A stretch of DNA of 64,000 nucleotides, taken from IMG/VR virus record IMGVR_UViG_3300045988_141143; one strand, written 5' to 3'. This DNA comes from a virus. The notes beneath the pieces were generated by a model. It saw nothing but the letters and a program-made list of their open reading frames with translations. It had not been told where the DNA came from and did no database searches. Numbering within the stretch: position 1 is the stretch's first letter; each line of letters starts with the position of its first letter. Made by a program: the position numbers and the translations under genes. Of the stretch, positions 1-64,000 are shown one piece after another.

Positions 1-70
1 ACTAAGCATATACTATATACTTTTAATTTTTTATATACTTTTGCAATACAAAATACTAATATTATACGTT

Positions 71-361
71 ATGAATAGGATAAAGCAAATACTAAAAGAA
101 CGCAATATTACGCAAAAGGAGTTCGCCGCCCTGCTTGGTATCTCTCCAGTCGGTTTATACCAGCAAATTAAAAAGCCATCTTATCCCACGTTAGAAAAGT
201 GGGCGGCCGTGCTTAATATTCCGATGTGGCAACTTTTCGCCAGCCCTGAAGAGGTTGCAGCCAACACGCAGCAGGAGGGGCAAGGCGTGCGCCTTGTGTG
301 TCCTCATTGCGGAAAACCTTTGCACATTGATTTAGCCAAGAGCGAAGTGTACCAAAATTAA
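71..361 (+). CDS. XRE-family HTH DNA-binding protein with C-terminal CPHCG zinc-ribbon-like tail
   Basis: HTH signature ITQKEFAALLGIS...IKKPSYPTLEKWAAVLNIPMWQLF. C-terminal CPHCGKP. The track ORF starts at 41; an internal Met at 71 (MNRIKQIL) is the more likely start. Confidence 0.55.
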   Translation: MNRIKQILKERNITQKEFAALLGISPVGLYQQIKKPSYPTLEKWAAVLNIPMWQLFASPEEVAANTQQEGQGVRLVCPHCGKPLHIDLAKSEVYQN

Positions 362-366
362 AAAAG

Positions 367-711
367 ATGAAATCATACATTAAAGATATACTAACCGAAA
401 AGGGCATTACACAAAAAGAACTCGCCCAGCGCCTCGACGTTAGACAAGCGACGATTTCCGCCGTAATCTCGCGGCCATCGTTTCCAACCTTGGAGCGCAT
501 CGCCGCCGCCTTGGATGTAGAGCCGTGGCAGCTCCTCGCCCCTCCTGCAGTTGTGGAGGAGGTGAAGCAAGCCAGGGCGCAGCGCGAAAGCGGTGTAGGT
601 GGTGCCCTGGTTGGTGTCGTGCGTGTCGGCGGTGAGATCTACACAGCCGACACCGTGCAACAGCTCCGCGCCATCGTGGAGAGGCTGGAGAGAGAAGAAG
701 CAAAGAAGTAA
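367..711 (+). CDS. XRE-family HTH DNA-binding protein
   Basis: ITQKELAQRLDVRQATISAVISRPSFPTLERIAAALDVEPWQLL is a paralog of the upstream HTH. The C-terminal LRAIVERLEREEAKK is partly duplicated at 1594-1620. Confidence 0.55.
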   Translation: MKSYIKDILTEKGITQKELAQRLDVRQATISAVISRPSFPTLERIAAALDVEPWQLLAPPAVVEEVKQARAQRESGVGGALVGVVRVGGEIYTADTVQQLRAIVERLEREEAKK

Positions 712-751
712 AAAACAAAAAAAATCCCGACAGGGTGCAAACCTTGTCGGG
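712..751 (-). terminator. Rho-independent terminator downstream of hicB
   Basis: Hairpin CCCGACAGG(725-733)/CTTGTCGGG(743-751), followed on the minus strand by T-run ATTTTTTTTGTTTTTT. Confidence 0.4.
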
Positions 752-796
752 AAAACTTCGGCTAATTTCCTAAGCTGTCAAACAAATAAAACTAAC

Positions 797-1204
797 CTAA
801 AGTATAACGGCCGCCGCCAACTCACGGGCAAAACGGTGCAAAGCGTTTATAATTTTCTCTTTCTGTGCCTGTCGCGGTTTCTTGCGTCCGTGCATATAGG
901 CCCATAGTTGTTTTTGATTTATCCCCGTGATACGCTCCATACCTGCAAGAGATATAAAACTACCGTAATAATACAAAAAGCTTTCGGTATCATACCGCCA
1001 TATAATTGTATATTCGCCAGCCTTCAGAGGTTCGGGCCAGTCCTCGCGCGGCATGTTCTTTTTTATTAACTCGATAGCTCGCACGGTGTCGGCCTTGCAT
1101 GCTTCCACGGTGTCACCAGCCGCCCAAATTCCGGGGCAATTCTCAGAGCATGCGCCGAAACTGTCGGCACTTGCAGAAATAAGCATTATAATTTCGTTTG
1201 CCAT
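797..1204 (-). CDS. hicB: HicB-family antitoxin
   Basis: N-terminal HicB/UPF0150-like segment ENCPGIWAAGDTVEACKADTVRAIELI plus a C-terminal basic DNA-binding tail. Lies immediately downstream of a HicA-like ORF. Confidence 0.65.
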   Translation of the reverse strand: MANEIIMLISASADSFGACSENCPGIWAAGDTVEACKADTVRAIELIKKNMPREDWPEPLKAGEYTIIWRYDTESFLYYYGSFISLAGMERITGINQKQLWAYMHGRKKPRQAQKEKIINALHRFARELAAAVIL

Positions 1205-1233
1205 ATCCTTATATATATTATTTCGTTTGTTAT

Positions 1234-1267
1234 GAAAGAGGAAAGGGGCGCGCCCCTTTCCTCTTTC
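1234..1267. repeat. Perfect 34-bp palindrome with 17-bp arms between hicA and hicB
   Basis: GAAAGAGGAAAGGGGCG|CGCCCCTTTCCTCTTTC, centred at 1250/1251. No adjacent T-run. Confidence 0.85.
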
Positions 1268-1272
1268 TTCTG

Positions 1273-1451
1273 CTAAATTCCAATCGCTCGCGCTATGCTC
1301 CGCCGTAACGGCTCGGGCACCTCCTTTGCCCCATGAAAGGGGACAGGGGCGAGAGCTTTCCGCCCTTGGTGTAAAAGTAGTGCGAGCCTTCGGCGTGGTC
1401 GAACTTCCAGCCCTTGGCCTTGATTCTTCGGTGAAATTCTGTGTACTTCAT
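1273..1451 (-). pseudogene. hicA: HicA-family mRNA interferase toxin with an apparent frameshift after about codon 31
   Basis: MKYTEFHRRIKAKGWKFDHAEGSHYFYTKGG matches the HicA N-terminus. The in-frame tail SPLSPFMGQRRCPSRYGGA ends at 1293, whereas another frame gives a HicA-like C-terminus KALAPVPFHGAKEVPEPLRRSIARAIGI ending at 1273. Confidence 0.5.
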
Positions 1452-2193
1452 TGCTTTATATGTTTTATTTGTTTGACGTTGCAAAGGTAGTAAAATTTCT
1501 ACCTTTTACCAAATATTTTTGCAATTATTTTTGCTTTCGTCATTATTTTTTTCTTTTCACCTTATTATATAGGCGCACGGCTGCACCTCTGCGCCATCGT
1601 CGAGAGGCTGGAGCAGGGCAGCACACCACCACCGCGGACTACTTCGCCACCGTTCAGGCATCCACAGCAGCCACCGACGAGCAACAGCACACACGACCGC
1701 CACACCCTCGCCCCGTCTGGTATGCCTCACGCCCTGAGCTGCGCACCCTCTCCCCATCCAGGGCGCACCCTCTACCGCCTGAGTGCGTCCGCATATATGA
1801 TAAGTTTTAGCTAAATCGGGTGCACGCAAGGCTCTCCAGTGCGGCGGCGCTCTCGCCTGTGAATCGAAGTTGCAAGGGAAGTTTGCAGGATGCGATTGCT
1901 CTAATTATCAATTATTTAGGTGTTCCTCTTGGGATGGCTTTTACAGGAGTGATTTTTAGTTAAGACATTGATTATTAACTATTTATAGGGGTAAAATAAT
2001 AATTCAGATACAACAAAAAAAATAGATAATATGCCTCTATTTTTACAAAAAAATACAAAAGAAAACTCTGCGAACAGATAAAACTATACTCTTTTGAACA
2101 GAAATAAACGTATATAATAATTATTTTTCAGAAAAACTTGCAAAATACAAATATATGTATTAACTTTGCAGCCAAAACAATACTAATATAAAC

Positions 2194-2487
2194 ATGAGAA
2201 CGAAAATAGACATTCGTCGCGCCATAAAAGAGCGCGGTTACACCATTACGTCTTTCTGTCAGAAGTTCGACCTAAAGACGCAGAACATCATTCAGAATTA
2301 CATCAAAGGCAACCCTACAATAAAACGTTTGGAAGACCTTTGCGAGAAACTGGATTGCGACATCACTGATTTGTTCTATCCAATAGGCGATTCGAGCGAT
2401 GCACAGTCTACTATCAACACCACCGCTTTATGTCCTCATTGTGGTGCAAAGGTTCGGGTCGGTGTGGTGCTCCTGCCCGAAGAATAA
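2194..2487 (+). CDS. XRE-family HTH DNA-binding protein with C-terminal CPHCG zinc-ribbon-like tail
   Basis: HTH signature ITSFCQKFDLKTQNIIQNYIKG. C-terminal CPHCGAKVRVG, paralogous to the ORF at 71-361. Confidence 0.55.
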   Translation: MRTKIDIRRAIKERGYTITSFCQKFDLKTQNIIQNYIKGNPTIKRLEDLCEKLDCDITDLFYPIGDSSDAQSTINTTALCPHCGAKVRVGVVLLPEE

Positions 2488-2557
2488 GAAAATCCCACGG
2501 CAAGTCTTTTTGTGCATGCCGTGGGAAATGTTAAGGCTTTTGTGTGCAAGCCAGCCT

Positions 2558-3001
2558 TTAAGACTCCAGCTCGCCGCCAGGTTTCTGACCGCCGCCTTCA
2601 GTGGTGGAGCCGCCGGGCTTCACGCCACCCGTGAGGTCGTTGCCGGCAAGGATGACCTTGAGGTCATCGGTGACGAGGGAGCGCATGTAGCTGTAGGGGT
2701 TGCCGATTTTGTGCTGCGCCTTGTAGGCCTTCATCACGGCGAGGTAAGCCTCCGTGCCCTTGGCCGACGTAGCCGACGGGCGGTTCTGCTTCCACCAAGA
2801 GGAGGCGAACTGCGATTTCTTCGTAAACGAAGATTTCACCGTCTGCTGTTTCTCACTGTTCGGCTGCACGCATCCGTGATAGCCAGCCGAATACATCTTA
2901 CCCGTGCGTTTGTTGACACCAATATAAGTAGTGTCCTTTTTGCACAGTTTGCCACTAATGGAACTAACCAAGTGGCTTGGAACAATCTTTGCCATACGCA
3001 A
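2558..3001 (-). CDS. Hypothetical protein with a Gly-rich acidic C-terminal tail shared with the HU-like protein at 24288-24839
   Basis: Ends TTEGGGQKPGGELES, compared with TTGGGEQKPGGNPPEIES in the HU-like protein. The 3-prime ~35 nt are ~85% identical between the two genes. The opposite-strand ORF 2399-3004 is low-complexity. Confidence 0.4.
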   Translation of the reverse strand: MRMAKIVPSHLVSSISGKLCKKDTTYIGVNKRTGKMYSAGYHGCVQPNSEKQQTVKSSFTKKSQFASSWWKQNRPSATSAKGTEAYLAVMKAYKAQHKIGNPYSYMRSLVTDDLKVILAGNDLTGGVKPGGSTTEGGGQKPGGELES

Positions 3002-3173
3002 TAAATTTTTCCGTGAAACATTGTCCCTAAAAAGGGGCGTTAATACACTCAGAGCAAGTCTACTGAAAGTCTACTGAAAGTTCACTGACGTTGCTCATAG
3101 TGTAAAGGTACGAAAAACGTGCGTGAAACATCGGACATAAAAAATAATTACTAACTAAAATAACAGATTTATT

Positions 3174-3758
3174 ATGAAGAAAATTTTCAGTTTTTTGCTC
3201 ATGTTAGCCATGATGCTTGCCATGGGCGCGAGTGTAGCGAGCTGTAGCAGTAGCAGTGACGATGAAGGTGGAGAAAAAAATCCTCCAGAAGAAGAGTATG
3301 TCGCAAAAGAAAGCAAGTTTTGCGATGCCTTGAGAAAATTCAAGGTATCAGGGTTTGACTACCATCAATACCAATATGTCAGTAAATTCTCGCTGCATAG
3401 CGAGGCTCGCAGTGGAATAGATGCCACCGACCGATGGGAGATTGGAATGTATATAGCAAACGACCCAGGTCTGGATAAGTGGGACGGCACATACCAGTTA
3501 GACCAACTTTGGGGTACGCTCTACGGCTTTGAAAATGGGTACGAGGTGACAAAGGCATATTTAGGTACGGAAGATACTCTCCCAGTGAAAGGAGCATGGA
3601 TAAAATTCACCTACTTGCACAAAAACGACAAATACGGCAACAAGATATACACCATAGAGCTGCATATCGACGAAATGAAGGAGAAAAACGGCGACTACGC
3701 ACGCGACATCAACATCACATATACTGGTTCGATTAGTGGCGGCATGATAGAATATTAA
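3174..3758 (+). CDS. Lipoprotein
   Basis: Signal peptide MKKIFSFLLMLAMMLAMGASVASC with lipobox VASC, followed by an SSSSDDEGG linker. Confidence 0.55.
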   Translation: MKKIFSFLLMLAMMLAMGASVASCSSSSDDEGGEKNPPEEEYVAKESKFCDALRKFKVSGFDYHQYQYVSKFSLHSEARSGIDATDRWEIGMYIANDPGLDKWDGTYQLDQLWGTLYGFENGYEVTKAYLGTEDTLPVKGAWIKFTYLHKNDKYGNKIYTIELHIDEMKEKNGDYARDINITYTGSISGGMIEY

Positions 3759-3868
3759 AGATATATGGGTGAAAGTTTGCATGTTTCGCAAACTTTGCTT
3801 ACCTTTGCAGTGCTATAATGTGACTCGAAGTTTCAAATAGAGAGTCATAATCTAAAATTAAAAGTATG

Positions 3869-3916
3869 GATCCCTGCTATTCGTGAGAATGGCAGGGATT
3901 GTTATATGTTTTTTCT
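3869..3916 (+). terminator. Rho-independent terminator after the lipoprotein gene
   Basis: ATCCCTGC...GCAGGGAT hairpin followed by TGTTATATGTTTTTTCTTG. Confidence 0.5.
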
Positions 3917-3994
3917 TGAAACGACCAAATTTTTTCGTTTCCAATTATTTCCTAAGAAATAAAAGGAAATAAATGGAAACGAGTTCTGCCCCAA

Positions 3995-4276
3995 TCAACA
4001 GAGCACGACAATATGATTCATCTTCAAGATATAAGCAAAGATGAAATAGTTGATGATGCTTCCCAGGATGATGACGAGGGTGTATCGCACAATATCCTCC
4101 CACTCGAACTTTGCCAAATGATAGTGTTTGTATTGATATACCTCTCTACATATCATTACAGGCAAAGCAAGCGGACCTACAAATATACTGACAAACAGCC
4201 AACAGGCGAGACCGATGAGGTCGCGCTTGTTGAGGGTGATGAGGTTTCGGAGAAATGTCTTCATACGCAGAGCCAA
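3995..4276 (-). CDS. Small membrane protein
   Basis: Two or three hydrophobic segments. Overlaps the next minus-strand gene by 16 nt. The opposite-strand ORF is D/E-rich low complexity. Confidence 0.3.
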   Translation of the reverse strand: MALRMKTFLRNLITLNKRDLIGLACWLFVSIFVGPLALPVMICREVYQYKHYHLAKFEWEDIVRYTLVIILGSIINYFIFAYILKMNHIVVLC

Positions 4277-4788
4277 TAGGTGAAATATACGTCAATGAAG
4301 CCCGCCATCTCTGCCCAATACCAGGGTTTGTAGAATGATGCCCTGCGGTCGAAGATGTAGAGGCAGAGAAGGTACTCTGCCAGTACGATGAGTGTCATCA
4401 TCCAGCATACGGACAGACTCCAACCTACACATCCTATGGCGGCTACGATGGCTCCTCCCTTATGGACAGGGTAGGCGTCGGCATCGAGATAGTTGGGTGC
4501 CGCACCGACAAAGAGCAGTCCTGCGCAACCTATGAAGGCGAGGCACTGAATGCCCTTGCCCGTGTCGAGCATACATATCATCATGGCGATGGCTGTGAAG
4601 AACATGATAAAGGTGAAGAGAAGTCCATAGTTGTGCTTCGTCTTGTTGCCTATCACCTCGCTGCCCGTGCAGTTTTGCAACTGATAGTAAATGTCGCTTA
4701 TCATGTCGGGTGCTCCGAAGCGCATAAACGACAGAAGAAGGAATCCTCCAAGCAGGAGGAATGAGATAATACTTAATATACACATCAT
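4261..4788 (-). CDS. Polytopic membrane protein
   Basis: Five or six predicted TM helices (LLLGGFLLLSF, LLFTFIMFFTAIAMMICML, IVAAIGCVGWSLSVCWMMTLIVL). Confidence 0.45.
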   Translation of the reverse strand: MMCILSIISFLLLGGFLLLSFMRFGAPDMISDIYYQLQNCTGSEVIGNKTKHNYGLLFTFIMFFTAIAMMICMLDTGKGIQCLAFIGCAGLLFVGAAPNYLDADAYPVHKGGAIVAAIGCVGWSLSVCWMMTLIVLAEYLLCLYIFDRRASFYKPWYWAEMAGFIDVYFTYWLCV

Positions 4789-4880
4789 AATCTTTTTATA
4801 TTAATGGGTTTTGGGAATACTGACCATTTTCGTGAGGTCACGAATATGGTTATCATTTTCCCGGCATCAGGAAAATGATA

Positions 4881-5399
4881 TTATACACTCATCTCAAGCA
4901 TCTTCGGGTAGCCTGCCTTGTAGTCGTAGGCTTCCACCTCCTCGATGGTCGTCAGCTGACTGACTGCTTGCTTATGGCTCGCCGTAACGTTAAAACACTC
5001 GTAAGCATAGTTTTCGATGCTTCGCATGAGTACTTCGGCTTGCGCACATGGCATAGTAAAAGATACACCTTTTAGCCATATAGCGATATTTTCCTCGCCA
5101 AGCGCAAACTTGTCAGCAATATTCTGTCGTAAGTCCATGCGCTTTTCGACGTTAGGAGAATTAGTGTCATCCTTGTTCCATGAAATAAGCATACCGTTTA
5201 AAATAAAGCCGTTTACCTTGTCTGAGGTGTCGTAGGCTGTTATCTCTTCCTCCTTCTTTGAGATGGCATAAGCCAATTCTGCCGCCTTTACTCTTTCATC
5301 GAATTTAGCGTAAGCAGCCTTCACCTCGTCCTCATCGAATAGCGATGTCGGGATGCTACATTCATAACACCGATAAGCTCCTATCTCGCTATCCAACAC
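4881..5399 (-). CDS. Tail-fiber-associated protein (putative fiber assembly/chaperone), paralog A
   Basis: C-terminal YECFNVTASHKQAVSQLTTIEEVEAYDYKAGYPKML is paralogous to the ORF at 5974-6519. Located directly downstream of the fiber genes. Confidence 0.4.
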   Translation of the reverse strand: MLDSEIGAYRCYECSIPTSLFDEDEVKAAYAKFDERVKAAELAYAISKKEEEITAYDTSDKVNGFILNGMLISWNKDDTNSPNVEKRMDLRQNIADKFALGEENIAIWLKGVSFTMPCAQAEVLMRSIENYAYECFNVTASHKQAVSQLTTIEEVEAYDYKAGYPKMLEMSV

Positions 5400-5559
5400 C
5401 TCGCCAAGATGGTAGATGGTGATTGTTTCACTCTTGTCTGAACTACCGATTTCATATTTTTTTTAAAACTGGTCAGCAGGAATAATCGTACTGACAAACG
5501 AAATTGTTTTTTTCATAATTTTACCTTTCTTTTAAAGTTACTTTTTATTCTACTCTCTC

Positions 5560-5961
5560 TCAAAGAGGCAAATAGGTCAGCAAGCGTAGACAGGCAGAAA
5601 ACGAGTAGGCGACGGGCTTTCTGTTGGTGCCAATCTGATACGCGCAGTAAACAACAAACGTGGCACTACCCTGCGTTGAAGTCCATCTAATGGTTTTCTT
5701 AACGAAAGTTTCATAGGCTGTGGCAGTGCTTGCATCAAACAATTCCGTCAGAATTTCCTTGATAGTCTCAAGGTTAGCTACATGTACTAATTCCTGTCCT
5801 ATCGACATAATGAAACCACGCTGTTCTTCACCACCTAACGTAAGAATTGTGTTATATGCGTAGTCAAAGGCTGGCAAGGGGAAAGCCTGCGCTTGTCCCT
5901 CCACCATCTTCATCACTGGTATTCGCAGCGTGAAGTCGTTACCTTTAACGATTTTCTTCAT
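5560..5961 (-). CDS. Hypothetical protein
   Basis: ORF in the operon orientation. No recognisable motif. Confidence 0.35.
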   Translation of the reverse strand: MKKIVKGNDFTLRIPVMKMVEGQAQAFPLPAFDYAYNTILTLGGEEQRGFIMSIGQELVHVANLETIKEILTELFDASTATAYETFVKKTIRWTSTQGSATFVVYCAYQIGTNRKPVAYSFSACLRLLTYLPL

Positions 5962-5973
5962 ATAGCTATAAAA

Positions 5974-6519
5974 TTAAATTGTTAGTCGTACTTTTTCGGG
6001 ATAACCTGCCGTAATATCATAAGCTATCAATGAGTCTATCGTCTGTAACTCCGCAACCTTATCAAGATGGGTCTGCGTAACATTGTAGCAGTCTTTGGCG
6101 TAGACCTCTATCTTGCTGATAAGGTCTTGAGCTGTGTCAATAGGCAGGGTATAACACTCACCGTCGAGCCACAGGGTCGTTTCCGTTCTCCCCATTCGTC
6201 TCAGTCGCTCGTTGCCCTGATACACTCTGTCTCTTGTCTCGAAGTCGAGCCAGTGAGCCTCGTCGTTGAGATAAAACGTATTCACCTCTGCGCTCTTATC
6301 GTACTCCGTTATCTGCTCGATGCACTTGATTCTCAGAGCCTCTGTCAGCTGTTCTTCTGTGGGCACCTCATCGGTATTCATACCGAGCAGCACGCAGTCA
6401 TACAGATACTCACCGTCTTCAGTCTTGCGTTCGTTCACAGCAAGACGCACCTCATTATTTTTCCATGTCGCAACCTTCGTTTCCAAAGGCGTAGCATACA
6501 ATTCCTTATATGTTATCAT
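5974..6519 (-). CDS. Tail-fiber-associated protein, paralog B
   Basis: C-terminal KDCYNVTQTHLDKVAELQTIDSLIAYDITAGYPEKV matches paralog A. Confidence 0.4.
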   Translation of the reverse strand: MITYKELYATPLETKVATWKNNEVRLAVNERKTEDGEYLYDCVLLGMNTDEVPTEEQLTEALRIKCIEQITEYDKSAEVNTFYLNDEAHWLDFETRDRVYQGNERLRRMGRTETTLWLDGECYTLPIDTAQDLISKIEVYAKDCYNVTQTHLDKVAELQTIDSLIAYDITAGYPEKVRLTI

Positions 6520-6525
6520 ATTCGT

Positions 6526-9168
6526 TTAGTAATTATTGTTGCTCATTATTCCTACGTCAAGATTACCGAAAGTGGTTTCTGTCTGTATCGAATAGATTCT
6601 TCCATACCCTGCGAGTGTCATGTACTTAGCGCCGAAGGTGGCTATCTGTACATAGAAGGATGGCCTTGTCACGCTCTGCCCCTTCTTGATGGCAGGCACC
6701 AGCTTTGTGTTGTCGTAGGCCGTGGCATCCCCAGTAAGGAACACGCCATCCGCAAGATTTGTCAGCGCACCATTCTTCACCATTGTGCGGCTCGTAAAAG
6801 TCCTTCCGTCGGCTGCACTCGCAAGGTCGTAAGTACCCAATCCGTTTGCCGAGTCGGCTACTATCTTTCCGTTCACTCTTGGCGCTGAGTAACGATACAG
6901 GGTTGTCGTTTTGCCCGTCGCACCCTTAACGAAAAGAATGTAGTTGTTATCCTTCGTTGCCGTGTACCACGACTTGGTGGTATCAACCCACGGTAGGTCT
7001 ACATTCTCTCCGAGCGGAGTCGTCAGTCCTGCGTCCTCTGCTTTGATATATTGCGCAGAAGTTATCTTCGCGTCGGTCTTGCTTAGCGAGGCGATACCAG
7101 CAGGGCCGAGGTCATAGAGAAAGTTTCCGTTGTCGTCGTAGTACGACAGCACGGCCTGTCCCGAACTGTTCAGACCGAAGCGGATGTTTGCAGTTCCTGC
7201 CTTGCCGTAGATATTGATAAGGCCATCGGCTATCCTTACCATCTGTCCGTTGTGTCCTTGGGATGTAAGCATCTGCGCCAGTATCAGAGCCGCATTGATG
7301 GCTCCGTCTTTAAAGAGAGCGGCTGTCGTTGTCTGACCGGTAGAGAGCGTGTTCTCCACCTTGATTTTCTCGCCATACAGAGTTACTCCTCTCGACGTAA
7401 TCTCAAGTCCTGCCGCCTTTGCTGTGGCTCTGTCGATGAGGTCGGTCTTCCGTTCTGTATAATCAGTAAGTTGTGCGCCTTCCTCCAGTTTCGGCTTTGT
7501 CACCCAAGCCTCAGTATCGCCTGGAACACGTATCAGCACCTTGTCTGGGATTACCTCTGCTCCCTCGCCAGTATAGTCCTCTATTCGCCAATGCACCCAG
7601 TACCGCTTATAGGTCGAGGTGAGTGCGAGCTGTGCGTATCCGTCAGCCCAGCCGTCCGTATATTCGTTTCCTTCGCAGGTTTCTGTATATACATTTGCAT
7701 GAACGCTGTCTCCATAGAGAAAGACGTTGATGTTTCCGCTGCCCTTGGCAACGAAGGAGAACACATAGTCCTGATTCTTTACTATTCTCGCCTGCCCAGA
7801 AAGGGTAGCTGTTGTTGGAAATTTATATTGCAAGACTTCTGTGTACTGAGACTCTGCCGAGTTGTTTTTGTTGTACAATATACCGTAGCAGCCTTCGTAT
7901 TTTCCAAACATAATCAGTCCACTGGCAAGCTGGAGATTGCTTTTGTCAGACGATCTGGTCAGTGTCATCGTGTCCTCCATAAGGTTTCCTCCCACATAGT
8001 CGTAGTCCGTTTCCGCAGGAGTCCAGCCTGTGTACTCGCTTCCTTCTTCAAGCATTGGCATACATATCCATCCGTTGCCCGAGGCAGTATAACCAAAGGT
8101 TCCGTCCACGGTTATGCCATTGTAGACAAAGATATTCACCTCGATAAACTCTGCGTTGCTCGTATTGAAGGTGTAGTTCACCTGCCTCCACTGATTCACC
8201 TCGTTCTCCTTTGTCAGCCCGTACATGTTACCCGAGGTGGCAGTAATTCTGTCCCCTCTATCGCCATTCAGCGCAGCCATTTTGAACACCTCCGATATAA
8301 CCTGTAAGTCCTTCGTGTCGCACTTTATCCATGCCGAGAAAGTGTAGTCTGTATTCTTCTTCACAGCGATGCCGTTGACGGCCTGTCCCCAGAAAAGACC
8401 CTTGTACTGAGGCGTTCCGTTACCCGTCACCGAGAAGCGGATGGCATTATGGCCGTTTACGCCCTGTGTTATCGTAGGCTGGAAGATGCCGTTCATATAA
8501 TATATATCACCCTTCCTCGTCAGTGACGTATCTCGCAGTAGGTTATGCCGTCCTTGCTGGCTCTGAGTCACACTGAGAGTAATCTCCTTTGCTGTCTGCT
8601 TGATAGTAGATGTGTAGGCTTTGAGAACGGTAGGATTGCTTCCTTTGAGGTCGTTCTCCAATGCCTTAAATTGCGACTGATACTGCTTTGCCGTAGCCTT
8701 TACACTACCCATATACTTCGACACGTTCACCGAGAATGGAACTTGCGCAAAATAGAGAACACCAGTGTAAACAAATTGTGCGACCGCATAGCCTGATGTT
8801 GCAGAAACCTGTCCTTGATTTACCCCGTCAACAATTACATCGTTCTTTGCAATATTACTGCCTGATACAGATACTTCGATATATCCATCCTTCTGTGTTG
8901 CACTACATTTGCAATTTACACACAAATCATCCCTTGAGTTAATATTGCTGCATTCATTAGAGATATTCAGGTTACCCTTCATTATCTTTACCTTCGCAAC
9001 CTTTGATATGCTAACAGGTACAATTCCACTATCATCTGTGTCAAAAACGAGCGGAGCGTCTTCGACAATAATAGAAACGGCATCCTTGCCAGGCTTGCCT
9101 TGCGGGCCTGGCGCACCATCCTTTATCGCCGCTATCGTTATCTGGCCCCTCGCCAATAATACTGCCAT
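6526..9168 (-). CDS. Tail fiber / receptor-binding protein with a short collagen-like repeat
   Basis: 880 aa. N-terminal MAVLLARGQITIAAIKDGAPGPQGKPGKDA contains Gly-X-Y triplets. Shares its N-terminal motif with the ORF at 9214-10257. Antisense ORFs 6067-6888 and 7252-8307 are rejected. Confidence 0.5.
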   Translation of the reverse strand: MAVLLARGQITIAAIKDGAPGPQGKPGKDAVSIIVEDAPLVFDTDDSGIVPVSISKVAKVKIMKGNLNISNECSNINSRDDLCVNCKCSATQKDGYIEVSVSGSNIAKNDVIVDGVNQGQVSATSGYAVAQFVYTGVLYFAQVPFSVNVSKYMGSVKATAKQYQSQFKALENDLKGSNPTVLKAYTSTIKQTAKEITLSVTQSQQGRHNLLRDTSLTRKGDIYYMNGIFQPTITQGVNGHNAIRFSVTGNGTPQYKGLFWGQAVNGIAVKKNTDYTFSAWIKCDTKDLQVISEVFKMAALNGDRGDRITATSGNMYGLTKENEVNQWRQVNYTFNTSNAEFIEVNIFVYNGITVDGTFGYTASGNGWICMPMLEEGSEYTGWTPAETDYDYVGGNLMEDTMTLTRSSDKSNLQLASGLIMFGKYEGCYGILYNKNNSAESQYTEVLQYKFPTTATLSGQARIVKNQDYVFSFVAKGSGNINVFLYGDSVHANVYTETCEGNEYTDGWADGYAQLALTSTYKRYWVHWRIEDYTGEGAEVIPDKVLIRVPGDTEAWVTKPKLEEGAQLTDYTERKTDLIDRATAKAAGLEITSRGVTLYGEKIKVENTLSTGQTTTAALFKDGAINAALILAQMLTSQGHNGQMVRIADGLINIYGKAGTANIRFGLNSSGQAVLSYYDDNGNFLYDLGPAGIASLSKTDAKITSAQYIKAEDAGLTTPLGENVDLPWVDTTKSWYTATKDNNYILFVKGATGKTTTLYRYSAPRVNGKIVADSANGLGTYDLASAADGRTFTSRTMVKNGALTNLADGVFLTGDATAYDNTKLVPAIKKGQSVTRPSFYVQIATFGAKYMTLAGYGRIYSIQTETTFGNLDVGIMSNNNY

Positions 9169-9184
9169 ACTCTTTCATTTTTTT

Positions 9185-9229
9185 TATTAATAAAAAATAA
9201 GGGTGAGGTGCCCTTATTTAGACACCTCA
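9185..9229 (-). terminator. Rho-independent terminator
   Basis: Hairpin GTGAGGTG(9202-9209)/CACCTCAC(9222-9229) followed on the minus strand by CCTTATTTTTTATT. Confidence 0.4.
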
Positions 9230-10257
9230 CAAGTAAACGTGCCTCTCACTGCCACGTCAGCGTTGGACACCGTGACGTAAGGCTTGCTCGAAGCATTCAC
9301 CGCACTTGATGTACCGTTCCAGTTCGTGGCTACACCGCTGGCATTGTACTTCGTCCATTTGTAGATGTAGTTCGAGGCATGGTTGCTGTCTGCCTTCACC
9401 GCTGCACCATCCTCCACTACCTTGCCGTCTTTCCAGAGTCGGGCGTAAAGCTCCGTCGACTGCGAACCGTTCACTATCTTGTCGCCGGTCAGCGAATACA
9501 CCTCCACCACGTACGGGTCGCTCGCATCGAAGAACGTGATGATAGCGCTGGCCGTATCAGCACCGTCCTTCACCGTACAGCGGAAAGTCTGGAAGTTAAG
9601 CACGTCATTGGCGCTCACGTTCAGAGTGCTCACGCCGCCCGAAGTGCTCACGTTGCCCGAAGCCACGGCGTCCCATGTTCCTGCACTGATATTCAGCACC
9701 TCCCAAGTCATTGATGTCATGGTGGTGTCCTGCACGTTGCCACGGAAGAACTTGGCTATAGCACGCAGCTTATTGCTGTTGTTGGTCGAGTCGAACGTGT
9801 TGCCGTCGGGAGTCTCAATCTGCACCGTCTGAAGCGCACCGCCACTCTTAGCCAGCGAAATGGTCTTGTAGCCGATACACGTTGTCGTAGCCTTAGTTTC
9901 GGGGTCAGTATATTTGCACGACCACTCGATGTTCTTCACGCTGCCGTTCTTGTCGATGTTGCTGGCGAGGTTAAGCTGATACGACTTGCCGCTCACAGGA
10001 GTGGCAGCCACACCATCCAACTTCCACGACCATCCCGTACAAGCCGAGGTCGGAGCCTGGTCTGTAGCACTGCCCGTCACATATACACGGGCTGTTATCA
10101 CGTTTGGTTCACTCGACGAGTAGTTCGGAGTGTACACACCCGTGTCGGGGGTGTAAATCTGAGTCTCGCCCTTAGAGCATTGTGTAAAACACTGAACGGC
10201 CTTGCCGTCATTGAGGTCAACGATAGTAATCTGACCATTAGCTAATACTTTTGCCAT
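9214..10257 (-). CDS. Tail fiber-like protein
   Basis: 347 aa. N-terminal MAKVLANGQITIVDLNDGKAV resembles the N-terminus of the 880-aa fiber. Thr/Ser-rich, with a beta-rich composition. Confidence 0.45.
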   Translation of the reverse strand: MAKVLANGQITIVDLNDGKAVQCFTQCSKGETQIYTPDTGVYTPNYSSSEPNVITARVYVTGSATDQAPTSACTGWSWKLDGVAATPVSGKSYQLNLASNIDKNGSVKNIEWSCKYTDPETKATTTCIGYKTISLAKSGGALQTVQIETPDGNTFDSTNNSNKLRAIAKFFRGNVQDTTMTSMTWEVLNISAGTWDAVASGNVSTSGGVSTLNVSANDVLNFQTFRCTVKDGADTASAIITFFDASDPYVVEVYSLTGDKIVNGSQSTELYARLWKDGKVVEDGAAVKADSNHASNYIYKWTKYNASGVATNWNGTSSAVNASSKPYVTVSNADVAVRGTFTCEVSK

Positions 10258-10281
10258 AATCGTTTGTTTGTTTTAATATTA

Positions 10282-12597
10282 TTATATGTTACTATTAATA
10301 GTCTTTGTATCTGATACGCACACACTACATCCGAATTGTGCCTGTCTGTCTACGTCGTCACGTGTTATAAGACAGTTCCGGCCAATCCCCTCATGCAGCT
10401 TATTCCATACAGCATCATCTTCGGCATCAGCCGATTGTCGCCACCACGACCATGAGCTGTTGCCCACGGTGTCGCTTATGTCCTCGCCATTGCGTAGCAG
10501 CGTTGCCTTCAGCGTCATTTCGCCCGAACCGTTAATCATCACCGTGCCCGTATCGCTCGTTATCATTATCTGATAAGCCACGCCGTCCTCGCCCTTGTCT
10601 CCCTTCTCGCCTTTGCTTCCAGATAGAACTTTTTTCCATTGTGTCGAGCCGTCAGAAGGCTCACCTGTTACGTCCTCCTCTGAATTGGCAACACACACCC
10701 AAACGGCATTATTGTGATTTACTTGGTCGTTCTTATGATAGGTATTTCCTTCTACCCAGTCACCTCTATAATTGATGATATTAATAGTACTGCCGTCATC
10801 CGAAATCAATTCAAAGTGTGAGGAATTGATTTTCGTTCCACCCTTCGGTGAAGTCTCGAATACCGACAGAGATACTTCTTTGTTCTCGCCATTTACGCTT
10901 TTTGTGATAGTATGCTTGTACTCAGAGATATTAGCATAGCAAGCGATACGAGGAGCATAGTCGCCAGTTGTCTCAAGGATAATCACGTTCTGCCTGTCCG
11001 TCTTGTCGTACTCAAGATTGCCATTACGATGTCTGTTGCCGTCCAGCACGATTGTGTCGCCCTCAGCAGGGTCTCCCTTTATCTCAACAGGCGCATTCTT
11101 CTCTGTATATCCGTCTAAGCCTTCGGAATGCTTGCCAACGACAATCCAAGCAAACGCCTGACCATCGTACAATTCCACCTGTTCTTCTCTCGTCTGCTCC
11201 TTACCAGCTTCGTCAAGATAAGTCTCCGTTTTAGTGCCGTATATCTTCTCATTTTGCGTAGATACGCCACCATCAGGAATAGTACGCCAGTAACTCTTAT
11301 TACTTGTATCACTATATGCTCCACCAGCCACAATCTCGCCAATAGTCTGACAGCGCACTTGGTCGCCCTCCTGCCAGTAGTTCATCGTGGCAGTAGTTCC
11401 GTTGTCAGCTAAGAGATAGCATTTCCAGCCAGCGCATTCTGCATCATCCGCAGTTGTTTCTACCCAAGATATAACACCGTCAGCAGATACCGATTCCTTG
11501 ACAGGCACAACTTTGATAAGCTTGCTACCAGCTCCAGATAAATAGATGTTGCCTCCCGAATAAGACAGCTTGCGTACATCTAATTCGTGGAATATCGCCT
11601 TGCCCCAGATGGTGAGGTTCGTAACGAAGGCGTGATATTTTCCGTTATCCTTCTTAACAGCGAAACCCTGCTCTGCTTCGTTGTCGTAGTCGATGGACTG
11701 TAACGACTCAAAGATGGCACGTCCTGCCTCGTCTATCAACGCTCCTCCCTTACCAAAGTAAGCACCTCTGTTCAGCTTTACTAAAGCCTCGCTCACCAGT
11801 CCTTTGATAAAGGTAATCATGCCGTTTACCGTGTCATCATTCTCTTTGGATAAGAAATGGCGTACACCAAACTGCCCAAGGAACTCAGGAGTAACCACTT
11901 TGTTGGCTGACGTATCATCGGTGTTTTCTGTCGCTACGCCAACGATTTTATGTCCATTCAAGAAAAGGGTGGCGATAGTGGCTGTCGCTGCCTTGAGCGT
12001 AGTAAATGCTGCCACAGAGATGGTCTTCAGGAACTTGATGGTGTCGTGTACTGACTCATATCTCCACCACTGACCCTCGCCGCCGGAAGCTATCGCTTCG
12101 TCGGTGGCAAGAGAACCGTATTCCACAGTGAGAGTCCACTCACGATACTTTTCTATGATGTCCTGATCGTTCTCATCCTTACCTACATTTTTGGTCAGGA
12201 CCTCAGAGATTTCTCCTTGCAGATACACATAGTAATAGTCCTCGTTGCCCACCTGCTTGTCCGGAGATGCAATAGACTTACCGTAGATGTCAATGCGCTC
12301 GCTGGGGAATACCACCATTGCCGTACCGTTGACGCCATTGCTGACGCGCGGAATGGCTACGTAAACATACTTAGCCTTTGCATCAGGAAAGAGAGAGGGA
12401 TAAGCCACTAACGGCCAACGCTGATAGTTGTGCCCGGCATCGTAGCCCAGACCCTCAATGTCCTGCATATAGCATAGAATAGAAGCACCACTCGCCACGC
12501 TACACTGGATGTAGTTAGGCTCACCCATTGCGTTGAGTTGGATATAGAGCGCACTGCTCGAAATCCAATAATTCGTAATTTTGACTTCTGTTACCAT
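10282..12597 (-). CDS. Large virion structural protein (tail or baseplate)
   Basis: 771 aa, located in the structural gene run. No catalytic motifs seen. Confidence 0.4.
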   Translation of the reverse strand: MVTEVKITNYWISSSALYIQLNAMGEPNYIQCSVASGASILCYMQDIEGLGYDAGHNYQRWPLVAYPSLFPDAKAKYVYVAIPRVSNGVNGTAMVVFPSERIDIYGKSIASPDKQVGNEDYYYVYLQGEISEVLTKNVGKDENDQDIIEKYREWTLTVEYGSLATDEAIASGGEGQWWRYESVHDTIKFLKTISVAAFTTLKAATATIATLFLNGHKIVGVATENTDDTSANKVVTPEFLGQFGVRHFLSKENDDTVNGMITFIKGLVSEALVKLNRGAYFGKGGALIDEAGRAIFESLQSIDYDNEAEQGFAVKKDNGKYHAFVTNLTIWGKAIFHELDVRKLSYSGGNIYLSGAGSKLIKVVPVKESVSADGVISWVETTADDAECAGWKCYLLADNGTTATMNYWQEGDQVRCQTIGEIVAGGAYSDTSNKSYWRTIPDGGVSTQNEKIYGTKTETYLDEAGKEQTREEQVELYDGQAFAWIVVGKHSEGLDGYTEKNAPVEIKGDPAEGDTIVLDGNRHRNGNLEYDKTDRQNVIILETTGDYAPRIACYANISEYKHTITKSVNGENKEVSLSVFETSPKGGTKINSSHFELISDDGSTINIINYRGDWVEGNTYHKNDQVNHNNAVWVCVANSEEDVTGEPSDGSTQWKKVLSGSKGEKGDKGEDGVAYQIMITSDTGTVMINGSGEMTLKATLLRNGEDISDTVGNSSWSWWRQSADAEDDAVWNKLHEGIGRNCLITRDDVDRQAQFGCSVCVSDTKTINSNI

Positions 12598-12691
12598 GAT
12601 GATTTTTGATTATTTATTTTTAGATGTAGCAAAGTTACCGAAAACACTTTTCTTGATAGGGACAAAGCATGACGGGAGGGTGACACTTAGA

Positions 12692-12731
12692 TACAAAAAA
12701 ACGAAGGACACAGCCCTAAAGCCGATGTCCT
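12692..12731 (-). terminator. Rho-independent terminator
   Basis: Hairpin AAGGACA...TGTCCTT followed on the minus strand by CGTTTTTTTGTATC. Confidence 0.4.
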
Positions 12732-12763
12732 TTGCCAAACAAACTAAGAAAAAAAGTATTCTA

Positions 12764-13816
12764 TCAGAGTAGAAGTGAACCATTAATATCGATCACTACT
12801 TTAAACGACAAAGCATACATATTGGTGTTAGTGTCATCCTGGATAGTGGTCTCGTCTTCCAAAGTGATGGTGCATGGAATCCAAATGCCGTGCGATAGAA
12901 TCCATGCGTGTTCGCTCATGGCAAACTCGTGCAGATACCAGTCGAGCCAATTCTCGTCGAGTGGGTCAGTAGTGAGATTCCAAGTTTCTTGATCATTCTG
13001 TTTCTTGACCGACGCACGAGAGAAGGAGTTGAACGTCTCCTGCTTTGCCACAATATACGATTCTGTTGTAAGCGCCATCTTACGGCTGTTGGCTTTCGGC
13101 AGACTGACACTCTCAAGTACACCAAACAGATTGATGAAGCGTATGGTGTAACGGTTGCTCGCCTCTGTAGCAGGAAGCGCATAGAGTTGGTGAGTACCGA
13201 TGGTCTGTAGTCCTTCCTGCGTAATCTCCTTAGAGACAGACGTGGGAGGAACCAGGGTCGGACTGTTACTGAGCAGTTGTTCTGTCTCGTATGATGGAGT
13301 ATAAATAAAGGTGTCACCCACAACGACGGGTTGCGGCAATGTGTTCGGCTTTCGGGTAAACGAAACGACTCCCTTGCTGAGTCCAGACAGAAGGCGCACC
13401 ATATCAGAGAAAGCACCCGCTATGCTGCGAAGGTTCGTATTGCCGGTTTCGTCGGGGTTTTGAGGATAAAACACCTCGCCTACATTGGTATGTATCTCAC
13501 CATTGCTATCCATATATTCATCGTAGGCATGGACGTACCAGCTCACGAAAGGATAGGTTGTCGGCTCGGGAGTATATTCGTAGGAGTCGAGTGCCGCACG
13601 GAGAGCTGACGATACATCAAGCGATACATCAGTGCCCTCTTTGGTGACAGGCTCATTGAGTTGTATGACATCATAGCTGCCGTCATTGTCGAACATGACC
13701 TCTACGACGACACGATGAAAAGAAGGTGTATTATCTGGAACTGACGGCGAGATGGTAAAAGTAACCGGGTTGCCAGCAAGGATTGAACCAGATGTAAGTA
13801 AAATATTCTTTGCCAT
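12764..13816 (-). CDS. Virion structural protein
   Basis: 350 aa, within the tail module. Confidence 0.35.
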   Translation of the reverse strand: MAKNILLTSGSILAGNPVTFTISPSVPDNTPSFHRVVVEVMFDNDGSYDVIQLNEPVTKEGTDVSLDVSSALRAALDSYEYTPEPTTYPFVSWYVHAYDEYMDSNGEIHTNVGEVFYPQNPDETGNTNLRSIAGAFSDMVRLLSGLSKGVVSFTRKPNTLPQPVVVGDTFIYTPSYETEQLLSNSPTLVPPTSVSKEITQEGLQTIGTHQLYALPATEASNRYTIRFINLFGVLESVSLPKANSRKMALTTESYIVAKQETFNSFSRASVKKQNDQETWNLTTDPLDENWLDWYLHEFAMSEHAWILSHGIWIPCTITLEDETTIQDDTNTNMYALSFKVVIDINGSLLL

Positions 13817-13879
13817 ATCTATAGATAAAACAGGAGATGAATGTATGTGCTGAGATTTTTCTTTTGGCTGCGAAAGTCG

Positions 13880-14128
13880 CTAAGACATTTTCTTCTCTAC
13901 GATAGCTGTCACATCAGACACAAGCTGTAAGTCTTTTGCCTCTTCTGGCGAAATCTTGATATGGAACATGGTTTCGGTCTGAAGAACGAGGTCGAGAAAG
14001 TCAATAGACTCAAGAGCAAGATCATCACGCAGGTTAGCGCTGTCGGTCACTTCTGCTGTCGATGCCCAAGGTGTGCGCAGGCCTTCAACGATATTGAACA
14101 CCCGCTGACGTATATCTTCTTTGTTCAT
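13880..14128 (-). CDS. Acyl carrier protein
   Basis: 82 aa, acidic. DDLALESIDFLDLV resembles the phosphopantetheine-attachment DSL-type motif and helix II. Its start overlaps the ketosynthase stop (ATGA). Confidence 0.65.
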   Translation of the reverse strand: MNKEDIRQRVFNIVEGLRTPWASTAEVTDSANLRDDLALESIDFLDLVLQTETMFHIKISPEEAKDLQLVSDVTAIVEKKMS

Positions 14129-15339
14129 GATGGTTGATATTTAGAGATGATGAATGATGAGTTGGTGCCTCCGAAGCCAAAGGCATTGCAGAGGATATGG
14201 TGTGCTGAGTACTCGCGTGACTGCATGACGAGATTGAGTTTGGGAAAAGCATTCTCGGCTGTGGTAGCCGCACCGAAGACAGTGTCTGTGTTGAGCATCA
14301 TGGATGCTTGAACGGCCTGCGATACACCAGCCATCCAGCACTCGTGCCCCGTCATGCCCTTGGTGGCTACGATATAAGGGCTCTCGGGGAATACCTTTCC
14401 GATGGCTTCTGCCTCTGCAGCATCGCCCAGCTCTGTACCTGTGGCATGGGCAAGGAGTACATCTATCATTCCTGCATCGAGTCCTGCCGATTCTATGGCC
14501 TTAATCATTGCCACTTCTTCCTGATAAGCATCCGGGGTACAGATGTTGGTGCCGTTGGTGGAGAAGCCGCAGCCGGAAAGTTCTGCCACGGGCGAGACTT
14601 CATAATCCTCGAAACGCAAGCTGTCGGAAGGCTCAAGAATGACACAGGCTGCACCACCCGAAGGAGCAAGACCATTGCGGCCTTTGCCGAAGGGCTGCAC
14701 CTTGTCGGGCGAGAAAACGCCCATGGCATCAAACGACAGCATGGAGAAGGGACCTGTCTCCTGTGCGCCAACGACAATCACCATGTCGGTTTGGCGCGTA
14801 TCAAGAAGCATCTTGGCAAGACCGATGGCATGACCTCCTCCGGCACAAGCCCCGCTGACGGTAAGCGAAAGTCCTTTCAGTCCGTAGATAGAGGCGAGAC
14901 TCATGCTGACGGTGGAATTGAGTGTACGGAACACTGCGCCTGCCCCTAAACGTCGGGTGTCGCGCTGTGTAATGGCAGTTGTCATTGCCTGATAGTTGTC
15001 TCCAGCCGTAGTGTCGTTGCTGACGATGACCGATACATTGTGAGACTGCAAGAACTCGGGAAGAATATTGGCTTCCATCAGAGCCTCGTTGACGGCAGAT
15101 AAGGAATATAGGGTCGGTTCGGAAAGACATTGCCGTTGAGCCCTGGTGAGTTCGGATAGCTTCCAAGGGTTCGGGTCATTTATCTTTCCGCACAGGTCGG
15201 ACTGATAACCTTTCTCGCTACGTGCGGGGTCGTGGTGAAGACCGCACTCTCCATACGCCAGCTTCTGTGCGACGGAAAAGGTATCGTTGCCAAGACAGGA
15301 AACGATACCTGTGCCTGTGATTAATATTTTTCTATCCAT
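14125..15339 (-). CDS. Beta-ketoacyl-ACP synthase (KAS I/II-like)
   Basis: SGACAGGGHAIG aligns to the FabF STACTSGVHNIGHA active-site Cys. HATGTELGD and ATKGMTGHECWMAG align to the two catalytic His residues. C-terminal NAFGFGGTNSSFI. Confidence 0.8.
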   Translation of the reverse strand: MDRKILITGTGIVSCLGNDTFSVAQKLAYGECGLHHDPARSEKGYQSDLCGKINDPNPWKLSELTRAQRQCLSEPTLYSLSAVNEALMEANILPEFLQSHNVSVIVSNDTTAGDNYQAMTTAITQRDTRRLGAGAVFRTLNSTVSMSLASIYGLKGLSLTVSGACAGGGHAIGLAKMLLDTRQTDMVIVVGAQETGPFSMLSFDAMGVFSPDKVQPFGKGRNGLAPSGGAACVILEPSDSLRFEDYEVSPVAELSGCGFSTNGTNICTPDAYQEEVAMIKAIESAGLDAGMIDVLLAHATGTELGDAAEAEAIGKVFPESPYIVATKGMTGHECWMAGVSQAVQASMMLNTDTVFGAATTAENAFPKLNLVMQSREYSAHHILCNAFGFGGTNSSFIISKYQPS

Positions 15340-15368
15340 GATTATGTTTGTTTGATTAAAGAATACTC

Positions 15369-18182
15369 TTACAAAGCATAGACGGTCAGTTCCACCTCTC
15401 CAATGCCTTCCTTAGCCGTGATAGTTGTATTCACCTTGTCGATAAGACATTTCACACCTCCGATGTTCCACCACGTCTTCCAATGGTTAGGTATGTCGGC
15501 TATCTGTGCGACAGAAGCCGAACAGCGGATGATGTACTTCTTGCGGTTAAGCAGAAAATAGGCGTAGGGCAAAATGAAGGTATCAAAAAGACCGCGTGAG
15601 CGTATCTTGGTTATCACGTTGCCTTTGGCATCCACCTCGTCGGGGTCGCAGAGAGAAACATCCTTGTATTCCGGCTTACTGAGCCATGACGGCTCTTTGA
15701 AAGCGCGTATCTTGAGCGAGAAGCGTTCACCTTTGCCTCTGCCTTCCTGCACACCATTGTAGTCGAATACATTGCCCATCATGTCAAGAGAGTCGCAAGC
15801 AAGAGCATACTCGCCTGCTGCCGTGCGCCACTTGGAAGTACCGAAGTGGTCATAGTTATAGTCATAGGGCTCTGTGGTTGCATTCGTACCGCCGCCTCGC
15901 ATCATGGCCAAGGCAAATCCCCATCGTGAATCGTCTTGAAGAGGCGAGTTGCCGTCTTCGGTGTTTGACGGGTCGTAACTCTCGACGAGTTTCAATGACT
16001 GCTGCATATAGAAGTCGCAGAAAGGCGAGGAGATGGTCTGGTTGATGATTTGCTCGACAAACTCATGTTCCATTTCCTCGTCGACATAGGCGCAGAGGAT
16101 GGGCTGTCCTTCCTTGATAACGACACCATAGGTTGTTGTCTTTGAATCATCATAGTACTTTGCCGTATGAGAGCCGTAAGCAGCCTCTATCTCCTTGAAA
16201 TAGTTGACATCGTTGAACGGCACGGGAGTGAAGTCGATGGTGATGTCGTGGATGAAGTCTTCATTCTCCTCGCTGCAATCACCATACTCCACACCCTTGT
16301 ACTGGCCTACCTCGAAAAGTACAGGTTTGAGGTCGGCTGTAGTAGTGGCGTCGCCATTCACCTTCACGCGATAGGCATTGCCCGTCTTGCGGTCGATGTA
16401 GCATCTTTTATCTCCAGAACTTAAATTATGAAAGAAGTCAACGTAATCTCGATCGTAAACCGTTTCGTTGTCTCCACTTCCCGGTTCGGGATAGTCGATA
16501 TAGTCGTAATCGGTGGCATAGCCCATATTTTTATTCTTGCGGCTGTCCTTGACGTTCTGCTGCTGATCCTTGGCATCGCTCTCTTCGGAGTATCGCATAC
16601 GTACACCCGTTATCTTCTCGCTGACGGGAATGATAGAATGAATGTCTGCGCGGAACGTGCGTGCTGGCTGTCCACTCTCGCGAAGCACGTCACGGATGAG
16701 GTAGGCCGTGACTTTCTTTTGCTCATAGTCGTAGGAGAACTTGATGCCGAAGGCGCTTTCCAAGGATGAGATAATCGTGCTGACACTCTCATCGGGGAAG
16801 TTGTCGCTGTTGGCCACCATATAGAGCACGTTGGCCTGCACGTTGAACTTAGAGATTTGCGCCTCGATGCTGATACCAGTCACCTTGCCGCCCTCTTTTG
16901 TCGTCTCTCCCACCTGTATGTGTTCGGAAGTCCCTTCGTTAGTGGTGAGGGTGAGCTCGTTGACCGTCTTGTCCTCTGCCTTTACGATGTTGATTTTTCC
17001 ACCACAACCGCGCGACTCCAACCAGGAGTTGATATGATCTTGCTTCTTGAAATATCCTTCCTTAATCTCGCCTTCCTTCTTTTTCTTGGCGATGACTTCG
17101 GGGTCGTCCTTCTTGTAGTATGTTCCGTGATGTGGATGCTCTTTGGTATCGTAGGCGCAAACGGTGGTGAAGAAACAGAGGTGCTTCATATCCTCTATCT
17201 GCATCAGTGCCGACTTGTCGAAGGTGACACCCAAGTGAGCAAACAGGCAGTCGAGAAAATAGAGTACATAGAAACAAATGCCCGACTGCGGACGGCGTGC
17301 GTCCAACACCCAATAGGGATAAAGATCTTCGTTAGTCCACTTGCAATCCTTTGTGCTGATAATGTCGCTCGATGTGGTGCCATCGTCTGCCAGTCCGTGG
17401 TGCTTGTAGCAGATACGGGCATTGCAATAGGCTGCGGGACGGCCTGCGCCATCAGTCTCGCCATAGGCTGCCGATGTGTTGATATAGTCGCCATTCTTGG
17501 CGATGGCGGGCTCGTTGACTGAATTTCCGTTGGGGTAGGATCGTGACGACTTTCTCTTGGCATCGGCCTTCATGTGTAAAGGATAAAGGATATTGGTGGT
17601 GTACTCCTGGCACGATGCAGGATAGGAGAAGCCAAGAGCCTGCGGTTCGAGCACTTTACTTACACTTACGTGCTCAGCATGAATGGTTCGGGTGACAGTC
17701 TCGTCATCCTTATGCTTTCCTCCCTCCACAAATACACTGACATTTACAACAGGGTCGCTCTCGATGTCTACCATTACATTGCCTATCTTCTCGCCGATGA
17801 TCAGTTCATCCTTGATGGGGATGTCACGACAGTTGAGCGATCCGATGAGGTCGCTGAAACTCTGTCTGCCTGCATTAATACTCATAGAGAGCGAGTCTTT
17901 TATCTCTTCAGCATCCTGCATGACGAGCGTACCGTTGCGGAAGGGCAGTCCGTCGGCATGAATGCGCGTAGGCAAATGCTCCATGTTGACAGCACGAAAC
18001 GATGCCCGCACGTCATCGATGTTCTTTACCAGCCATCGGTTGCCGTCGAGCGGAATGGAAAACGGATAGGCGAACATCTCGTTATCATTGAACACAGGGT
18101 TTTGGTCCTCTATGTCGATAGAGAAATCATCGGGCAGCGACACAGGGCGGTCGTTGATAAGTATGGTGAGATGTGAGTTCAT
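15369..18182 (-). CDS. Large virion protein
   Basis: 937 aa, in the structural run. Confidence 0.4.
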   Translation of the reverse strand: MNSHLTILINDRPVSLPDDFSIDIEDQNPVFNDNEMFAYPFSIPLDGNRWLVKNIDDVRASFRAVNMEHLPTRIHADGLPFRNGTLVMQDAEEIKDSLSMSINAGRQSFSDLIGSLNCRDIPIKDELIIGEKIGNVMVDIESDPVVNVSVFVEGGKHKDDETVTRTIHAEHVSVSKVLEPQALGFSYPASCQEYTTNILYPLHMKADAKRKSSRSYPNGNSVNEPAIAKNGDYINTSAAYGETDGAGRPAAYCNARICYKHHGLADDGTTSSDIISTKDCKWTNEDLYPYWVLDARRPQSGICFYVLYFLDCLFAHLGVTFDKSALMQIEDMKHLCFFTTVCAYDTKEHPHHGTYYKKDDPEVIAKKKKEGEIKEGYFKKQDHINSWLESRGCGGKINIVKAEDKTVNELTLTTNEGTSEHIQVGETTKEGGKVTGISIEAQISKFNVQANVLYMVANSDNFPDESVSTIISSLESAFGIKFSYDYEQKKVTAYLIRDVLRESGQPARTFRADIHSIIPVSEKITGVRMRYSEESDAKDQQQNVKDSRKNKNMGYATDYDYIDYPEPGSGDNETVYDRDYVDFFHNLSSGDKRCYIDRKTGNAYRVKVNGDATTTADLKPVLFEVGQYKGVEYGDCSEENEDFIHDITIDFTPVPFNDVNYFKEIEAAYGSHTAKYYDDSKTTTYGVVIKEGQPILCAYVDEEMEHEFVEQIINQTISSPFCDFYMQQSLKLVESYDPSNTEDGNSPLQDDSRWGFALAMMRGGGTNATTEPYDYNYDHFGTSKWRTAAGEYALACDSLDMMGNVFDYNGVQEGRGKGERFSLKIRAFKEPSWLSKPEYKDVSLCDPDEVDAKGNVITKIRSRGLFDTFILPYAYFLLNRKKYIIRCSASVAQIADIPNHWKTWWNIGGVKCLIDKVNTTITAKEGIGEVELTVYAL

Positions 18183-18847
18183 TGTTTCTTGATATTTACT
18201 TGAGCGTTGTCGTATATAGAGATAAACTGACGGGTGAAGGAGTTGACGACGGCATTACCGAAAGCGTAGACAGCTCTGTGGCCATGGTCGGTGAGTGTGC
18301 CTGCCGTGATGTTGACCACCGACATGTCATAACACTCGGCAGAGGCATTGGTGGTCAGTCGGGACTGGTTGCGTGCCACGGCGTGACCTTCCTTGACGGT
18401 GGCCCGTGAGAAGTCGCGCAACTCTACATGGCAGTCGGGATTCATAACCAGGGCAGAGGCGATGTTGTGCAGCACGACACGGGCGTTGCCCAGGATATAG
18501 GCCGTGTGGGCATGATAGAGGTGGATGGTCTCTGTGCTGTCGCCGATGAGCACATTGCCCGTAGGCGAGTCCTCGTTGTAGAAGATGCCGGCAGCATTTA
18601 TCTCACTCTTATAGTCAGGATAGAAGTCCCGAAAAGCTGCCATGACCTGCTGTGGCACCTCGGTTATCATGCCGTGCCAATACTTGTGCCAGGCCGCGCA
18701 CATCTGCTGTATGCTCTCCGTGCCACGGAAGGCGAGTTGCGACTCCTGGCAGTTGCCGCTCTGGGCAAGAATGGCGATACACAATGCCTTAAACTTTTCG
18801 GACTTCTCCATATTCTGACTCTTCTCTATTATCGAATTTCCAGTCAT
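18179..18847 (-). CDS. Hypothetical (structural module)
   Basis: 222 aa. Its stop overlaps the start of the downstream gene. Confidence 0.35.
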   Translation of the reverse strand: MTGNSIIEKSQNMEKSEKFKALCIAILAQSGNCQESQLAFRGTESIQQMCAAWHKYWHGMITEVPQQVMAAFRDFYPDYKSEINAAGIFYNEDSPTGNVLIGDSTETIHLYHAHTAYILGNARVVLHNIASALVMNPDCHVELRDFSRATVKEGHAVARNQSRLTTNASAECYDMSVVNITAGTLTDHGHRAVYAFGNAVVNSFTRQFISIYDNAQVNIKKQ

Positions 18848-18884
18848 TTCTGACTAAAATAAGCACTAAACACAAAACGACATC

Positions 18885-19961
18885 TTAGACTCCCGCTTCG
18901 GCGATGGTCTTTGTAAGGATGGCCTCGTAGCCAGTGAGTTCGTCTTCGGTTACGATGTCGGCATACTCCTGGCGCAAACGGTCGATACGCTCCTTCAGTC
19001 CCTTAACCCTTGCCTTGGTACTTGGCTTGTCCTTGCGGATAATATACTTGATGATGGCATCAGCTTCGGCCTTGTGCTTGGCTGCCTTGTCGCGTGCGGC
19101 TTTCACCTCGGGGCGGTCGGCTGCGATTTTCTCTGCTATGCTGACAGCAAAGCGAGGATCACGCTCTTGGGCTTTCTCATAGAAGGGCTTGAGCTGAGTA
19201 CGCAGTTCCTGTGGCGACAAACTGAAAGTCTTTTCCACATAAGAGATAAATTCAGGATCGCCGTTGCGCTGATTCAATCGGAGATAGACTTCACCCATTT
19301 CACGGTCCACTGCCATGTAGATGTCGGGCAGGATGTGGCTCTCTATCTCTGTCGCACGGGTGGCGAGCAGCGCTATCTCGGCTTCAGTGTAGAGGATGCC
19401 CTTGTTCTGCTGTTGCGATTTCTCGTTGGCTTCTGCCATTGTCTTGGCTTGCTCGGCCTTGCTCGCCATTTCGTTGCGGAGGTCGCGCACGGTATTGACG
19501 CGCTGTTGAAGGGCGGGACTGAGGAAGGGACGTATCTGTGCGAGGTTGGGCATGGTGGCGGCGATGCTCTCGCCGTTGGGGTTGGCCACGATGCCGCCAT
19601 AGGTGAGTAGCTGTACGGCTACGTTGGGCTTCACCTCGGGGAAGAGCGACTGGCGGGCTTCGTCGAGGGCTTTCTGCTTCTGCTGTTCGTTGTATCGTGC
19701 CTGTTCCTCCTTGGTGGGTCTGCCCACGTGGCGCTTGGCTTCGGCAGCCTCGGGGATGGGGATAATCTGCAGGCTGGTGATCAACTGACGCACACGGCGG
19801 TGGTAGTCGCGAAAACGATGCGAGTCGCGCACGAAAGCCTGTGCGCTGGGCACGCTTTCGAGCAGTGTCAGTCCCTGCTCGAAGGCTTCTTTCTGTTCGG
19901 CAGTCAGCATTCGGGTGTTGAGTGCCGGCGTGAGTATCTGAATGATTTGCTCTTTGTTCAT
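18885..19961 (-). CDS. Hypothetical (structural module)
   Basis: 358 aa, alpha-helical and charged. Confidence 0.35.
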   Translation of the reverse strand: MNKEQIIQILTPALNTRMLTAEQKEAFEQGLTLLESVPSAQAFVRDSHRFRDYHRRVRQLITSLQIIPIPEAAEAKRHVGRPTKEEQARYNEQQKQKALDEARQSLFPEVKPNVAVQLLTYGGIVANPNGESIAATMPNLAQIRPFLSPALQQRVNTVRDLRNEMASKAEQAKTMAEANEKSQQQNKGILYTEAEIALLATRATEIESHILPDIYMAVDREMGEVYLRLNQRNGDPEFISYVEKTFSLSPQELRTQLKPFYEKAQERDPRFAVSIAEKIAADRPEVKAARDKAAKHKAEADAIIKYIIRKDKPSTKARVKGLKERIDRLRQEYADIVTEDELTGYEAILTKTIAEAGV

Positions 19962-19991
19962 ATTGTTGTGTCTTTTATTGTTGTCGGGGTT

Positions 19992-21101
19992 TTAGAACAT
20001 GAGTGGTGTGACGAATATCTTGCCGCCCTCCTGGTTATTCTCGTAGCTGCCGGATTTGTCTGCAGCGGATGATGAGGAAGCGGAGGACGTGGTGGAAGTG
20101 GAGGAGGAAGCGTTGCCTGCGGCGGCTTCCTGAGCCTGCTTCTCGTCCTTGAGGAGGCGATAGACGGAATCGCGGAGCGAGATGGACTCGTTGTGCGCCA
20201 GCAGACGGGTAGCCTTGTCGAAGGCGATGACGGTGGTTCGCTCCACGAGGTAGGCGGTCATCAGTCGGCGCACCTTGCGGAGGAGTTTGTCGCGGTCGTC
20301 AGCGTGCTGAAGACGGTCGATGAGCTCGTCGCCGAATACGTCGGCTATGTATTCGTCCTGCACGTAGCGGAGGTCGGGCAGCAAACGGATGAACTTGTCG
20401 CGGTTGTCGTAAATGTCGAGGTACTGCTGAAGGATGCTGCACGTAGGGATGAGGAGGTCGTGGTGCAGGTAGTAGTACTTACTCTCCTGCCACAACAGCA
20501 CTATTTCCTCGATAGCTGCGAGGCGCTCGGTACTTTCGTCCTGTGGTATGTCGGATTTTCCGTCGTCAGGTACTTCTGTACTTTCGCCCTTTGGTACTTC
20601 GGTACTTGCGCTGCCGTCTTTCGGGGCGGCTGTTTCGGCTGGCGTGTTGATGCTGACTGCCCAGTTTTCGAGAAGTATGAGGAGGTTGTTGAGTGACACC
20701 ATGGCCTCCTTTTTATATCCCGCAACTCCCTTGTCGAGGAGTTTCTCTGTAGCGGGGTCGTAGTCGGTAGAGGAGGCGATGTTGACGCCTGCGCCGTTAA
20801 CCGAAAGGATTTGCTGGTAGGCGTATCGCGCCATGGCATCGTTGACCACCATACGCTGTGCGAGGACGAGGAGGACGCTCCATGGCTTCATGACATAGGT
20901 GCCGTCGGTCATCTGCTGATAGAAGCCGTCGCCGCCCAGGGTGGTATAGTATTCGCAAAGCCGTGTGTAGAGCGGCTTGCCCAATTTGTCCTGCAGGAAG
21001 TCCTTCTCGCTGTTGTCGAGCACGCCCTGCAGGTTGGCTATCTCGTCCACGGCATTGCTGGGCAGGATAAGCCGAAGTTCTTGATTGGTGGAAAGTATCA
21101 T
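19992..21101 (-). CDS. Hypothetical (structural module)
   Basis: 369 aa. C-terminal Ser/Thr/Ala-rich low complexity. Confidence 0.35.
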   Translation of the reverse strand: MILSTNQELRLILPSNAVDEIANLQGVLDNSEKDFLQDKLGKPLYTRLCEYYTTLGGDGFYQQMTDGTYVMKPWSVLLVLAQRMVVNDAMARYAYQQILSVNGAGVNIASSTDYDPATEKLLDKGVAGYKKEAMVSLNNLLILLENWAVSINTPAETAAPKDGSASTEVPKGESTEVPDDGKSDIPQDESTERLAAIEEIVLLWQESKYYYLHHDLLIPTCSILQQYLDIYDNRDKFIRLLPDLRYVQDEYIADVFGDELIDRLQHADDRDKLLRKVRRLMTAYLVERTTVIAFDKATRLLAHNESISLRDSVYRLLKDEKQAQEAAAGNASSSTSTTSSASSSSAADKSGSYENNQEGGKIFVTPLMF

Positions 21102-21173
21102 GATGTGTTGTGCTGTTATGTGCTGAGTGAAAAAAATGTTGTTGTCGGGACGGAAGTCAGGGAGGGGGGAGGG

Positions 21174-22967
21174 TTACTCCTGTTCCTGCTTCTTGACGCC
21201 TGTCTTCGAGTTGTCGAGGGTGGTGAGCACCTCACGGTCTATCTGCCATTCGAGGTGTGTGTCCCATTCATTGACATCGTCGATTACCTCCAAGGCGCGG
21301 AGCATGAGCTGCTGCAATGGGGCAAACTGTATCTGCTTGACGAGGAAACGCTCACGGAGGTCGGTGCCGCCCGATGAGGTTGCGTCGCCAGGGGTGTTGC
21401 CGATGAGCTTGGAGTCGAGACCCATGGCGAAGAAGATGATGCTCGTAATCTCCTGCAGCTCGGTCTTCTCGGCTTGCGCTTGCGAGTTGGCCTTGCTCTC
21501 TATCTCCACAATCTCCCATGCCTTGTGCTCCTTGCCGTCGGCGCCGGTGAACACGGCAGAGATGAGCGCCTGACCTGCATTGTCGGGATTGGAGAGCCAC
21601 GTGTTGATGTCGCTGAACACTTCCTGCTGAAGCTGCGCCATGGTCTTGGTCTTCTTGTCGCCCTGCTGGGTGTAGAGGTTCTTGAGATATTCCTGGTGAA
21701 TGTAGATGACGCGACCGATGATGTTGGAGTTGCGCTTACGGGTGAGTCGGTCGTCGACAATGGTGAAGGCATACTCGTAGATGCTTCCGGCAAAGATGGA
21801 ATGCCAGAGGGCATCGGCATAGTAGGGACCGCCATAGTCGCGTGGCGACATGATGAAGCGGGTGGGGCGGTCCTTGCGGCTTACCCGCTGCTGACGGGCA
21901 CGGCGCACGGCTGCCTGGAGGTCTTTCACTGCCGACACGGTGGGAAGATAGGGCACGGCGGCGATGCTCTTGTCGAGGTCGGCGAACTGGGCGGTGCGGT
22001 CTTGCGTGGGGTCGAGCCACTGGTTCGACACGTAGGCATAATTGATGCGATAGTTGGTGTCCTGTCGCTCCAGTCGGGTGGTGAAGATGCTGCGGTGTTT
22101 CAGTCCTACGACCTTGGGGGTCCACTGGCTGGTGGGTACCGGCTTGCCATCGTCGGAGAGTTGCCGCTGGTTGAGTTGCAGCTCGACGAAGCACTGCGAC
22201 ATGAGCGACATGTCGCCCGCCATGTTGAGGAAGGTCTGCATCAGGTCGTTGTCCTTCATGAATTTCTGCACCTCGCGGTTGGTCTGTTCCCACTTGGCGA
22301 GGGCATCCTTCAGTGCTTTCATCTCATCGCTGTCCTTTGGCTGGCCTTCGGTCTGCTGACTGACGGAATGCAGAGGGTCGTCGGGGTCGCCGCTGACGCC
22401 GTTCTGTTGTTGTGCCTGACGTTCTGCTGCCTCCTGTGCCTTGAGGTCGGCTATCTGTCCGCGGAGCAGTGTGCCAGCCGATGCGTAGGGGATGTATTTC
22501 TCGGTGATGTTGCCGCCTACGTACTGGGTGTAGTGGTATTTGGGCGAGGGTCCGTGGCCTACGAGTATCTTCTTGATGAAGTCGACGCCGGCAGCGGTGA
22601 AGGGCGACATCCGTGAGAGAATCCAGACGAGGTTGGGCAGTCGGTTGCCCACGCCCCATTCCATGTAGCCCAGTCCGGGTGTTCCCACGCCGTTGGGCTT
22701 GGCCTTGTTCTCGCCGCCGCTGGAGGCGAAGATGGTGGAAATCTGTCGTCGTGCTCCCGATGAGGTAGTCGAGCTGCCCTGCGCTGTCATGCCGGCTGTC
22801 TCGAAGAGCATGGAGCGGACGTAATCGTTCCATGAGAAGACTTGTGCGCCGCTGTTGGGATTGATGAAAGCAGAGGGCGACACGGCCACATATCCATCGC
22901 GCTTCAGCTCCTCACTACGATCTTGGAACTGCTGTAAGTTGGTAACTCTGTTCTTGTTGCGTGACAT
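21174..22967 (-). CDS. Large virion protein, portal candidate
   Basis: 597 aa. Size and position (first gene after a strong promoter cassette) are compatible with a portal protein, but no diagnostic motif was recognised. Confidence 0.3.
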   Translation of the reverse strand: MSRNKNRVTNLQQFQDRSEELKRDGYVAVSPSAFINPNSGAQVFSWNDYVRSMLFETAGMTAQGSSTTSSGARRQISTIFASSGGENKAKPNGVGTPGLGYMEWGVGNRLPNLVWILSRMSPFTAAGVDFIKKILVGHGPSPKYHYTQYVGGNITEKYIPYASAGTLLRGQIADLKAQEAAERQAQQQNGVSGDPDDPLHSVSQQTEGQPKDSDEMKALKDALAKWEQTNREVQKFMKDNDLMQTFLNMAGDMSLMSQCFVELQLNQRQLSDDGKPVPTSQWTPKVVGLKHRSIFTTRLERQDTNYRINYAYVSNQWLDPTQDRTAQFADLDKSIAAVPYLPTVSAVKDLQAAVRRARQQRVSRKDRPTRFIMSPRDYGGPYYADALWHSIFAGSIYEYAFTIVDDRLTRKRNSNIIGRVIYIHQEYLKNLYTQQGDKKTKTMAQLQQEVFSDINTWLSNPDNAGQALISAVFTGADGKEHKAWEIVEIESKANSQAQAEKTELQEITSIIFFAMGLDSKLIGNTPGDATSSGGTDLRERFLVKQIQFAPLQQLMLRALEVIDDVNEWDTHLEWQIDREVLTTLDNSKTGVKKQEQE

Positions 22968-23007
22968 ATTCTGTTATCCTGTTTTTAGGGGTTGATGTAT
23001 GTTGTTG

Positions 23008-23031
23008 TTGCTTTTTTCGACTACAAATGTA
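23008..23031 (-). promoter_or_regulatory. Bacteroidetes-type promoter element (-7 TAnnTTTG) upstream of the 597-aa gene
   Basis: The minus strand reads TACATTTGTAGTCGAAAAAAGCAA. The identical 24-mer recurs at 24969-24992. Confidence 0.45.
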
Positions 23032-23326
23032 CTAAGAATTGTCTTAGTGGTACGGACATGAGTCAGAACTGCGAGAGCTGCACGGTGCGGTTGCCTCATT
23101 CGGCGCACCGCGTATGAGCGAAAAAACTGCGGTCCCGTCGGTTCTCCCTTCCCTTTTCCGTCCACTTCATAGAATTGGAAAGTTCGAGAGTGTTGGTAGT
23201 CTTCGGGAATGAAGCCGTGCGAGCCGCAGTTAATCTAACAATATGTTTCACGTTTTTGCATTATGGCCTATATTATGTTGTTGTCGGGGTGTTGTGTTGC
23301 GTCCGCCTACATATCGTAGTCGTACA

Positions 23327-24145
23327 TTATCGTTTGATATTCCACATGTGCTCTGCCGGACCAACGAGCACGTCGATGTTTGCGCCCTGCTTCAGGGCCA
23401 CCGTCTCCACCCATTTAAGTTGAATAAACTGCTGTGGGTTAAGATTCATCTCGTTCATATACGCCTTGTCTGCCACAGCCTTTTGGCGTTCAGCCTTCTC
23501 GCGTGCCAACTGCACCTCATATTCACGTTCCTGCGTCTGCTTGGCCTGTACCATCTTTGCCGTGCGGTTCATTTCGGCAAGCTGTTCCTTGTTTGGGGTT
23601 GCCTTGCCGATGATAACGTCCTTGATGATGACGGGCATCGGCTTGTGCTTTGAGAGGGCAGCCACGTAATCCTGCATCTGCTTCAGAATCTTCTTGTCGA
23701 TGGTGCTCAATACCTGTCGGTTAGACATCAAATCGAATGGACTGTACTGCGAGATATGGTCTCTGATAAGATTGCAGAAATAGTTGTAGAGGTTGGTGTC
23801 AAACCAGTCGCGTCCATAGTTCTGCAACAGTATGGGAGACTTGCCTTGCTCCACCTGAGTGACTATGACAGAATGGAAGTCGAGTGGCGTGTTATCGTCG
23901 GAGAAGATGTCGTCAAGAACAACCTCGTGGCGTACAGGCACAATCTTGAATGTTTCAGAATGAGTACTCAGGGCACACCATGTCAAGCCACTCTGAACTG
24001 GGTCGTTGTCAACACCTCCGTGTCCGAAGAACCATGGTTTCTTTACCAACACGGTTTCCTCGTCAGCATCGGGCGACACAAAACAGCACGAGGATAACAT
24101 CACTACTGCGATAAGCGCAAAAAGAATTGAAAATAATTTTTTCAT
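23327..24145 (-). CDS. SPFH/band-7 domain lipoprotein
   Basis: Lipoprotein signal MKKLFSILFALIAVVMLSSC. SPFH-like core with a C-terminal coiled coil QAKQTQEREYEVQLAREKAERQKAVADKA. Start chosen at Met83 of the track ORF. Confidence 0.6.
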   Translation of the reverse strand: MKKLFSILFALIAVVMLSSCCFVSPDADEETVLVKKPWFFGHGGVDNDPVQSGLTWCALSTHSETFKIVPVRHEVVLDDIFSDDNTPLDFHSVIVTQVEQGKSPILLQNYGRDWFDTNLYNYFCNLIRDHISQYSPFDLMSNRQVLSTIDKKILKQMQDYVAALSKHKPMPVIIKDVIIGKATPNKEQLAEMNRTAKMVQAKQTQEREYEVQLAREKAERQKAVADKAYMNEMNLNPQQFIQLKWVETVALKQGANIDVLVGPAEHMWNIKR

Positions 24146-24287
24146 AATTGTTTTTTGTTTATATTGATTCATTAAAATCCTTATATATGACAATCGTACA
24201 TTGTCAATAGAGTGTCTGTAGGTATTCCAGTTCTTTCCAATTCTTTCAAAACTGGAAAGAACGGGAATGGCTATACACCCGCTGCCT

Positions 24288-24839
24288 TTACGACTCAATC
24301 TCGGGAGGGTTGCCACCAGGTTTCTGCTCGCCGCCTCCAGTGGTGCCGGAATCGCCCGTGCCGGGAGTTGCTGGAGCATCCGTTGCAGCATCGCCCACTC
24401 GCTTGAACGAGCCGTGCTGTGCGAAGGCGGCGGTGAACTTCTTGGAGAAGTCGATGGCTACGCCTGCGGTGAGGTCCTTTGTGGTGAGGTCGGCGGCGGT
24501 AATCTCTCGGTTCACGTCAACGTCCTCGCCTGCTGCCTTACGTGCTTCGAGCTTCGCCTTGAGCTGGCTCTGAGTGAGCGAACCGCTGACGGTAGGACGT
24601 ACCGTCATGCCCTCGGCAGACACCTGTACCTTGGTGCCCAGTGCCAACAGAAGCGGCAGCTTTTTCTCCAACTGCGTCATCACGGCCATTACGTCCGCTG
24701 CGCCTACTGTAGAGTCCTGCGCCATGTAGTCGCAAAATTCAGGGAATGACATCTGCTGCAAGTCAACGATCTGTGCGCTTGCAACCTTTTCTTTCGTGAA
24801 ATTATTCACACGAACTGCAATTCTTGTTTTGATTGCCAT
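24288..24839 (-). CDS. HU-family (Bacteroidetes-type) DNA-binding protein
   Basis: MAIKTRIAVRVNN...AQIVDLQQMSFPEFCDYMAQDSTVGAADVMAVMTQLEKKL fits the Bacteroidales HU-like N-terminal pattern. Gly-rich acidic tail. Confidence 0.55.
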   Translation of the reverse strand: MAIKTRIAVRVNNFTKEKVASAQIVDLQQMSFPEFCDYMAQDSTVGAADVMAVMTQLEKKLPLLLALGTKVQVSAEGMTVRPTVSGSLTQSQLKAKLEARKAAGEDVDVNREITAADLTTKDLTAGVAIDFSKKFTAAFAQHGSFKRVGDAATDAPATPGTGDSGTTGGGEQKPGGNPPEIES

Positions 24840-24910
24840 AGGTTATTTTTTGTTTGGGCGTTAATACTTCCCTCTCTGTTTTTACCCGATTCCACAAAGA
24901 GGTTTTTTGC

Positions 24911-24992
24911 AATGTGCCGACACTTTTTATCGAATGTGCCGACACTTTTTGTCAAATGTGCCGACACATTGCTTTTTTCGACTACAAATGTA
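24911..24992 (-). promoter_or_regulatory. Promoter (-7 TACATTTG) plus three 16-bp dyads AATGTGCCGACAC(A/T)TT at 22-bp spacing
   Basis: Dyad starts at 24911, 24933 and 24955. GTG-N4-CAC architecture between the -7 element and the HU-like gene. Confidence 0.5.
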
Positions 24993-25024
24993 GGGAGAAA
25001 ATTTTGAGCGGTGCGGACATAAAT

Positions 25025-25795
25025 TCAGAACAGCGTGAGCTGTGCTTGCTCCAACTTGATGCGCTTGCAAGCCTTGTCGTAATACTCCTTGTTGAGCTCA
25101 AAGCCGATGAAGTTGCGCTTCTCTTTTATACAAGCAATGGCGGTGGTGCCGCTGCCCATGCAGTTGTCTAATATGGTGTCGCCCTCGTTGGAGTAAGTAC
25201 GGATGAGGTACTGGATGAGAGCGACAGGCTTTTGAGTGGGGTGGAAGCTGTTGTGAATATCCCTCTGAAATAAGACAATATCGGTTGGATATTTTTCGTC
25301 GGTTATCATATCCTTCACTTTGCCATAATTTCCGTAACATCTGTTGGTTTGCTCTTTCTCTTGCTTTCCTCTGCTGTGATTGCGTTCATGTGGAAGACAT
25401 TTGCGCATTTGTGGATGATAGGTTGGCTGTCCGTCGTAGAAAACGGAAATCATCTCCGTTTGCTTTAGAGGCATCTTCTTTGTGTTCAAAAAGCCAGTTG
25501 TACGGCATTTATCCCACGTGATATTATAGCGCCACATCTTTTCATTGCTCATCATCAGTTTTGCCGTGAACATACCCTGTCCGAACAATATTATAGCCGC
25601 ATTGGGCTTACTGATACGAAGATATTGCTTCCATAAAGAATCAAGTGGAATAATACTATCCCATCCTCCTCCTTCGCTCTGCTTATTGAGGACACCATAC
25701 GGCAAATCGCACACAATGCAATCCACGCTTCCGTCTGGAATCCTTTTCATTCCTTCGAGGCAGTCTTCATTATATATTTTGTTCAGTTCTATCAT
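25025..25795 (-). CDS. DNA methyltransferase (beta-class N6A/N4C)
   Basis: Motif IV VCDLPYG precedes motif I DNCMGSGTT. N-terminal IYNEDCLEGMKRIPDGSVDCIV. Confidence 0.8.
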   Translation of the reverse strand: MIELNKIYNEDCLEGMKRIPDGSVDCIVCDLPYGVLNKQSEGGGWDSIIPLDSLWKQYLRISKPNAAIILFGQGMFTAKLMMSNEKMWRYNITWDKCRTTGFLNTKKMPLKQTEMISVFYDGQPTYHPQMRKCLPHERNHSRGKQEKEQTNRCYGNYGKVKDMITDEKYPTDIVLFQRDIHNSFHPTQKPVALIQYLIRTYSNEGDTILDNCMGSGTTAIACIKEKRNFIGFELNKEYYDKACKRIKLEQAQLTLF

Positions 25796-25802
25796 TGTCT
25801 TT

Positions 25803-26837
25803 TTACTTTTTCCTTATCTTTTCCATTTCCTCATTCTCCACCGTCAGGCGTTCCAGGTGCTCCAGCACGAGGGAATAGCTTTGGTTGTTCACCTGGTCCT
25901 CCGTCAGTCCGGCATACTTCTGCATGGTGGCGGTGGTGGCAGTGTAAATCTCCAAGGGCGTGGTGGGCTTCTGCGACTTGAGGGGCTGCACCTTGAACAC
26001 ATGACGATAACGATGAGCGAGGGTGTGCATCACGCCCGTCCACCAAAAGAGTATCACCTGCCATGCCGTTTCGGGAAAATCGCGGAAATAGGACTGGTTC
26101 GTCTCCCACTGGTTCAACTCGTAGTGGAAGTCGTGCTTCACCATGCCCGTGTTACTGTCCACATAGTCGGTCGTGCCGTTGAAGATGGTGGCGAGAAACA
26201 TCGTCCGGGCAGAACTCACGTTCTCCATCTGCCGCTGCATCTGCTCGTCGGTGAAAGTGCCGCGCTGCTGCATCTTCAAGAGGCTGTTGCTAAGTCGGGT
26301 GTAGGTCTGCATCATGTCGGAGGCGAAGCGATACTGCGCCCACGAGAATCCGTCGAGGTCGTTGGCAGGACCGCTGAACACCTTCTTGCGTCGCCACCAC
26401 GCGCGGCGTCGCCGGATGACAGGGTAGGGAAAACGGGTGAGGAAAGCACCGTTCTCGTTATCAAGCCAGTCGAGCAAGCCTGCTCCCTGAGCGATATACT
26501 CTGCCGACTTTCGGGCGTCGGTCTTTGCCTTGGGCGTCAGCCAATAGTTGATTTGCCACAGATACAGCGGAAAGGTGCCGCTGTCCTCGTCGTCCTGCAT
26601 ACGGCAGAGGTAATACTGCTCGCTGAGGTCGAGGCGAGTGTCGGGCGCTGCCACTATCTCCAAGCCCGACAGGGCAAAGAAGATCGCCACCTTCACATTG
26701 CGCATGTCGAAGGGGTGGTATCTGTCCTGCCGTTCCACCTGCTCACGTATCACGTCGGCTATCAGCTCCAACTGTTTCGTAGAGCAGAGGTTCCAGTGGC
26801 GGGGAAGATGTAAGTCTATTTTTTTTGGATTGTTCAT
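25803..26837 (-). CDS. Hypothetical protein
   Basis: 344 aa with an RRRRAWWRRKK basic patch. No recognisable family. Confidence 0.4.
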   Translation of the reverse strand: MNNPKKIDLHLPRHWNLCSTKQLELIADVIREQVERQDRYHPFDMRNVKVAIFFALSGLEIVAAPDTRLDLSEQYYLCRMQDDEDSGTFPLYLWQINYWLTPKAKTDARKSAEYIAQGAGLLDWLDNENGAFLTRFPYPVIRRRRAWWRRKKVFSGPANDLDGFSWAQYRFASDMMQTYTRLSNSLLKMQQRGTFTDEQMQRQMENVSSARTMFLATIFNGTTDYVDSNTGMVKHDFHYELNQWETNQSYFRDFPETAWQVILFWWTGVMHTLAHRYRHVFKVQPLKSQKPTTPLEIYTATTATMQKYAGLTEDQVNNQSYSLVLEHLERLTVENEEMEKIRKK

Positions 26838-26993
26838 TTTTACAGAATCCTAAGTTTTTATCCCAAAAATGCCAAAATTGGATTATTTTAGTCCAGAAAA
26901 ATCCAAAAATGGACGAATTTAATCCCAAAAATCCAAAAGCTGGACCAGATTTATCCAGAAAAATCCAAAAATGGATGGGAAAGTTATCAAAAA

Positions 26994-27548
26994 CTACCAG
27001 GTGATTTCCATTCCTCGGTTGTCGACGAGCGAGCCGTATCGGATGCCGTCGAGTCGACGAAGCCATCCGTCGAGGAACCGCCTCTGCGAAGGTTTGCTCT
27101 TCACCAACCGCTCATAGTACAACTTGCGGCGAGCCTTGAGGCGCGAGAAGAAAGTTTCGGGGTTCTGTCGGTTCAGGGCGGCGAGGGTGTTCTTGCCCAT
27201 GATGCCGTCGGCTTTCACACCCAGTAAGGCTTGGGTGAGGGTGACGGCAGGCGTACCGCTGATCCACAGCCAGTCCACAAGTAGGTTGGCGATGCTCTGG
27301 TCTTTGATTTCATCGGCACGGCATCGGCGCCAGTAGCATCGGCGCAGGATTTCCGTAGCATCAGTATCTGAGATAAGTCGGAGGTCGCGCACGTCTATCC
27401 GTCCGTCGCCGTTCTTGTCGTACCCCTGCTGCCGCCATGTGCCGATGGTCACGCCCTTGTTTGTAGCACCGCCACGGTCTTTCGGGTCGTTCACGAAACC
27501 GCCCTCAAACGAGAGAATGAATTTAGCTAAAGGTTCAATCTTTACCAT
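26994..27548 (-). CDS. Endolysin, GH108-type lysozyme with a peptidoglycan-binding C-terminal region
   Basis: N-terminal FEGGFVNDPKDRGGATNKGVT is the GH108 signature. C-terminal LRRLDGIRYGSL. Contains an insert DKNGDGRIDVRDL that looks like an EF-hand or dockerin calcium-binding loop. Confidence 0.7.
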   Translation of the reverse strand: MVKIEPLAKFILSFEGGFVNDPKDRGGATNKGVTIGTWRQQGYDKNGDGRIDVRDLRLISDTDATEILRRCYWRRCRADEIKDQSIANLLVDWLWISGTPAVTLTQALLGVKADGIMGKNTLAALNRQNPETFFSRLKARRKLYYERLVKSKPSQRRFLDGWLRRLDGIRYGSLVDNRGMEITW

Positions 27549-27847
27549 AGTTTATCGTTTTCTTGTTCTGTTATGTATAAATGTAGGGCAAAGATACAAA
27601 AAAGTCATCCATCGTGCGGGACAAAAATATCCCAGATACTTTGCATGGCAGACTGCGCACCGTGGTCGGCGCAGCCGGAAAACAATGGAAGCCGCAATGC
27701 TGCACTCTTCGTGGAGCAAAGCGGCTTCTGAAACGAAATATTATCCTGAAAAGGAAAGATTACCATTTTGCTGACGCCAGCAAAATGATATTCGGCTCTT
27801 TTTACCTTTTTACTTTTTTGTCTTAGAAATCAGCAAGAAAGCTCTTT

Positions 27848-28375
27848 TTACCTTTTTACCTTTTTACTTTTCAAACATGGCCTCATGTATTCCCATATTT
27901 TCGTACAGTCGAGTACATCTGTGTCCTTCCAGTCGGCATCACAGAAGTAGAACAAGTATGCGGCCTTGATAATCTCCTCTTCGCTCATCTCGGCGCAGAG
28001 GTCAGCATACATGGCATTGAAGGCTACATACTTGTCCCAACAATTCACCTTGCTTGGGAAGTCGAAGTCCTTGGTGGCTTGCTCAATCTCCGATTTAGTC
28101 CAGTGAGCGCCCCTGCCCATAGGCACACCCTCATCGTCCAACTTGCTGTAGAGAAGTCGGTCGACATCATGATGGGCAAACATCTCGCTGTAGTGGCGGT
28201 CGTAGAGCACGGCATGCTGGTGACGGATAATCTTCCAGTAAAGTTCAGGATTCTCATTCTCCACCTTCATCAGGTCGCACGACAACTGCTCCAAGGCAGC
28301 ATTGAGTTTTTTGTCTGTCATCTGTCCGTCAACACGGGCCTGGTTGATTAATTGATTGTACTTCATGATTTTCAT
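27848..28375 (-). CDS. Hypothetical protein (lysis cluster)
   Basis: 175 aa. Ends KSKKVKR*, the same tail as the ORF at 37100-38077. Confidence 0.4.
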   Translation of the reverse strand: MKIMKYNQLINQARVDGQMTDKKLNAALEQLSCDLMKVENENPELYWKIIRHQHAVLYDRHYSEMFAHHDVDRLLYSKLDDEGVPMGRGAHWTKSEIEQATKDFDFPSKVNCWDKYVAFNAMYADLCAEMSEEEIIKAAYLFYFCDADWKDTDVLDCTKIWEYMRPCLKSKKVKR

Positions 28376-28522
28376 TTATTTTTTTAAGAATTAATGGTCT
28401 AACAATTGGGGCAAGCGCCACGGAAATGTGGAATGACGGGAAGCGCCGTCGCCTGTCCCGAATCGGGAAGAAAGAAAGAAACTTGCTCTAACTTTCTTTC
28501 TTTCTTATTTTCTCTTAGGTCA

Positions 28523-28852
28523 TCACTCGATGGTTCTGTCAGAGCCTCGGGCATGACCTTCACTTTCTTTTCTTTCATAATCGTATAGTCTTGTGAATAA
28601 TCTCTGCAGCCAAAGCAGCAAAAGCAAAAGCCAGTTGGAACAATAAGCTGCAAGAATGGACAACAGCGCAGCCCCGACGGGAGGACAACGCATACAAACA
28701 AGTACGGCAAGCACGCTCCAGAACGTAAGGCACTGAGGGCATGATGCTACCTTGTTCAACACCTGGGCTACGGCTTCAGCCAATCCCAGATGCTGAATGA
28801 GCGTCGCGGCCGTCAGGACTGCGAGGGTTACTAACAGGTACTCCGTCATCAT
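28523..28852 (-). CDS. Small 3-TM membrane protein, holin candidate
   Basis: 109 aa with three hydrophobic helices and a charged C-terminus. Adjacent to the endolysin cluster. Confidence 0.4.
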   Translation of the reverse strand: MMTEYLLVTLAVLTAATLIQHLGLAEAVAQVLNKVASCPQCLTFWSVLAVLVCMRCPPVGAALLSILAAYCSNWLLLLLLWLQRLFTRLYDYERKESEGHARGSDRTIE

Positions 28853-28861
28853 CGTCAGAGT

Positions 28862-29293
28862 TTAAGCGGTCGCTGTGATGGTGAGGGTGAGAGGCGCATC
28901 GCACACAAAGGTCTTACTGCAGCTGCAACAAGCCACACGGGCTATGCCGTTCTGAATCGCACCTACCGAAGCAGACACGGCTGTAATTGCTGTAGCACTG
29001 AACACGGGAATGGTGAAGTCCTGACTCACCACCTGGGAGCGGGTGCAGCACGTGCCGCAGTTGCAGGGCACGTAGTTGATGACACCCTCGGCGTGCATCA
29101 CCACGAGATACTGCGAAGTGCCTACCTTGACAATATTCTTCACCGAAAACTGGGGCACGAACACGGGTGTCTCGTCCACACAGGCAGGTGTGCAGAGCTG
29201 CTGCGTGATGTTCACATCATAATAAGGGGCAGTGGCTGTCGCACCTACTGCCAGAGTAGCCGTAATGACGGCTGGAATGGTTCTTTTGTTCAT
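28862..29293 (-). CDS. Secreted Cys-rich protein
   Basis: Signal peptide MNKRTIPAVITATLAVGATATA. Motifs CTPAC, CNCGTCC and CCSC. Confidence 0.4.
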   Translation of the reverse strand: MNKRTIPAVITATLAVGATATAPYYDVNITQQLCTPACVDETPVFVPQFSVKNIVKVGTSQYLVVMHAEGVINYVPCNCGTCCTRSQVVSQDFTIPVFSATAITAVSASVGAIQNGIARVACCSCSKTFVCDAPLTLTITATA

Positions 29294-29401
29294 AATCTTT
29301 TTCTTTTTTAATAAAGCGACGAAACTTGCCGCCGCATTCTTTTTAATTGATAAATAGTGCAGGACGTATCTCCTACTGTCAGAGAAAAGGCGAGGCACAC
29401 G

Positions 29402-29824
29402 TTAATGTTTCACCTGATAGCCTGTCGATGACTCCACAGGGAGGTTCTTCTGCAGAAGGTCTGCCAGCTCGTCGAGGTCATCCTCGTCGAAGGTGATCAT
29501 GCCCTCAAGGATAGAGAGCGACCCCTTGAAGCGCAACTGGTCCACCACGTCGTGAGCCATCTGCGGAATGCTCTCGTCGGGAATGTTACCGAAGTACTTG
29601 CATAGCATCGGCGTGACGAGCGCATTCACTATGGGCTGAATCATGGGTTCCATGTCGGCCTGCAGCGAGTAGTTGCCGCTCACCAGTCCCATGCTGCCGA
29701 TGGTGGCTTGCAACGACTGGAGCATGGGCAGACGCATCAGGTTGCTGGCAGCAATCTGCGAAATGGCTGGCCGTGCCCACTCGGACACGACCGCCGCCAA
29801 AATCTGAGAATTGGTGTAATCCAT
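29402..29824 (-). CDS. Hypothetical protein
   Basis: 140 aa, acidic C-terminus. Confidence 0.35.
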   Translation of the reverse strand: MDYTNSQILAAVVSEWARPAISQIAASNLMRLPMLQSLQATIGSMGLVSGNYSLQADMEPMIQPIVNALVTPMLCKYFGNIPDESIPQMAHDVVDQLRFKGSLSILEGMITFDEDDLDELADLLQKNLPVESSTGYQVKH

Positions 29825-29836
29825 ATCTCACGCCGA

Positions 29837-30355
29837 TTACTGGTTACAGCCACAACCACAACCGCAGCCGGTCTGGCATACGTTGGAGGAAGGGATAAAC
29901 ACCTTGGTGACACTCGCAAGAGATGCCACCTGCGACTTCAGCACGTCGATGTTGGCATTGGCAGCAGCATTGTATGCCACCTGCTGTGCGTTGATCGCCT
30001 GCTGTGCGTCCTTGTTGGCATCCACCTTGTCTTCCACACGGCGCAACTTCGTGTCGAGATACTGGGTTACCTCCACCAACTTCTTGTCGGTGTAGTTCTC
30101 GCTCTTCTGGATGGCGAGCTCAGTCTTGAGTGTAGAGTTCTCCTGAATGAGGTTGGTCTCACTCTTGGTGACAAAACGTGCATCGGGGTCGGAAGGGTTG
30201 GCAGTAGCCGGACCGCCGTTTCTCGTCATGCCCAACAGCGAAGCGCCACCGCCCAAAAGGCTGGTAGCCAATCCCGCAATACCAAGGCCAAGGGCTGTGT
30301 TACCTAAGCCTTTGCTGGCAACATCATAGTTGCCGTCATTAGTTTTTACTTGCAT
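29837..30355 (-). CDS. Membrane-anchored coiled-coil protein with a C-terminal CGCGCGC tail (spanin-like candidate)
   Basis: Glycine-zipper TM GLGIAGLATSLLGGGASLLG, a long heptad-rich segment, and an ending CQTGCGCGCGCNQ. Confidence 0.4.
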   Translation of the reverse strand: MQVKTNDGNYDVASKGLGNTALGLGIAGLATSLLGGGASLLGMTRNGGPATANPSDPDARFVTKSETNLIQENSTLKTELAIQKSENYTDKKLVEVTQYLDTKLRRVEDKVDANKDAQQAINAQQVAYNAAANANIDVLKSQVASLASVTKVFIPSSNVCQTGCGCGCGCNQ

Positions 30356-30530
30356 AATGATTGATATTTAAAAAAATTCTTCCAATATCGGAATCATCTG
30401 CAAAAGTAAAGGGAAACAGACAAAAAGAAAAGGGAAGTTTATGAAGTATTCTTACAGGAAAACCACGAAACAGAAATGCTTATGAAAACATAAACAGGCA
30501 CTATATATAAAGGTATAATAAGAATATCTT

Positions 30531-31439
30531 TTATCGCATGGCTTCCTCAAGAGTTCTAATATAAGGTATGGCTTCGTTGCGCACAATGTCGAGAAAAAGT
30601 TGTGCTGACCGCTTCATCGGCACGTCCTTCATCCAGTGGGCATTGCTCATCAGGTCGTGCTCAAGCCCAGCGATGGGACGGACGGTAAGGGTGGGGTGAC
30701 TCTTCAGATAAAGTTTAGGCATGAAAGTAACACAATGGGTTTCTTCCACGATGGCAAGGTCTTCGTTGGGGTCGCTCACAATACATTTTACATTCAGTTT
30801 CATCAAGTCGTATCTCAGATATTGCTGGAAGGTATTGAACACCCTTTCGCCTACATCGGGCATAATCACGTTGTGCCTTAACAAATCCTCGTATGACACC
30901 TTTTCCAGTCGGGCCAAAGGATGGGTGTCCCGCATCATCGCATAGATACGGAAAGGAATACAGGGTTCTGACTTGATACCCTCATTCTTGTAGGCAGAGT
31001 TCAGAGTGAAGGCGAGGTCAATGGAGTGGCTTCTCAACAGGTGGTTCAAGTTCGCTGCCTTGGCAAACTCGGCGTTGATTCTCACATTCGGGTATCGCTC
31101 CATGAAGATAAGTGCAGCCATCCGAATGTAAGGTGCGATAAAAGAGCCTACACCTATCCTCAGCTCGCCCACAAGGCAGTTGTTGAGCGCATTGATTTGC
31201 TCCTTGCAGTCATCCGTCTGCTTCAGTATCTCCTTGGCGCGAGGCAAAAGCGCCTCGCCGCTCTCGGTGAGCATGATGCTGTGCGAGGTGCGGATAAGCA
31301 GCTTGCACCTCAGTTCATCCTCAAGAGCCTTGATGTGCTGACTGATGGCGGACTGAGTGACACAACAGCGCGTGGCTGCAATGCTGAAAGATAAAGTTTC
31401 AGCGACATATACAAATGAGCGCAAATGACGAAGTTCCAT
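30531..31439 (-). CDS. LysR-family transcriptional regulator
   Basis: N-terminal HTH MELRHLRSFVYVAETLSFSIAATRCCVTQSAISQHIKALEDEL followed by a LysR substrate-binding-like domain. Confidence 0.75.
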   Translation of the reverse strand: MELRHLRSFVYVAETLSFSIAATRCCVTQSAISQHIKALEDELRCKLLIRTSHSIMLTESGEALLPRAKEILKQTDDCKEQINALNNCLVGELRIGVGSFIAPYIRMAALIFMERYPNVRINAEFAKAANLNHLLRSHSIDLAFTLNSAYKNEGIKSEPCIPFRIYAMMRDTHPLARLEKVSYEDLLRHNVIMPDVGERVFNTFQQYLRYDLMKLNVKCIVSDPNEDLAIVEETHCVTFMPKLYLKSHPTLTVRPIAGLEHDLMSNAHWMKDVPMKRSAQLFLDIVRNEAIPYIRTLEEAMR

Positions 31440-31540
31440 AATAGTTAAATGTTAATAGACCAATAATAAATTCATGCCGCAAATTTACACAAAATATTTA
31501 AAGATAACAGAAACCTCGCATTAAAATTGCTAATATTATA

Positions 31541-31587
31541 ATAACAAAAAACCCGGTATCATAGACTTATTAGCCAAGATACCGAGT
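31541..31587 (-). terminator. Rho-independent terminator
   Basis: Hairpin CGGTATC/GATACCG followed on the minus strand by GTTTTTTGTTAT. Confidence 0.45.
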
Positions 31588-31642
31588 CTTTGAAAGTATA
31601 AATTTTAAAATCGTAAATGTTATGCCTTACAATTTAGAGCGA

Positions 31643-31822
31643 TCAATCATCATCAATCAATGTACTGGCGGTGCTTGTCGGAGTTGTACTTGCGTCTGTC
31701 GGCTTCACACTTGCAGAGCTCGTCCTTCCCGCAGTCGCTCTCGCAGCCGCTTTCTTTGCTGCTGATGTTCCTGGGTCGGCGGAATCAGTCTCGCCCTTAT
31801 CAGTTCCGCCCGTTATCCCCCC
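31643..31822 (-). other. Putative -1 programmed-frameshift extension of the upstream 188-aa structural protein
   Basis: Heptamer GGGGGGA (minus strand, 31822-31816) lies at the last codons before the stop. The -1 frame stays open for about 58 codons (ITGGTDKGETDSADPGTSAAKK...TLIDDD) within a GC-rich island. Confidence 0.3.
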
Positions 31823-32379
31823 ACTGCCTTGGAAGCAAGGAGTGAATCCCATCCTTCCGTTGCAGGATCGGTCACGTAGAGGTTAGGATAAAGCACACCG
31901 GACAATTTTGCCTCGTAGGTGGTTTTACGCTCGTCGCCGATTTTTGCGCCAGTGTCCGTTTTAATTCCACCATTGTCGAACTTCACCTTGATGTTAGGAT
32001 CGTACATGATCTGCGTCTTGTCGTTTCCCTTACCTGTTACAATGATGAAAATATCCAGGTTGTTGGCGGCGCGGGCAAGCTTGCCGGCGACCTCGTTCAC
32101 AGCGGCGACAGCAAAGTTAGAGGTGATCTCGAAGCCACCTTTATAACCAGCCGAAGAACCCTGAATCTGCTGTGTGTCATCGCTGGCTTCAACCTTGTAA
32201 AGTCCCTTACCGCTCTTGAAGGTAGGAGTAGAATAAGTGCTGCCGGTGAGAGTCAGTGGCGCAGCCAAATCACTCTTCAGACCGATATACACATTATTGC
32301 CCATACCTGCGATATTCTCCAAGCACTCGTTTTCGTTCAGTACATCCACGAGCTCAGGACATGTTGCTTTTTCTGCCAT
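31813..32379 (-). CDS. Virion structural protein (major tail or decoration-like)
   Basis: 188 aa, beta-rich and Gly/Thr-rich. Immediately downstream of the capsid gene. Confidence 0.4.
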   Translation of the reverse strand: MAEKATCPELVDVLNENECLENIAGMGNNVYIGLKSDLAAPLTLTGSTYSTPTFKSGKGLYKVEASDDTQQIQGSSAGYKGGFEITSNFAVAAVNEVAGKLARAANNLDIFIIVTGKGNDKTQIMYDPNIKVKFDNGGIKTDTGAKIGDERKTTYEAKLSGVLYPNLYVTDPATEGWDSLLASKAVGG

Positions 32380-32490
32380 AGTCGTATCTTGTTTTAATGG
32401 TTTAATAAGAAAAGGCGGCGACCGACATTTTCCGTCAGGTCAGCCGACCGCCGCCCGTGAATTTATTATTATGAGCAGTCGTGCCGATGA

Positions 32491-33777
32491 TTACTCACTT
32501 GCCTTGAAGAAGGCAGTAAGACCCATACTCATACCAGTAGCGGTGATGGTGATGGACTTCTCCTTGCTGCCGTTGCTCCAATGTGAGAACTTATCCTTTG
32601 TACCGTCCTTTGCCTCAAGAGTCAGGATCTGGTTAGGAGTGGTTTCTACGGCCTTGTCGTATTTAGTACCGTTGACGGTTACTGAAGCGTCGGTAATCTC
32701 CTTGCCTTCAGTTTCTGCGATAGTCACTACAAGGTTAGAGTTGGTATAGTCGCCAGATACGAAGTCAGTGCAGCGCAGCTCACCATCCGTAACAGCCAAA
32801 GCCCATGAGAATGGATTTTCGATACCGTAGCCCTGAATACTCTGACACTGGAACTGCAGGTCACGTGTATCGTTGTCAGAGCCGAGGCGTACATCGACGA
32901 AAGTCTGATTACCCTCTGAATCAACAGCGAACACGAGGTTGCCGGCAACAGAGAAGATGATGCGGTCGCCTTCACCCATACCGTCTACAGGAGCGATAGT
33001 TACCTTTGGCAACTCAGGAATCTTGTAGTTACCGTCTGCTACTACGTCGAGCTTGTGAGTACCGTATGACTGGAGAGCATAAGCATCAGAGATATTGATA
33101 GCAGTCTCTGTAGTCATGTAAGCGAAAATCTGCTGACGACGAAGACGTGGATCAAGCTTCATGTAAGCTTCACGGAAGTTCTTGTAAGCAGAACTATCTG
33201 TGGAAGACGTAGGAGCTGAGATGGCTTCACAATGAATGAGGTTATGGTTAGCCTCACTGATCAAGCCGTCCTCGATGTCATGGTTGATACAGGTAATCCA
33301 GCCATCAGCCAAGCCCATAGCCTTCTCCTCTTCGGTAGCGCCCTCGTGATCGTTGTCGATGTCACCCCACCAGGCGTTATTGTAGATGTCATCTGCATGG
33401 GTTTTGATTACGGCCTCTACAGCAACAGTAGAAAGAGGATAAGCACCCTGCGCGTCTGTACCATGGATTGTCTCGCAATATCTGTCGATATTATCAGAAC
33501 CATGGAACCAAGCGAGCTTGGCAGTAAGTACGCGCTCTTTCAGGAAGCCCACCTCGCTGTTCATCTTAGGATTGACATCCTTTCGGCGAGTGGTGCCACC
33601 TTTACGCAAGAAGATGTTAGTTGTACGCTGATACTGGATGCCACTGATAACTTTTACTCCAAGACGCTGCATATCTTCAGGAGCTGCATACTGTGGTCCC
33701 ATCACGACGCTTTTAAAAACTTGGTTAGCTACCTGCTGAAGGACATCAATACCAATAAAGTTTTTAGGTGTATTCAT
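32491..33777 (-). CDS. Major capsid protein (HK97-fold candidate) with a C-terminal Ig-like extension
   Basis: 428 aa, directly downstream of the protease/scaffold gene. C-terminal Thr/Lys-rich beta domain. Confidence 0.55.
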   Translation of the reverse strand: MNTPKNFIGIDVLQQVANQVFKSVVMGPQYAAPEDMQRLGVKVISGIQYQRTTNIFLRKGGTTRRKDVNPKMNSEVGFLKERVLTAKLAWFHGSDNIDRYCETIHGTDAQGAYPLSTVAVEAVIKTHADDIYNNAWWGDIDNDHEGATEEEKAMGLADGWITCINHDIEDGLISEANHNLIHCEAISAPTSSTDSSAYKNFREAYMKLDPRLRRQQIFAYMTTETAINISDAYALQSYGTHKLDVVADGNYKIPELPKVTIAPVDGMGEGDRIIFSVAGNLVFAVDSEGNQTFVDVRLGSDNDTRDLQFQCQSIQGYGIENPFSWALAVTDGELRCTDFVSGDYTNSNLVVTIAETEGKEITDASVTVNGTKYDKAVETTPNQILTLEAKDGTKDKFSHWSNGSKEKSITITATGMSMGLTAFFKASE

Positions 33778-33830
33778 AATACTTTACTTTTTAAAAATGT
33801 GAATGAAAGTTTGAAAAAATAGAAATGATG

Positions 33831-35552
33831 TTAGAGAAGACCATTATCACGTTTATACTTCTCGATAGCCTTCTTTGAGCCAACAGGATCTGAAGGGTTC
33901 CAAGTGGGGTAGGCTGTATGAGGTTCGGTTACCTGTGCGCCTTCTCCGTTGTTACCTGGTGCAGTTCCTGCCGCAGGTTCCTTGCCAGCCTCTTCGGTAA
34001 GGGCGGCTATCTGGGCGTCCTTGTCGGCAATGGTCTGCTCGGCTGTAGCGAGCGATTCCTTTGCGCCTTTCAGTTCCTCTTCGACCTTGGCTTTGTCGGT
34101 TGTCAGGGCAGCTATCTCCTCATCCTTCTTGGTTGTCAGGGCAGCTATCTCCTCGTCCTTCTTGGCAGTAAGAGTTGTCAGTTCCTCGTTCTTCTTGGCG
34201 AGAGTTGCAGCCGTTTCATCAGAAAGAGTCTTAGCTGCATCGTGTTCTTTCTGAAGAGCATCAAACTTAGCCTGAAGGTCGGCGAGCTTTTGCTCTGCTG
34301 TAGTGGCTTTCTGCTTGGCATCGGCCACAGCCTGCTCGTTGGTGTTCAACTTGGTTTCGAGAGAGTCGAGCAATGGAGCATTCATGAATGTGCCTTCTGC
34401 ATTGACTTCAATCTCGCCTTCCTTGATACCACAAGCAGCGCTAATCAATGGGTAATTTTTCATATCAATATGAGTTTGGTTAAAATTGTTGTTGTTATCC
34501 TTTTTTGAAGATGGAGCGGTTGTTGGCTCTTGTGCTGAACTGGCTACTGTAGCTGAGGTAGAGGCGTTCTTAGGCTCTTTTTCTGTGCCTTCGGTATCAG
34601 TACCTTGGTCATCAGTGGTGATTTCTCTCTCGATAGGCTTTGCTGTACCATTGTAGAGATCGAAGCAGCGGTGGATGCAGTCAAGGAAAGTAGATTGACC
34701 ATCCACCAAAATGCCCTTTGCCTCTTCGGCTGTGAATATCTTTCCATGGAGATGCTCCTTTTTAGCTTTCGGGCAAGCCTTCTTTACATCTCTGCGGAAC
34801 TCGACGCCCAGTTCAGCCAACTCTGCCACGAACTTCTTCGTATTGCCGTCGTTGGCAATATCACGGAACTCGCGATTCTTGTCATAAGACTCCGGATCGT
34901 AAATCTCGTGATAAGTCTTGTTGGTGAACTTGTTGGTACTGCCGTCGGCCTCAGTATAAAAAGCACCCATCACACCGATGCAGCCTACACCGTCCTTCGG
35001 GTGCATGTAATATCGCTCATCGCAGAGAGAGGCGAGATACATACCGGCAGAATAGCAGTCGCCATCGATAAAACACAGAACTGGCTGGCCAAGTGAACGT
35101 GCGTAATTGATGGCCTGTTCATAATCATTCTTAGCCCATGCTGTACCGCCAGGTGTGTCAATAATAAAGATATGACCACGACACAAAGGATGATTGGCTG
35201 CATTAATCATTATGTTACGATGATCGACGGAACCATACGAGCAACCGCCGCCATTGCGGGTGATAGGACCATCAACTGTAAGGACAGAGACAAAAGGAAA
35301 ATTTTGTGCATCATCATCTTTGAGAGCCCACTGACTTCTCACCTGATTACCATCCTCTGAGATCTGATATTCCTCGGGATAGTAGACGCATCCGTTCTCG
35401 TCTATAGCAGTGACAAAACCGCAAGTCTTCTGAGGCTTCTCGAAAGCAGCATGAGTGTTCAGGTTCTGCTCTAAGGCCTTACGTATTCCGTGTACGAACT
35501 CGGGGTTGATCATCCACTCCTTGTTGGTCATAATTTCAAAAAGACCTTTCAT
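33831..35552 (-). CDS. Prohead protease (S49/ClpP-like) fused to a coiled-coil scaffold domain
   Basis: IFIIDTPGG serine-protease motif and FIDGDCYSAGMYLA. C-terminal repeats KKDEEIAALTT x3 within a long coiled coil. Confidence 0.65.
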   Translation of the reverse strand: MKGLFEIMTNKEWMINPEFVHGIRKALEQNLNTHAAFEKPQKTCGFVTAIDENGCVYYPEEYQISEDGNQVRSQWALKDDDAQNFPFVSVLTVDGPITRNGGGCSYGSVDHRNIMINAANHPLCRGHIFIIDTPGGTAWAKNDYEQAINYARSLGQPVLCFIDGDCYSAGMYLASLCDERYYMHPKDGVGCIGVMGAFYTEADGSTNKFTNKTYHEIYDPESYDKNREFRDIANDGNTKKFVAELAELGVEFRRDVKKACPKAKKEHLHGKIFTAEEAKGILVDGQSTFLDCIHRCFDLYNGTAKPIEREITTDDQGTDTEGTEKEPKNASTSATVASSAQEPTTAPSSKKDNNNNFNQTHIDMKNYPLISAACGIKEGEIEVNAEGTFMNAPLLDSLETKLNTNEQAVADAKQKATTAEQKLADLQAKFDALQKEHDAAKTLSDETAATLAKKNEELTTLTAKKDEEIAALTTKKDEEIAALTTDKAKVEEELKGAKESLATAEQTIADKDAQIAALTEEAGKEPAAGTAPGNNGEGAQVTEPHTAYPTWNPSDPVGSKKAIEKYKRDNGLL

Positions 35553-35757
35553 ACGGGTTTAAAAATTAAGATTGTGAATGTAAGTTATCCTGTAAACAAT
35601 TCTTTTTACCAAAGAATGTACTATGTCAAATGTTTCTGTTTGCAAAGGTAATAGATTGAAGGTAGGCAAAAAGGACAAAAAAACGCCGCTATCCTCACGG
35701 ACAACGACGTTGACAACTAAATACTATTTCTGATATTTAACGAATATATTATAAAAT

Positions 35758-36246
35758 TTATTCCAACTGAATAGGAATAAAATCGGACATTGCTTTACAA
35801 GTGGCTGTTATGGTTCTCGACTCCGAACTGTTTGTAGCAGTCGAAGATGTGGCAAGTCGGAAAGTATGAGCAAGCGTATAACAGAGCCAAAACGATTCGT
35901 CTCGCCTACGAAGTACTATATAATAGTCCTTACCCTTCATTAGTTTAGACGCTTCGCATACAAGATTACCACCAGTCAACACATTTACACTCACCTCAAA
36001 GGTATAAACAGTTCCGTTTCCACCTTGCGATGGAGTTTCTTTTGCTGTAATGCTGCTTGCCAATACCGTATGTTCTCCTTCAGACATGGCGATATGCAGC
36101 GCTGGCTCGGAAAAATTGCAGTTGTTTATCTGCATAATCTGAGCGACAAATGGCGGAACAGGGATAGAGGAATGTTCCACATCATGAAAGTAAACGTCGG
36201 TTACGCCATCGAGAAACGTCTCCCTACAATTATCTGGTACAAACAT
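35758..36246 (-). CDS. Hypothetical protein
   Basis: 162 aa. Confidence 0.35.
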   Translation of the reverse strand: MFVPDNCRETFLDGVTDVYFHDVEHSSIPVPPFVAQIMQINNCNFSEPALHIAMSEGEHTVLASSITAKETPSQGGNGTVYTFEVSVNVLTGGNLVCEASKLMKGKDYYIVLRRRDESFWLCYTLAHTFRLATSSTATNSSESRTITATCKAMSDFIPIQLE

Positions 36247-36318
36247 ATATATCGAATATTATAATTAAACTTTTAACTTATTTTACTTTTCTTATTAACA
36301 CATTTTTAAAGGCGGTAT

Positions 36319-37050
36319 TTATAGCCATTGTATCTCGTCAATGTGCATACAGCTTTCTTTTGCGTCGCCATACTGCATATCGAAACACGAAAACGACTTA
36401 TAATTGGCGTGTTCGGTACTCAACCAGCGGTTGACGATGCGGCGAAGATTATCCTTTTCTTCGGTTGTCGGTTCTATGCCATATCTCATTAAGTATCGCT
36501 CCAGCGCAGCAGCCCTGGAACGAGCTATCAGACGGCCTTTTGACGTGCAATAATCGAAAGTAGAAAGCGACCACTCCACAATGCTTCGCTTGAAGTCATT
36601 GTTTATGGATGTAAGCAGGCGACGCACACCATGGGTATCAATCGTCCAGGAAGGAGTAACCGACTTGACTACATCTACCATCTCCACCTCATTCGGAAGT
36701 TTAATGCAAAGATAATCTTCATTGTTGGTTTTAGCGTAATCAAGTTTACCGTTCAAGTATTGAACTTCGCCATAAGAAAGATATTGGTGAACATCTCTCT
36801 TGATGACAATACTTCCACCTAAAGGATGTCTGCCTTGCATCATGTTTCGCCACTGCTGTTGCGAAAAACAAGTCATATTGATTTGCTTACAATTAGCCAC
36901 AGCCGGGGTCAGTGAATTGCGCAGAATGAAATGCTCCGGCATATAACTGTTAAAGACCAGAGGATCACACTCGGACAATACGTGGTTAGGGTCTCGATTC
37001 CTGATAAACTGGCACCGACTCAACGGAAGCCGAAGATAGATATTTGGCAT
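36319..37050 (-). CDS. Hypothetical protein
   Basis: 243 aa. Confidence 0.35.
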   Translation of the reverse strand: MPNIYLRLPLSRCQFIRNRDPNHVLSECDPLVFNSYMPEHFILRNSLTPAVANCKQINMTCFSQQQWRNMMQGRHPLGGSIVIKRDVHQYLSYGEVQYLNGKLDYAKTNNEDYLCIKLPNEVEMVDVVKSVTPSWTIDTHGVRRLLTSINNDFKRSIVEWSLSTFDYCTSKGRLIARSRAAALERYLMRYGIEPTTEEKDNLRRIVNRWLSTEHANYKSFSCFDMQYGDAKESCMHIDEIQWL

Positions 37051-37099
37051 CTTAAAAAATGTTTACTTTTTACATTCAGATTGGCAAGAGGGTCTTTTT

Positions 37100-38077
37100 T
37101 TACCTTTTTACTTTTTTACCTTTACTTCTATGGTAGTACAACAGGATAATATCTGTTACTCTAAAGCAATAGTTGGCTGGATCTTTATCCGCTGTGACAG
37201 TACATCCCGCCTCTTTCATCACCTTGTCGAGCCTTTCTGTCTGACTGGGCGATAAAACTTTGACGAGCGATAAAGCATCTATATACGTTCCTCCACTTTC
37301 CGTATGCTTGATAAATTCCTTATCAAAATGGGTTTCATTGTAAAAAAACAGGTTAATGGCTTCTACCATCTGCTCTGCAGTATAAACTGGCAACATGGGT
37401 GTCAGTTTACGAAGCTTCTTGCTGTAGGTAGTCAAACGTTTGCTGAGGTAATCGTCGATACTGTCAGAATATTCAAAATACAGCTGTGCTTTAGGAGTGT
37501 TGTCATCCTTACCAATAACAGACTGATAAAAGCCACGAAGTTGCTGTATCATTTTGATAACACCGTCGAACTGATGGAACTCAGTAGTATTGCCGAAGAC
37601 TGCATACATATTCGACCTGACATCCTTCACGACGCATTCCAGCATGTCGGAAAGAAACGCTACCTTATCAAGGTTGAGTGACAATGTATCTACCTTCTCT
37701 TGCATACCATCCTGAGAATAATCTACAAAATATCTCAGTAGAGTACCGAAGGAGAAAAAGTCGAAGGTAACGTTGGAACGAACATTCGCCAACACAACGG
37801 AGGAATACATCGTATAAGCCAGCTCTAAATCGCGCTTCTGTATCTGCTTCACCAGATTTTGAATTTCCGATGAACCTTGCTTCAACCGACTTGCCACCTT
37901 CGCGAGGTTGTTGCGTCTCGTCATCAACTCATTAAAGTCAGGATCACGAAAGAGTAGGTCAAGCGACTCGGTATATTTCTCCAAAGGTACGTCTTTGAAG
38001 TTAATGGAATAAATGGTAGGCTGCGCATAGATGGCATCTATGCGCTTTGCCTCTTGTTGCTTTTTGCTTTTGCCCAT
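37100..38077 (-). CDS. Hypothetical protein
   Basis: 325 aa. Ends SKGKKVKR*, matching the C-terminal end and 3-prime flank of the ORF at 27848-28375. Confidence 0.35.
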   Translation of the reverse strand: MGKSKKQQEAKRIDAIYAQPTIYSINFKDVPLEKYTESLDLLFRDPDFNELMTRRNNLAKVASRLKQGSSEIQNLVKQIQKRDLELAYTMYSSVVLANVRSNVTFDFFSFGTLLRYFVDYSQDGMQEKVDTLSLNLDKVAFLSDMLECVVKDVRSNMYAVFGNTTEFHQFDGVIKMIQQLRGFYQSVIGKDDNTPKAQLYFEYSDSIDDYLSKRLTTYSKKLRKLTPMLPVYTAEQMVEAINLFFYNETHFDKEFIKHTESGGTYIDALSLVKVLSPSQTERLDKVMKEAGCTVTADKDPANYCFRVTDIILLYYHRSKGKKVKR

Positions 38078-38156
38078 ATTAAAATCTACTATTTATCATA
38101 ACGTCCATTAATGACCAAACGGAAAACGCATCTTTAGCCATGATTATCAAATACGA

Positions 38157-38546
38157 TTATCTCTCGTCACCATCGCCGGCAATGACATTTCGCTGCTTGC
38201 GAGAGGCAAGTTTAGCCAGGTTTTCCTCAGCCACTTCTTCGAGCGTAACACCCATCACTTTTGCCAGTCCTGCTGTCTGCCAAAGAATGTCGCCGATTTT
38301 AGAAAGCATCAGATGGCGTTCCTCGTCACTGACGTTCCACACCTGTGTATGCAGGATCTTGCCTTCCTCGTCGCGCTGGGTAGTGGTGATATGCAGCTTG
38401 CCTTTGCGCATGTGCTTACCGGCTTTGCTTGCAAACTCACCAACCTCGCCAACGAGATTGGCAAGCATATAGAAGAGGTTGTCACTCTCAGGAAGACAAG
38501 TACTCATTGCCTTGTCCTGATATTCGTTTAATGTTAAATTTGCCAT
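38157..38546 (-). CDS. MazG-like nucleotide pyrophosphohydrolase
   Basis: LANLVGEVGEFASKAGK and IGDILWQTAGLAKVMGVTLEEV match the MazG EEXXE motifs. Start taken at MANLTL. Confidence 0.65.
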   Translation of the reverse strand: MANLTLNEYQDKAMSTCLPESDNLFYMLANLVGEVGEFASKAGKHMRKGKLHITTTQRDEEGKILHTQVWNVSDEERHLMLSKIGDILWQTAGLAKVMGVTLEEVAEENLAKLASRKQRNVIAGDGDER

Positions 38547-38571
38547 GATATATATATGTTTATATTGATGA

Positions 38572-39468
38572 TTATATGTCAAACTCATCACAATACTGGC
38601 GCATACGCTCGATGATGATGTTGCGTATCTTCTCACCAATAATCTTGGCATTGGGATGCGGTGTGCCCGTCTTGCCATGATAGCGAAGGTCGAGAATATG
38701 GCTCCAGTCGGAAAGCGTATAGGTATATGCCACAACGGTATAGGTATCGAGAGGCAGAACACCTCGTGCGTCCTGCGGCTTCAAGCCGGACTTCAGAAGT
38801 CGGTTGTAGCCCCACTCGCATACTCGGCATACAAGGCCATAGACCATGCGCTGCCAACGACTGCCTTCTACGTGCCAATGCGGACGTGCTATCTGTACGC
38901 CTCCCTTCTTCTCTAAATAGCAATAGCGTGTGCTCTGTTCGGCGATGCTGTTGGGCGACGTGCGGTTGAGCTCACGCGAGGTACTTATCTGCGTGGTTAC
39001 TACCAGCGTCATGCGGATAATAGAGAATGCCTCCTCGCACTCGTACTTCAGTGCCTTCTCGATAAACTCGTCTTCGCTGACACCATACTGACTAAGCGTA
39101 TTCATTATGTCCTCGTGCTCAAGCGCAAACTGAGTATTGGTACTGAACCATACCTTATGATTCTTGGTGGCATAGTTGATGTAAGGCGATGCCTCCAGAT
39201 ATGCCCAGATGTGGTTAGGAAGACCCCTTTCGTTGGGCATAAAGAAATAGACTGTGCCGTGGCGAAACATCGAGCGATGTCCGCTTTCCCAGAAGCCTTT
39301 GCAGCGTTCCTCGTCACGCTTCTGGATGAAAGTTTTCTCTTCCTCTTCGGTCATTCCTTCTTCGGGCTGCTTGCCCTTTGCCTTGTAGCATATTCTGCCC
39401 ACTCTTGCTATATGTTGTGCAAGAGTAGTCTGCTGCCACCATTCTACTTGTGGTTCGATGAATTTCAT
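38572..39468 (-). CDS. ThyX-fold (FAD-dependent thymidylate synthase-like) protein with a degenerate RHR motif
   Basis: HRSMFRHGTVYFF aligns to ThyX HETPFEHIVFTF. TSRELNRTSPNSIAEQSTRY aligns to RQWFRHRIASYNELSGRY, with RHR replaced by RTS. The C-terminal LDLRYHG region is conserved. Confidence 0.55.
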   Translation of the reverse strand: MKFIEPQVEWWQQTTLAQHIARVGRICYKAKGKQPEEGMTEEEEKTFIQKRDEERCKGFWESGHRSMFRHGTVYFFMPNERGLPNHIWAYLEASPYINYATKNHKVWFSTNTQFALEHEDIMNTLSQYGVSEDEFIEKALKYECEEAFSIIRMTLVVTTQISTSRELNRTSPNSIAEQSTRYCYLEKKGGVQIARPHWHVEGSRWQRMVYGLVCRVCEWGYNRLLKSGLKPQDARGVLPLDTYTVVAYTYTLSDWSHILDLRYHGKTGTPHPNAKIIGEKIRNIIIERMRQYCDEFDI

Positions 39469-39509
39469 TATGGATGAATTTTAATTTGTTATTAAAAGAT
39501 AGTGCATTC

Positions 39510-40016
39510 TCATATTTTCCGAAGTTTACTCAATACTCGTCGCTGCACCTTGTCACACAGACTTTCGAGCGAGCCGTTATTGAAGATTACTGCATCGTAG
39601 AAGAACAAGGACAGAAGATTGCGCTGTTGGTCGCGGTCTAAGCGTTCCTGCGACACCCCTCGGCGCAGTCGAGTTGCTTCCCATGCCGTCACACAAATCT
39701 TGAATAGCTCGATGTCGGGGAATTTCTCGCACAAGGCTTTCAGTCCGTCCTCGTCAATGACGTAAATAGCCTTGTCCGTCACCTGGTCGATGGTGGTCCA
39801 ATACTCATAGCCGCCATACTGGGTGTATGCCAACATCTTGTCGTGCGGTACGTCGCACTTCTCTACAAAATAATGCTGCCAACCGTCAATTTCGCCTTCA
39901 CGCTTCGGACGAGTGGTATAAGAACATATCACTTTATAGCCGCCCATGTCGGACAGCATCTGAGCCACAGTGTCCTTTCCTGCACCACTCGGACCAGTAA
40001 TTGTTATCAGTTTCAT
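39510..40016 (-). CDS. Guanylate-kinase-like P-loop nucleotide kinase
   Basis: GPSGAGKDT Walker A. YTTRPKREGEIDGWQHYFV aligns to guanylate kinase HTTRQPRPGEVHGEHYFFV. Confidence 0.65.
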   Translation of the reverse strand: MKLITITGPSGAGKDTVAQMLSDMGGYKVICSYTTRPKREGEIDGWQHYFVEKCDVPHDKMLAYTQYGGYEYWTTIDQVTDKAIYVIDEDGLKALCEKFPDIELFKICVTAWEATRLRRGVSQERLDRDQQRNLLSLFFYDAVIFNNGSLESLCDKVQRRVLSKLRKI

Positions 40017-40194
40017 ATATTTTTTGTTTGAATTTTAACATTTGAGCAATCAGTAAACAATCAGTAAACAATCAGTAGACATGAAGTAAATACGCATAGG
40101 CTTCACTCTTTGCGAAAATCGGGGCTTTTTTTGCCGTTTTTCGAGTTTTTGATTTAACACTTGTGAAAAAGTGTTTTTATGTGATTACGACCCT

Positions 40195-41280
40195 TTAGCC
40201 ATAGATTTCCTGCATATCCTCCCTCGAAAGTGTTACCTTGGCTCTTTTGCAAAACATGAAAAAAGTATTTGCTCTTACTCTTTCGTATTTTCCGAATGAC
40301 TTCCAAGGAGCCACAAAGTCTGATTCACGGTGTCCGTGGTTGGCATCAAAGGGACGGAAACGAGAAACTCGCTTCCACATATCATAGCCTTCATTCGGAT
40401 CGATACTGTATAAAGACATTCCGCATTTAACCCAGTCATCATAGTTTTCCATAATGTCAACAGCATTCTGCTCTACCTTACGTACAAGGACACGCGCTTT
40501 GCGCAAGATGATGTCGGGTGTATCATTTTCCCAATCACCAGTATAACCCGACCTCTGACCTGACGACGTATTTTCGTAATGCGTAGCAACTTTAGTTACA
40601 GGAATTAGCGATGGCAACACAGCCATATCTTCCAGTCCCTTATACGGCACCACATTTTCATTGATATATATATGTTCGGGATCGTCCCAGGAGGCGAAGC
40701 GCACACGACCGATGTTGCTGCAAGCCTTGTCGAGCATGATGCCGATAGCGGCATATTCTTTGAGCAGAGCTTTGAACTGGTCTTTGTGTCTTTCGGGATA
40801 GGCCAGACGAACCAGACCGAAATAACCAGTACCAGAGCAAGACCGCATCATTAATCCTATCTCAGGACGAAAACGGGCAAGCTTAAATATACTTTCAAAA
40901 TCAGTTATCTGAAGATTGTCCTGCAGATCAATGTCGATGGCGAGCCAGCCCGTGTGCTGTTTCAGGTGGCTCTCTCGTCGGCTCACCATGACACGCTGCC
41001 CTGGATGCGTCAGACTGTCATCTTCATAGAGAGCGAACAAGCCGCTAAGAGTGGCACCAGGTAACATCTTCTTGGTATTGATGTACTCAGGCATTTTCTT
41101 TGCCTTGCTGCCAAATTCCTGACGCATAGCACGAAGACGCTGCACATACGGCTTCCATCTATCCGTAAGACAGAACTCGCGGATGGTCATCTGCTGAATG
41201 CACTCACCCGTCTCGCGGTCTACGAAACGGCCATAAGCATCTTGGGCAGACTCATAAATAGAGCAAACTTCGTCAAACAT
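40195..41280 (-). CDS. Primase-polymerase (AEP-like) domain protein
   Basis: GWLAIDIDLQD (DxD), CSGTGYFGLVRL and NIGRVRFAS resemble archaeo-eukaryotic primase motifs I-III. Adjacent to an iteron-rich region. Confidence 0.45.
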   Translation of the reverse strand: MFDEVCSIYESAQDAYGRFVDRETGECIQQMTIREFCLTDRWKPYVQRLRAMRQEFGSKAKKMPEYINTKKMLPGATLSGLFALYEDDSLTHPGQRVMVSRRESHLKQHTGWLAIDIDLQDNLQITDFESIFKLARFRPEIGLMMRSCSGTGYFGLVRLAYPERHKDQFKALLKEYAAIGIMLDKACSNIGRVRFASWDDPEHIYINENVVPYKGLEDMAVLPSLIPVTKVATHYENTSSGQRSGYTGDWENDTPDIILRKARVLVRKVEQNAVDIMENYDDWVKCGMSLYSIDPNEGYDMWKRVSRFRPFDANHGHRESDFVAPWKSFGKYERVRANTFFMFCKRAKVTLSREDMQEIYG

Positions 41281-42199
41281 ATCTTAGTTATTATACTTAA
41301 TACTTTCACTGCAAAATTAAGAAATAAAACCTAAATAACAAAATATCTGGGGTATTTTCTTGTGTATTTAAGATATATTAAAAGAAATTTAATCGAAATA
41401 TCCCAGTTGTTTCACGTAATGATAGGTATTTTTGAGTGATGAGAAGGAGCATAAAATAAAATGAGACCAAAAAGAAGACTCTGGTCTCATTTCTGTATCA
41501 AAAAGTCCCATTTTTCAAAAATGAACCAAAAAGCAAAAGTCCACTCATCCTATTTTTCTCCTTTTTAGTCCCATGATTGTCTCACGATTATCACCCTGTT
41601 GCCCACTTATTTCTTGCTGTTACTTGCTTACTAATTAGCTTTTTATATTATTTTGGTCTCAAAATGATTATTTTTTTTATAAACTAATATGCGCATAAGA
41701 AATAAAATATTTATCTAAAAGATATAAAATACAGCAAAATTGGCTCAAATCCATCTTATACTTTGCTCCATTTCAATCTTGTAAGTAACTTATTGTCTGA
41801 TGTTTACGGCAAAGCCGTTAATGCTACTAACTTCTAAATTGAGGTTAGGGGCTTTTGATTTTAGGAGAATAAAAAAATTACCCAAAATTCTGATATAGTA
41901 TGCTTAGGATTCATGAAAAATGCGACCAAAACCCTGAAATGAGACCAAAAATGCGAATAAAGTCCCAATAAATGAGACTGTTACACCACTACTCTACCCT
42001 GTCACATTCATATTTGCGAAATGCGACCAGATTATTCGGATTCCATATTGACTATCGTTTTATAGCCGTTCACACCTCACAGCGAAAGAGAAAAACACTG
42101 CGTTTCACAACGAAAAAAGACCACCACGTTTCACAACGGAGCGGTCTCATCAGAAAATACTAACTAATAAATAAGATAAAGAAAATAAAATTCGTAAAC
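41281..42199. promoter_or_regulatory. AT-rich non-coding region with ATG(A/C)GACCAAAA iterons, putative replication origin
   Basis: Copies at about 41461, 41480 (inverted), 41521, 41653 (inverted), 41919, 41939, 42021 and 42141 (inverted). Inverted repeat GAGACC...GGTCTC at 41463-41488. AAAGTCCCA repeats. Confidence 0.4.
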
Positions 42200-45100
42200 T
42201 TAGCCCTTGCCTTTCATAAACTGGTTGGCTTTTGTCATGCTGTCATAAAGATTACCACGGCCATACATGTCTATCTTTGCGTAGATAGGTTCATTCAGTC
42301 GGTCGAGGAGGGTCTTGACGGCTTGCATGAGAGCGGCTTGGCTGGCTGTGTTGTTAGCGATTACATTGTTGGCCGCTGGTGCGCCCAACAGAAGATTACC
42401 ATTTTCTGCTGTAAAGCCCGCTGCTGCGTCCCCCATTGCGCTCGCAAGCTCGCCGACATTACCATTGTCAAATGCGCGTCTTGCTGCACGTCTGCCTGAA
42501 TAGTTGCTGTCGTAGTTGACGAGAGCCTTGAGGAGTGCCGGATTGTTCATCATCATGGCGTGTGTCGTCTCACGACCGATTACTATCTCGGGTCCATTCT
42601 CTGCTACAAGAGAAGGCTGGCCATTGATGGTAGTAGCCCTTGGAGTAGTTATCATTTGCACGCCAGTTTTTTGCCTGCCGTCATCCTCTGTTGCCCAATA
42701 AATATCACCATTGTCGGCTACAAATGGCTTCAGGTCTTGCACGTTACCGCTGTCATACGTAAGCATACCTGAAACGAGCTTCGTGTTTTTAGATACAGAA
42801 GAAGATTTCTTACTGCTGCTGCTGAAAGCCGAATTAAGTGCCCACTGAAGCAAGCCCATCAGAGTAGCCATCACTCCTGCTGCAGCAATAGGACCAGCAA
42901 TAGGACCTAAGAACTCAAAACACTTCGCCATTGCTCCCGCGATAGAGAATGTCACCTCTTGGTCGGTGCGGGCCGCGTCCGAGTTTGCCACATCCTGATT
43001 GTTCTGTTCTTTAGCTGCAAGATTGGTGGTCATAGCCGTCTGGGTCATATCAAGAATGGCATTCTGCGCTATCTCCGTACTCTTACTTTGCTCTTTATTG
43101 CCGGCATCGGTGATGTCAGTTATATTCTTGACACCTTGATGGGTTTCTTTCTCTCTATCCTTAGCTCCCTTTTTAACCTCTTTGCTGAGTTCTTTTTGAT
43201 GCTTCCTTTCTTTCTTGAGCTGCTTGGCTTTTTCCTTGTCGTCTCCAGTTTTCTTTGAAGAACCGCCAAGAGTGAAATTGGTATTCATCAAGTCACCCAC
43301 AAGGCTGCCTCCGATACCGGCTACGGCATCGGACAGAGTAGTACCACCTGTAATAGCACCAGCAACGGCTGTTCCCGCTTGAGAGGCTGTATCAATACCG
43401 TAAGTCTCCTTGTTATAATCATGGATAGTACCGTTTGGATGACGTTTCTTCCATGCAGCAGGAGGCTCAGTATTTGCAAGATTGTTGCCGTTGGCATCAA
43501 TATACTGACCTCCTACGACACGTACCCACATCGGGTTTTCAGCCGTGCCCAGGTTACGCCAATCCATATCAATGGTAGTAGCATTAGCATTAGCATTGGC
43601 TCTCGCTGCATCAATGCCAGGCTGTGCGTTTTTCTTGCCTTGTTTCGCTCCGGCATCATTGATGGCTTTCCACATTTGGGTGTTCACGTCATTTAGCGCC
43701 ATATTAGCCCACGACTCAATCATAGACTTCAGGGCATTCTTGATGCTCTCCTGTGCGCTTGATACGTCAGACTCCATCATGGCGAAAGCCTTGCCTACCT
43801 CTGCACCGAAGGTTTCAATAGGCTGTACGAGCTGCTGCATCTGCGAAAGGCGGTTCTTCATCGCCGTCGCCATTTGGTTGGCATAAGCAAGTTCGGCCTC
43901 CTGGCGAGCCTTATCCGCCTCGTCTACCAACTGCTTGTTACGAGAGTTCTTCAGACAGAAGGCATAGTAATCTTCTGCCAGCTGCATCTTCAGCTTCAGT
44001 AGTTCTACCTCTGGGTCAGCGGTAAGGTCGGCAAGACCGAGGTTGGAAAGAAGGTTGGTCCGCTTGCCGAAGAGAGAACTTTCCTGCTGCATCTTGCGCA
44101 GCTTTGCCTGCTGATCGAGATTGCGTTTGTTGTTTTTCCAAAGAAAATCAGAAATCTTCTTGGCTTCATCGTATTCTTTTTTCTGTGCAGCTGTATATTC
44201 ATCAACATATTGGATAAGCTTGTGATAGAATAGCTTTACATTCTGCTCAGTCTCGCCCATCAACGCAAGAAAGACAGAAGGCATCTGCATATAGTCTTTT
44301 CCAAATAAGAACTGAAGCAGCTTCTGCTTCTCCCCGTTTGTCTCAAAAAGTGCCGCCATTTGTGTGCGAGCCTTTTCCAAAACTTTTATAACATCAGCCC
44401 TATCTTTATTTAGCGTTTCAAGCGAAACGTCTGCAAAACGAGAATTTATTAATCCCAAGAAAGAATTTTGTTGAACTATGCCTGTGTAATCATGTTCAAG
44501 TAGCTCCTTCCGACGTTGCTCTATGCGTTTTTGAATCACATTGCTTGAATCGTTCTCTTTTGATGAAGCATTCAGCCACATTCGGTCAAGATAAGCACGG
44601 TCGCGTTCATCTGATTTATATCCGACAACTTGCCCTTTCTTAATTTTAGGCATTTGCTTTAATAAATCAGAACGAAGTTGTGCTACATTAGTATTCAATA
44701 TGGCATCCTCAAGCATACGAGACTGAGATTGTCCAAACTCATCGTCTTTTTCCTTGCGATATTTGTCTATTGATTTTTTAAATTTATCCCAAGTTTTATT
44801 TCCAAAGACAATAGACTGCTGCGCAGCTGCAAGGGCAGCATCCATTTGTATTTGAATGTCATTAACTGCCTGTTCTTGTAATTCTTTCTCTACACCCTTC
44901 TTTGAAAGATCCTCAACAGTAGCTGTCATTTGGCGCTTATAGAAATTCTTTATCTTCGTAATAAACTCAGATATGTTGTTGCGAGCATCATCTTCAGGAG
45001 TAGTTGTGTTACCTCCACCACCGTTGCCGCCATAAACTTTTTGACCTACAGCCATTCCATCTCCTACATCAAGTTTAGCCCCAAACTTTTTCCGTAAGGC

Positions 45101-48100
45101 TTCTTCTTGTGCGTTTATTTCATCCAGTCTTGACTGAGCCTTATCTCGCTCGCGTTTCGCAGCCGCACGTTGTCCTGCCTGTCCGATTGCACCCTGTGCC
45201 TGCCCTGGCATCATAGCACCACCAGAGGTCTGAATATATCTTCCATTAGGAGCGTTCACGTGTGTATTTGCATACGCATCTTCTTTTTTCTGCAAATCAA
45301 GAATAGCATCCACTTTCTCACGACCCAATTCTGCCAACTTAGAACGAGCGCCCTCAAGTTCGTAGTAATCTTGTAGACGTTGAAAGTTTTTCTCCCATGC
45401 CTTAGTGTTTTCCTTAACAACACCCGTCTCTGTGTTAATTTTAGCGTTGAGGTTAGGAATAGCGCCATTCAATTTATTCATAGCTTCGAGGCGAAGATTC
45501 ATTGACGCAGAAGTATCGTGCATAACATTATGCAGACGCTTCAACGATTCTTGTTCCTCCATAGCCTTACGCTTACCTTCTTCTTGTACTTCGTTAAGCA
45601 CGCGCTGTCCTGCGGATAAACCGTTCAAAGAGGAAGAATATTCGGCAAGTTTTACGACCAATATACCCAATAATCCAATTAATCCTCCCATAATACCCGC
45701 CTGCTTGGCAAACGACAAGCCATTAAATGCAGCTTTAGTTTTGGCAACAACAGCCCCCAGAGACAACATACCTCCCTCTAATCCCTGAACATAAGTAAGC
45801 AGTTTTGCAAAGCCACCCGCTAATCCTGCCATACTAATCATGGTGATCAACGTAGGAAGTATGCTCAGTAGCATCTTTATAGAGGCAAAGAGCAGCGCTA
45901 ACGCTACACGAACCTCTGTCATAAAACTCATACTGGTTGTAAGTTCCTTTACAACTTCAAACCAAGCTTTTGCTATATCACGAATAGGTCCCGAAGCCGC
46001 ACTTGAAGAAACAAACTGTTTTTCAAGAAGGTTGTTAGCCCTCTCCATATACGCGGCTGCAGTTTCCTGCTGCATATTATACTCAACCGTAACAGCAGAA
46101 CCTTCATTAAAAGCTTTATTAGACTCCTTTACCGCTTTAGTAAGCATACCATTCTTGGCAGCCATTGTTACCATAGTTTTTACCAAACGAGCGCCATCTG
46201 AGCCTAAGTCCTTAAATAAGCCATCAAGAGCAAAAAGGTTTTTAGTTTCGCCCATTCTGCGGAAAATGGTTAAGATTGCATCCATACCTCTTCCACTCTC
46301 GATCATCTTCTTCAAAGAACCAGAAGCTATACCGAGTGATTTTTCAATAGGGCTTGTACCTTTACGAAGCTCTACAACCAACTTTCCAAAAGCTGTTGCT
46401 GCAACTTCTGGCTCAAGGGCCATTGAGTCAACAGCCGCACCAAGAGCCAAAATATCTGGGGTTGTTAAAGCCGCCTGTTCGCCCAATGCAAGCATACGAT
46501 TAGAGAAATCCACAATCTTTCCGCTTGTCGCTGTAGATGTAGATGCCAGTCGGAAAATCGCAGAGCCTGTTTTCAGCATAGCCTGCTCCACTCCATATTT
46601 ATCCGCAAGACCCATCACCTCAGTAATCTTAGCAAGAGCCGTCAACGCTTCATCGCCCAAATCCTCTTTCAATGCGACGTTCACCTGGTCTGCGGCACGG
46701 ACGAAGCCAGCTAAATTTTGAGTTGTAACACCAAGTTTAGCTCCCGCATAGGCCAAGTTGTTCAGTTCTTCTATGCTTGTACGGGTATCGATTTTAGCAA
46801 GTTCCTTTGATAAATTTGCTACTTCGTCAGTTGTAGATAAAGCGACCTTACGAATATTAGTAAGCTGTTCGCTATACTTCATATTAAGACGAAACAAATC
46901 CATAAAGTACGTTTTAAGCTGATTGAACATCGCAAACAATCCGACATAAGCCGTGAGGTTCTTCAGTGCTGTCTGCCATGCGCTGCCATGCTTGTTGGCC
47001 GCACCCGTCGCCTCGTCGATGTTCTTCTTCAGCTCCTTCATCGACTTCTGCTTGTCGGCAAACTCCTTACTCTTGGTATTGATTTGGTTCAGTTCCTCTT
47101 CGAGTTGCTTGTAGGCACGGCGCAGTTCGTCGAGGGAGGCCTTACCCTGCTTGCTACGGGCGAGAATGTCGTTAAGGGCACTCTGCGACATACGGGTCCC
47201 CTTGAGGGTCTGTTCGAGCATGGAGTATTGGCGACGGAGGTCGGCCACATACTTGCTGCCAGCAGGGAGTTGCTGAATCTTCTGCTGTATCACTTCCATC
47301 GTGCGCTTGATGTCTTCGCCCGAAGCCTTGTTAGGTTCAGCCAATACCTGCTTCATCTGCTTCCAGCTCATTGATGCTTTCTGAGTCTTACCCGACACAG
47401 CCTCCAGCCGCTTCTCTATCTCCTGGAGCTCGCTGTTGTATTTTGCAATATCAGCCGAATTGCCTGTAGGTGTGTTGTCGCGAGCCTCAGTAAGCGTAGA
47501 CTTGGCTCGGCGCAAATCAGATGCTGAAGCGTTTTGACTGGTTACAGTCTGATGTGCCTCTGCCACGCCCATTTTGCCCTTGCGTCTGTCCTCCTCGGCT
47601 TCAAGTTGCTTCAATGTGGCGAGATTCTGCTGATAGGACGCATCCGATTTTTGCAGCGAACCTACGAGGTCACGCTGTTGTTTGATGGCCTTGTCGAGCC
47701 ATTGATCGGATTGGTTCTTTACATTATTCAAGCCATCGGCTATCTTGACATACTGACCTTCAATAAGGCGCATTTGATCGCCCACTTGCTTCATCTCGCT
47801 TCGTATCTGCTCTGCCTTCTTCAGGTCGGCATCCGAGCCGGTGAGCTTAGCAAGAGCCGACTTGCCCGAACCCATAGCACGACGCAGGTCACGAAGCTTA
47901 GTGTTGGTGAGGTCTTGCACCACCTCGCTCAATCGCTTCGTGTCCTCGATATTGTCACGCTGCACTTGCGACAACGCCTTCAATGTGCTCTCTGCCCTCT
48001 TACACTCAGCAGTGTTAGCCTGTCCTGCGGCAGTCATCTTCTGGATGTCGGCAGTATATTTCTGCACAAGATTGTCAATCTCTTCCAACACCTTCTTGGC

Positions 48101-48151
48101 TGTAGAGGCATTGGCCGTGATTACTACTTTTGCTAATTTTTGTGTTGCCAT
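42200..48151 (-). CDS. Tail tape measure protein
   Basis: 1983 aa, extensive coiled coil with a central hydrophobic/glycine segment. Antisense ORFs are rejected. Confidence 0.7.
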   Translation of the reverse strand: MATQKLAKVVITANASTAKKVLEEIDNLVQKYTADIQKMTAAGQANTAECKRAESTLKALSQVQRDNIEDTKRLSEVVQDLTNTKLRDLRRAMGSGKSALAKLTGSDADLKKAEQIRSEMKQVGDQMRLIEGQYVKIADGLNNVKNQSDQWLDKAIKQQRDLVGSLQKSDASYQQNLATLKQLEAEEDRRKGKMGVAEAHQTVTSQNASASDLRRAKSTLTEARDNTPTGNSADIAKYNSELQEIEKRLEAVSGKTQKASMSWKQMKQVLAEPNKASGEDIKRTMEVIQQKIQQLPAGSKYVADLRRQYSMLEQTLKGTRMSQSALNDILARSKQGKASLDELRRAYKQLEEELNQINTKSKEFADKQKSMKELKKNIDEATGAANKHGSAWQTALKNLTAYVGLFAMFNQLKTYFMDLFRLNMKYSEQLTNIRKVALSTTDEVANLSKELAKIDTRTSIEELNNLAYAGAKLGVTTQNLAGFVRAADQVNVALKEDLGDEALTALAKITEVMGLADKYGVEQAMLKTGSAIFRLASTSTATSGKIVDFSNRMLALGEQAALTTPDILALGAAVDSMALEPEVAATAFGKLVVELRKGTSPIEKSLGIASGSLKKMIESGRGMDAILTIFRRMGETKNLFALDGLFKDLGSDGARLVKTMVTMAAKNGMLTKAVKESNKAFNEGSAVTVEYNMQQETAAAYMERANNLLEKQFVSSSAASGPIRDIAKAWFEVVKELTTSMSFMTEVRVALALLFASIKMLLSILPTLITMISMAGLAGGFAKLLTYVQGLEGGMLSLGAVVAKTKAAFNGLSFAKQAGIMGGLIGLLGILVVKLAEYSSSLNGLSAGQRVLNEVQEEGKRKAMEEQESLKRLHNVMHDTSASMNLRLEAMNKLNGAIPNLNAKINTETGVVKENTKAWEKNFQRLQDYYELEGARSKLAELGREKVDAILDLQKKEDAYANTHVNAPNGRYIQTSGGAMMPGQAQGAIGQAGQRAAAKRERDKAQSRLDEINAQEEALRKKFGAKLDVGDGMAVGQKVYGGNGGGGNTTTPEDDARNNISEFITKIKNFYKRQMTATVEDLSKKGVEKELQEQAVNDIQIQMDAALAAAQQSIVFGNKTWDKFKKSIDKYRKEKDDEFGQSQSRMLEDAILNTNVAQLRSDLLKQMPKIKKGQVVGYKSDERDRAYLDRMWLNASSKENDSSNVIQKRIEQRRKELLEHDYTGIVQQNSFLGLINSRFADVSLETLNKDRADVIKVLEKARTQMAALFETNGEKQKLLQFLFGKDYMQMPSVFLALMGETEQNVKLFYHKLIQYVDEYTAAQKKEYDEAKKISDFLWKNNKRNLDQQAKLRKMQQESSLFGKRTNLLSNLGLADLTADPEVELLKLKMQLAEDYYAFCLKNSRNKQLVDEADKARQEAELAYANQMATAMKNRLSQMQQLVQPIETFGAEVGKAFAMMESDVSSAQESIKNALKSMIESWANMALNDVNTQMWKAINDAGAKQGKKNAQPGIDAARANANANATTIDMDWRNLGTAENPMWVRVVGGQYIDANGNNLANTEPPAAWKKRHPNGTIHDYNKETYGIDTASQAGTAVAGAITGGTTLSDAVAGIGGSLVGDLMNTNFTLGGSSKKTGDDKEKAKQLKKERKHQKELSKEVKKGAKDREKETHQGVKNITDITDAGNKEQSKSTEIAQNAILDMTQTAMTTNLAAKEQNNQDVANSDAARTDQEVTFSIAGAMAKCFEFLGPIAGPIAAAGVMATLMGLLQWALNSAFSSSSKKSSSVSKNTKLVSGMLTYDSGNVQDLKPFVADNGDIYWATEDDGRQKTGVQMITTPRATTINGQPSLVAENGPEIVIGRETTHAMMMNNPALLKALVNYDSNYSGRRAARRAFDNGNVGELASAMGDAAAGFTAENGNLLLGAPAANNVIANNTASQAALMQAVKTLLDRLNEPIYAKIDMYGRGNLYDSMTKANQFMKGKG

Positions 48152-48171
48152 TGTTTTCTGTTTTTGTGTTG

Positions 48172-48699
48172 TTAGAGAGTGATATGGATGTCATAATCCT
48201 CGAAAGCCTTAATTATCTGTGCTTCGCCCTGGAATCCGTAGAAATCTACGAGATATTTTTGCATACGCGTTTGCAGGTGTCGAAGCTCCATCATAATGGC
48301 AGGACGCTGAGAGCGACCCGCTCCGTAGCGTTTCCAAGAACGGACATAGCGGCGAGAATAGTTGGCCTTTCGTGCGCTATCCACATCGTTGTACTTAGTA
48401 CCGAGACCTACACCCATATCCACAAAGCGCATATAGTCGTTGTAGGTAAATTCGTAGGTCCAGCCTTCGGGAGTATCGTTCACAATCCTGCCTTGGAAAG
48501 AGTTTACGCCCACTCCCTCGGCGTGCCATTGTCCGCGTGCTCCACGGGCATCGTTTATAGCCCGAAAGCCGCTGTAAATCTCCTTCGGGAAGATGCACTG
48601 CGTCTCGGTGTTTATCTTGAGCTGACGCAATACGTCGCCAAGATACCATCGTGCGGTGTCCTTGAAATCAAAGGCCGGGGCTTGTATTGGTTTTGGCAT
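48172..48699 (-). CDS. Hypothetical protein (tail-assembly-chaperone position)
   Basis: 175 aa, immediately upstream of the tape measure gene. Confidence 0.3.
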   Translation of the reverse strand: MPKPIQAPAFDFKDTARWYLGDVLRQLKINTETQCIFPKEIYSGFRAINDARGARGQWHAEGVGVNSFQGRIVNDTPEGWTYEFTYNDYMRFVDMGVGLGTKYNDVDSARKANYSRRYVRSWKRYGAGRSQRPAIMMELRHLQTRMQKYLVDFYGFQGEAQIIKAFEDYDIHITL

Positions 48700-48705
48700 G
48701 ATGTT

Positions 48706-49311
48706 TTACTTTTTTTTATCATCCGAGTTTTCATCTTTCGGCACGATATACTTTCCGTTGCTGCCACACGCGAAGTTGTATAGCGGTTGCAGGCTCTTCC
48801 AGTCCATGCCCACCACGAGCCATTGTCCGGCATAGATGTCGCCCACCATGCCGAAGGAGATGGAGCTGGTGTCGATGCTTTGCAACTCTGCCATCATTAC
48901 GGCATCATCGGCGAAGCTGCGCTTTGTGACGGGACAGCGGCCTGTGCGCTTCACCTCGATAAGCCAGGCTATGAGGTCCTTGCAGTAGTCGGTGAGGTCG
49001 TTGGCCGTGCGTTCTATCTTGTTGCCGTCGTAACGGCCAAGGGTCTGCGGCGTGTCCTTCACCTTAGCGAGAAACCACACCTGGTGAGAGACCGATGCCT
49101 TCTTTGCGTCAACGAGTTCGCCGGTGGTGAGTACGCTGTATAGCATACACGGTGAGTGAACGACGTTGGCGTTTCGGGAGAAAATGTTCTCAAGGTCGAT
49201 GTAGCGGATGCGGAAGAAGCTCTGGTCTTCGAGGCGCTTGCTCTCGGGGTTGTGAGACAGGGGCTTGTAGATGGAAGCCCAATGCTCAAGAATGTTGCTT
49301 ATTGTTGCCAT
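48706..49311 (-). CDS. Hypothetical protein
   Basis: 201 aa. Confidence 0.3.
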   Translation of the reverse strand: MATISNILEHWASIYKPLSHNPESKRLEDQSFFRIRYIDLENIFSRNANVVHSPCMLYSVLTTGELVDAKKASVSHQVWFLAKVKDTPQTLGRYDGNKIERTANDLTDYCKDLIAWLIEVKRTGRCPVTKRSFADDAVMMAELQSIDTSSISFGMVGDIYAGQWLVVGMDWKSLQPLYNFACGSNGKYIVPKDENSDDKKK

Positions 49312-49367
49312 ACTCTTTTCACTTTATTAGGGTTGCCGGGCGGCGAACCGCCCATGCTGCTATATGA

Positions 49368-49898
49368 CTATTCGGGGTCGGGGGATTTTTCTTTATTCAT
49401 CTCCTCATCATCCCGCATGAGTTCCTTCAACTTGATATTGAAATGTCGCTCGGTCTTGTCGGCTACTATCTTCTGCATCACTCTCGCCCATCCTGCTCCG
49501 TTGCAGGTGCTTTCGTTCTCAAGGATGCTGACGAACTGGACTCCGCAGTAAAGGGCGGCGAGATAGTTGGCGAGGTGGAGCGGATTCATATAGTCGAGTA
49601 CGATGGTGTCGATGGCGGTGGCGAGGAAAATGGCGAGGATGAGGACGGAGAAGTCCTGCACCATCTTGGTCATCTTCTTGGATTTCAGTTTGCCGTCCAT
49701 CTGGCATTTGGGGTTCTTCTTGATGGCCTCACGATACCGGCTGTAGATACGGCGGTTGAGCCGCCATGCCGTGTAGCAATCCAGTAGAAGGGCGAAGAAG
49801 CATACACCGATGTAGTTGAGTGAGGGTTCGATGTAGCACCACAGCAGACCTATTGCGGCTGCTATGAATCGGGTAATGTTGGGTAAGATCGTTTGCAT
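49368..49898 (-). CDS. Membrane protein (4 TM)
   Basis: Hydrophobic helices FIAAAIGLLWCYI, IGVCFFALLLDCY, FSVLILAIFLATAI and LANYLAALYCGVQFV. Confidence 0.4.
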   Translation of the reverse strand: MQTILPNITRFIAAAIGLLWCYIEPSLNYIGVCFFALLLDCYTAWRLNRRIYSRYREAIKKNPKCQMDGKLKSKKMTKMVQDFSVLILAIFLATAIDTIVLDYMNPLHLANYLAALYCGVQFVSILENESTCNGAGWARVMQKIVADKTERHFNIKLKELMRDDEEMNKEKSPDPE

Positions 49899-50096
49899 TG
49901 TTGTGTTTGATTTTTAATGTGTGAAGTAAATGTGAAGTGTTATCCTGTTTTGATTAAGATACGATGCAAAGGTAACGAAAGGCGAAAAAACGGGTGGGAC
50001 ATATTATTTCGCCATGGGGACGGGCAGCGAGGCTTGTCCCAATCGTTTTGGGACGATTTCGTAACTTTGCCGACGTAACAAACAACATAAACAAAG

Positions 50097-50900
50097 ATGA
50101 GTCAGATAACACAAGGCACATTGGCACGCATCGACAAATGGTTGGCGCAAGGCATCAGTATCGAGACGATGTTCCCGAACCTGGAGCAGCGCTATCGTAT
50201 GCAACTCTGTGCGGAATATTACAAGAGGTGGGTGCAGAACAAGGACATTGACCCTCGTACCACCTGTCGCAACATTGCCAGACGCGACTACGAGTTGTTT
50301 ATCAACCAGGCCGCGCAGGGCAACAAGGAGGCTGTGGCGATGATTCAGGCGCTGGGCATCACGGTGGATGACGAGGGCAATGTGAGAAATCGCACCATCA
50401 CGGAACTCAACAACGACGTGGCGGTGTGCAATCACATCATCCGCTTCTTCACCACCGACGAGAGTCCGCGCCACAAAGCCATGTACCTCAATTCGGCAGA
50501 ATGGTTGATACGCACGGGCAAGCAGCAGAACAACGACCGTGCCGTGGATAAGGGTATGCAGGCCTTGGCCAACATATACAGCAACTTCATCGAGGAGAAG
50601 GACGCTACGGACGAGATGCCGGACATGAGCCGCATTGCCATCACGCAGGACGTGAGCATCGTGAAGCGCGACCGCATCAACTACACCGAGGAGGAGAAGC
50701 TTCGTCTGGCCCGCAAGTATGGTCTTACGGCAAAGGATATGCGGGATATAGCCGAAGAGGAATCCCTGCAGGCTGTAGGCAAAGAGAATGAGCCCGACTA
50801 CTTCGAGTACATGGAGAAGAAAGACGAGGAGGAGGACGTGATTAGACACGGGTACATGAAAGAAAGCGAAATGACGGATTCCGAAACGACGGATGAGTGA
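50097..50900 (+). CDS. Hypothetical acidic protein
   Basis: 267 aa. First gene of the plus-strand block that ends in the large terminase. The overlapping minus ORF 50004-51011 is Leu/His-rich and judged antisense. Confidence 0.4.
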   Translation: MSQITQGTLARIDKWLAQGISIETMFPNLEQRYRMQLCAEYYKRWVQNKDIDPRTTCRNIARRDYELFINQAAQGNKEAVAMIQALGITVDDEGNVRNRTITELNNDVAVCNHIIRFFTTDESPRHKAMYLNSAEWLIRTGKQQNNDRAVDKGMQALANIYSNFIEEKDATDEMPDMSRIAITQDVSIVKRDRINYTEEEKLRLARKYGLTAKDMRDIAEEESLQAVGKENEPDYFEYMEKKDEEEDVIRHGYMKESEMTDSETTDE

Positions 50901-50977
50901 AAACGAAACAGAAGTATCTGTTTGATGCAAACATAAGTATCTGTTTGATATAAACAATGGGCATCGTTTGAAAAACA

Positions 50978-51145
50978 ACTTGCCGACACTTTTCATCGAA
51001 TGTGCCGACACATTAAAACGAAGGTGTTAGCACTTTTTGCCAAAAGTGTTAGCACATTTTACCAAAAGTGTTAGCACATCAAAAAAACGGAGGTTCAGTT
51101 GATTTCATCAAAAGAGTCGGCTGATTTCGCCAAAAGAGTCGAACC
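50978..51145. promoter_or_regulatory. Array of seven phased 22-bp repeats (GTG-N4-CAC dyads) upstream of the plus-strand operon
   Basis: TGCCGACAC at 50981 and 51003. TGTTAGCAC at 51025, 51047 and 51069. CAAAAGAGTCG at 51111 and 51133. All at exact 22-bp phasing. Confidence 0.5.
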
Positions 51146-51193
51146 TCGGCAAATATATAGTGCATAAATGCGCTATAAAAACACTATAAAAAT

Positions 51194-52044
51194 ATGTTAA
51201 ACGAACAACTGCAGAAAAAGGTAAAACAGTCGATAAAACTCCTGCAGAGTGTGCAGAAGCGATACGACGGCGAGATAGAGATAGCCTACTCGGGCGGTAA
51301 GGACTCCGACGTGATCCTTCAGCTGGCGAAAGAGGCAGGCATCAAGTATCGGGCCATATACAAGAATACGACCATCGACCCGCCAGGCACGTTGGGGCAC
51401 GTCAGAGAAATGGGAGTGGAGATACTGCGGGCCAAGACATCCTTCTTTCATCTCGTGGCACAGAAAGGATTTCCATCTCGCTTTACTCGTTTCTGTTGTG
51501 AAGAACTGAAGGAATACAAGGTGCTCAACAAAAGTATTATCGGCGTGCGCAAGGCTGAGAGCCGGAAACGAAACGAAAGATACAACGAGCCGACAGAGTG
51601 CCGATACTTCGGAAAGAAGAAAGAGGAAAATCACGTAGAACAGATTTATCCTATTCTGGAATGGACCGATGAGGACGTGCGTGACTTCATCATAGACAGA
51701 AAGTTGAAACTCGCACCCATTTATTACAATTCGGGGGGCAAATCGACGTGTCGAAACGTCTTGGCTGTATGTGCTGTCCTCTTGCCTCAAGGCGCAAGCG
51801 CATTATCGAGTTTCAGAAATATCCCAAGATAGCAAAGGCTTATCTCCGTGCGGGGCAACGATTTATGGAAACGCATCCTGACAGCAAGGCGTGCCAGAGG
51901 TACGACAATGTTTACGAATGGTTCGTTCGCGACGTATTTTACAGCTCCAATGCAGATTGGAGCAAGGTAAGCACAGGGCTGTTCGGTAAGCCGGACTTCA
52001 AGAAATTCTTGGAGGACAAGTTCGGTATTGACTTGACATTATAA
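51194..52044 (+). CDS. PAPS-reductase-like (phosphoadenosine phosphosulfate reductase family) protein, frameshifted at a G6 run
   Basis: IAYSGGKDSDV PP-loop motif. The reading frame breaks at GGGGGG (51733-51738). The downstream frame continues with RLGCMCCPLASRRKR, the family's Cys cluster. Confidence 0.55.
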
Positions 52045-52065
52045 ACAACACAAAACAATAACGAT

Positions 52066-52395
52066 ATGGCAAAGATTATTTATTTCGGGACAGAAGGCAA
52101 CGGGCGAGCAGGACACTACCCTATGGGTATCGACAAATACCTTACCCTCGAAGAATGCAAAATATGGACTGAATGTGACAACGAGACGTGGATCAATAAC
52201 ATCTACAAGAATCCCGGTCGTCACTTGATAAAACATCACGGTGTTGTATATACCAACTATGCCGTGCCGTTCTCCGTAGATGATGAAAGGGGTGGGTCGC
52301 ATACTGAAGTATTTTGGGAAGGAATACACTCCGAGGAGGAAATGATAGAGCTTATTAAAAGCAACACTTTCTTGAAAAAACAATTCAAAATGTAA
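52066..52395 (+). CDS. Hypothetical protein
   Basis: 109 aa. Confidence 0.4.
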   Translation: MAKIIYFGTEGNGRAGHYPMGIDKYLTLEECKIWTECDNETWINNIYKNPGRHLIKHHGVVYTNYAVPFSVDDERGGSHTEVFWEGIHSEEEMIELIKSNTFLKKQFKM

Positions 52396-52401
52396 GCGAC
52401 A

Positions 52402-52683
52402 ATGATAACAATAAAAATCAAAACATGGAAGGACTGGAAGAAGGACTTCATCGATTGGGTAAAGGAGCCGCGGCGCAAGACGTGCAAGGAGTATGTGGAC
52501 TATATGGAGGCTTTACAAAAAAATACTCTCTACCAAATAATAGAGGACACTTGTGATAAATACAACAATATGCGTGAGGATCAAATCAAAGACATCACAG
52601 AAGCAGTAGAAAAATGCGTGGCTGCTTGTGCTGAAGAAGCTCGCAAGTTAATCGATGAAAGTCAGCCCGTAAAATTCTTCTAA
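52402..52683 (+). CDS. Hypothetical protein
   Basis: 93 aa. Confidence 0.35.
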   Translation: MITIKIKTWKDWKKDFIDWVKEPRRKTCKEYVDYMEALQKNTLYQIIEDTCDKYNNMREDQIKDITEAVEKCVAACAEEARKLIDESQPVKFF

Positions 52684-52724
52684 GACTGGAACTTTCATTA
52701 TAAGCAACAAAAACTCTACACAAC

Positions 52725-53333
52725 ATGAATAACAACATAAAAAGAAAGGACTGGGTAGGCGGCTCGGCTGCTGTATTCAAGACGTTGGGCGCGAGCAACC
52801 ATACGAATGCGGATAGACAGCGTGAGGATTACTATGCCACTGAGCCGAAGGCTACGGAATGGCTGTGCAAGCTGGAGAGGTTTGAGGGCAGGATTCTTGA
52901 GCCTTCGTGTGGCGAGGGCCACATGAGTAGAGTATTGGAGGCAGCAGGGTATGAGGTGGTGAGCCGCGATCTTGTGGATAGAGGGTACGGCGAAGTTGCC
53001 GACTTTCTCTCTATTGACAATATGGAGTGGGATGGCAATATCGTGACTAATCCACCCTACAAATACGCACAGGAATTTGTGGAGAAGGCTCTAAGCATCA
53101 TTCCCGAAGGAAAGAAGGTGGCGATGTTTCTAAAGCTGACTTTCCTCGAAGGCAAGGGTCGACGCGCTCTCTTCCGTTCTACTCCCCCCATTCGTGTTTG
53201 GGTAAGTTCATCACGACTGAAATGCGCCATGAATGGCGACTTCGAGGCTTACGGCAGCAGCGCCGCGGCTTACGCATGGTTCGTGTGGGAGAAAGGATAT
53301 AAAGGCGAGACAACTGTAAAATGGTTTAACTGA
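52725..53333 (+). CDS. Small N6-adenine DNA methyltransferase
   Basis: Motif I ILEPSCGEGHMS and motif IV IVTNPPYKY. Confidence 0.65.
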   Translation: MNNNIKRKDWVGGSAAVFKTLGASNHTNADRQREDYYATEPKATEWLCKLERFEGRILEPSCGEGHMSRVLEAAGYEVVSRDLVDRGYGEVADFLSIDNMEWDGNIVTNPPYKYAQEFVEKALSIIPEGKKVAMFLKLTFLEGKGRRALFRSTPPIRVWVSSSRLKCAMNGDFEAYGSSAAAYAWFVWEKGYKGETTVKWFN

Positions 53334-53372
53334 CGGAAAATAGAACAACTAACAACAACACAAAAACAACAC

Positions 53373-53603
53373 ATGAGTAACAACCGACACAAATACTTCA
53401 ACAAGGTACCGCCGTTCAAGCCGGACCCTGAACACTACACTCGCAAGCAACACTCTTGGAAAGCGAAGGAGGCCTACGAGACGGAAGATGATGCTTGGGA
53501 ATATCTCAATCAGAACCCGAAGCTGCGGGCGCAGGGCATGACGGCGTACCGATGCAGGACGTGCAACAAATGGCACATAGGACATAAGACGCACAGCGAA
53601 TAA
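53373..53603 (+). CDS. Small zinc-finger protein
   Basis: 76 aa. CRTCNKWHIGH plus upstream His residues. Immediately precedes the terminase gene. Confidence 0.4.
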   Translation: MSNNRHKYFNKVPPFKPDPEHYTRKQHSWKAKEAYETEDDAWEYLNQNPKLRAQGMTAYRCRTCNKWHIGHKTHSE

Positions 53604-53632
53604 GCTACACAACACAAAATCAGGATAACACA

Positions 53633-55627
53633 ATGCAGCAAGCACACAACATATACTTAACCAAATTCCAGCAGCAGTCACTATACATGGGAGCCAAGGA
53701 TGAGCGAGTGATTGCTGCCCGCCGTGTGGGTAAGACCGACGGACTTGTGGCTCCTTACGTCTGGACGGCAAGCAACTCCATGCCTGGTATGCTCGGCGCA
53801 TGGGTGGCTGTGTCACGTCAGCAGGGCTTCGGCAAGACCATACCGAGTACGATGGCGGCCATGGAACGTATGTTCGGATTTACGCAGGGCATTCACTTCG
53901 GTTGGGGTCGCCCACCGAAGCACGCTCGCGAGAGTATCTTCAAGCCTAAGAACTACGACAACTACATTTGGTTGGCCAATGGTGCGGGATGGGTTCTTAT
54001 CTCCCTCTCGCAGACCGCCTCTGCCAACTCCTACACGTTCTCTGCGATGGTGGGCGACGAGGCGAGATTCTTTCCCTATAAGAAAGTGACCGACGAGCTG
54101 ATGCCGGCGCTTTCAGGACAGACGCACCCCTTGGGCGACATCAACTTCTCTGACCACAACCCGATGTATAAAAGTACGCGCTTTCTCTCGGATGCCTCGC
54201 TCACAGCCAAAGGTTCGTGGTTGGAGAAGGAGGAGGAGAAGTTGGATATGACGGTGGAGACGGGTCCATTCAAGGGCAAGACCTACCGATGGGTACAGGA
54301 GCAGCTGGAGGATTATGCCGACAAGGTGATACGCTACAACGACCTGTTGTATAACGCCAAGAAGACCGGTCACGGGGTGCATGTGGTGCCGAAGGAACTG
54401 CGCACGATGATACGCGCCGTGGCGCTGAAGATGATGAAACATGAGGGGCAGTTCCGCATCATGCCCAACCATGGCCAACACGTCACGAAGGGCATGGTGG
54501 AGATGGCTGTCAACTACAAACTCATTCCGCAGGAGGATGCCGAACTGATTTACGATTACGAATACCTTATCACGCCGGAAGAGGATTTCGAGATGCAGAT
54601 GTTTCTGCGGTCGAAGAAATTCTCTGAAAACTATCTGCGTGAGCTGCGCCGTGTGGCTTTCTGCGTGCGCCGTGCGTCATCGCTCGACAATGTGGATATT
54701 CTGGGTGAAGACTATATTCGCCAGATGAAACGAGATTTGCCTCCGATGACCTTCGCTATTTCAATCCTCAACATCAAAGTAAAGAAGTCAAACGACGGAT
54801 TTTACTCCAACCTCGACATCGATCATGTTCACGGATATATCCCCGACGAGATAGACCCCTTATCGTCTGCCAAATTTTCCACGCAAAAGGTATCGGGCAT
54901 CATCGGTGGCAAGAAAGTCACGAGCGAGAGTTATCAGCCCGACTTCAAGGAGTTGGGCGAGCGCAACGACTCGCGCCAGGACTCCGACTGCATCAACTCC
55001 CTTCCTTTATATATAGCCCTCGATTACAATGCCAATATCAATACGTTGGTGGTCGGGCAGATGTACGAGCGCGACGGCATGGAATGTCTGAACGTCATCA
55101 AGAGTTTCTATGTAAAGAACGAGCGCAAGTTGCGTGAAGTGATAGCCGATTTTTCCGACTATTACGCACCGAAGCGAGCCATCAACCGTGACGTGACGTA
55201 TTTCTATGATGCTACGGCAAAGCAGGGAGCATCCTATGCTTCGTCGGACGAGCGATTCTATATGACCGTGATTGCTGAATTGGAGAAGCACGGCTGGAAC
55301 GTGACGGCCATTGATATGGGCGCACCAGAGAAGCACGAGGTGAAGCACAAGATTATCAACGACGGACTGGCTCACCTCTCCTACCCTGCCATCCGCATTA
55401 ACCAGGTGAACAATCCCGACCTTATCATCGCCATGCAGCTGTGTGAGGTGCAGATTTCGTACAAGGGATTCCACAAAGACAAGAGTCAGGAGAAGAAGCC
55501 CGAAAGCGAGGACACGCTGCCCCTGCAGCAACGTACCGACTTCACGGATGCCTTCGATACGCTGTACTTAGGTTGCAAGTTCTTCCGTGTCGGTGGCGGT
55601 TGGTTTGTGCTGCCGAGTGGAAGATAG
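53633..55627 (+). CDS. Terminase large subunit
   Basis: Walker A AARRVGKTD and Walker B MVGDEARF in the N-terminal ATPase domain. 664 aa with a C-terminal nuclease-sized domain. Confidence 0.65.
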   Translation: MQQAHNIYLTKFQQQSLYMGAKDERVIAARRVGKTDGLVAPYVWTASNSMPGMLGAWVAVSRQQGFGKTIPSTMAAMERMFGFTQGIHFGWGRPPKHARESIFKPKNYDNYIWLANGAGWVLISLSQTASANSYTFSAMVGDEARFFPYKKVTDELMPALSGQTHPLGDINFSDHNPMYKSTRFLSDASLTAKGSWLEKEEEKLDMTVETGPFKGKTYRWVQEQLEDYADKVIRYNDLLYNAKKTGHGVHVVPKELRTMIRAVALKMMKHEGQFRIMPNHGQHVTKGMVEMAVNYKLIPQEDAELIYDYEYLITPEEDFEMQMFLRSKKFSENYLRELRRVAFCVRRASSLDNVDILGEDYIRQMKRDLPPMTFAISILNIKVKKSNDGFYSNLDIDHVHGYIPDEIDPLSSAKFSTQKVSGIIGGKKVTSESYQPDFKELGERNDSRQDSDCINSLPLYIALDYNANINTLVVGQMYERDGMECLNVIKSFYVKNERKLREVIADFSDYYAPKRAINRDVTYFYDATAKQGASYASSDERFYMTVIAELEKHGWNVTAIDMGAPEKHEVKHKIINDGLAHLSYPAIRINQVNNPDLIIAMQLCEVQISYKGFHKDKSQEKKPESEDTLPLQQRTDFTDAFDTLYLGCKFFRVGGGWFVLPSGR

Positions 55628-55663
55628 GGGATTTTTTGAGTTTTGATATTAGAATAGAAAGGC

Positions 55664-55702
55664 GAAGGGCAGACGTTATCACAACGGCTGCCCTTCTTTT
55701 TG
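55664..55702 (+). terminator. Rho-independent terminator after the terminase gene
   Basis: Hairpin GAAGGGCAG...CTGCCCTTC followed by TTTTTG. Confidence 0.5.
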
Positions 55703-55750
55703 TAAAATAATGAATAAATGTGCAATCTTTTGATATGATATGATTAGATA

Positions 55751-56395
55751 TTACTTATTTCTTTGTTTACCATGACGATATTTGTGCGTCTTAAAAAGAG
55801 GACGAGTAAGTCTTGCGGAGACTGAGTAATAAGACGGAGTATTGAATACCTCTGCTTTAAATCTTACCGTATAGCCCACCTTCTTTATATAACCGTTGAT
55901 GTGCTTCACATCCTCCATCGTGAGGGTAGCCATTTTGTATGTCTCCCGTAGACGCAAAGACGCATGCCTGCCAATAAGATTACAGAAACCCATCGAATAG
56001 TCACTATATGGTATCGACAAAGTATCGTCTGCCACATAGAGAGTATCAATGTTATTCGACTCGTGTACCAAAAAAGCGTAACACATGACCGTCTTCCCTT
56101 TCTCACAGGGACTTTTCAAAATGGCAATAATATACGTCCCAGGATGTTCGGAATCTAAAAACTTGTAATATATGCCGTTAGCAGCATCATAACGGTCGCG
56201 ATCTCCGAGGGCAGCACTCCCCATACTAAACTCTATATGCTTGTTCCTCTCAACACCACTGCCCTTTGCGGACAACTGACTTATGCGCTGTTCCAGCTCT
56301 TTAATGCTCTTAGCGTGCTCGTCGAGCGTATCTATTACAGACCCCATATTGTCCATCAATGCCTGCAATAGTTTTTCTTTTAATTGTTTACACAT
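55751..56395 (-). CDS. Hypothetical protein
   Basis: 214 aa. Confidence 0.35.
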   Translation of the reverse strand: MCKQLKEKLLQALMDNMGSVIDTLDEHAKSIKELEQRISQLSAKGSGVERNKHIEFSMGSAALGDRDRYDAANGIYYKFLDSEHPGTYIIAILKSPCEKGKTVMCYAFLVHESNNIDTLYVADDTLSIPYSDYSMGFCNLIGRHASLRLRETYKMATLTMEDVKHINGYIKKVGYTVRFKAEVFNTPSYYSVSARLTRPLFKTHKYRHGKQRNK

Positions 56396-56470
56396 GTCTT
56401 TTATGTTTAAAATTCACTCTTTTTCTTCCTTCAGCATTACAAATTGCTTTGTGGGTGGGGATGGTTATCA

Positions 56471-57142
56471 TTACAAGAACACTGGCAGTCTGCGCCACAC
56501 GCCTCCGTTCGGCTGAAACTCCTCATGCCATTCCCGATATTCCACTTCAAACTTTGCACCATAATAAGCCAAACCTTTGAGAGGTAGGCTCTTGATATAT
56601 TTCTCCTGCTCCTCACGAGTCATAAAGTCGTTAGGCATGAGAATGATGCGATTGCTACGGACATGAATAAAGAACTCTATCGCAAAATTACTATTCGTCA
56701 GCATTCTCTTAATCGCGTCATAGTCCCACTTGCCTTTAGGCGAAAAGTTTATGCCATCCACATAAGGGTAAAAACGTTCGGGAAAGTTGTTTATATCCAC
56801 GTTGGCAAACATCCATCTACCAGAAGTGTAGATATAGAGCTGCTTGATGTTAGGATAATCATGGCGCAGGTGTGAGCATATATCTATGATACCAGTCACA
56901 TAGAATGGGTCTCCACCAGTAAGCATAACAGTATGTGCTGCCTTCAACTCCTCTACAGTTGCCACAGGCACCGTATCGAGGTCGTACTGCTTGTTGCAGT
57001 ACACGGGACAGGAGTTAGTACATGTACGGTTAATAATCAAGTGTATGGCTTCCTTATCGGAGCCCGGCTCGTCAGCATATTTACGTTTTGTTTCCATTAA
57101 CTTTTTCATATCTATATGTATTAGTTTTATTACTTCTAACAA
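56471..57142 (-). CDS. Radical-SAM-like 4Fe-4S protein (NrdG/QueE-like activase size), non-canonical Cys spacing
   Basis: CTNSCPVYC has Cx3Cx3C spacing rather than Cx3Cx2C. Followed by VMLTGGDPF, which resembles the glycine-rich SAM-binding motif. Confidence 0.35.
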   Translation of the reverse strand: MLEVIKLIHIDMKKLMETKRKYADEPGSDKEAIHLIINRTCTNSCPVYCNKQYDLDTVPVATVEELKAAHTVMLTGGDPFYVTGIIDICSHLRHDYPNIKQLYIYTSGRWMFANVDINNFPERFYPYVDGINFSPKGKWDYDAIKRMLTNSNFAIEFFIHVRSNRIILMPNDFMTREEQEKYIKSLPLKGLAYYGAKFEVEYREWHEEFQPNGGVWRRLPVFL

Positions 57143-57259
57143 TATATAAGGCTTTTGCCCTTACAGGGCGCATTACCAATTGCCATTACACCCAGTGCGA
57201 TGCCCTGGGCTAAGAGCTTCTGCCCCCTTCAGGGCGTGCTGATTATATGACCTTTGCCT

Positions 57260-58363
57260 TCAGGGTGTGGTGACTCTGGAGCTGCCCGATGGGTTGTCAG
57301 ATACTTCTTGGCTCTTCTGCTGTTCCTTTACCGCACTGGACGCAGGCTTCTCATAAATATCGAACTTGCGTGTGGTTGGACACCAACTGATTCCGGCGGC
57401 GTGCAGCGCATTGTCTATTGTGATTTCAGTCGCAAGATCGGCTGGAATGATAGACAGAGGAACGCCACCTTGATAGAGGTGGTCGAGATAGATACACGGT
57501 CCAAAGTATATGCCGTTATTAAAACCAATAAAGGTCATGCTGTAATCTAAACCCCTAATGTCTTTGTTTTTCTTTACCATGGAATGCAGGTGGATGGTTC
57601 TGCTCTCCACATCGTAGCAGTTGAAGATAGCTGCATAAGAAGCCAGTCCGCAGCCAGGCCTTGCGTAGGTAAGCTCTACGTACTGACCAGTCTTGAATGC
57701 CGGAAGGAGCTTATAACCTTTACGACTGGAGAAAAGACGACCCGTAAACTTTTCTATTTTACGGTAAAGCTCTCGGGTGTCTTCTTCGTTGAGCTTGCTG
57801 TAGCTATTGACGGAAATCTTACACTTTTCGCCATCCGAGGTCTTGGGGCATTCCTCTATACTCTGAATTTCTGAATATCTGTCCTCAAATACTTCCACCA
57901 GCGGAGTAAAGGTGTTATAATCATCATTGTTTACCTTATCGACAATAAAGAATGGGCCGTCGTATTCGTAAGGACGTCTCACTACCGTGCCCTTGCGCCA
58001 TGTAAGCACGTCCCATTTCGCTTTACTTGGATTGGGATGTATCACGCAGTCGGAACCTAAAAGGTCTGAGATTTCGATGTTTCCTACCTTGAGTTTCAGA
58101 CAGCCCTCCTTATTGAACGTAAGGTAGGCGGTCTTTGGGTCGGCTTTTTTATCGGCGATGGCACAGAAAATCTCGTCATCCGTCACGTCTATCAACGTCA
58201 TCCAACCGCACAGGTCGCACCACACTTGCATTCCTACCCTGCCGTATTGAAACAGAACCTCCTTCACGTTCTCTAAATTTCTCTGGCTCATAATATATAC
58301 ATTTAATAAATTGATTAAACATGCTGTTCTCTTTACTGGTCGCTGTCCGAACATCAACGCCAA
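57260..58363 (-). CDS. Hypothetical protein
   Basis: 367 aa. An alternative start at 58291 (MSQRNLENV) is possible. Confidence 0.35.
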   Translation of the reverse strand: MALMFGQRPVKRTACLINLLNVYIMSQRNLENVKEVLFQYGRVGMQVWCDLCGWMTLIDVTDDEIFCAIADKKADPKTAYLTFNKEGCLKLKVGNIEISDLLGSDCVIHPNPSKAKWDVLTWRKGTVVRRPYEYDGPFFIVDKVNNDDYNTFTPLVEVFEDRYSEIQSIEECPKTSDGEKCKISVNSYSKLNEEDTRELYRKIEKFTGRLFSSRKGYKLLPAFKTGQYVELTYARPGCGLASYAAIFNCYDVESRTIHLHSMVKKNKDIRGLDYSMTFIGFNNGIYFGPCIYLDHLYQGGVPLSIIPADLATEITIDNALHAAGISWCPTTRKFDIYEKPASSAVKEQQKSQEVSDNPSGSSRVTTP

Positions 58364-58409
58364 TCCACGAGCCGCTACATGGCGTTCATCTCATCCCACT
58401 TCTTCTTCA

Positions 58410-59048
58410 TCACTCATCGGCGGGAAAGCTGATCTTTGCATCTGCCAGTCTTTTCTTGCAGATCACACCAAGGCCTTCAATGACACCCAAACATGAGCTA
58501 CAATCCAAACAGTAAGCATAGCCAATCATGGCGCTAACGGTATTGTATGGGCATTTCTCCCCCTTTATCGCATAAAGGTGTTTGTCCTCCATAAAGGCGT
58601 GGATTTCTTTTTTTAACCCATTCAGTATTTTGTTCTCTCTTTCCAGCTCGTCGCAATGGTCGCGCATCTGCTGCATCTCAACAAGCGACTGCCTTGACTC
58701 GCGCTCCTCCTTACTGCCCAACTGGTGAGCGACATCGTTGTAATCATCCGTGAGCTTATGCACAAGCTGCTCAAGTTCTCCGTTCTTTCTTTCCAGCTCA
58801 TCACAATGGTCGCGCATCTTCATCATCTCGCCAAGCGTCTGCTTGGAAGAGTTTTCATCCTTGCGTGCCTCCAGTCCATGCTGTTGGCGCACGGCATCGT
58901 TGTAATCGTCCATGAGCTGATGCACACGTTGCGTCATCTCAATGTTCTCTGCCTTCAAGTCGGCTACGATATAGGAAAGAGCCAACATACGTTTGTTTTC
59001 TTCTGTTGTCATTGTTTCTTGGGTTTTATGTTTGTTATTCATATTCAT
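58410..59048 (-). CDS. Coiled-coil protein with an internal ~40-aa tandem repeat and a C-terminal Cys cluster
   Basis: Repeat units HQLMDDYNDAVRQQHGLEARKDE...MRDHCDELERKNGELEQLV and HKLTDDYNDVAHQLGSKEERE...MRDHCDELERENKIL. C-terminal CPYN...CLDCSSC. Confidence 0.4.
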   Translation of the reverse strand: MNMNNKHKTQETMTTEENKRMLALSYIVADLKAENIEMTQRVHQLMDDYNDAVRQQHGLEARKDENSSKQTLGEMMKMRDHCDELERKNGELEQLVHKLTDDYNDVAHQLGSKEERESRQSLVEMQQMRDHCDELERENKILNGLKKEIHAFMEDKHLYAIKGEKCPYNTVSAMIGYAYCLDCSSCLGVIEGLGVICKKRLADAKISFPADE

Positions 59049-59213
59049 ATACTATATGCGATGTGGTATTGCCCAGTCCGTCGCGAGGGTCGGTAATACC
59101 TATCCCGACCATTGTCGTCACGGCATTGGCTATCTGCTTGCGCGGTCGACTCTTTACGAGGCCCTTGCCGTCCTTGCCGCTGCGTACCCAACCGATGTAA
59201 TACTTGTCAATCA
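59034..59213 (-). CDS. Small ORF (59 aa) ending VYEYE, overlapping both neighbours by ATGA-type junctions
   Basis: MIDKYYIGWVRSGKDGKGLVKSRPRKQIANAVTTMVGIGITDPRDGLGNTTSHIVYEYE. ATGATTGA and ATGAATATGAATAA overlaps. Confidence 0.25.
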
Positions 59214-60019
59214 TCGGTCTGTGGTATGGTCAGATACATTCGTTCATTAGCCTTGCACGACTCCCCTTGCATTCTACCTGCCTCTAACCCTGCTTTCTTT
59301 AGAGCTTCGTCACGCTCATGCTCCAGTTTTATGCAATATTCAGTCAGGCGATTATATTCTTTCTGCAAGGCGTTGAAATCCTCGCGCAGTTGCTCGGGAG
59401 TGTGAGTTTCTGAATCTAATGGCACAAGACGCTGCTTTCTCTTGTCCCATATTTTCCCGATTCTCTCCACGGCATTGTTGAGAAGTTTTTCTTCCGTAGG
59501 CGTGGCGTATCTCAGTTCGATGCTTACTTCTTCTGCGCATGTACCGAGAAGATCAAGATGGACGTTAGGAGTAAGTTCGTCGCTGTTTTTGCACAAGCAG
59601 GCGTATGTTCTTATCTTGGGATAAGAATCTATAAAATCCACTTCATTGAAAATCACAATGTAGGTCAGGATGTTGCCATCTTTATTTTTAATATCCATTG
59701 CCACGATGTCGCCGGGCTGGAAGTTGAGCACATTCCAATGCCGGTAAAGATGCGAGAGAAACAGCATACACTCTCCTTTTTCAAAGTTCGCTAAACGCCC
59801 ATTGCAACGAAAAAGAATGTAGTGTGCTTCATCCTCGTCAGGAATGGAGGGACCCACCAAAATACCCGAAGCGTTTGTTTCTTTCACATTCAGATAGCCA
59901 AACAAAGGTGAGTAAAGCGTGTCACCTTCAGTCAAGCCGTAGAGGAAGGCTGCCATTTTTTCAATCTCGAATAATTTAGCTTTTATCTCAGGGATGCTTC
60001 TTGTTGCTTTTTGTTTCAT
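59207..60019 (-). CDS. Hypothetical protein
   Basis: 270 aa. Confidence 0.35.
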   Translation of the reverse strand: MKQKATRSIPEIKAKLFEIEKMAAFLYGLTEGDTLYSPLFGYLNVKETNASGILVGPSIPDEDEAHYILFRCNGRLANFEKGECMLFLSHLYRHWNVLNFQPGDIVAMDIKNKDGNILTYIVIFNEVDFIDSYPKIRTYACLCKNSDELTPNVHLDLLGTCAEEVSIELRYATPTEEKLLNNAVERIGKIWDKRKQRLVPLDSETHTPEQLREDFNALQKEYNRLTEYCIKLEHERDEALKKAGLEAGRMQGESCKANERMYLTIPQTDD

Positions 60020-60072
60020 AATGTCTCTATTTTAAATTATCACTCATATTCTATCTTGTGATGTTATTCATA

Positions 60073-60363
60073 TTACCCTTTTTCTACTAATTCCCAGGTC
60101 TTTTCATCGTGAGAGGAATAGACGGTATAGGTAAGTTCACAACAGTTCTTGGCTGTCCTCACTTCATGCAACATTTCTCTCGTATAGAAGCAACGCTCCA
60201 TAAGGTACGCCAATGCCTTAAACTGGTCTTGAGTAAGAAAGACCTCCTGCTCGCCGCAAGTGATACCAACATTATCAGTAATGGTAGAATAGAAGAGCTT
60301 TACGTCCTCTTCCTTCCCTGTGTCCTCGTTCTTTACGATTATCTTTTCTGTATTGAAACTCAT
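60073..60363 (-). CDS. Hypothetical protein
   Basis: 96 aa. Confidence 0.3.
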   Translation of the reverse strand: MSFNTEKIIVKNEDTGKEEDVKLFYSTITDNVGITCGEQEVFLTQDQFKALAYLMERCFYTREMLHEVRTAKNCCELTYTVYSSHDEKTWELVEKG

Positions 60364-60503
60364 AATTTATTTCTCCTTTTATAATTCAACAAACACGCAA
60401 ATTCCACCACTTGCAGCGATCAGTGCGTTTACAAGCTTACTCCCATCCTCGCCATTCGAGCCGATGGCTAACGGGATGCACGGAAATGTAGATGTGGGTC
60501 ATG

Positions 60504-60965
60504 TTACTCTTGAAGATACTCGCCGTATAGTTTCCACTCCTTATCATGGATGTTGCCGACAACCTCAAAGCTCTTCATCTTCTCTTGCAAGAGATCATCT
60601 GGGATGCCGTCTTCAAGACCACCTACGTCAGAGTAGGGATTTTTTACCGTAACGATACCAAAGCAAGCTTTCTTCTCACAATAATACACTACGGCATAGT
60701 AGTCGTCGCAAGTATTGTATTCGATTCTGCTATACGGATATTCGTTCGATCGCAATACGTCGCCTTCATAAATCTCCTTGCCGTTCTTGTCGGTGAAGCC
60801 AGTGAACTGGCATACAGTAGAGGGGTCAACAGCAAACGTAAAAACAGGCCGTCCATCACTGACTGGATTATTTTTTACGAGAGTCTGGTCACCCACATGG
60901 GACAAATCGCCGTAATTCCACTTCCCGTCCTCTATACTCTTAGCCTTAAACTTAATTGTTCTCAT
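60504..60965 (-). CDS. YopX-family phage protein
   Basis: MRTIKFKAK...GKWNYGDLSHV and FTGFTDKNGKEIYEGDVL match the YopX N-terminal signature. Confidence 0.55.
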   Translation of the reverse strand: MRTIKFKAKSIEDGKWNYGDLSHVGDQTLVKNNPVSDGRPVFTFAVDPSTVCQFTGFTDKNGKEIYEGDVLRSNEYPYSRIEYNTCDDYYAVVYYCEKKACFGIVTVKNPYSDVGGLEDGIPDDLLQEKMKSFEVVGNIHDKEWKLYGEYLQE

Positions 60966-61125
60966 AATTCTCTATTTTAAATTGTTACTCATATTCTATC
61001 AATACAATGGTGTGCTGTCCGTGCTCGTCGTAGAGTCCTGCCATCCGTCGTAGCGGGCGGACAATGCCGTGGAATACCCCCGACGAGGGCAAAGCTGGGA
61101 TGTGCGTAACACGAAAGGAATTTGG

Positions 61126-61296
61126 TTACACATAATCGGGATTGAAAAATATGCCATTTACACCTTCAATATCGATGGTGTTTCTGTTACAGTCAAAATC
61201 AGCATCACAAAACTCGTCGCCATTGACTGTTACTTCCAATTCGCCATGTTCTTTACGCAAAAGTTCAAGGCGGTTTATAAGTTCGCTTATATTCAT
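61126..61296 (-). CDS. Small ORF (56 aa)
   Basis: MNISELINRLELLRKEHGELEVTVNGDEFCDADFDCNRNTIDIEGVNGIFFNPDYV. Preceded by an upstream fragment ending ALIEYL*. Confidence 0.2.
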   Translation of the reverse strand: MNISELINRLELLRKEHGELEVTVNGDEFCDADFDCNRNTIDIEGVNGIFFNPDYV

Positions 61297-61306
61297 ATTA
61301 TTTTCT

Positions 61307-61928
61307 TTACAAATATTCTATCAATGCCATATTATCCTTGCCTACTGACGTAAGGGTGTTGGTTGTACTTCCCCCGTTTATCTCCATTCGCTGACAGAAG
61401 CGTCCGTTGGAGGGATGCTTGCGGTCGGACGGATTGTCGGGGTCACGGCCTCGGAAGGCTGCTATGCGAAAGTGTAGCATAGGAGGTTGTCTTTTGTTAC
61501 TGTTGTTATCGAATTGCTCCACGCCCACGGACTTGGGCGGTGATACTTGTCGCTGTATTTGCACCCTCCCCGGTCGCCATGTTCACGACGGAAGGTTTTG
61601 GCTTCCTCGGTGCGGTAGTGGACGAGGACGGAACGATTAATCATACTCTATCAATATTTTCGGTTTATCCACGTCGTGACCTTTACCTCCCCCGGCTATG
61701 CACAAGGCTATGCCGCGCGGCGACACGATGATGCCGTTCTGCGAGGGGCTGTAGGAGCCGAGGATGATGGGGCGAGGGTTGTTATTCATATATTACAATT
61801 ACGCCAGTGGCTTTGAAATTTGCTCCTTGGGTTGAAACGTCAAGAACATCGTATGCACCCTTCTTGAAATAATTGGCTTTGATAGTGCGTGATGTGCCAT
61901 CGGATTCGGTGTTGAAAGGGAATGTCAT
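61307..61928 (-). pseudogene. Chain of overlapping small ORFs resembling C5-methyltransferase target-recognition-domain fragments
   Basis: Translations include GIIVSPRGIALCIAGGGKG (compare M.HhaI STRGIAITLSAYGGG) and GGSTTNTLTSVGK (TL motif). Stops and starts overlap as ATGAATAA and ATGATTAA. ORFs at 61782-61928, 61637-61789, 61462-61644 and 61307-61564. Confidence 0.3.
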
Positions 61929-62103
61929 AATTCTACTGCTACAAAGAACACGTCGCTGCAATCGGTGCGCGACATGATAGTTACTGCTATACCGTGAAAT
62001 GCTCCGTTGAAGCGTTCTGCGCTGAACATCGAGGCAGGGCAGGTGAGCAAACTACCCCCCAATCATATCAGCTATGATACGGATTACACGGTCGGGTGGA
62101 TTA

Positions 62104-63419
62104 TCAGTTCTCATTCTTCCTCTCCATATTCTCCTTGAACATTTCTCCGAAACCATCCCAATAATGAGCGTCCATCCATTCGGGCGAGGATAAAAACTGC
62201 TCATACATCATTGTCGCAGGTATCGTCCGTAGGTATTTCTCGCAAGCCTTAACGTCTTTGTCCCACAAATCCATCCGCTCCATTTCTATCTGAAAATACG
62301 TCTTGAGGAACATTGCCGCCTCATGTGTCGGTGGCAGGTCGAATTGAAGGAATAAGGCATTGTCGGAGTCGTTTGCCTTGAGGAACTTGCTCACGGCATC
62401 GTCCTTGAGGAAATAGCGGTCAGACACTTCCTCTTCGAGCACGTCTTCCAATCGGGTAAGCAGCTCGAAAGGTTCTGGGAACTGATAGTCGAATGCCACG
62501 TCTCGGCGCATGGAGAGGCAGAACACACGGTCGCGGTTTTGTGGCACACCGTAGTTCTTGGCGTTGAGTCGCGTCCAACGGCTCACATAGCCGAGCGACG
62601 AGAGTTTGTCGAGCCACTTCTGAAAGTCTGGCAAGAACTTCTGGCTTACCAGTGCCGCCACGTTCTCCTGCAAGAGATACTTCGGGCGAAGCACCTCCAC
62701 AGCATCCGCCACACGCCAAAGCAGTGCGCTTCGGGTGTCGCTGCCCTCCTGCAAGCCCATTTGCTTGCCCGCCTGACTGATGTCCTGGCAAGGCGAGGAA
62801 TAGGTGAAGAGGTCTACTTCGCGGCCTTCGAGCGAGCTTTCCACCTCGTGCCAGTCAATCTTGGTGATGTCGCCCAGGGCGCAGTCGGCAAACTGAGGGA
62901 AGACGAGGTTGTGCATCTGACAGGCGTATTTGTCGATGTCGCTCCATCCTATACATGTCCATCGGAAGTCGGGATGCCACTCGCGGAGCACATCGGCTGC
63001 CATAAGCTGCGAGTCGTAGCCGAAGAACGTGGTAAGGAATATCTTCTCCTCGTTCTTGTTGGCTGCGGTGGGCGGCAGGGCGGGTAATGTGTCTTCGAGG
63101 TCGTCGAAGAGCGAGAGTTGCTTTTGCTTACGAGGTTTGGGCGTAGGATAGAAAAGTTGCTCGTAGATGTGGGCCAACACGTCCACCACGATGCTGTTTC
63201 CGGCTTGCTTGTACTGCTGTGAGGCAGATATAGCCATGTCTTCGGGCTTGCCCTTGCCTTTCCAGTCGGGCAGACGTTCGGCTGCTTGAGCATTGCTGCT
63301 CTGCATCGTGCCGATTACATTGTCACGAACGCCATCAGACGAAAACACTCCTTGGGTGTGAGCTTGCGGATGGCATAGCTCTTGATGGTGCGGTCGGTGA
63401 AATTGAGTTTTGTAATCAT
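62104..63419 (-). CDS. DNA (cytosine-5)-methyltransferase with motifs IX-X at the N-terminus and an apparent frameshift
   Basis: Motif IX RKLTPKECFRLMAF lies in an ORF starting at 63419 and ending at 63315. The next frame carries motif X YKQAGNSIVVDVL, then SSPCQDIS (PCQ), LQENVAAL (ENV), QNRDRVF, and a TRD start DVAFDYQFPEP...VSDRYFL. Confidence 0.55.
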
Positions 63420-63432
63420 ATTGTTGCTGTTA

Positions 63433-63585
63433 TTATTCGTATTCTATTAAAATTCCTGGAGCATGATTATCTGCCTTGACGCATCTATTTATTCCTTCTA
63501 ACGGAGGTCTTTTATAGTCAGGCGAAACATTCCAATAAATGCTCGATATTGCATGAGCGTGATAGTCTATTGTGATGTTATTCAT
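63433..63585 (-). CDS. Small ORF (50 aa) ending ILIEYE
   Basis: MNNITIDYHAHAISSIYWNV...PGILIEYE. Its start overlaps the upstream ORF stop (ATGAATAA). Confidence 0.25.
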   Translation of the reverse strand: MNNITIDYHAHAISSIYWNVSPDYKRPPLEGINRCVKADNHAPGILIEYE

Positions 63586-63709
63586 ATTCTTCAATCAAAA
63601 ATACATTTTGCTGCCACGAGTTGATTGTTACGGTCGGGCAAACGTCTGTACCTAATCGACCTCCATCGTTATTGCCACGAGGATATTGGTAGAAGTCAAG
63701 ATTAATCAT
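63578..63709 (-). CDS. Small ORF (43 aa), C5-methyltransferase TRD-like fragment
   Basis: MINLDFYQYPRGNNDGGRLGTDVCPTVTINSWQQNVFLIEEYE. CPTVT resembles the sPTLt TRD motif. Confidence 0.25.
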   Translation of the reverse strand: MINLDFYQYPRGNNDGGRLGTDVCPTVTINSWQQNVFLIEEYE

Positions 63710-63718
63710 ATTCTTCAA

Positions 63719-63976
63719 TCAAAAGAACGCTTCAGATTGCAAGTCGCCAATATAACAATAACGCTGCACTTCGTATTCGCTGATAAACATTCGCCAATTC
63801 TGTTCGTCATGATCGAAATGTTCATGTACGAAGCATGTACCACCGAGTCGCCAACAGAGAAGCGATCCTATGCAATGCGGTTGTTCTCTGGCTGGATGCC
63901 ATAACTGAACGATATTACGATATTCGGCTCTTTTATCCGTTTCTACATCGTCAGACAAGGAATCCTTAAAGCTCAC
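63719..63976 (-). CDS. Hypothetical protein
   Basis: 85 aa with several His/Cys. Confidence 0.3.
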   Translation of the reverse strand: MSFKDSLSDDVETDKRAEYRNIVQLWHPAREQPHCIGSLLCWRLGGTCFVHEHFDHDEQNWRMFISEYEVQRYCYIGDLQSEAFF

Positions 63977-64000
63977 GCCTTTTTTATCGGAATCGACAAA

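What the first reader, a model, noticed from the sequence alone, without database searches (positions are those of the whole stretch)
31640..31860. Possible -1 programmed ribosomal frameshift extending a tail or decoration protein
The 188-aa structural gene ends ...AVGG* with its last sense codons forming GGGGGGA (minus strand 31822-31816). The -1 frame is open from exactly this point for about 58 more codons. It encodes a Gly/Thr/Ala/Ser-rich, acidic-ended extension (ITGGTDKGETDSADPGTSAAKKAAARATAGRTSS...TLIDDD). The extension lies inside a conspicuous GC-rich island in an otherwise AT-rich spacer, which could serve as a stimulatory structure. A terminator follows at 31541-31587. Frameshift-extended minor forms of major tail proteins, such as SPP1 gp17.1*, are the precedent.
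Basis: inference. Interest (0 to 1): 0.55.

Follow-up and report, generated by a model that had tools for sequence, protein, structure and literature searches.

The report
Frameshift-extended phage tail tube protein
A gut Prevotella/Bacteroidales-type phage very probably makes two versions of its tail tube protein, because some ribosomes slip back one base on a run of Gs at the end of the gene and add a 57-residue floppy tail; the trick itself is already known from other phages.

Summary
The 188-aa gene (31813-32379, minus strand) ends GTG GGG GGA TAA, and the -1 frame stays open for 57 more codons, down to TGA at 31645-31643. On its own this is weak evidence, since 9% of shuffles are equally open. 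Comparison with relatives is what settles it. A structure model shows that the 188-aa protein has the phage tail-tube fold, with SPP1 gp17.1* among the best matches. I found 46 distinct versions of the cassette (the slippery run, downstream stem-loop and extension together) in relatives from three sequence collections. All keep a hydrophilic -1 extension of 20-72 codons with no start codon of its own. There are 22 different slip-site arrangements (G5, G6, G7, A4, A7, A9, G GGA AAA, A AAA AAC). In every one the run starts at codon position 3 and lies no more than one codon before the 0-frame stop. A stem-loop 4-7 nt downstream covaries strongly, with changes on both sides at 7 of 11 pairs. Substitutions are most often synonymous in the -1 frame. 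The best explanation is a programmed -1 ribosomal frameshift that yields a minor 245-aa tail tube protein with a disordered, acidic C-terminal tail. This is a new member of a known kind. One extra finding is not settled: the conserved loop motif GAGCGA is complementary to the TCGCTC that follows the extension's stop codon.

The parts
31813..32379 (-). Gene for the 188-aa (19.8 kDa) tail tube (major tail) protein, read in the 0 frame and ending ...LLASKAVGG-TAA.
31816..31822 (-). Slippery heptamer G GGG GGA (X XXY YYZ in the 0 frame), directly followed by the 0-frame stop TAA (31815-31813).
   Evidence: Relatives carry 22 different arrangements: G5, G6, G7, A4, A7, A9, G GGA AAA and A AAA AAC. 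In all of them the run starts at codon position 3 and lies 0-1 codon before the stop.
31778..31810 (-). Stem-loop 5 nt after the heptamer. The arms are GGCGGAA (31810-31804) and TTCCGCC (31784-31778), with a 19-nt loop.
   Evidence: Alignment A2 of 24 distinct cassettes. Pair counts: 81% of cells paired against 69% in shuffles (0 of 500 shuffles reach the observed value). Changes on both sides at 7 of 11 pairs. Covariation score 0.379, against 0.165 shuffled and at most 0.137 when partners are slid. The covariance model built from A2 finds only this site strongly in the window (59.9 bits), which is expected because the window sequence is in A2; the only other match is weak, 13.9 bits and E=0.087 at 16581-16621.
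31791..31796 (-). Conserved loop motif GGGCGA (GAGCGA in most relatives).
   Evidence: The nucleotides G-AGC-G-R are kept while the encoded residues vary: K/Q/T/L/A, then S or G, then E/D/G. Where the middle residue is Ser, its codon is always AGC or AGT.
31643..31822 (-). -1 frame extension ORF. It runs from the two Gly codons of the slip site through 57 new codons (ITGGTDKGE...TLIDDD) to TGA at 31645-31643. The predicted trans-frame product is 245 aa, 25.3 kDa.
   Evidence: The extension is conserved in 46 distinct cassettes, 20-72 codons long. The synonymous fraction of single-base codon differences is 0.45 in this frame, against 0.28 and 0.15 in the other two. No Pfam or PHROG match.
31637..31642 (-). 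Distal motif TCGCTC, directly after the extension's stop codon. It is the reverse complement of the loop motif GAGCGA and pairs with the window's GGGCGA through one G-U pair.
   Evidence: Present after the extension stop in 38 of 42 distinct extension-bearing loci. Present within 60 nt of the tube gene stop in only 5 of 86 distinct extension-less loci. It lies 73-199 nt from the loop motif.
31546..31586 (-). Terminator-like hairpin (CTCGGTATC ... GATACCGGG) followed by T6.
   Evidence: The equivalent hairpin plus T run is present in relatives. The simple terminator scan missed it because its loop is longer than 8 nt.

Best explanation

Most ribosomes terminate at TAA (31815-31813) and make the 188-aa tube protein. 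A fraction pause on G GGG GGA with the stem-loop (31810-31778) at the mRNA entrance. The Gly-tRNAs then re-pair one base back (GGG GGG), and translation continues in the -1 frame for 57 codons. The result is a 245-aa tube protein with a flexible, hydrophilic, acidic-ended C-terminal tail. This form would co-assemble as a minor subunit and project from the outside of the tail.

Shown here: the tube fold; the conservation and coding signature of the -1 ORF; the lack of an independent start; the slip run in the correct phase; and the covarying downstream stem-loop.

Inferred: that the shift is ribosomal rather than transcriptional, that it is a minority event (its rate is unknown), that the longer form enters virions, and what the tail does.

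For: 2. The -1 extension is kept in 46 distinct cassettes from IMG/VR, metagenome and ENA/Logan contigs. These include relatives whose tube protein is only 44-72% identical.

3. Slip sites differ (22 arrangements), but all are homopolymer-based Z_ZZN or X_XXY_YYZ motifs. All start at codon position 3 and lie 0-1 codon before the 0-frame stop. Z_ZZN is the minimal -1 site (PMC5009743).

4. A 7-11 bp stem starts 4-7 nt after the A-site codon. It shows compensatory changes, for example GGCGGAA/TTCCGCC, GCGATATTG/CAATATCGC, AGCGGGT/ACCCGCT, GGCGACA/TGTCGCC and TGGCGGGG/CCCCGCCA. No shuffle or slid control reaches the observed score.

5. Coding signature: the synonymous fraction is 0.45 in the -1 frame against 0.28 and 0.15. 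Large indels (60, 81 and 102 nt) keep the frame. Peptide motifs are shared between lineages, such as SFF..TTAKKSKK and ASINDETS..EDE.

6. No own start: a -1-frame stop lies 4 codons upstream in L005/L053 and L007, and 8 codons upstream in L047. The window's ATG is Leu in L002-L004. The extension has no ATG, GTG or TTG before codon 37.

7. One relative (P0118/L123) carries an in-frame Ig-like domain at the same C-terminus. This fits an exposed, decoratable C-terminus.

8. Precedents: SPP1 gp17.1*, the tail proteins of Listeria phages, and the T3/T7 capsid proteins (PMC9022992, PMC5009743).
Against: - There is no protein or RNA-level evidence; everything is comparative.
- In the window alone, the open frame (9% of shuffles) and the stem-loop energy (z = -0.2) are not significant.
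- In the G5 lineages (G GGG GAA), the A-site Glu-tRNA cannot re-pair well in the -1 frame. The shift there would have to rely on re-pairing of the Gly-tRNA alone.
- G-rich heptamers are not the classical efficient bacterial sites.
- The A7-A9 runs could equally support RNA polymerase slippage.
- No naturally fused in-frame version with an intact extension turned up among the best 120 protein clusters. In the one in-frame junction found (L156), two stop codons follow.
Confidence: 0.8

Rival explanations
1. Transcriptional slippage. RNA polymerase adds one extra G (or A in relatives) while copying the homopolymer run. A fraction of mRNAs then encode the fused 245-aa protein in a single frame, and the ribosome does not shift.
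For: Every slip site is a homopolymer run. Some relatives have A7 or A9 runs, lengths at which bacterial RNA polymerase slippage is known (general knowledge; reviewed in PMC5009743). The protein outcome would be the same.
Against: - Several lineages have only A4 (GCA AAA TAG, TCA AAA TAA) or G5 runs, yet keep the whole cassette. These runs are too short for efficient polymerase slippage.
- The run always starts at codon position 3. That matters for tRNA re-pairing but not for the polymerase.
- A covarying stem-loop sits 4-7 nt downstream. This is the geometry of a ribosomal stimulator.
- L138 (G GGA AAA) and L202 (A AAA AAC) carry classical tandem-slip heptamers.
Confidence: 0.12
2. A separate small gene. 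The 69-codon ORF 31643-31852 is translated from its own ATG at 31852, or from another internal start, as an independent small protein that overlaps the end of the tube gene.
For: An ATG-started ORF of 69 aa exists in the window. The region is clearly under coding selection in that frame.
Against: - The ATG is not conserved: it is Leu in L002-L004.
- In L005/L053, L007/L056 and L047 a stop in that frame lies 4-8 codons before the slip site. This cuts any upstream start off from the extension.
- The extension has no ATG, GTG or TTG before codon 37 in the window.
- The ATG comes from the conserved GGA-TGG-GAT (Gly-Trp-Asp) codons of the tube gene.
Confidence: 0.03
3. No recoding. The G run reflects a homopolymer sequencing or assembly error in a single 245-aa gene, or the downstream stretch is a decaying remnant with no product.
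For: Homopolymer runs are error-prone. L117 and L156 show broken versions of the extension.
Against: - The out-of-frame arrangement recurs in dozens of independent assemblies from three collections, with 22 different run and stop arrangements.
- None of the best 120 protein clusters is an in-frame fusion.
- The extension shows purifying selection and frame-preserving indels.
Confidence: 0.03

Closest known systems
Bacillus phage SPP1 gp17.1 / gp17.1* (two tail tube proteins from one gene)
   Different: SPP1 shifts +1 and adds a folded FN3 domain. Here the shift is -1 on a homopolymer run with a 3' stem-loop. The extension is a 20-72-aa low-complexity peptide with no domain match. There is no detectable sequence similarity.
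Listeria phages A118, A500 and PSA: frameshift-extended major tail and capsid proteins. Also the T3/T7 gene 10A/10B and Lactobacillus phage A2 capsid proteins.
   Same: A frameshift near the 3' end of a major virion protein gene gives a second, longer structural product (PMC5009743, section 9). T7 gene 10 frameshifting also depends on a distal element more than 200 nt downstream (PMC5009743, section 39). That recalls the distal TCGCTC seen here.
   Different: The tail protein shifts in the Listeria phages are +1, and many of these extensions are Ig-like domains. The hosts are Firmicutes or Enterobacteria. No member of the present Bacteroidales-phage family has been characterised: there is no match in 50,697 deposited phage genomes.
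Lambda-type tail assembly chaperone frameshift (gpG/gpGT)
   Same: It is a conserved -1 frameshift in the tail gene module of long-tailed phages. It uses homopolymer-rich heptamers such as G GGA AAG, close to L138's G GGA AAA.
   Different: gpG is a small helical chaperone encoded between the tube and tape-measure genes, and it is not in the virion. Here the shifted gene is the tube protein itself, by fold, and it lies directly after the capsid-like gene.
Apical loop-internal loop (ALIL) pseudoknot stimulators of bacterial IS3411-type elements, and the long-distance frameshift elements of luteoviruses
   Same: [quoted passage not shown] Here the loop GAGCGA and the distal TCGCTC are complementary and 73-199 nt apart.
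   Different: Pairing is not demonstrated here. Both motifs are nearly invariant, so there is no clear covariation. The distal motif is not consistently in an internal loop of a second hairpin, and it abuts the stop codon of the trans-frame ORF.

Membership tests
Programmed -1 ribosomal frameshift cassette | A slippery site in the 0 frame that allows tRNA re-pairing in the -1 frame (X XXY YYZ, or the minimal Z ZZN). | tested here: met
   The window has G GGG GGA. All 22 variant arrangements in relatives have a run that starts at codon position 3. Z_ZZN is the minimal site according to PMC5009743.
Programmed -1 ribosomal frameshift cassette | A stimulatory RNA structure a few nucleotides 3' of the slip site. 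| tested here: met
   A stem-loop lies 4-7 nt downstream. Seven of 11 pairs show changes on both sides. The covariation score is 0.379, against 0.165 in shuffles (0 of 500 reach it) and at most 0.137 when partners are slid. The energy of the window's copy alone is not exceptional (z = -0.2).
Programmed -1 ribosomal frameshift cassette | A conserved trans-frame ORF under coding selection with no independent initiation. | tested here: met
   There are 46 distinct cassettes. The synonymous fraction is highest in the -1 frame (0.45 against 0.28 and 0.15). Upstream -1-frame stops occur in L005, L007 and L047, and the ATG is not conserved.
Programmed -1 ribosomal frameshift cassette | A trans-frame protein is detected, and the shift is ribosomal rather than transcriptional. 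| not testable with these tools
   This needs mass spectrometry, reporter assays and RNA sequencing.
Phage tail tube (major tail) protein | The tail-tube / Hcp beta-sandwich fold. | tested here: met
Phage tail tube (major tail) protein | The protein forms the stacked hexameric tube of the virion, and it is the tube paralogue rather than the terminator or distal tail protein. | not testable with these tools
   Only the fold and the gene position (directly after the capsid-like gene) are known. Other tube-fold paralogues in the genome were not surveyed.
Frameshift-added Ig-like decoration domains on tail or capsid proteins (SPP1 gp17.1*, lambda gpV-type C-terminal domains) | The extension folds as an Ig-like, FN3 or Big domain. 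| tested here: not met
   The extension has no Pfam or PHROG match. About 89% of its residues are S/T/A/G/D/E/K/Q/N/P, and its length varies from 20 to 72 aa. One relative (P0118) has such a domain, but in frame.
Lambda gpG/gpGT tail assembly chaperone frameshift | The upstream ORF is a small chaperone encoded between the tube and tape-measure genes. | tested here: not met
   The upstream ORF has the tube fold and follows the capsid-like gene.
Long-range (ALIL-type) pseudoknot frameshift stimulator | The apical loop is complementary to a conserved distal element. | tested here: met
   GAGCGA (variants GGGCGA, GAGTGA, GAGCGG; all compatible through G-U pairs) faces TCGCTC. TCGCTC is found in 38 of 42 extension-bearing loci but only 5 of 86 extension-less loci.
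Long-range (ALIL-type) pseudoknot frameshift stimulator | Covariation or mutational proof of pairing, with the distal partner presented in a second hairpin. | tested here: inconclusive
   Both motifs are nearly invariant. L140/L224 shift the helix by one base (CGAGCG:CGCTCG), but L225 has the same loop C without the matching G. The distal motif has no consistent local structure.
Programmed transcriptional slippage | A homopolymer run long enough for RNA polymerase slippage (typically at least 7-9 A or T). | tested here: not met
   The window has G6. Some lineages have A4 or G5 with the cassette otherwise intact. The A7 and A9 lineages would qualify.

The most novel reading that the evidence does not exclude
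The frameshift stimulator may be a long-range pseudoknot that spans exactly the trans-frame ORF. In this reading, the apical loop GAGCGA of the stem-loop next to the slip site pairs with UCGCUC placed immediately after the extension's stop codon, 73-199 nt away.

Every ribosome that shifts would then have to melt this pairing, and would end up sitting on the distal arm when it terminates. The cassette would transiently switch itself off after each shift and so set a fixed low ratio of long to short tube protein. The whole unit (slip run, stem-loop, extension and distal arm) moves between different tube genes by recombination at the GWDSLLAS junction.
Probability: 0.3. Interest if true: 0.7.

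Novelty: new member of a known kind. Interest (0 to 1): 0.5.

Why it matters
- It adds a well-supported recoding event to a large, uncultured family of roughly 100-kb gut phages. These phages are binned mostly with Prevotella and other Bacteroidales, and nothing in them is annotated.
- Gene callers miss the long form, so virion proteomes and structural models of these phages would lack a tail surface component.
- The family is a natural mutagenesis series. It holds 22 slip-site variants and many compensatory stem variants, and could show what a -1 site needs in Bacteroidia. Their ribosomes do not use Shine-Dalgarno pairing (PMC10798248), so they cannot use the SD-like stimulators of E. coli.
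- If the loop-to-distal pairing is real, it would be a phage example of a long-range frameshift stimulator tied to the end of the trans-frame ORF.

Tried and rejected
- **Deposited phage genomes.** DNA and protein searches of 50,697 records found no match.
- **Protein family and structure libraries.** Pfam and PHROGs gave nothing for the 188-aa protein, the 428-aa capsid-like protein or the extension. PDB sequence searches gave nothing useful.
- **Rfam.** No family matches 31300-32000.
- **Window-only statistics.** The open -1 frame occurs in 9% of shuffles, and the stem-loop has z = -0.2. Neither is significant alone.
- **Simple terminator scan.** It missed the minus-strand terminator because the loop exceeds 8 nt, and it reported an irrelevant plus-strand site.
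- **Independent 69-aa gene from ATG 31852.** Rejected, because the ATG and the upstream open frame are not conserved.
- **Tail assembly chaperone (G/GT) reading.** Rejected, because the upstream protein has the tube fold.
- **Ig-like extension.** Rejected.
- **Bacteroidetes O-glycosylation motif D-[ST]-[AILVMT].** Checked by eye in the extensions. It is present in the window (DSA) but not consistently in other lineages, so I dropped it.
- **Covariation between the loop and the distal motif.** L140/L224 looked compensatory, but L225-L227 did not follow the rule, so this stays inconclusive.
- **A consistent second hairpin presenting TCGCTC.** Not found.
- **In-frame fused natural variants.** None among the best 120 protein clusters. 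L156 has an in-frame junction, but two stops follow.
- **A second cassette in the window.** None found with the covariance model. The only other match is weak: 13.9 bits, E=0.087, at 16581-16621.

Full report
**1. The observation**

On the minus strand, the 188-aa ORF (32379-31813) ends GCA GTG GGG GGA TAA. The heptamer G GGG GGA lies at 31822-31816 and the stop at 31815-31813. Reading one base back gives GGG GGG ATA ACG GGC..., which encodes ITGGTDKGETDSADPGTSAAKKAAARATAGRTSSASVKPTDASTTPTSTASTLIDDD. That is 57 codons, ending at TGA 31645-31643. The other two frames are closed.

GC content is 56-60% over 31650-31850, like the neighbouring genes. The real spacers on both sides are 23-32% GC. 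A hairpin plus T6 follows at 31586-31546.

Two caveats apply. The -1 frame is also open for 22 codons upstream and holds an ATG at 31852. And the open frame alone is unremarkable: 9% of shuffles of the 171 nt are equally open, and the local stem-loop is no more stable than shuffled sequence (z = -0.2). The window alone therefore cannot decide the matter.

**2. What the upstream gene is**

Pfam, PHROGs and PDB sequence searches find nothing for the 188-aa protein. Deposited phage genomes hold no relative.

The gene follows a head maturation protease/scaffold gene (PHROG 53) and a 428-aa capsid-like gene. I conclude that it encodes the tail tube (major tail) protein. The fold is shown; the role as the main tube subunit is inferred.

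Contigs that carry relatives are mostly about 70-105 kb. Where they are binned, the bins are mainly Prevotella, Prevotellaceae, Paludibacteraceae and other Bacteroidales. One is a 90-kb contig in the isolate Prevotella sp. MGM1.

**3. Comparative test of the -1 extension**

I collected the tube gene and its flanks from three sources:
- IMG/VR
- metagenome contigs
- genome contigs and exact-protein look-ups

In 46 distinct sequences, the -1 frame stays open after the tube gene's stop for 20-72 codons and encodes a hydrophilic peptide. This covers nearly all of the roughly 45 loci listed at 62% or more identity to the window's tube protein, a distant one (L047, 47%), and recombinants at 44% (L202-L208). 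The exceptions among the loci at 62% or more are:
- L058, where the extension is deleted.
- L117, where a 1-nt deletion breaks it.
- L156, where an in-frame junction is followed by two stop codons.
- Five loci from genome bins with no extension at all (L209, L210, L211, L213, L214; 62-70%).

The peptides begin alike ([IV][TVS]G[GD]T[DE][KQ]..S[EDG]) and share motifs across lineages, such as SFF..TTAKKSKK and ASINDETS..EDE. Indels of 60, 81 and 102 nt keep the frame. Among codons that differ by one base, the synonymous fraction is 0.45 in the -1 frame, 0.28 in the tube frame and 0.15 in the third frame. The stretch is therefore translated in the -1 frame.

**4. It has no start of its own**

In L005/L053 and L007/L056, a stop in the -1 frame lies 4 codons before the slip site. 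In L047 it lies 8 codons before. The window's ATG at 31852 arises from the conserved Gly-Trp-Asp codons (GGA TGG GAT) and is Leu in L002-L004. Inside the extension, the first ATG, GTG or TTG is at codon 37. Entry from the tube gene's frame is the only conserved route.

**5. The slip site**

Relatives show 22 different arrangements:
- NNG GGG GGA TAA
- GTG GGG GGT TAA
- GTG GGG GGG TAG
- TCG GGG GGA GCG TAA
- NNG GGG GAA TAA or TAG
- CCG GGA AAA TAA
- GCA AAA TAG and TCA AAA TAA
- NCA AAA AAA GNN TAA or TAG
- TCA AAA AAA AAG TAA
- TCA AAA AAC GCG TAA

In every case the run begins at the third position of a codon. A P-site tRNA, and often an A-site tRNA as well, can therefore re-pair one base back. 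The 0-frame stop follows within 0-1 codon.

This matches the known rules for -1 sites: tandem X XXY YYZ, or the minimal Z ZZN (PMC5009743). In the G5 lineages only the Gly-tRNA can re-pair well, so a single-tRNA slip has to be assumed there.

**6. The stimulator**

A stem starts 4-7 nt after the A-site codon and ends 16-28 nt further on. The arm sequences differ completely between lineages yet stay complementary. Examples are GGCGGAA/TTCCGCC (window), AAGCGGAACTG/CAGTTCCGCTT, GGTGACA/TGTCGCC, GCGATATTG/CAATATCGC, AGCGGGT/ACCCGCT, TGGCGGGG/CCCCGCCA and TTAGCGGTG/CACCGCTAA.

On an alignment of 24 distinct cassettes, the pair counts were:
- 81% of cells pair, against 69% in shuffles (0 of 500 shuffles reach this).
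- 7 of 11 pairs show changes on both sides, and one pair takes four forms (AU, UA, CG, GC).
- The covariation score is 0.379, against 0.165 in shuffles and at most 0.137 when the partners are slid.

The arms encode different residues in different lineages, so protein constraint cannot explain the complementarity.

A structure 3' of the site is the geometry of a ribosomal stimulator. Bacteroidia ribosomes do not use Shine-Dalgarno pairing (PMC10798248), so a 3' structure is the expected kind of stimulator in this host group.

**7. Ribosomal or transcriptional?**

The outcome would be the same if RNA polymerase added a base within the run, and the A7 and A9 lineages could allow that. Three points argue against it as the general mechanism:
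- Lineages with A4 or G5 runs keep the whole cassette.
- The phase of the run is constant.
- The covarying structure lies downstream.

I put ribosomal frameshifting at about 0.8 and transcriptional slippage at about 0.12. Only RNA sequencing can settle this.

**8. An extra, unsettled feature**

The loop holds a nearly invariant GAGCGA. The window has GGGCGA, and other variants are GAGTGA and GAGCGG.

The nucleotides are conserved while the residues are not. The preceding codon is AAG, CAG, ACG, CTG or GCG (K/Q/T/L/A), always ending in G. The middle codon is AGC or AGT (Ser, never TCN), or GGC (Gly) in the window's own clade. The next codon starts with G.

Directly after the extension's stop codon comes TCGCTC, the reverse complement of GAGCGA. 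It is there in 38 of 42 distinct extension-bearing loci. It lies within 60 nt of the tube gene's stop in only 5 of 86 distinct extension-less loci. The two motifs are 73-199 nt apart. All loop variants remain able to pair through G-U.

This resembles the apical-loop pseudoknots of IS3411-type elements (partner 44-104 nt downstream). It also recalls the unexplained distal element of T7 gene 10 frameshifting (PMC5009743).

But both motifs hardly vary, so there is no real covariation. L140/L224 look like a one-base shift of the helix, yet L225-L227 do not follow that rule. The distal motif has no consistent local structure, and it also occurs in a few extension-less lineages. I therefore treat the pairing as a hypothesis, at about 0.3.

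**9. Function of the extension (inferred)**

The extension is short, variable in length, rich in S/T/A/E/K/Q/P, and usually ends acidic or in KKSKK. It has no domain match. It is most likely a disordered arm on the outside of a fraction of tube subunits.

This would be the counterpart of the Ig-like and FN3 domains that other phages add to tube proteins, sometimes by frameshifting (PMC9022992, PMC5009743). One relative (P0118/L123) indeed has an in-frame Ig-like domain (PF13287/PF13290) at this C-terminus. What the arm binds is unknown.

The cassette behaves as a module. L204 and L141 have tube genes only about 50-60% identical in DNA. Yet their last 30 nt or so, plus the 260 nt downstream, are 94-100% identical.

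**10. Verdict**

This is a new, well-supported member of a known kind: a frameshift-extended major virion protein, closest in concept to SPP1 gp17.1*. It sits in an uncharacterised family of gut phages.

It differs from the precedents in three ways: the direction of the shift (-1), the nature of the extension (a disordered peptide) and the possible long-range loop pairing. Interest is moderate.

Noticed in passing
window 30531-31439 (-): A complete LysR-family transcription regulator gene (HTH_1 plus LysR_substrate) sits directly after the tail tube gene's terminator, inside the structural gene module. It is kept in the close relatives (95-99% identical) and in L006 (82%). LysR-domain genes were also called downstream of the tube gene in L224 and L225. 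Some relatives lack it: in L047 the next structural gene follows directly.
   Followed up: partly
window 32491-33777 (-) versus 31813-32379 (-); loci L001-L005: The capsid-like 428-aa gene is 99% identical between the window and L001-L005, whereas the adjacent tube gene is only 88-90% identical. This points to mosaic exchange of the tube gene.
   Followed up: partly
L204 and L141 (tube gene plus 260 nt downstream): The tube gene bodies are about 50-60% identical in DNA. The last 30 nt or so (GWDSLLASKKE) and the whole frameshift cassette with its extension are 94-100% identical. The cassette is exchanged as a module by recombination at the conserved C-terminal junction.
   Followed up: yes
P0118 / L123 (tube gene ends at about 2283): One relative encodes a 263-aa tube protein with an in-frame C-terminal Ig-like domain (Pfam PF13287 Fn3_assoc and PF13290 CHB_HEX_C_1), in place of the frameshifted peptide.
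   Followed up: partly
L156 470-650: The slip run and stop are replaced by an in-frame junction (TCA AAA AGT ACA AGC GAT ATT). The extension then carries two in-frame stops: TAG where relatives have CAG, and TAA where relatives have AAA. This could be decay, assembly error or something else; I did not resolve it.
   Followed up: partly
window 31637-31642 and 31791-31796 (-); 38 of 42 related cassettes: The conserved loop motif GAGCGA and the conserved TCGCTC directly after the extension's stop codon are reverse complements, 73-199 nt apart. TCGCTC also occurs just after the tube gene's stop in a few extension-less lineages (L058, L127, L190, L191, L221).
   Followed up: partly
window 29837-30355 (-) and 28862-29398 (-): The two ORFs downstream of the LysR gene are odd. 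The 172-aa one ends in a Cys-Gly repeat (CQTGCGCGCGCNQ). The 178-aa one is Cys-rich. Neither has a Pfam or PHROG family match that passes threshold.
   Followed up: no
window 42200-48151 (-): A very long ORF of 1983 aa on the same strand as the structural genes. I did not examine it.
   Followed up: no
L107, L111, L177 (just after the tube gene stop): In one extension-less clade, a 391-467-codon ORF in the +1 frame starts right after the tube gene. It is rich in Lys and Glu with a long charged C-terminal part. It is probably just the next gene, but I did not check this.
   Followed up: no

What the first reader, a model, noticed from the sequence alone, without database searches (positions are those of the whole stretch)
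38157..40016. ThyX-like protein with a degenerate RHR motif clustered with a GK-like kinase and MazG, a candidate nucleotide-modification pathway
The 298-aa protein aligns along its length to flavin-dependent thymidylate synthase ThyX. The ThyX signature RHRxxxxxxxS reads R-T-S-P-N-S-I-A-E-Q-S here, so the first Arg and the final Ser are kept but His-Arg are replaced. This suggests an altered substrate or chemistry rather than standard dUMP methylation. The kinase immediately upstream is a guanylate-kinase-fold P-loop enzyme (GPSGAGKDT...YTTRPKREGEIDGWQHYF), the fold T4 uses for hm-dCMP kinase. A MazG NTP-pyrophosphohydrolase lies directly downstream. Together these three could make, phosphorylate and proofread a modified pyrimidine nucleotide (for example 5-hydroxymethyl-dU or a derivative) for incorporation into phage DNA. 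The adjacent prim-pol-like primase and the several methyltransferases in the window fit a heavily DNA-modified phage.
Basis: partly seen in the sequence, partly recalled or inferred. Interest (0 to 1): 0.7.

Follow-up and report, generated by a model that had tools for sequence, protein, structure and literature searches.

The report
Phage ThyX variant lacking RHR motif
A gut phage carries a thymidylate-synthase-like ThyX enzyme whose family signature (Arg-His-Arg) reads Arg-x-Ser, a change conserved across a large phage-borne subfamily that includes the prototype crAssphage; it most likely still makes thymidylate with a rebuilt flavin-binding site, not a modified DNA base.

Summary
On the minus strand lie a guanylate-kinase-fold kinase (39510-40016), a ThyX-fold protein (38572-39468) and a MazG (38157-38546). 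The ThyX signature reads R-T-S-P-N-S-I-A-E-Q-S in an ungapped alignment. This is not a one-off decay. "RxSPN" marks a large subfamily: 121 of 133 aligned cluster representatives, including prototype crAssphage gp28, which the literature annotates as thymidylate synthase. The loss of the second Arg is coupled to a Glu-to-Arg change in the HxSxF[E]H motif: 130 of 133 sequences have exactly one Arg across the two positions. All dUMP, folate-stacking and isoalloxazine ligands are kept. RHR-type and RxS-type proteins occupy the same syntenic slot in crAss-like genomes. The MazG slot varies among relatives (MazG, trimeric dUTPase, or empty), and this window's MazG has a Glu-to-Lys change at a metal ligand. 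I read this as a dTTP-supply module built around a thymidylate synthase with a remodelled flavin-phosphate clamp (confidence 0.55). A modified-pyrimidine pathway is not excluded (about 0.2). Its best support is that nucleotide kinases of two different families sit next to RxS-type but rarely RHR-type genes, but that pattern is confounded by phylogeny. It is a new variant of a known kind.

The parts
38572..39468 (-). ThyX-fold protein of the 'RxSPN' subfamily, 298 aa. Flavin-dependent thymidylate synthase homologue lacking the His and second Arg of the RHR signature.
38923..38976 (-). Motif RELNRTSPNSIAEQSTRY (residues 165-182), the counterpart of the ThyX signature R-x3-RHR-x7-S-x-RY. Arg169 is kept; His becomes Thr170; Arg becomes Ser171; Ser179, Arg181 and Tyr182 are kept.
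   Evidence: Translation. Ungapped alignments. Across 121 RxS-type sequences Ser171 is invariant, Pro172 is in 120 and position 174 (Ser in this window) is Asn in 97. Asn173 is at least 90% conserved across all 133 aligned sequences.
39262..39264 (-). Arg69 in GHRSMFRH, the counterpart of the Glu in the canonical H-x-S/T-x-F-E-H motif (T. maritima Glu58). Proposed relocated flavin-phosphate ligand.
   Evidence: Translation. Arg in 119/121 RxS-type sequences and Glu in 8/8 RHR-type relatives. 130/133 sequences have exactly one Arg across positions 69 and 171.
39019..39258 (-). Insertion of about 75-80 residues (residues ~71-150: beta-strands plus helices) absent from solved ThyX structures. It is shared by the RxS-type and its RHR-type relatives.
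   Evidence: Two-stretch matches. Secondary structure of the model. Asn111 and Arg152 are conserved in both groups.
39510..40016 (-). Guanylate-kinase-fold P-loop nucleotide kinase, 168 aa, with the guanine-binding Glu replaced by Ala and a shortened LID. Likely a (d)NMP kinase of non-guanylate specificity.
   Evidence: Pfam Guanylate_kin 47 bits, PHROG 1815 2.5e-29. TIGR03263 54.9 bits, below the 160.45 cut-off. Alignment to E. coli and yeast guanylate kinases. Found immediately upstream of the ThyX gene throughout the window's phage clade.
38157..38546 (-). MazG-family NTP pyrophosphohydrolase, 129 aa, in a variable slot. This copy carries Lys83 (AAA, 38298-38300) where homologues have the Glu of the ExxD metal-binding motif.
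   Evidence: Pfam MazG 30.8 bits, PHROG 229 3.5e-24. Gene limits as called in L002/L003. E83K. Slot alternation.
40195..41280 (-). Primase (BT4734-like N-terminal domain plus PriCT_2), the first gene of the co-directional block. It is conserved upstream of the kinase/ThyX pair.
   Evidence: Pfam and PHROG hits. Conserved position.
37100..38077 (-). Conserved 325-aa protein of unknown function that always follows the variable MazG/dUTPase slot.
   Evidence: No family match. Found at 42-100% identity in the same position in almost all relatives of the window's clade.
41458..41493 (-). Terminator-like hairpin of 15 base pairs between the tape-measure gene and the primase gene. Possible upstream boundary of the transcription unit.
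   Evidence: The total numbers of terminator-like and promoter-like sites in the region are at chance level, so this is only a lead.

Best explanation
The block primase, kinase, ThyX-like, MazG is a phage deoxythymidylate-supply module.

Proposed pathway:
- The ThyX-like protein is an active flavin-dependent dUMP C5-methylene transferase, most likely a genuine thymidylate synthase (dUMP + CH2-THF + reduced flavin gives dTMP).
- The guanylate-kinase-fold enzyme, whose base pocket is no longer guanine-specific, phosphorylates the product to the diphosphate.
- The downstream slot holds an accessory dUTP-type pyrophosphatase that yields dUMP and keeps uracil out of DNA. This is MazG here and a trimeric dUTPase in some relatives.

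What is unusual is the flavin site, not the chemistry. In this subfamily the second arginine of the RHR motif, a flavin phosphate/ribityl ligand, has been lost. An arginine has appeared in place of the glutamate of the HxSxF[E]H motif. That motif, on the neighbouring subunit, already supplies a flavin-phosphate ligand three residues earlier. The positive charge has been relocated, and an S-P-N turn has replaced H-R.

Shown here: the fold, the motif change, its conservation, the covariation, retention of the dUMP and folate ligands, and the gene contexts.

Inferred: that flavin binding and dTMP formation are retained, the kinase's substrate, and MazG's specificity.
For: Fold and family:

Conservation:
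- All nucleotide and catalytic ligands are invariant or nearly so in 121 RxS-type sequences: equivalents of R74, R78, E86, S88, R90, Y91, R147, R174 and H53.
- The replaced residues are flavin phosphate/ribityl ligands (PMC6514825).
- The other subfamily-specific changes (positions 248, 250, 258) lie on the strand and helix that carry N163, R165 and N169. I recall these as T. maritima flavin contacts from Mathews 2003; this was not checked here.

Covariation:
- (Arg69, Ser171) occurs in 119 sequences and (Glu69, Arg171) in 8. No sequence has both arginines and only 3 have neither.
- Intermediates P0218 and P0260 keep His170 but already have Arg69 and lack Arg171.

Genomic context:
- RHR-type and RxS-type proteins occupy the same slot in crAss-like genomes between orthologous ligase (42% identity), Gp157 (33%), DUF932 (46%) and dUTPase.
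- A dUTPase replaces MazG in the same slot in at least 13 relatives, pointing to dUMP as the substrate.
- No ThyA and no second ThyX lies within 10 kb in any of 205 loci.
- Thy1 is the only thymidylate synthase listed for crAss-like phages (PMC7886860).

Signs of an active enzyme:
- LAGLIDADG domains, which I read as inteins, are inserted just after the STRY motif in two members. Inteins usually sit at functional sites of active enzymes.
- Very strong purifying selection: the motif is invariant across clusters that are 50% identical or less.
Against: - No biochemical data exist for any RxS-type member.
- His and the second Arg of RHR are treated as a defining signature of ThyX.
- The protein scores below NCBIfam's thyX equivalog cut-off: 47.4 bits, and crAssphage gp28 65.6, against 87.9. 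The RHR-type PhiCrAssBcn9 protein passes at 94.5.
- The RxS type was found only on phage-like contigs, never as the evident sole thymidylate synthase of a cell.
- A nucleotide kinase adjoins RxS-type genes much more often than RHR-type genes. A product that the host thymidylate kinase can handle would not obviously require that.
- I could not inspect coordinates, so the proximity of Arg69 to the flavin phosphates is inferred from sequence position only.
Confidence: 0.55

Rival explanations
1. Modified-pyrimidine pathway. The RxS-type enzyme releases a C5-substituted dUMP other than dTMP, for example 5-hydroxymethyl-dUMP formed by hydration of the exocyclic-methylene intermediate instead of its reduction. 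The adjacent dedicated kinase phosphorylates it because the host thymidylate kinase cannot. MazG or dUTPase trims competing dNTPs.
For: - A GK-type or T4 gp1-type nucleotide kinase lies within 2.5 kb in 98/121 RxS loci versus 2/78 RHR loci. At 60% dereplication the counts are 8/22 versus 2/30 clusters, p = 0.012.
- The kinases in the window's clade and in crAssphage share only the P-loop, which suggests two independent recruitments.
- Among deposited crAss-like genomes, the gp26-type kinase is detected almost only in RxS-type genomes.
- The P-loop ORFs next to RHR-type genes look like polynucleotide kinases, not NMP kinases. The PhiCrAssBcn9 copy is annotated as polynucleotide kinase and the others are closely similar to it.
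- The subfamily appears phage-restricted and scores below the thyX equivalog cut-off.
- From my own knowledge (Mishanina et al. 2012, not checked here): quenching of ThyX reactions yields 5-hydroxymethyl-dUMP, so the chemistry is feasible.
Against: - The substitutions map to the flavin phosphate/adenosine side, not to the C5/N5 reaction centre or the uracil pocket, so nothing links them mechanistically to a different product.
- The kinase association collapses at coarser dereplication (4/11 versus 1/4 clusters, p = 1) and tracks taxonomy (Crudevirinae plus one Prevotella-phage clade).
- Several RxS lineages have no adjacent kinase (L092-L099, L212).
- Synteny is identical to that of RHR-type orthologues.
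- MazG is dispensable in 95-96% identical relatives and mutated here.
- No glycosyltransferase, 5-hmdU DNA kinase or similar gene was found among the window ORFs scanned.
- Native nanopore reads of C. communis were assembled and mapped without reported difficulty (bioRxiv 2024.03.20.585998). This is weak evidence.
Confidence: 0.2
2. Cofactor switch. The enzyme performs the ThyX reaction but no longer holds FAD in the canonical way. It may use FMN, or a loosely bound or externally reduced flavin, because the AMP/pyrophosphate clamp has been rebuilt.
For: - All subfamily-specific changes cluster on segments that contact the AMP phosphate, ribityl and FMN phosphate in solved ThyX structures: RHR His and second Arg, the Glu58 position, and positions next to N163/R165/N169.
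- The first Arg of RHR and the Ser66 and Arg262 equivalents, which contact the isoalloxazine/FMN part, are kept.
Against: - The strict one-arginine rule suggests that the same phosphate is still being bound.
- No coordinates or binding data are available.
- The His178 equivalent (His271), which I recall as another FAD ligand, is retained.
Confidence: 0.18
3. Catalytically dead ThyX fold kept for a non-enzymatic role, such as nucleotide sensing or a scaffold in the replication complex.
For: Loss of two signature residues. Score below the equivalog cut-off.
Against: - All substrate and catalytic residues are invariant across about 120 divergent clusters.
- LAGLIDADG insertions (read here as inteins) sit at the active-site motif.
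- The gene is consistently linked with dUTPase and kinase genes.
Confidence: 0.05

Closest known systems
Flavin-dependent thymidylate synthase ThyX/Thy1 (T. maritima TM0449, PBCV-1 A674R, M. tuberculosis Rv2754c; Pfam PF02511)
   Different: - The His and second Arg of the RHR signature are replaced by x-Ser, followed by a conserved Pro-Asn.
- The Glu of HxSxFEH is replaced by Arg.
- About 75 residues are inserted after that motif.
- The protein falls below the TIGR02170 equivalog cut-off.
RHR-type Thy1 of cultured crAss-like phages (crAss001, PhiCrAssBcn, DAC15)
   Same: Same insertion-bearing architecture. The same syntenic slot in Crassvirales replication and nucleotide-metabolism modules. 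About 29-30% identity to the window protein and to crAssphage gp28.
   Different: These proteins keep RHR and the Glu, and PhiCrAssBcn9 passes the thyX equivalog cut-off. They lack the adjacent NMP kinase and have a polynucleotide-kinase-like gene nearby instead.
Prototype crAssphage (Carjivirus communis) gp26-gp28 module: dNMP kinase, Zn-finger protein, 'flavin-dependent thymidylate synthase'
   Same: gp28 carries the same RELNRVSPNNIAEKSTRY motif and the same Arg in HxSxFRH. A nucleotide kinase lies just upstream and a dUTPase lies downstream.
   Different: - Only 37-38% identity to the window protein.
- The kinase is of the T4 gp1 type, not the guanylate-kinase type.
- The host phage is a podovirus-like crAss-like phage, whereas the window phage has a 1983-aa tape-measure protein.
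T4 gp42/gp1/gp56 and SPO1 gp29 pathways (hydroxymethyl-pyrimidine synthesis)
   Same: Same logical layout: a C1-transferase, a dNMP kinase and an all-alpha NTP pyrophosphatase.
   Different: - Those hydroxymethylases are ThyA-fold enzymes with known specificity-switch residues. Here the fold is ThyX and no product switch can be read from the sequence.
- MazG is dispensable in relatives.
- No modified base has been demonstrated.
PolB of polyoxin biosynthesis (ThyX-like UMP/dUMP C5-methylase, PDB 4p5a)
   Different: PolB's FAD pocket is reported as almost unchanged from ThyX (PMC5003785). It differs in two substrate loops. The window protein differs in the FAD pocket.

Membership tests
ThyX / Thy1 (PF02511) | Sequence match above Pfam's gathering score | tested here: met
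   72.3 bits against a cut-off of 24.8, in two stretches.
ThyX / Thy1 (PF02511) | ThyX fold | tested here: met
ThyX / Thy1 (PF02511) | Signature motif RHR-x7-S | tested here: not met
   The motif reads R-T-S-P-N-S-I-A-E-Q-S. The first Arg and the Ser are kept; His-Arg is replaced. The alignment is ungapped against T. maritima, PBCV-1 and close RHR-type relatives.
ThyX / Thy1 (PF02511) | dUMP-binding and catalytic residues (T. maritima R74, R78, E86, S88, R90, Y91, R147, R174; H53) | tested here: met
   All are present in the window protein and 91-100% conserved in 121 subfamily sequences.
FAD-dependent thymidylate synthase, functional equivalog (NCBIfam TIGR02170) | Score above the curated equivalog cut-off | tested here: not met
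   47.4 bits against 87.9. crAssphage gp28 scores 65.6. RHR-type PhiCrAssBcn9 scores 94.5 and passes.
FAD-dependent thymidylate synthase, functional equivalog (NCBIfam TIGR02170) | Binds FAD and converts dUMP to dTMP | not testable with these tools
   This needs purified protein or thyA complementation.
Guanylate kinase | Guanylate_kin domain | tested here: met
   Pfam 47 bits against 25.2, residues 1-159.
Guanylate kinase | Equivalog score and the guanine-binding Glu (yeast E69 / E. coli E72) | tested here: not met
   TIGR03263 scores 54.9 bits against 160.45. The Glu is replaced by Ala in the conserved LAYTQYGGYEYW, and the LID is 10 residues shorter.
MazG NTP pyrophosphohydrolase | MazG domain | tested here: met
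   Pfam 30.8 bits against 22. PHROG 229, E = 3.5e-24.
MazG NTP pyrophosphohydrolase | Complete ExxE...ExxD metal-binding tetrad | tested here: not met
   ExxE is present (GEVGE), but the window has K-I-G-D. The 33 homologues where this motif could be read, out of 38 other distinct sequences, have E-[IC]-G-D. The difference is one G-to-A change.
Phage modified-pyrimidine pathway (T4 / SPO1 type) | Hydroxymethylase with recognisable product-switch residues | tested here: not met
   No ThyA-fold gene lies in the window's neighbourhood or in 205 related loci. In the ThyX-fold protein the changed residues are flavin-side, not at the reaction centre.
Phage modified-pyrimidine pathway (T4 / SPO1 type) | Dedicated dNMP kinase linked to the C1-transferase | tested here: met
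   The kinase lies 41 bp upstream. The link is enriched for the RxS type but confounded by phylogeny.
Phage modified-pyrimidine pathway (T4 / SPO1 type) | Obligatory dNTPase that removes the canonical nucleotide | tested here: inconclusive
   The MazG slot is MazG, dUTPase or empty in close relatives, and the window copy is mutated.
Phage modified-pyrimidine pathway (T4 / SPO1 type) | Non-canonical base in virion DNA | not testable with these tools
   No cultured RxS-type phage DNA has been analysed in the literature I could search.

The most novel reading that the evidence does not exclude
The RxSPN clade of ThyX-fold enzymes is a phage-specific neofunctionalised branch that makes a non-canonical C5-substituted dUMP such as 5-hydroxymethyl-dUMP. 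The branch includes gp28 of the prototype crAssphage and these abundant Prevotella-associated phages. On this reading, lineages of two kinds have each recruited their own nucleotide kinase next to it because the product needs one. Some of the most abundant phages of the human gut would then carry modified thymidine that short-read metagenomics cannot see.
Probability: 0.2. Interest if true: 0.85.

Novelty: new variant of a known kind. Interest (0 to 1): 0.5.

Why it matters
RHR-x7-S is used as the defining signature of flavin-dependent thymidylate synthases. Here a very large phage-borne branch breaks it in one fixed way, with a compensating change elsewhere. For this query, 4129 protein clusters at 90% identity match at E <= 1e-5, and 121 of the 133 aligned representatives carry the change.

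The branch includes gp28 of the prototype crAssphage, which every annotation I found calls a thymidylate synthase without comment.

If the enzyme is an ordinary synthase, it shows how the ThyX flavin clamp can be rebuilt. That matters for ThyX inhibitor design and for motif-based annotation.

If it is not, some of the most abundant gut phages may carry modified DNA.

Both readings are now cheaply testable, because C. communis can be grown on Phocaeicola vulgatus and the genes are small.

Tried and rejected
- Misalignment of the RHR motif: rejected. Ungapped alignments to T. maritima and PBCV-1 ThyX, and to close relatives that keep RHR in the same sequence frame, all agree.
- One-off degeneration or pseudogene: rejected. 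The motif is invariant across about 120 divergent clusters.
- Altered base specificity (dCMP): rejected as unlikely. The uracil-contacting Arg174, Arg90, Glu86 and Ser88 equivalents are invariant.
- Neighbour-joining tree to test whether the RxS type is monophyletic: inconclusive. Backbone branches are 0.002-0.012 and the tree has a single distant outgroup. Only the RHR relatives form a clear clade.
- Measuring the Arg69-to-flavin distance: not possible, because model and PDB coordinates are not exposed by the tools.
- Walking into the roughly 27-37 kb of the genome outside the window to look for hypermodification genes: partial. About 10 kb beyond the right end (L126, L207-L209) holds small unknown genes, YopX and methyltransferases. 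Beyond the left end there are HTH regulators and a large protein. Nothing relevant was found and the rest was not covered.
- Sampling contexts of distant representatives (P0130, P0143): the contigs were too short.
- Generic Walker-A scan: my first pattern missed the GKD-type P-loop of these kinases and had to be widened.
- Literature: ten full-text searches found no paper that notes the RHR loss in crAss-type Thy1, and no analysis of base composition for an RxS-type phage.
- Megablast of 20 kb around the locus against deposited phages: no match.
- Promoter and terminator scans: at chance level.
Full report
**What is at the locus.** The region 37100-41280 holds five co-directional minus-strand genes separated by gaps of 178, 41, 25 and 79 bp.
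- A primase (40195-41280; BT4734-like_N plus PriCT_2).
- A 168-aa kinase (39510-40016; Pfam Guanylate_kin 47 bits, PHROG 1815 2.5e-29).
- A 298-aa ThyX-like protein (38572-39468; Pfam Thy1 72.3 bits).
- A MazG (Pfam 30.8 bits, PHROG 229 3.5e-24).
- A conserved 325-aa protein of unknown function.

The MazG gene is 38157-38546 (129 aa), as called in near-identical contigs. It is not the longer GTG ORF that would overlap ThyX. A 15-bp hairpin at 41458-41493 may mark the upstream end of the unit, but promoter-like and terminator-like sites are at chance frequency overall. The window is a roughly 90-105-kb tailed phage with a 1983-aa tape-measure protein and a head protease. It has no near DNA match among deposited phages. 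Its closest relatives are IMG/VR contigs and 90-105-kb contigs binned into Prevotella MAGs.

**A family-level feature, shared with crAssphage.** Against 1.84 billion representatives the protein finds 2682 clusters at E <= 1e-3 and 123 at E <= 1e-30. Against the 90%-identity collection it finds 4129 proteins at E <= 1e-5. Among the 138 of the best 150 representatives in which the motif could be read, it reads RVS (87), RTS (24), RKS (11), other R-x-S (6), RHR (8) or RHV (1). The RHR forms are all among the weakest hits. In the phage database every hit is a crAss-like phage. Prototype crAssphage gp28 reads RELNRVSPNNIAEKSTRY. Cultured crAss-like phages are of the RHR type instead. RxS-type genomes in the deposited set are Intestiviridae: Carjivirus, Delmidovirus, Whopevirus, Diorhovirus and Wotdevirus. 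The literature calls the crAss gene Thy1 thymidylate synthase and considers it ancestral in the group (PMC7886860). I found no paper noting the motif change.

**What changed and what did not.** I compared 121 RxS-type sequences with 8 RHR-type relatives that share the insertion.
- Kept in both groups: the equivalents of T. maritima H53, H59, R74, R78, E86, S88, R90, Y91, R147, R174 and H178. These are the dUMP, uracil-activating, folate-stacking and isoalloxazine ligands. The residue roles come from the ThyX structural literature as I recall it.
- Different: position 69 (Arg versus Glu, the Glu58 equivalent), 170 (Val/Thr/Lys versus His), 171 (Ser versus Arg), 172 (Pro in the RxS type, variable in the RHR type), 248, 250 and 258.

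According to the review PMC6514825, the RHR residues H-bond the AMP phosphate, the ribityl and the FMN phosphate of FAD. The first Arg contacts the isoalloxazine. Ser71 and Arg190 of the neighbouring subunit in the M. tuberculosis enzyme contact the same moieties. Ser71 corresponds to window Ser66, three residues before Arg69. Across all 133 sequences, 119 have Arg69/Ser171 and 8 have Glu69/Arg171. None has both arginines and only three have neither. Two intermediates keep His170 but already combine Arg69 with loss of Arg171. I read this as relocation of one phosphate-binding arginine from one wall of the flavin site to the other. It is a change in cofactor binding, not in substrate binding.

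**Formal membership.** The protein passes Pfam's family threshold and has the fold, but fails the signature motif. It also fails NCBIfam's thyX equivalog cut-off: 47.4 bits, and gp28 65.6, against 87.9. The RHR-type PhiCrAssBcn9 protein passes at 94.5. The kinase passes Pfam Guanylate_kin but fails the guanylate-kinase equivalog (54.9 against 160.45). It has Ala in place of the guanine-binding Glu and a LID shortened by 10 residues, so it is probably not a guanylate kinase. It shares only the P-loop with crAssphage gp26, a T4 gp1-type dNMP kinase.

**Genomic context.** In the window's clade the order is primase, kinase, ThyX-like, a variable slot, then the 325-aa protein. The variable slot holds MazG in most relatives and a trimeric dUTPase homologue in at least 13. 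It is empty in others, including contigs with 95-96% identical ThyX. The window's MazG has Lys83 (AAA). The 33 homologues in which this motif could be read, out of 38 other distinct sequences, have Glu in the ExxD metal-binding motif. Where the DNA was compared (L007) the difference is a single G-to-A change. A 42%-identical lineage has primase, ThyX-like and MazG without a kinase. Another, including a 90-kb contig in the Prevotella sp. MGM1 isolate assembly, has a primase and ThyX-like gene with neither. In crAssphage the order is ligase, dNMP kinase, Zn-finger protein, ThyX-like, Gp157, DUF932, dUTPase. An RHR-type crAss-like contig has the same ligase (42% identity), Gp157 (33%), DUF932 (46%) and dUTPase around its ThyX. 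The two ThyX proteins are only 29% identical. No ThyA and no second ThyX was found within 10 kb in 205 loci. The interchange of MazG and dUTPase in one slot points to dUMP supply as the slot's role.

**The one pattern that favours a special product.** A GK-type or gp1-type nucleotide kinase lies within 2.5 kb of 98 of 121 RxS-type genes but of only 2 of 78 RHR-type genes. The P-loop ORFs near RHR-type genes are close to the one annotated as polynucleotide kinase in PhiCrAssBcn9. After dereplication at 60% ThyX identity the counts are 8/22 versus 2/30 clusters (Fisher p = 0.012). At 45% they are 4/11 versus 1/4 (p = 1). Genome-wide in deposited crAss-like genomes, the gp26-type kinase is found in RxS-type genomes and in one RHR-type contig. 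Two kinase families in two phage lineages suggest functional coupling. However, the signal tracks taxonomy, and several RxS lineages lack the kinase.

**Verdict.** The most economical reading is a dTTP-supply module around a functional ThyX whose flavin-phosphate clamp has been rebuilt (0.55). A sub-variant with a genuinely different flavin or binding mode is possible (0.18). It has no mechanistic support from the substituted positions. It is also weakened by the shared synteny with RHR-type orthologues and by a MazG that is dispensable in relatives and mutated here. A dead enzyme is unlikely (0.05), given invariant active-site residues and LAGLIDADG insertions (read here as inteins) at the STRY motif in two members.

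Native nanopore reads of C. communis were handled normally in the one culturing study, which argues weakly against bulky hypermodification. That same study provides an experimental system for the decisive tests: thyA complementation, cofactor and product identification, and nucleoside LC-MS.

Noticed in passing
window 38298-38300 (-), MazG codon 83: AAA (Lys) where the 33 homologues in which the motif could be read (of 38 other distinct sequences) have Glu, the Glu of the ExxD metal-binding motif. L007 has GAA, so the difference is a single G-to-A change. The 100%-identical IMG/VR contig L004 shares it. This may be an inactivating mutation in a gene that close relatives have lost or replaced by a dUTPase.
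   Followed up: yes
window 14125-15339 (-); also L097 5705-6934: A full-length beta-ketoacyl-ACP synthase homologue (Pfam ketoacyl-synt 7.7e-26 plus the C-terminal domain; below all NCBIfam equivalog cut-offs) sits among phage structural genes. It is also present in a distantly related Prevotella-associated phage lineage. This is an unusual auxiliary gene.
   Followed up: partly
window 51194-51832 (+): A PAPS-reductase / PP-loop ATPase family protein (Pfam 6.3e-12) next to the terminase region. It is conserved in relatives (L207-L209). It has weak similarity to DndC and CysD. Its role is unknown.
   Followed up: no
window 62104-63348 (-) and 25025-25795 (-): A C5 cytosine DNA methyltransferase (Pfam 1.3e-45) and a second DNA methyltransferase (PHROG 67, 4.7e-79). 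Relatives carry additional N6/N4 methyltransferases in variable positions. The phage evidently relies on ordinary methylation for at least part of its DNA protection.
   Followed up: partly
P0157 and P0200 (RxSPN-type ThyX-like proteins, 562 and 558 aa): LAGLIDADG homing-endonuclease domains, read here as inteins, are inserted shortly after the STRY motif of the ThyX-like protein.
   Followed up: partly
L097 (NZ_BEWV01000204.1, Prevotella sp. MGM1, 90,283-bp contig): An isolate genome assembly contains a phage-sized contig with an RxSPN-type ThyX-like gene, the same primase family, a ketoacyl synthase and a radical-SAM gene. This may be a culturable host-phage pair for experiments.
   Followed up: partly
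window as a whole, compared with IMG/VR contigs _134987 and _151591: The window is mosaic relative to its nearest relatives. The ThyX block is 99-100% identical to contig _134987. The methyltransferase at 62104-63348 is 99% identical to contig _151591 and only 83% identical to _134987. This suggests recent recombination within this phage population.
   Followed up: no
L210 2431-3321 (relative of the window's left end): A reverse-transcriptase gene (RVT_1, weak hit) lies near tail-fibre genes in one relative, possibly a diversity-generating retroelement. It was not seen in the closer relative L211 and was not checked in the window.
   Followed up: no
window 30531-31439 (-) / L002 17997-18905: The 302-aa protein (PHROG 3736, unknown function) carries precomputed Pfam HTH_1 plus LysR_substrate hits in a 95%-related contig. 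It looks like a LysR-type regulator inside the structural region of a phage.
   Followed up: no

What the first reader, a model, noticed from the sequence alone, without database searches (positions are those of the whole stretch)
41281..42199. 900-bp AT-rich non-coding region with at least 8 ATG(A/C)GACCAAAA iterons between the primase gene and the tape measure gene, a putative replication origin
Direct and inverted copies of ATGAGACC/ATGCGACC(A)AAAA occur with a 26-bp inverted repeat (GAGACCAAAAAGAAGACTCTGGTCTC) and several AAAGTCCCA repeats. Iteron clusters next to a primase or initiator gene are the classic organisation of phage and plasmid origins. The region has no ORF longer than 60 aa in the gene orientation.
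Basis: seen in the sequence. Interest (0 to 1): 0.55.

Follow-up and report, generated by a model that had tools for sequence, protein, structure and literature searches.

The report
Conserved repeat-rich non-coding module, probable phage origin
The 919-base gap between the tape-measure and primase genes is a real non-coding module, present once in every member of an abundant, uncultured family of ~100-kb human-gut phages; it most likely serves as their replication origin, but this is unproven and the protein that reads its repeats is unknown.

Summary
The core ATG[ACG]GAC occurs 19 times in the 64-kb window, and 9 of those lie in this 919-nt gap (P about 2e-12). The "AAAGTCCCA" repeats are the same motif read on the other strand. 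More than 150 related gut-phage contigs share one collinear layout. It runs: TMP terminator, 3-5 repeats, a ~120-nt conserved core, the most AT-rich 100 nt of the window, 5-8 repeats mostly in the opposite orientation ending in a dyad, then a canonical Bacteroidetes promoter for the primase. Repeat positions are conserved, but the repeat sequence changes by lineage (TGGAC, TGCAC or TG[N]GAC), so these are protein-binding sites. The core holds a stem-loop with a near-invariant heptaloop, GTAGCAT. Its stem exists in at least 6 compensatory versions. The best reading is a replication-origin module (confidence 0.5), loosely like the IncQ oriV: initiator repeats, an unwinding region and a priming hairpin. 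No direct evidence of replication exists. The repeats do not co-vary with the primase, and in nine genomes 3.7 kb separates the module from the primase gene. GC skew is uninformative. The main rival is a transcribed small RNA with operator arrays. This is a new member of a known kind, of moderate interest.

The parts
42096..42139 (-). Two tandem intrinsic-terminator-like hairpins with T-runs, just after the TMP stop codon. They are the upstream boundary of the module.
   Evidence: One search finds stems at 42139-42121 and 42112-42096, each followed by a T-run. A terminator hairpin with compensatory changes sits at this position in all lineages. The window carries a 25-nt duplication that relatives L003 and L005 lack.
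41921..42027 (.). TMP-proximal repeat cluster of five copies: 42022-42027(+), 41973-41978(+), 41962-41967(-), 41940-41945(+), 41921-41926(+). Four of the five have their motif on the + strand.
   Evidence: Across 63 unique relatives the copies occupy equivalent bins 200, 150 and 100 nt upstream of the core loop, with lineage-specific sequence.
41775..41893 (-). Conserved core. It is the only part of the gap detectable by sequence in all lineages, and it is single copy.
   Evidence: BLAST finds only query positions 300-420 conserved family-wide. See alignments A2 and A3. nhmmer finds one hit in the window, at 41893-41775 on the minus strand (E = 2e-26), and never more than one hit in any locus.
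41817..41831 (-). Stem-loop A. On the gene strand it reads GTTA-GTAGCAT-TAAC: a 4-bp stem with a near-invariant heptaloop.
   Evidence: All cells pair (100%), and 3 of 4 pairs show compensatory changes. Stem versions seen: GTTA/TAAC, GTCA/TGAC, GTAG/CTAC, ATTA/TAAT, GTGT/ACAC and GTGA/TCAC. The loop GTAGCAT is present in 153 of 154 distinct hits.
41806..41818 (-). Stem-loop B, directly 3' of A on the gene strand. It reads ACGGC-TTT-GCCGT in the window and ACGCC-TAT-GGCGT in most relatives.
   Evidence: RNAalifold predicts it. All 3 inner pairs show compensatory changes (GCC/GGC, GGC/GCC, ACT/AGT, AAC/GTT, GAC/GTC and others).
41832..41880 (-). G-poor pyrimidine/A tract on the gene strand, just 5' of the stem-loops. 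It has 2 G in 49 nt here and none in about 48 nt in the main lineage.
   Evidence: and the consensus. The blocks TCAAAA, CCC and AC are invariant.
41632..41731 (.). The most AT-rich 100 nt of the whole 64-kb window (GC 0.15). This is the candidate DNA-unwinding element. A T-run here is conserved in all lineages.
   Evidence: The conserved T-run and the GCGC block are visible.
41656..41661 (-). A single repeat copy (TTGAGACCAAAA) at the edge of the AT-rich stretch.
   Evidence: Copies sit at the same position in the TGCAC-type lineage and in the main-lineage locus L040 (TTTTTGGACTTTT); in the main-lineage consensus this site is degenerate (TTTTTAAACTTTT).
41458..41584 (.). Primase-proximal repeat cluster: 41579-84(-), 41568-73(-), 41539-43(-), 41522-26(+, degenerate), 41505-10(-), 41484-89(-), 41462-67(+). 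Most copies are on the opposite strand to the other cluster. It ends in the dyad at 41458-41493.
   Evidence: The dyad is conserved in position with lineage-specific half-sites: TGGAC..GTCCA, TGCAC..GTGCA, TGAAC..GTTCA. The orientation bias holds in all three repeat types.
41312..41342 (-). Primase promoter. A Bacteroidetes-type -7 box TAATTTTG lies at 41312-41319, and a -33 TTTG at 41339-41342, 19 nt upstream. The -7 box ends 32 nt before the ATG.
   Evidence: TAnnTTTG is present at this alignment position in 63 of 63 unique relatives. In rearranged genomes this ~200-nt piece travels with the primase, not with the element.

Best explanation
The gap holds a self-contained non-coding module of about 750 nt, plus the primase promoter. 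The module is most likely the phage's origin of replication.

Proposed mechanism:
1. An unidentified, lineage-specific DNA-binding protein occupies about a dozen short repeats. The core is TG[A/C/G]GAC here and TGGAC or TGCAC in other lineages, with A/T-tract flanks. The repeats form two oppositely oriented clusters. (Inferred from concerted repeat evolution.)
2. The resulting nucleoprotein complex opens the 100-nt AT-rich stretch between the clusters. (Inferred.)
3. Unwinding exposes the conserved core, whose two small stem-loops can then form. One of them carries a near-invariant heptaloop. They would act as a structure-specific start signal, for example for the phage's archaeo-eukaryotic-type (AEP) primase, whose catalytic half is as conserved across the family as the core is. 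(Speculative, by analogy with RSF1010 ssiA/ssiB and RepB'.)
4. The phage's own sliding clamp and other factors then build forks. (Inferred.)

What is shown: the repeats, their conserved positions and lineage-specific sequence, the base-pairing constraint in the core, the AT minimum, single-copy status and modularity.

What is not shown: any replication activity, any binding protein, and whether the stem-loops act in DNA or in RNA.
For: - Repeat clustering is far beyond chance: 9 of 19 window copies lie in 1.4% of the sequence (P = 2e-12). The same holds for each lineage's own motif in 21-kb loci.
- The architecture is collinear in about 75 IMG/VR relatives with primases 57-100% identical, and the core recurs in more than 100 gut-metagenome contigs.
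- Repeat positions and orientations are conserved while the core sequence switches between TGGAC, TGCAC and TG[N]GAC. This points to sites co-evolving with a specific protein.
- The most AT-rich 100 nt of the 64-kb window lies between the clusters.
- The core is single copy. Its stems covary (6 of 7 pairs, 99.2% paired, 0 of 500 shuffles), while the heptaloop is fixed in 153 of 154 sequences. A fixed loop with varying arms is what a recognised hairpin shows; a duplex palindrome shows the opposite.
- The whole-region RNA fold is weak (z = -1.9, -1.2 and +0.2).
- The neighbouring genes are replication and nucleotide-metabolism genes: AEP primase, guanylate kinase, ThyX and MazG. The phage also encodes a beta clamp.
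- The module stays intact and next to the TMP gene when a 3.7-kb block is inserted before the primase promoter, so it is a discrete unit and not a primase leader.
- A precedent exists. RSF1010 oriV combines RepC-bound repeats with ssi hairpins read by the AEP-like primase RepB' (PMC8567376). PriCT domains are DNA-binding partners of AEP domains (PMC5862659).
Against: - There is no functional or coverage evidence of initiation here.
- Cumulative GC skew has no extremum at 41-42 kb. Its turning points are near 12-13, 23-24 and 48-49 kb and follow gene content.
- No initiator was identified. Repeat type does not co-vary with the primase, with the LysR helix-turn-helix or with any ORF within 10 kb on either side.
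- The gap has no DnaA boxes.
- The repeats are shorter and less regular than classical iterons.
- The core is followed by lineage-variable hairpins and a conserved T-run and preceded by a near-consensus -7-like box. It could therefore be a small transcription unit.
- About 20 kb of the ~100-kb genome was not examined for other candidate origins.
Confidence: 0.5

Rival explanations
1. The module is a regulatory hub built around a small transcribed RNA. The core (G-poor 5' tract, two stem-loops, variable hairpin, U-run) would be a ~170-200-nt cis- or trans-acting RNA. Candidates include an sRNA, or a nut/put-like antitermination signal whose fixed loop is read by a phage protein. The flanking repeats would then be operator sites for a lineage-specific transcription factor that controls this RNA and the hand-over between the late (tail) genes and the replication and nucleotide genes.
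For: - The stems covary and the loop is fixed, which is typical of protein-recognised RNA hairpins such as lambda boxB.
- Six G.U-compatible cells favour the gene strand and two favour the other strand.
- A near-consensus -7-like box (TAAATTTCG / GAATTTTGG) with invariant T and G sits about 15 nt upstream of the G-poor tract.
- Every lineage has some hairpin followed by a conserved T-run 60-125 nt downstream of the loop.
- The G-poor, C-containing tract resembles an unstructured seed or a Rho-loading region.
Against: - No canonical TAnnTTTG promoter lies upstream of the core in any lineage, whereas the primase promoter is canonical in 63 of 63.
- Two terminators insulate the core from TMP transcription.
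- RNAalifold finds no consensus terminator stem.
- Overall fold z-scores are weak.
- There is no Rfam match, even at E = 10.
- About a dozen sites spread over 700 bp in two opposed clusters is more than simple operators need.
- The motif is absent from other intergenic regions of the window, so there is no regulon.
Confidence: 0.25
2. The module is a site where a higher-order nucleoprotein complex forms for a purpose other than replication. One option is a centromere-like partition site for a plasmid-like carrier state, as in R1 parC with two repeat clusters around a core. The other is a terminase recognition (pac/cos-type) site.
For: - Two clusters of short repeats with A-tract flanks around a central core resemble parC and parS and also cosB and pac layouts.
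- The phage has Cro/CI-type and LysR-type regulators, and no integrase appeared among the ORFs scanned, which is compatible with a non-integrating carrier state.
- Five assemblies break inside the gap.
Against: - No ParA, ParB, ParM or TubZ-like gene appeared among the ORFs scanned.
- TerL lies 11.5 kb away on the other strand, and the gap is not next to a small terminase subunit gene.
- The contig break points inside the gap all differ (98, 230, 331, 353 and 527 nt from the primase ATG), and large contigs are permuted differently. These look like assembly breaks in an AT-rich variable region, not a fixed terminus.
Confidence: 0.1
3. The module is an attachment or recombination site. It could be an attP with arm-type sites around a core shared with the host, or a segment inverted by a site-specific recombinase.
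For: Repeats in opposite orientation flank a strongly conserved core, as in lambda attP arm sites or invertons.
Against: - The core pattern occurs in only 3 contigs among 185,579 species' genomes. All three are MAG contigs (one 51.7 kb, two of 6-10 kb), which I take to be phage contigs although I did not check their gene content. So there is no conserved attB and no common prophage.
- No integrase is adjacent.
- Among about 75 relatives the core was never seen in the inverted orientation relative to the flanking genes.
Confidence: 0.02

Closest known systems
IncQ plasmid RSF1010 oriV (RepC-bound iterons, an AT-rich region, and the ssiA/ssiB hairpins primed by the AEP-like primase RepB'; PMC8567376)
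   Same: Initiator-type repeats lie next to an AT-rich stretch and to conserved hairpins. The element encodes a primase with an AEP catalytic domain and a helical bundle (PriCT-type) domain. The hairpins show a structural constraint together with fixed single-stranded bases.
   Different: RSF1010 has 3.5 direct 20-bp iterons on one side and two 40-nt ssi sites as an inverted pair on opposite strands. Here there are about 12 shorter repeats in two opposed clusters and a single tandem pair of 4-5-bp hairpins. No RepC-like or RepA-like genes were identified. The host element is a ~100-kb tailed phage. There is no sequence similarity. Priming at the hairpin is only my inference.
Phage P4 ori/crr, bound by the alpha primase-helicase, and classical iteron origins (lambda ori/O, P1 oriR, plasmid Rep-iteron origins). 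This comparison rests on my own knowledge.
   Same: A specific short sequence is repeated, in direct and inverted orientation in P4, in a non-coding or AT-rich region near replication genes. The repeat sequence is specific to the replicon lineage.
   Different: In those systems the binding protein is known and is usually encoded next to or around the repeats, and iterons are 17-22 bp with helical phasing. Here the adjacent primase does not co-vary with the repeats, the element can be separated from it by 3.7 kb, and the spacing is irregular.
Non-coding origins of lactococcal phages (c2, sk1/936 group), where the origin lies in an intergenic repeat-rich region and in c2 is transcribed. This comparison rests on my own knowledge.
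   Same: A large intergenic, AT-rich, repeat-bearing region at a module boundary. A short non-coding transcript may arise inside the origin.
   Different: The host phylum, sequences and repeat organisation are unrelated. The function of those origins was shown by plasmid replication assays; here nothing has been tested.
Lambda nut (boxA/boxB) and HK022 put antitermination RNAs. This comparison rests on my own knowledge.
   Same: A small hairpin with a conserved loop and a freely covarying stem, preceded by a conserved linear block, located between operons and terminators.
   Different: No N-like protein or upstream promoter was identified. The element is single copy rather than one per early operon. 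It is embedded in arrays of DNA repeats, which nut sites are not.

Membership tests
Iteron-type replication origin | Multiple copies of one specific sequence, concentrated in a non-coding region | tested here: met
   9 of 19 core copies lie in 919 nt (P = 2e-12). There are 13 copies with the relaxed core. The same holds for each lineage's motif.
Iteron-type replication origin | Iterons of about 17-22 bp, mostly direct repeats with regular (helical) spacing | tested here: not met
   The core is 5-7 bp (12-14 bp with A/T flanks). Copies occur in both orientations, in two opposed clusters. Spacings are 11-88 nt and irregular.
Iteron-type replication origin | An adjacent AT-rich DNA-unwinding region | tested here: met
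   41632-41731 has GC 0.15, the lowest 100-nt value in 64 kb, and lies between the clusters. This is a sequence-level test only.
Iteron-type replication origin | A cognate initiator protein that binds the repeats, usually encoded nearby and co-evolving with them | tested here: inconclusive
   No co-variation with the primase, the LysR helix-turn-helix, or any ORF within 10 kb on either side. The rest of the genome could not be compared across lineages.
Iteron-type replication origin | Replication initiates at the site, or the site supports autonomous replication | not testable with these tools
   This needs marker-frequency or plasmid-replication experiments. GC skew gives no signal.
IncQ-type oriV with ssi priming signals | Two ssi hairpins, arranged as an inverted pair on complementary strands | tested here: not met
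   There is one core per genome on one strand (nhmmer), holding two different tandem mini-hairpins.
IncQ-type oriV with ssi priming signals | The element encodes an AEP-like primase with a helical-bundle domain, plus separate initiator (RepC) and helicase (RepA) proteins | tested here: inconclusive
   BT4734-like_N + PriCT_2 primase is present. No RepC-like or RepA-like hits appeared among the ORFs scanned.
Known RNA families (Rfam 15) | A covariance-model match at or near the gathering score | tested here: not met
   There are no hits at the gathering score in the window. The best hit at E <= 10 in the gap covers the TMP terminator region (31 bits against a gathering score of 43), and nothing covers the core. 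No tRNA or tmRNA was found.
Phage attP | A core sequence shared with a bacterial attB, and an adjacent integrase | tested here: not met
   The core pattern occurs in 3 MAG contigs out of 185,579 species' genomes. The neighbours are the TMP and primase genes.
Bacteroidetes housekeeping-sigma promoter (applies to the 41312-41342 part only) | A -7 box TAnnTTTG with a -33 TTTG about 19-21 nt upstream | tested here: met
   TAATTTTG lies at 41312-41319 and TTTG at 41339-41342 with a 19-nt spacer. The -7 box is present in 63 of 63 relatives. The consensus is from my own knowledge of Bacteroides promoters. Transcription itself was not tested.

The most novel reading that the evidence does not exclude
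The invariant-loop stem-loop core is the actual initiation signal of a ~100-kb tailed phage. On this reading it is a structure-specific single-strand start site, for priming or nicking, read by the family's conserved AEP primase. It would be coupled to a separate, fast-evolving repeat-binding initiator. That would be an IncQ-plasmid-style 'iterons + ssi hairpin' origin, or an origin with a dedicated primer or activator RNA, operating in an abundant and uncultured family of gut phages that probably infect Prevotella.
Probability: 0.25. Interest if true: 0.65.

Novelty: new member of a known kind. Interest (0 to 1): 0.45.

Why it matters
- **Abundance.** The phage family is abundant in human gut metagenomes. 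More than 100 contigs of 85-114 kb carry the core, with assembly coverage up to about 940x.
- **No cultured relative.** TerL is at most 31% identical to any GenBank phage.
- **Host link.** The only host clue is two Prevotella MAG contigs.
- **Tools.** If the module is the origin, it gives a compact (~750 nt), sequence-defined handle for replication studies. It could also serve as a part for vectors in Prevotella/Segatella, which I understand to lack good genetic tools.
- **Marker.** The core is a precise single-copy marker for the family.
- **Natural experiment.** The lineage-specific repeats allow a search for the cognate DNA-binding protein by covariation.
- **If it is ordinary.** Even then, it corrects the assumption that the adjacent primase is the repeat-binding initiator.

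Tried and rejected
- **Antisense micro-ORF.** An ORF (MLLT...) starts in the invariant loop. Its length varies from 5 to 108 aa and a 1-nt indel shifts its frame, so it is not coding. No ORF of consistent size exists in the gap on either strand.
- **Known RNA families.** No Rfam, tRNA or tmRNA match.
- **Large structured RNA.** Fold z-scores are weak.
- **attP or prophage.** The core is essentially absent from bacterial genomes.
- **Inverton.** The core was never found inverted among about 75 relatives.
- **Genome terminus or pac site.** Contig ends inside the gap fall at different positions, and large contigs are permuted differently.
- **DnaA boxes.** None in the gap.
- **CRISPR-repeat mimic.** No Cas12a-handle-like sequence in the gap.
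- **Search for the repeat-binding protein.**
  - The primase splits into two C-terminal types that do not follow repeat type.
  - The LysR helix-turn-helix is nearly identical in all types.
  - No ORF within 10 kb on either side fits the pattern.
  - A 364-aa early protein is restricted to the window's own lineage.
- **Rival origin near the clamp gene.** The 578-nt gap there has no repeat array.
- **Collection-wide scan for AAATGAGACCAAAA.** It was swamped by chance hits. It did show that a further ~100-106-kb clade shares this repeat type and layout.
- **Homologous primases elsewhere.** Those in cultured Bacteroidetes phages and in a Parabacteroides integrative element have no comparable adjacent gap.
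- **PDB sequence searches.** Searches with the primase and two neighbouring ORFs found nothing useful.
- **Consensus terminator after the core.** RNAalifold found none.

Full report
**What is at the coordinates**

Genes here run on the minus strand. A 1983-aa tape-measure gene (42200-48151) ends at the right edge of the finding. A 361-aa primase gene (40195-41280; Pfam BT4734-like_N + PriCT_2) starts at the left edge. Guanylate kinase, ThyX and MazG genes follow the primase.

The 919-nt gap (GC 0.31) is the largest non-coding stretch in the window, and public gene calls leave it empty. The window is a phage. It carries TMP, tail proteins, a head protease, TerL, holin, endolysin and methylases. 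No GenBank phage is closely related: TerL is at most 31% identical and the primase at most 30%.

**Checking the observation**

- The 12-mer ATGMGACCAAAA has 3 exact copies in the gap, 1 copy with one mismatch and 3 with two mismatches. The six other window hits are at chance level.
- The 7-mer core ATG[ACG]GAC occurs 19 times in 64 kb, and 9 of these are in the gap. The binomial P is 2e-12, and composition-matched simulations give a mean of 0.16.
- With a relaxed core I count 13 copies.
- The inverted repeat at 41458-41493 is real.
- No conserved ORF exists in the gap.

**Relatives**

The primase retrieved 79 IMG/VR loci with 57-100% identity. A LysR gene and a 14-mer scan revealed a further clade of ~100-106-kb contigs. 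Many are 85-114 kb and some have several-hundred-fold coverage. Among 185,579 bacterial species' genomes the core pattern occurs in only three MAG contigs, two of them binned as Prevotella. The element is therefore not an attB or a common prophage, and Prevotella is the likely host.

**Conserved architecture**

Almost all relatives have a 750-1000-nt gap of GC 0.31-0.36 at this position. Alignment of ten divergent lineages shows one collinear plan:

1. One or more terminator hairpins after the TMP gene.
2. A cluster of three to five repeats.
3. A conserved core of about 120 nt.
4. About 60 variable nt.
5. A T-rich, AT-rich stretch. In the window this is 41632-41731 with GC 0.15, the lowest 100-nt value in 64 kb.
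6. One repeat. The main-lineage consensus is degenerate at this site.
7. A cluster of four to seven repeats, mostly in the opposite orientation and ending in a dyad.
8. About 100-150 variable nt.
9. A canonical Bacteroidetes -7 box TAnnTTTG, present in 63 of 63 unique sequences, about 32-38 nt before the primase ATG.

Only the core can be detected by BLAST across the whole family. It is single copy in the window and was never found more than once in any locus.

**The repeats behave as protein-binding sites**

The over-represented word differs by lineage:

| Lineages | Repeat |
|---|---|
| Most | AAAGTCCA (core TGGAC) |
| L030 group | AAGTGCAA (core TGCAC) |
| Window lineage, L025/L027 and the ~105-kb clade | ATG[ACG]GAC |

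In all three types the copies fall in the same bins relative to the core loop and keep the same orientation pattern. Upstream they sit at -200, -150 and -100. Downstream they sit at +150 to +350, with a reversed copy at +350. None lies between -50 and +150. Every copy in a lineage carries the same core change while the positions stay fixed. This implies recognition by a specific protein that co-evolves with the sites.

I could not find that protein:

- The primase has a very conserved catalytic half and two C-terminal types, and neither follows repeat type.
- The conserved LysR regulator has the same helix-turn-helix in all types.
- No ORF within 10 kb on either side fits the pattern.
- The early genes are lineage-specific cassettes that I could not compare across clades.

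**The core**

On the gene strand the core begins with a block that resembles a -7 box but is not canonical. A G-poor tract follows, with invariant TCAAAA, CCC and AC. Two adjacent mini stem-loops come next.

- Stem-loop A is GTTA-GTAGCAT-TAAC.
- Stem-loop B is (AC)GCC-TAT-GGC(GT) in most lineages and GGC-TTT-GCC in the window.

On a 55-sequence alignment 99.2% of cells pair and 6 of 7 pairs show compensatory double changes. None of 500 shuffles reaches the observed values, and sliding the partner columns destroys the signal.

Wider sampling gives at least six Watson-Crick versions of stem A and at least six of stem B. The heptaloop GTAGCAT is present in 153 of 154 distinct hits. Varying arms with a fixed loop indicate a hairpin recognised in single-stranded form, as RNA or as unwound DNA. 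A duplex palindrome would show the reverse pattern.

G.U evidence for strand choice is weak: six cells favour the gene strand and two the other. The region as a whole is not a strongly structured RNA (z = -1.9, -1.2 and +0.2). It matches no Rfam family.

**Modularity**

In nine genomes a 3.7-kb block is inverted and inserted between the dyad and the primase promoter. The block consists of the LysR gene and five small genes, homologous to window 27848-31439. The ~780-nt element stays intact beside the TMP gene, and the ~200-nt promoter piece stays with the primase. The element is therefore a discrete unit and not a long primase leader. It does not need to adjoin the primase gene.

**Interpretation**

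An origin of replication explains the most features. These are about a dozen lineage-specific binding sites in two opposed clusters, the extreme AT stretch between them, a single-copy conserved element with a recognised hairpin, the replication and nucleotide-metabolism neighbourhood, and a phage-encoded clamp elsewhere in the genome.

The closest mechanistic precedent is RSF1010 oriV. There RepC binds iterons, and the AEP-like primase RepB' starts synthesis at the ssiA and ssiB hairpins (PMC8567376). PriCT domains are DNA-binding partners of AEP domains (PMC5862659). This is a resemblance, not membership. Repeat length and arrangement and the ssi geometry differ, and no RepC or RepA homologues were found.

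Against the origin reading:

- There is no functional or coverage evidence.
- GC skew is uninformative.
- No initiator was identified.
- There are no DnaA boxes.

The main rival is that the core is a small transcription unit or a nut-like RNA element, with the repeats as operators. Its support is the -7-like box, the lineage-variable hairpins and the conserved T-run downstream. It lacks a canonical promoter and a consensus terminator. It also does not explain why so many sites are spread over 700 bp. The two readings are not exclusive, because several phage and plasmid origins contain a transcript.

Partition or packaging sites are less likely. An attP or inverton is essentially excluded.

**Verdict**

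The origin interpretation is plausible but unproven (confidence 0.5), and its primase-as-initiator component is not supported. This is a new member of a known kind of element. One feature is unusual and testable: the invariant-loop stem-loop core.

Noticed in passing
window 1811-2398 and 71-711: There is a second large AT-rich gap (588 nt; GC about 0.2 at 1955-2166). It lies beside two Cro/CI-type HTH_3 genes in the window and a third called in relatives, at a position where two independent assemblies end. This may be an early regulatory switch. The ATGMGACC motif is absent here.
   Followed up: partly
window 27848-31439: A LysR-type regulator (30531-31439) is a conserved core gene of this phage family, with 119 relatives at 75-99% identity. 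Together with five small genes it forms a 3.7-kb block that is inverted and relocated next to the non-coding module in nine genomes.
   Followed up: partly
window 13880-15339 and 19000-23000: A beta-ketoacyl synthase gene (14125-15339), with a small upstream ORF (13880-14128), sits among structural genes. GC rises to 0.57 at 19-23 kb, against about 0.47 elsewhere.
   Followed up: no
whole window: DnaA-box-like 9-mers (TTATCCACA with at most one mismatch) occur 28 times, against 14 +/- 3.7 expected (0 of 100 shuffles). All lie in coding regions and none lies in the gap.
   Followed up: no
L427:3874-5070 (same phage lineage, outside the window): The phage encodes a DNA polymerase III beta sliding-clamp homologue next to a 971-aa protein with no family match. 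No DNA polymerase or helicase was recognised in any region examined.
   Followed up: partly
window 42096-42139: A 25-nt tandem duplication, specific to the window and its closest relative, creates two terminator hairpins after the TMP gene. Relatives L003 and L005 have one.
   Followed up: yes
window 40195-41280 compared with L454 and L455: The primase here is a short form of 361 aa (AEP + PriCT-2). Homologues in cultured Bacteroidetes phages are ~740-aa fusions that also carry a VirE-type ATPase. The partner helicase of this phage is unidentified.
   Followed up: partly
most relatives' gaps (for example L040:3130-4000): A second recurring word, CTACTA/TAGTAG, is over-represented (z = 4-6) in most lineages. 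It occurs around the core and the AT-rich stretch, and it overlaps the start of the invariant loop (TTAGTAGCAT).
   Followed up: no
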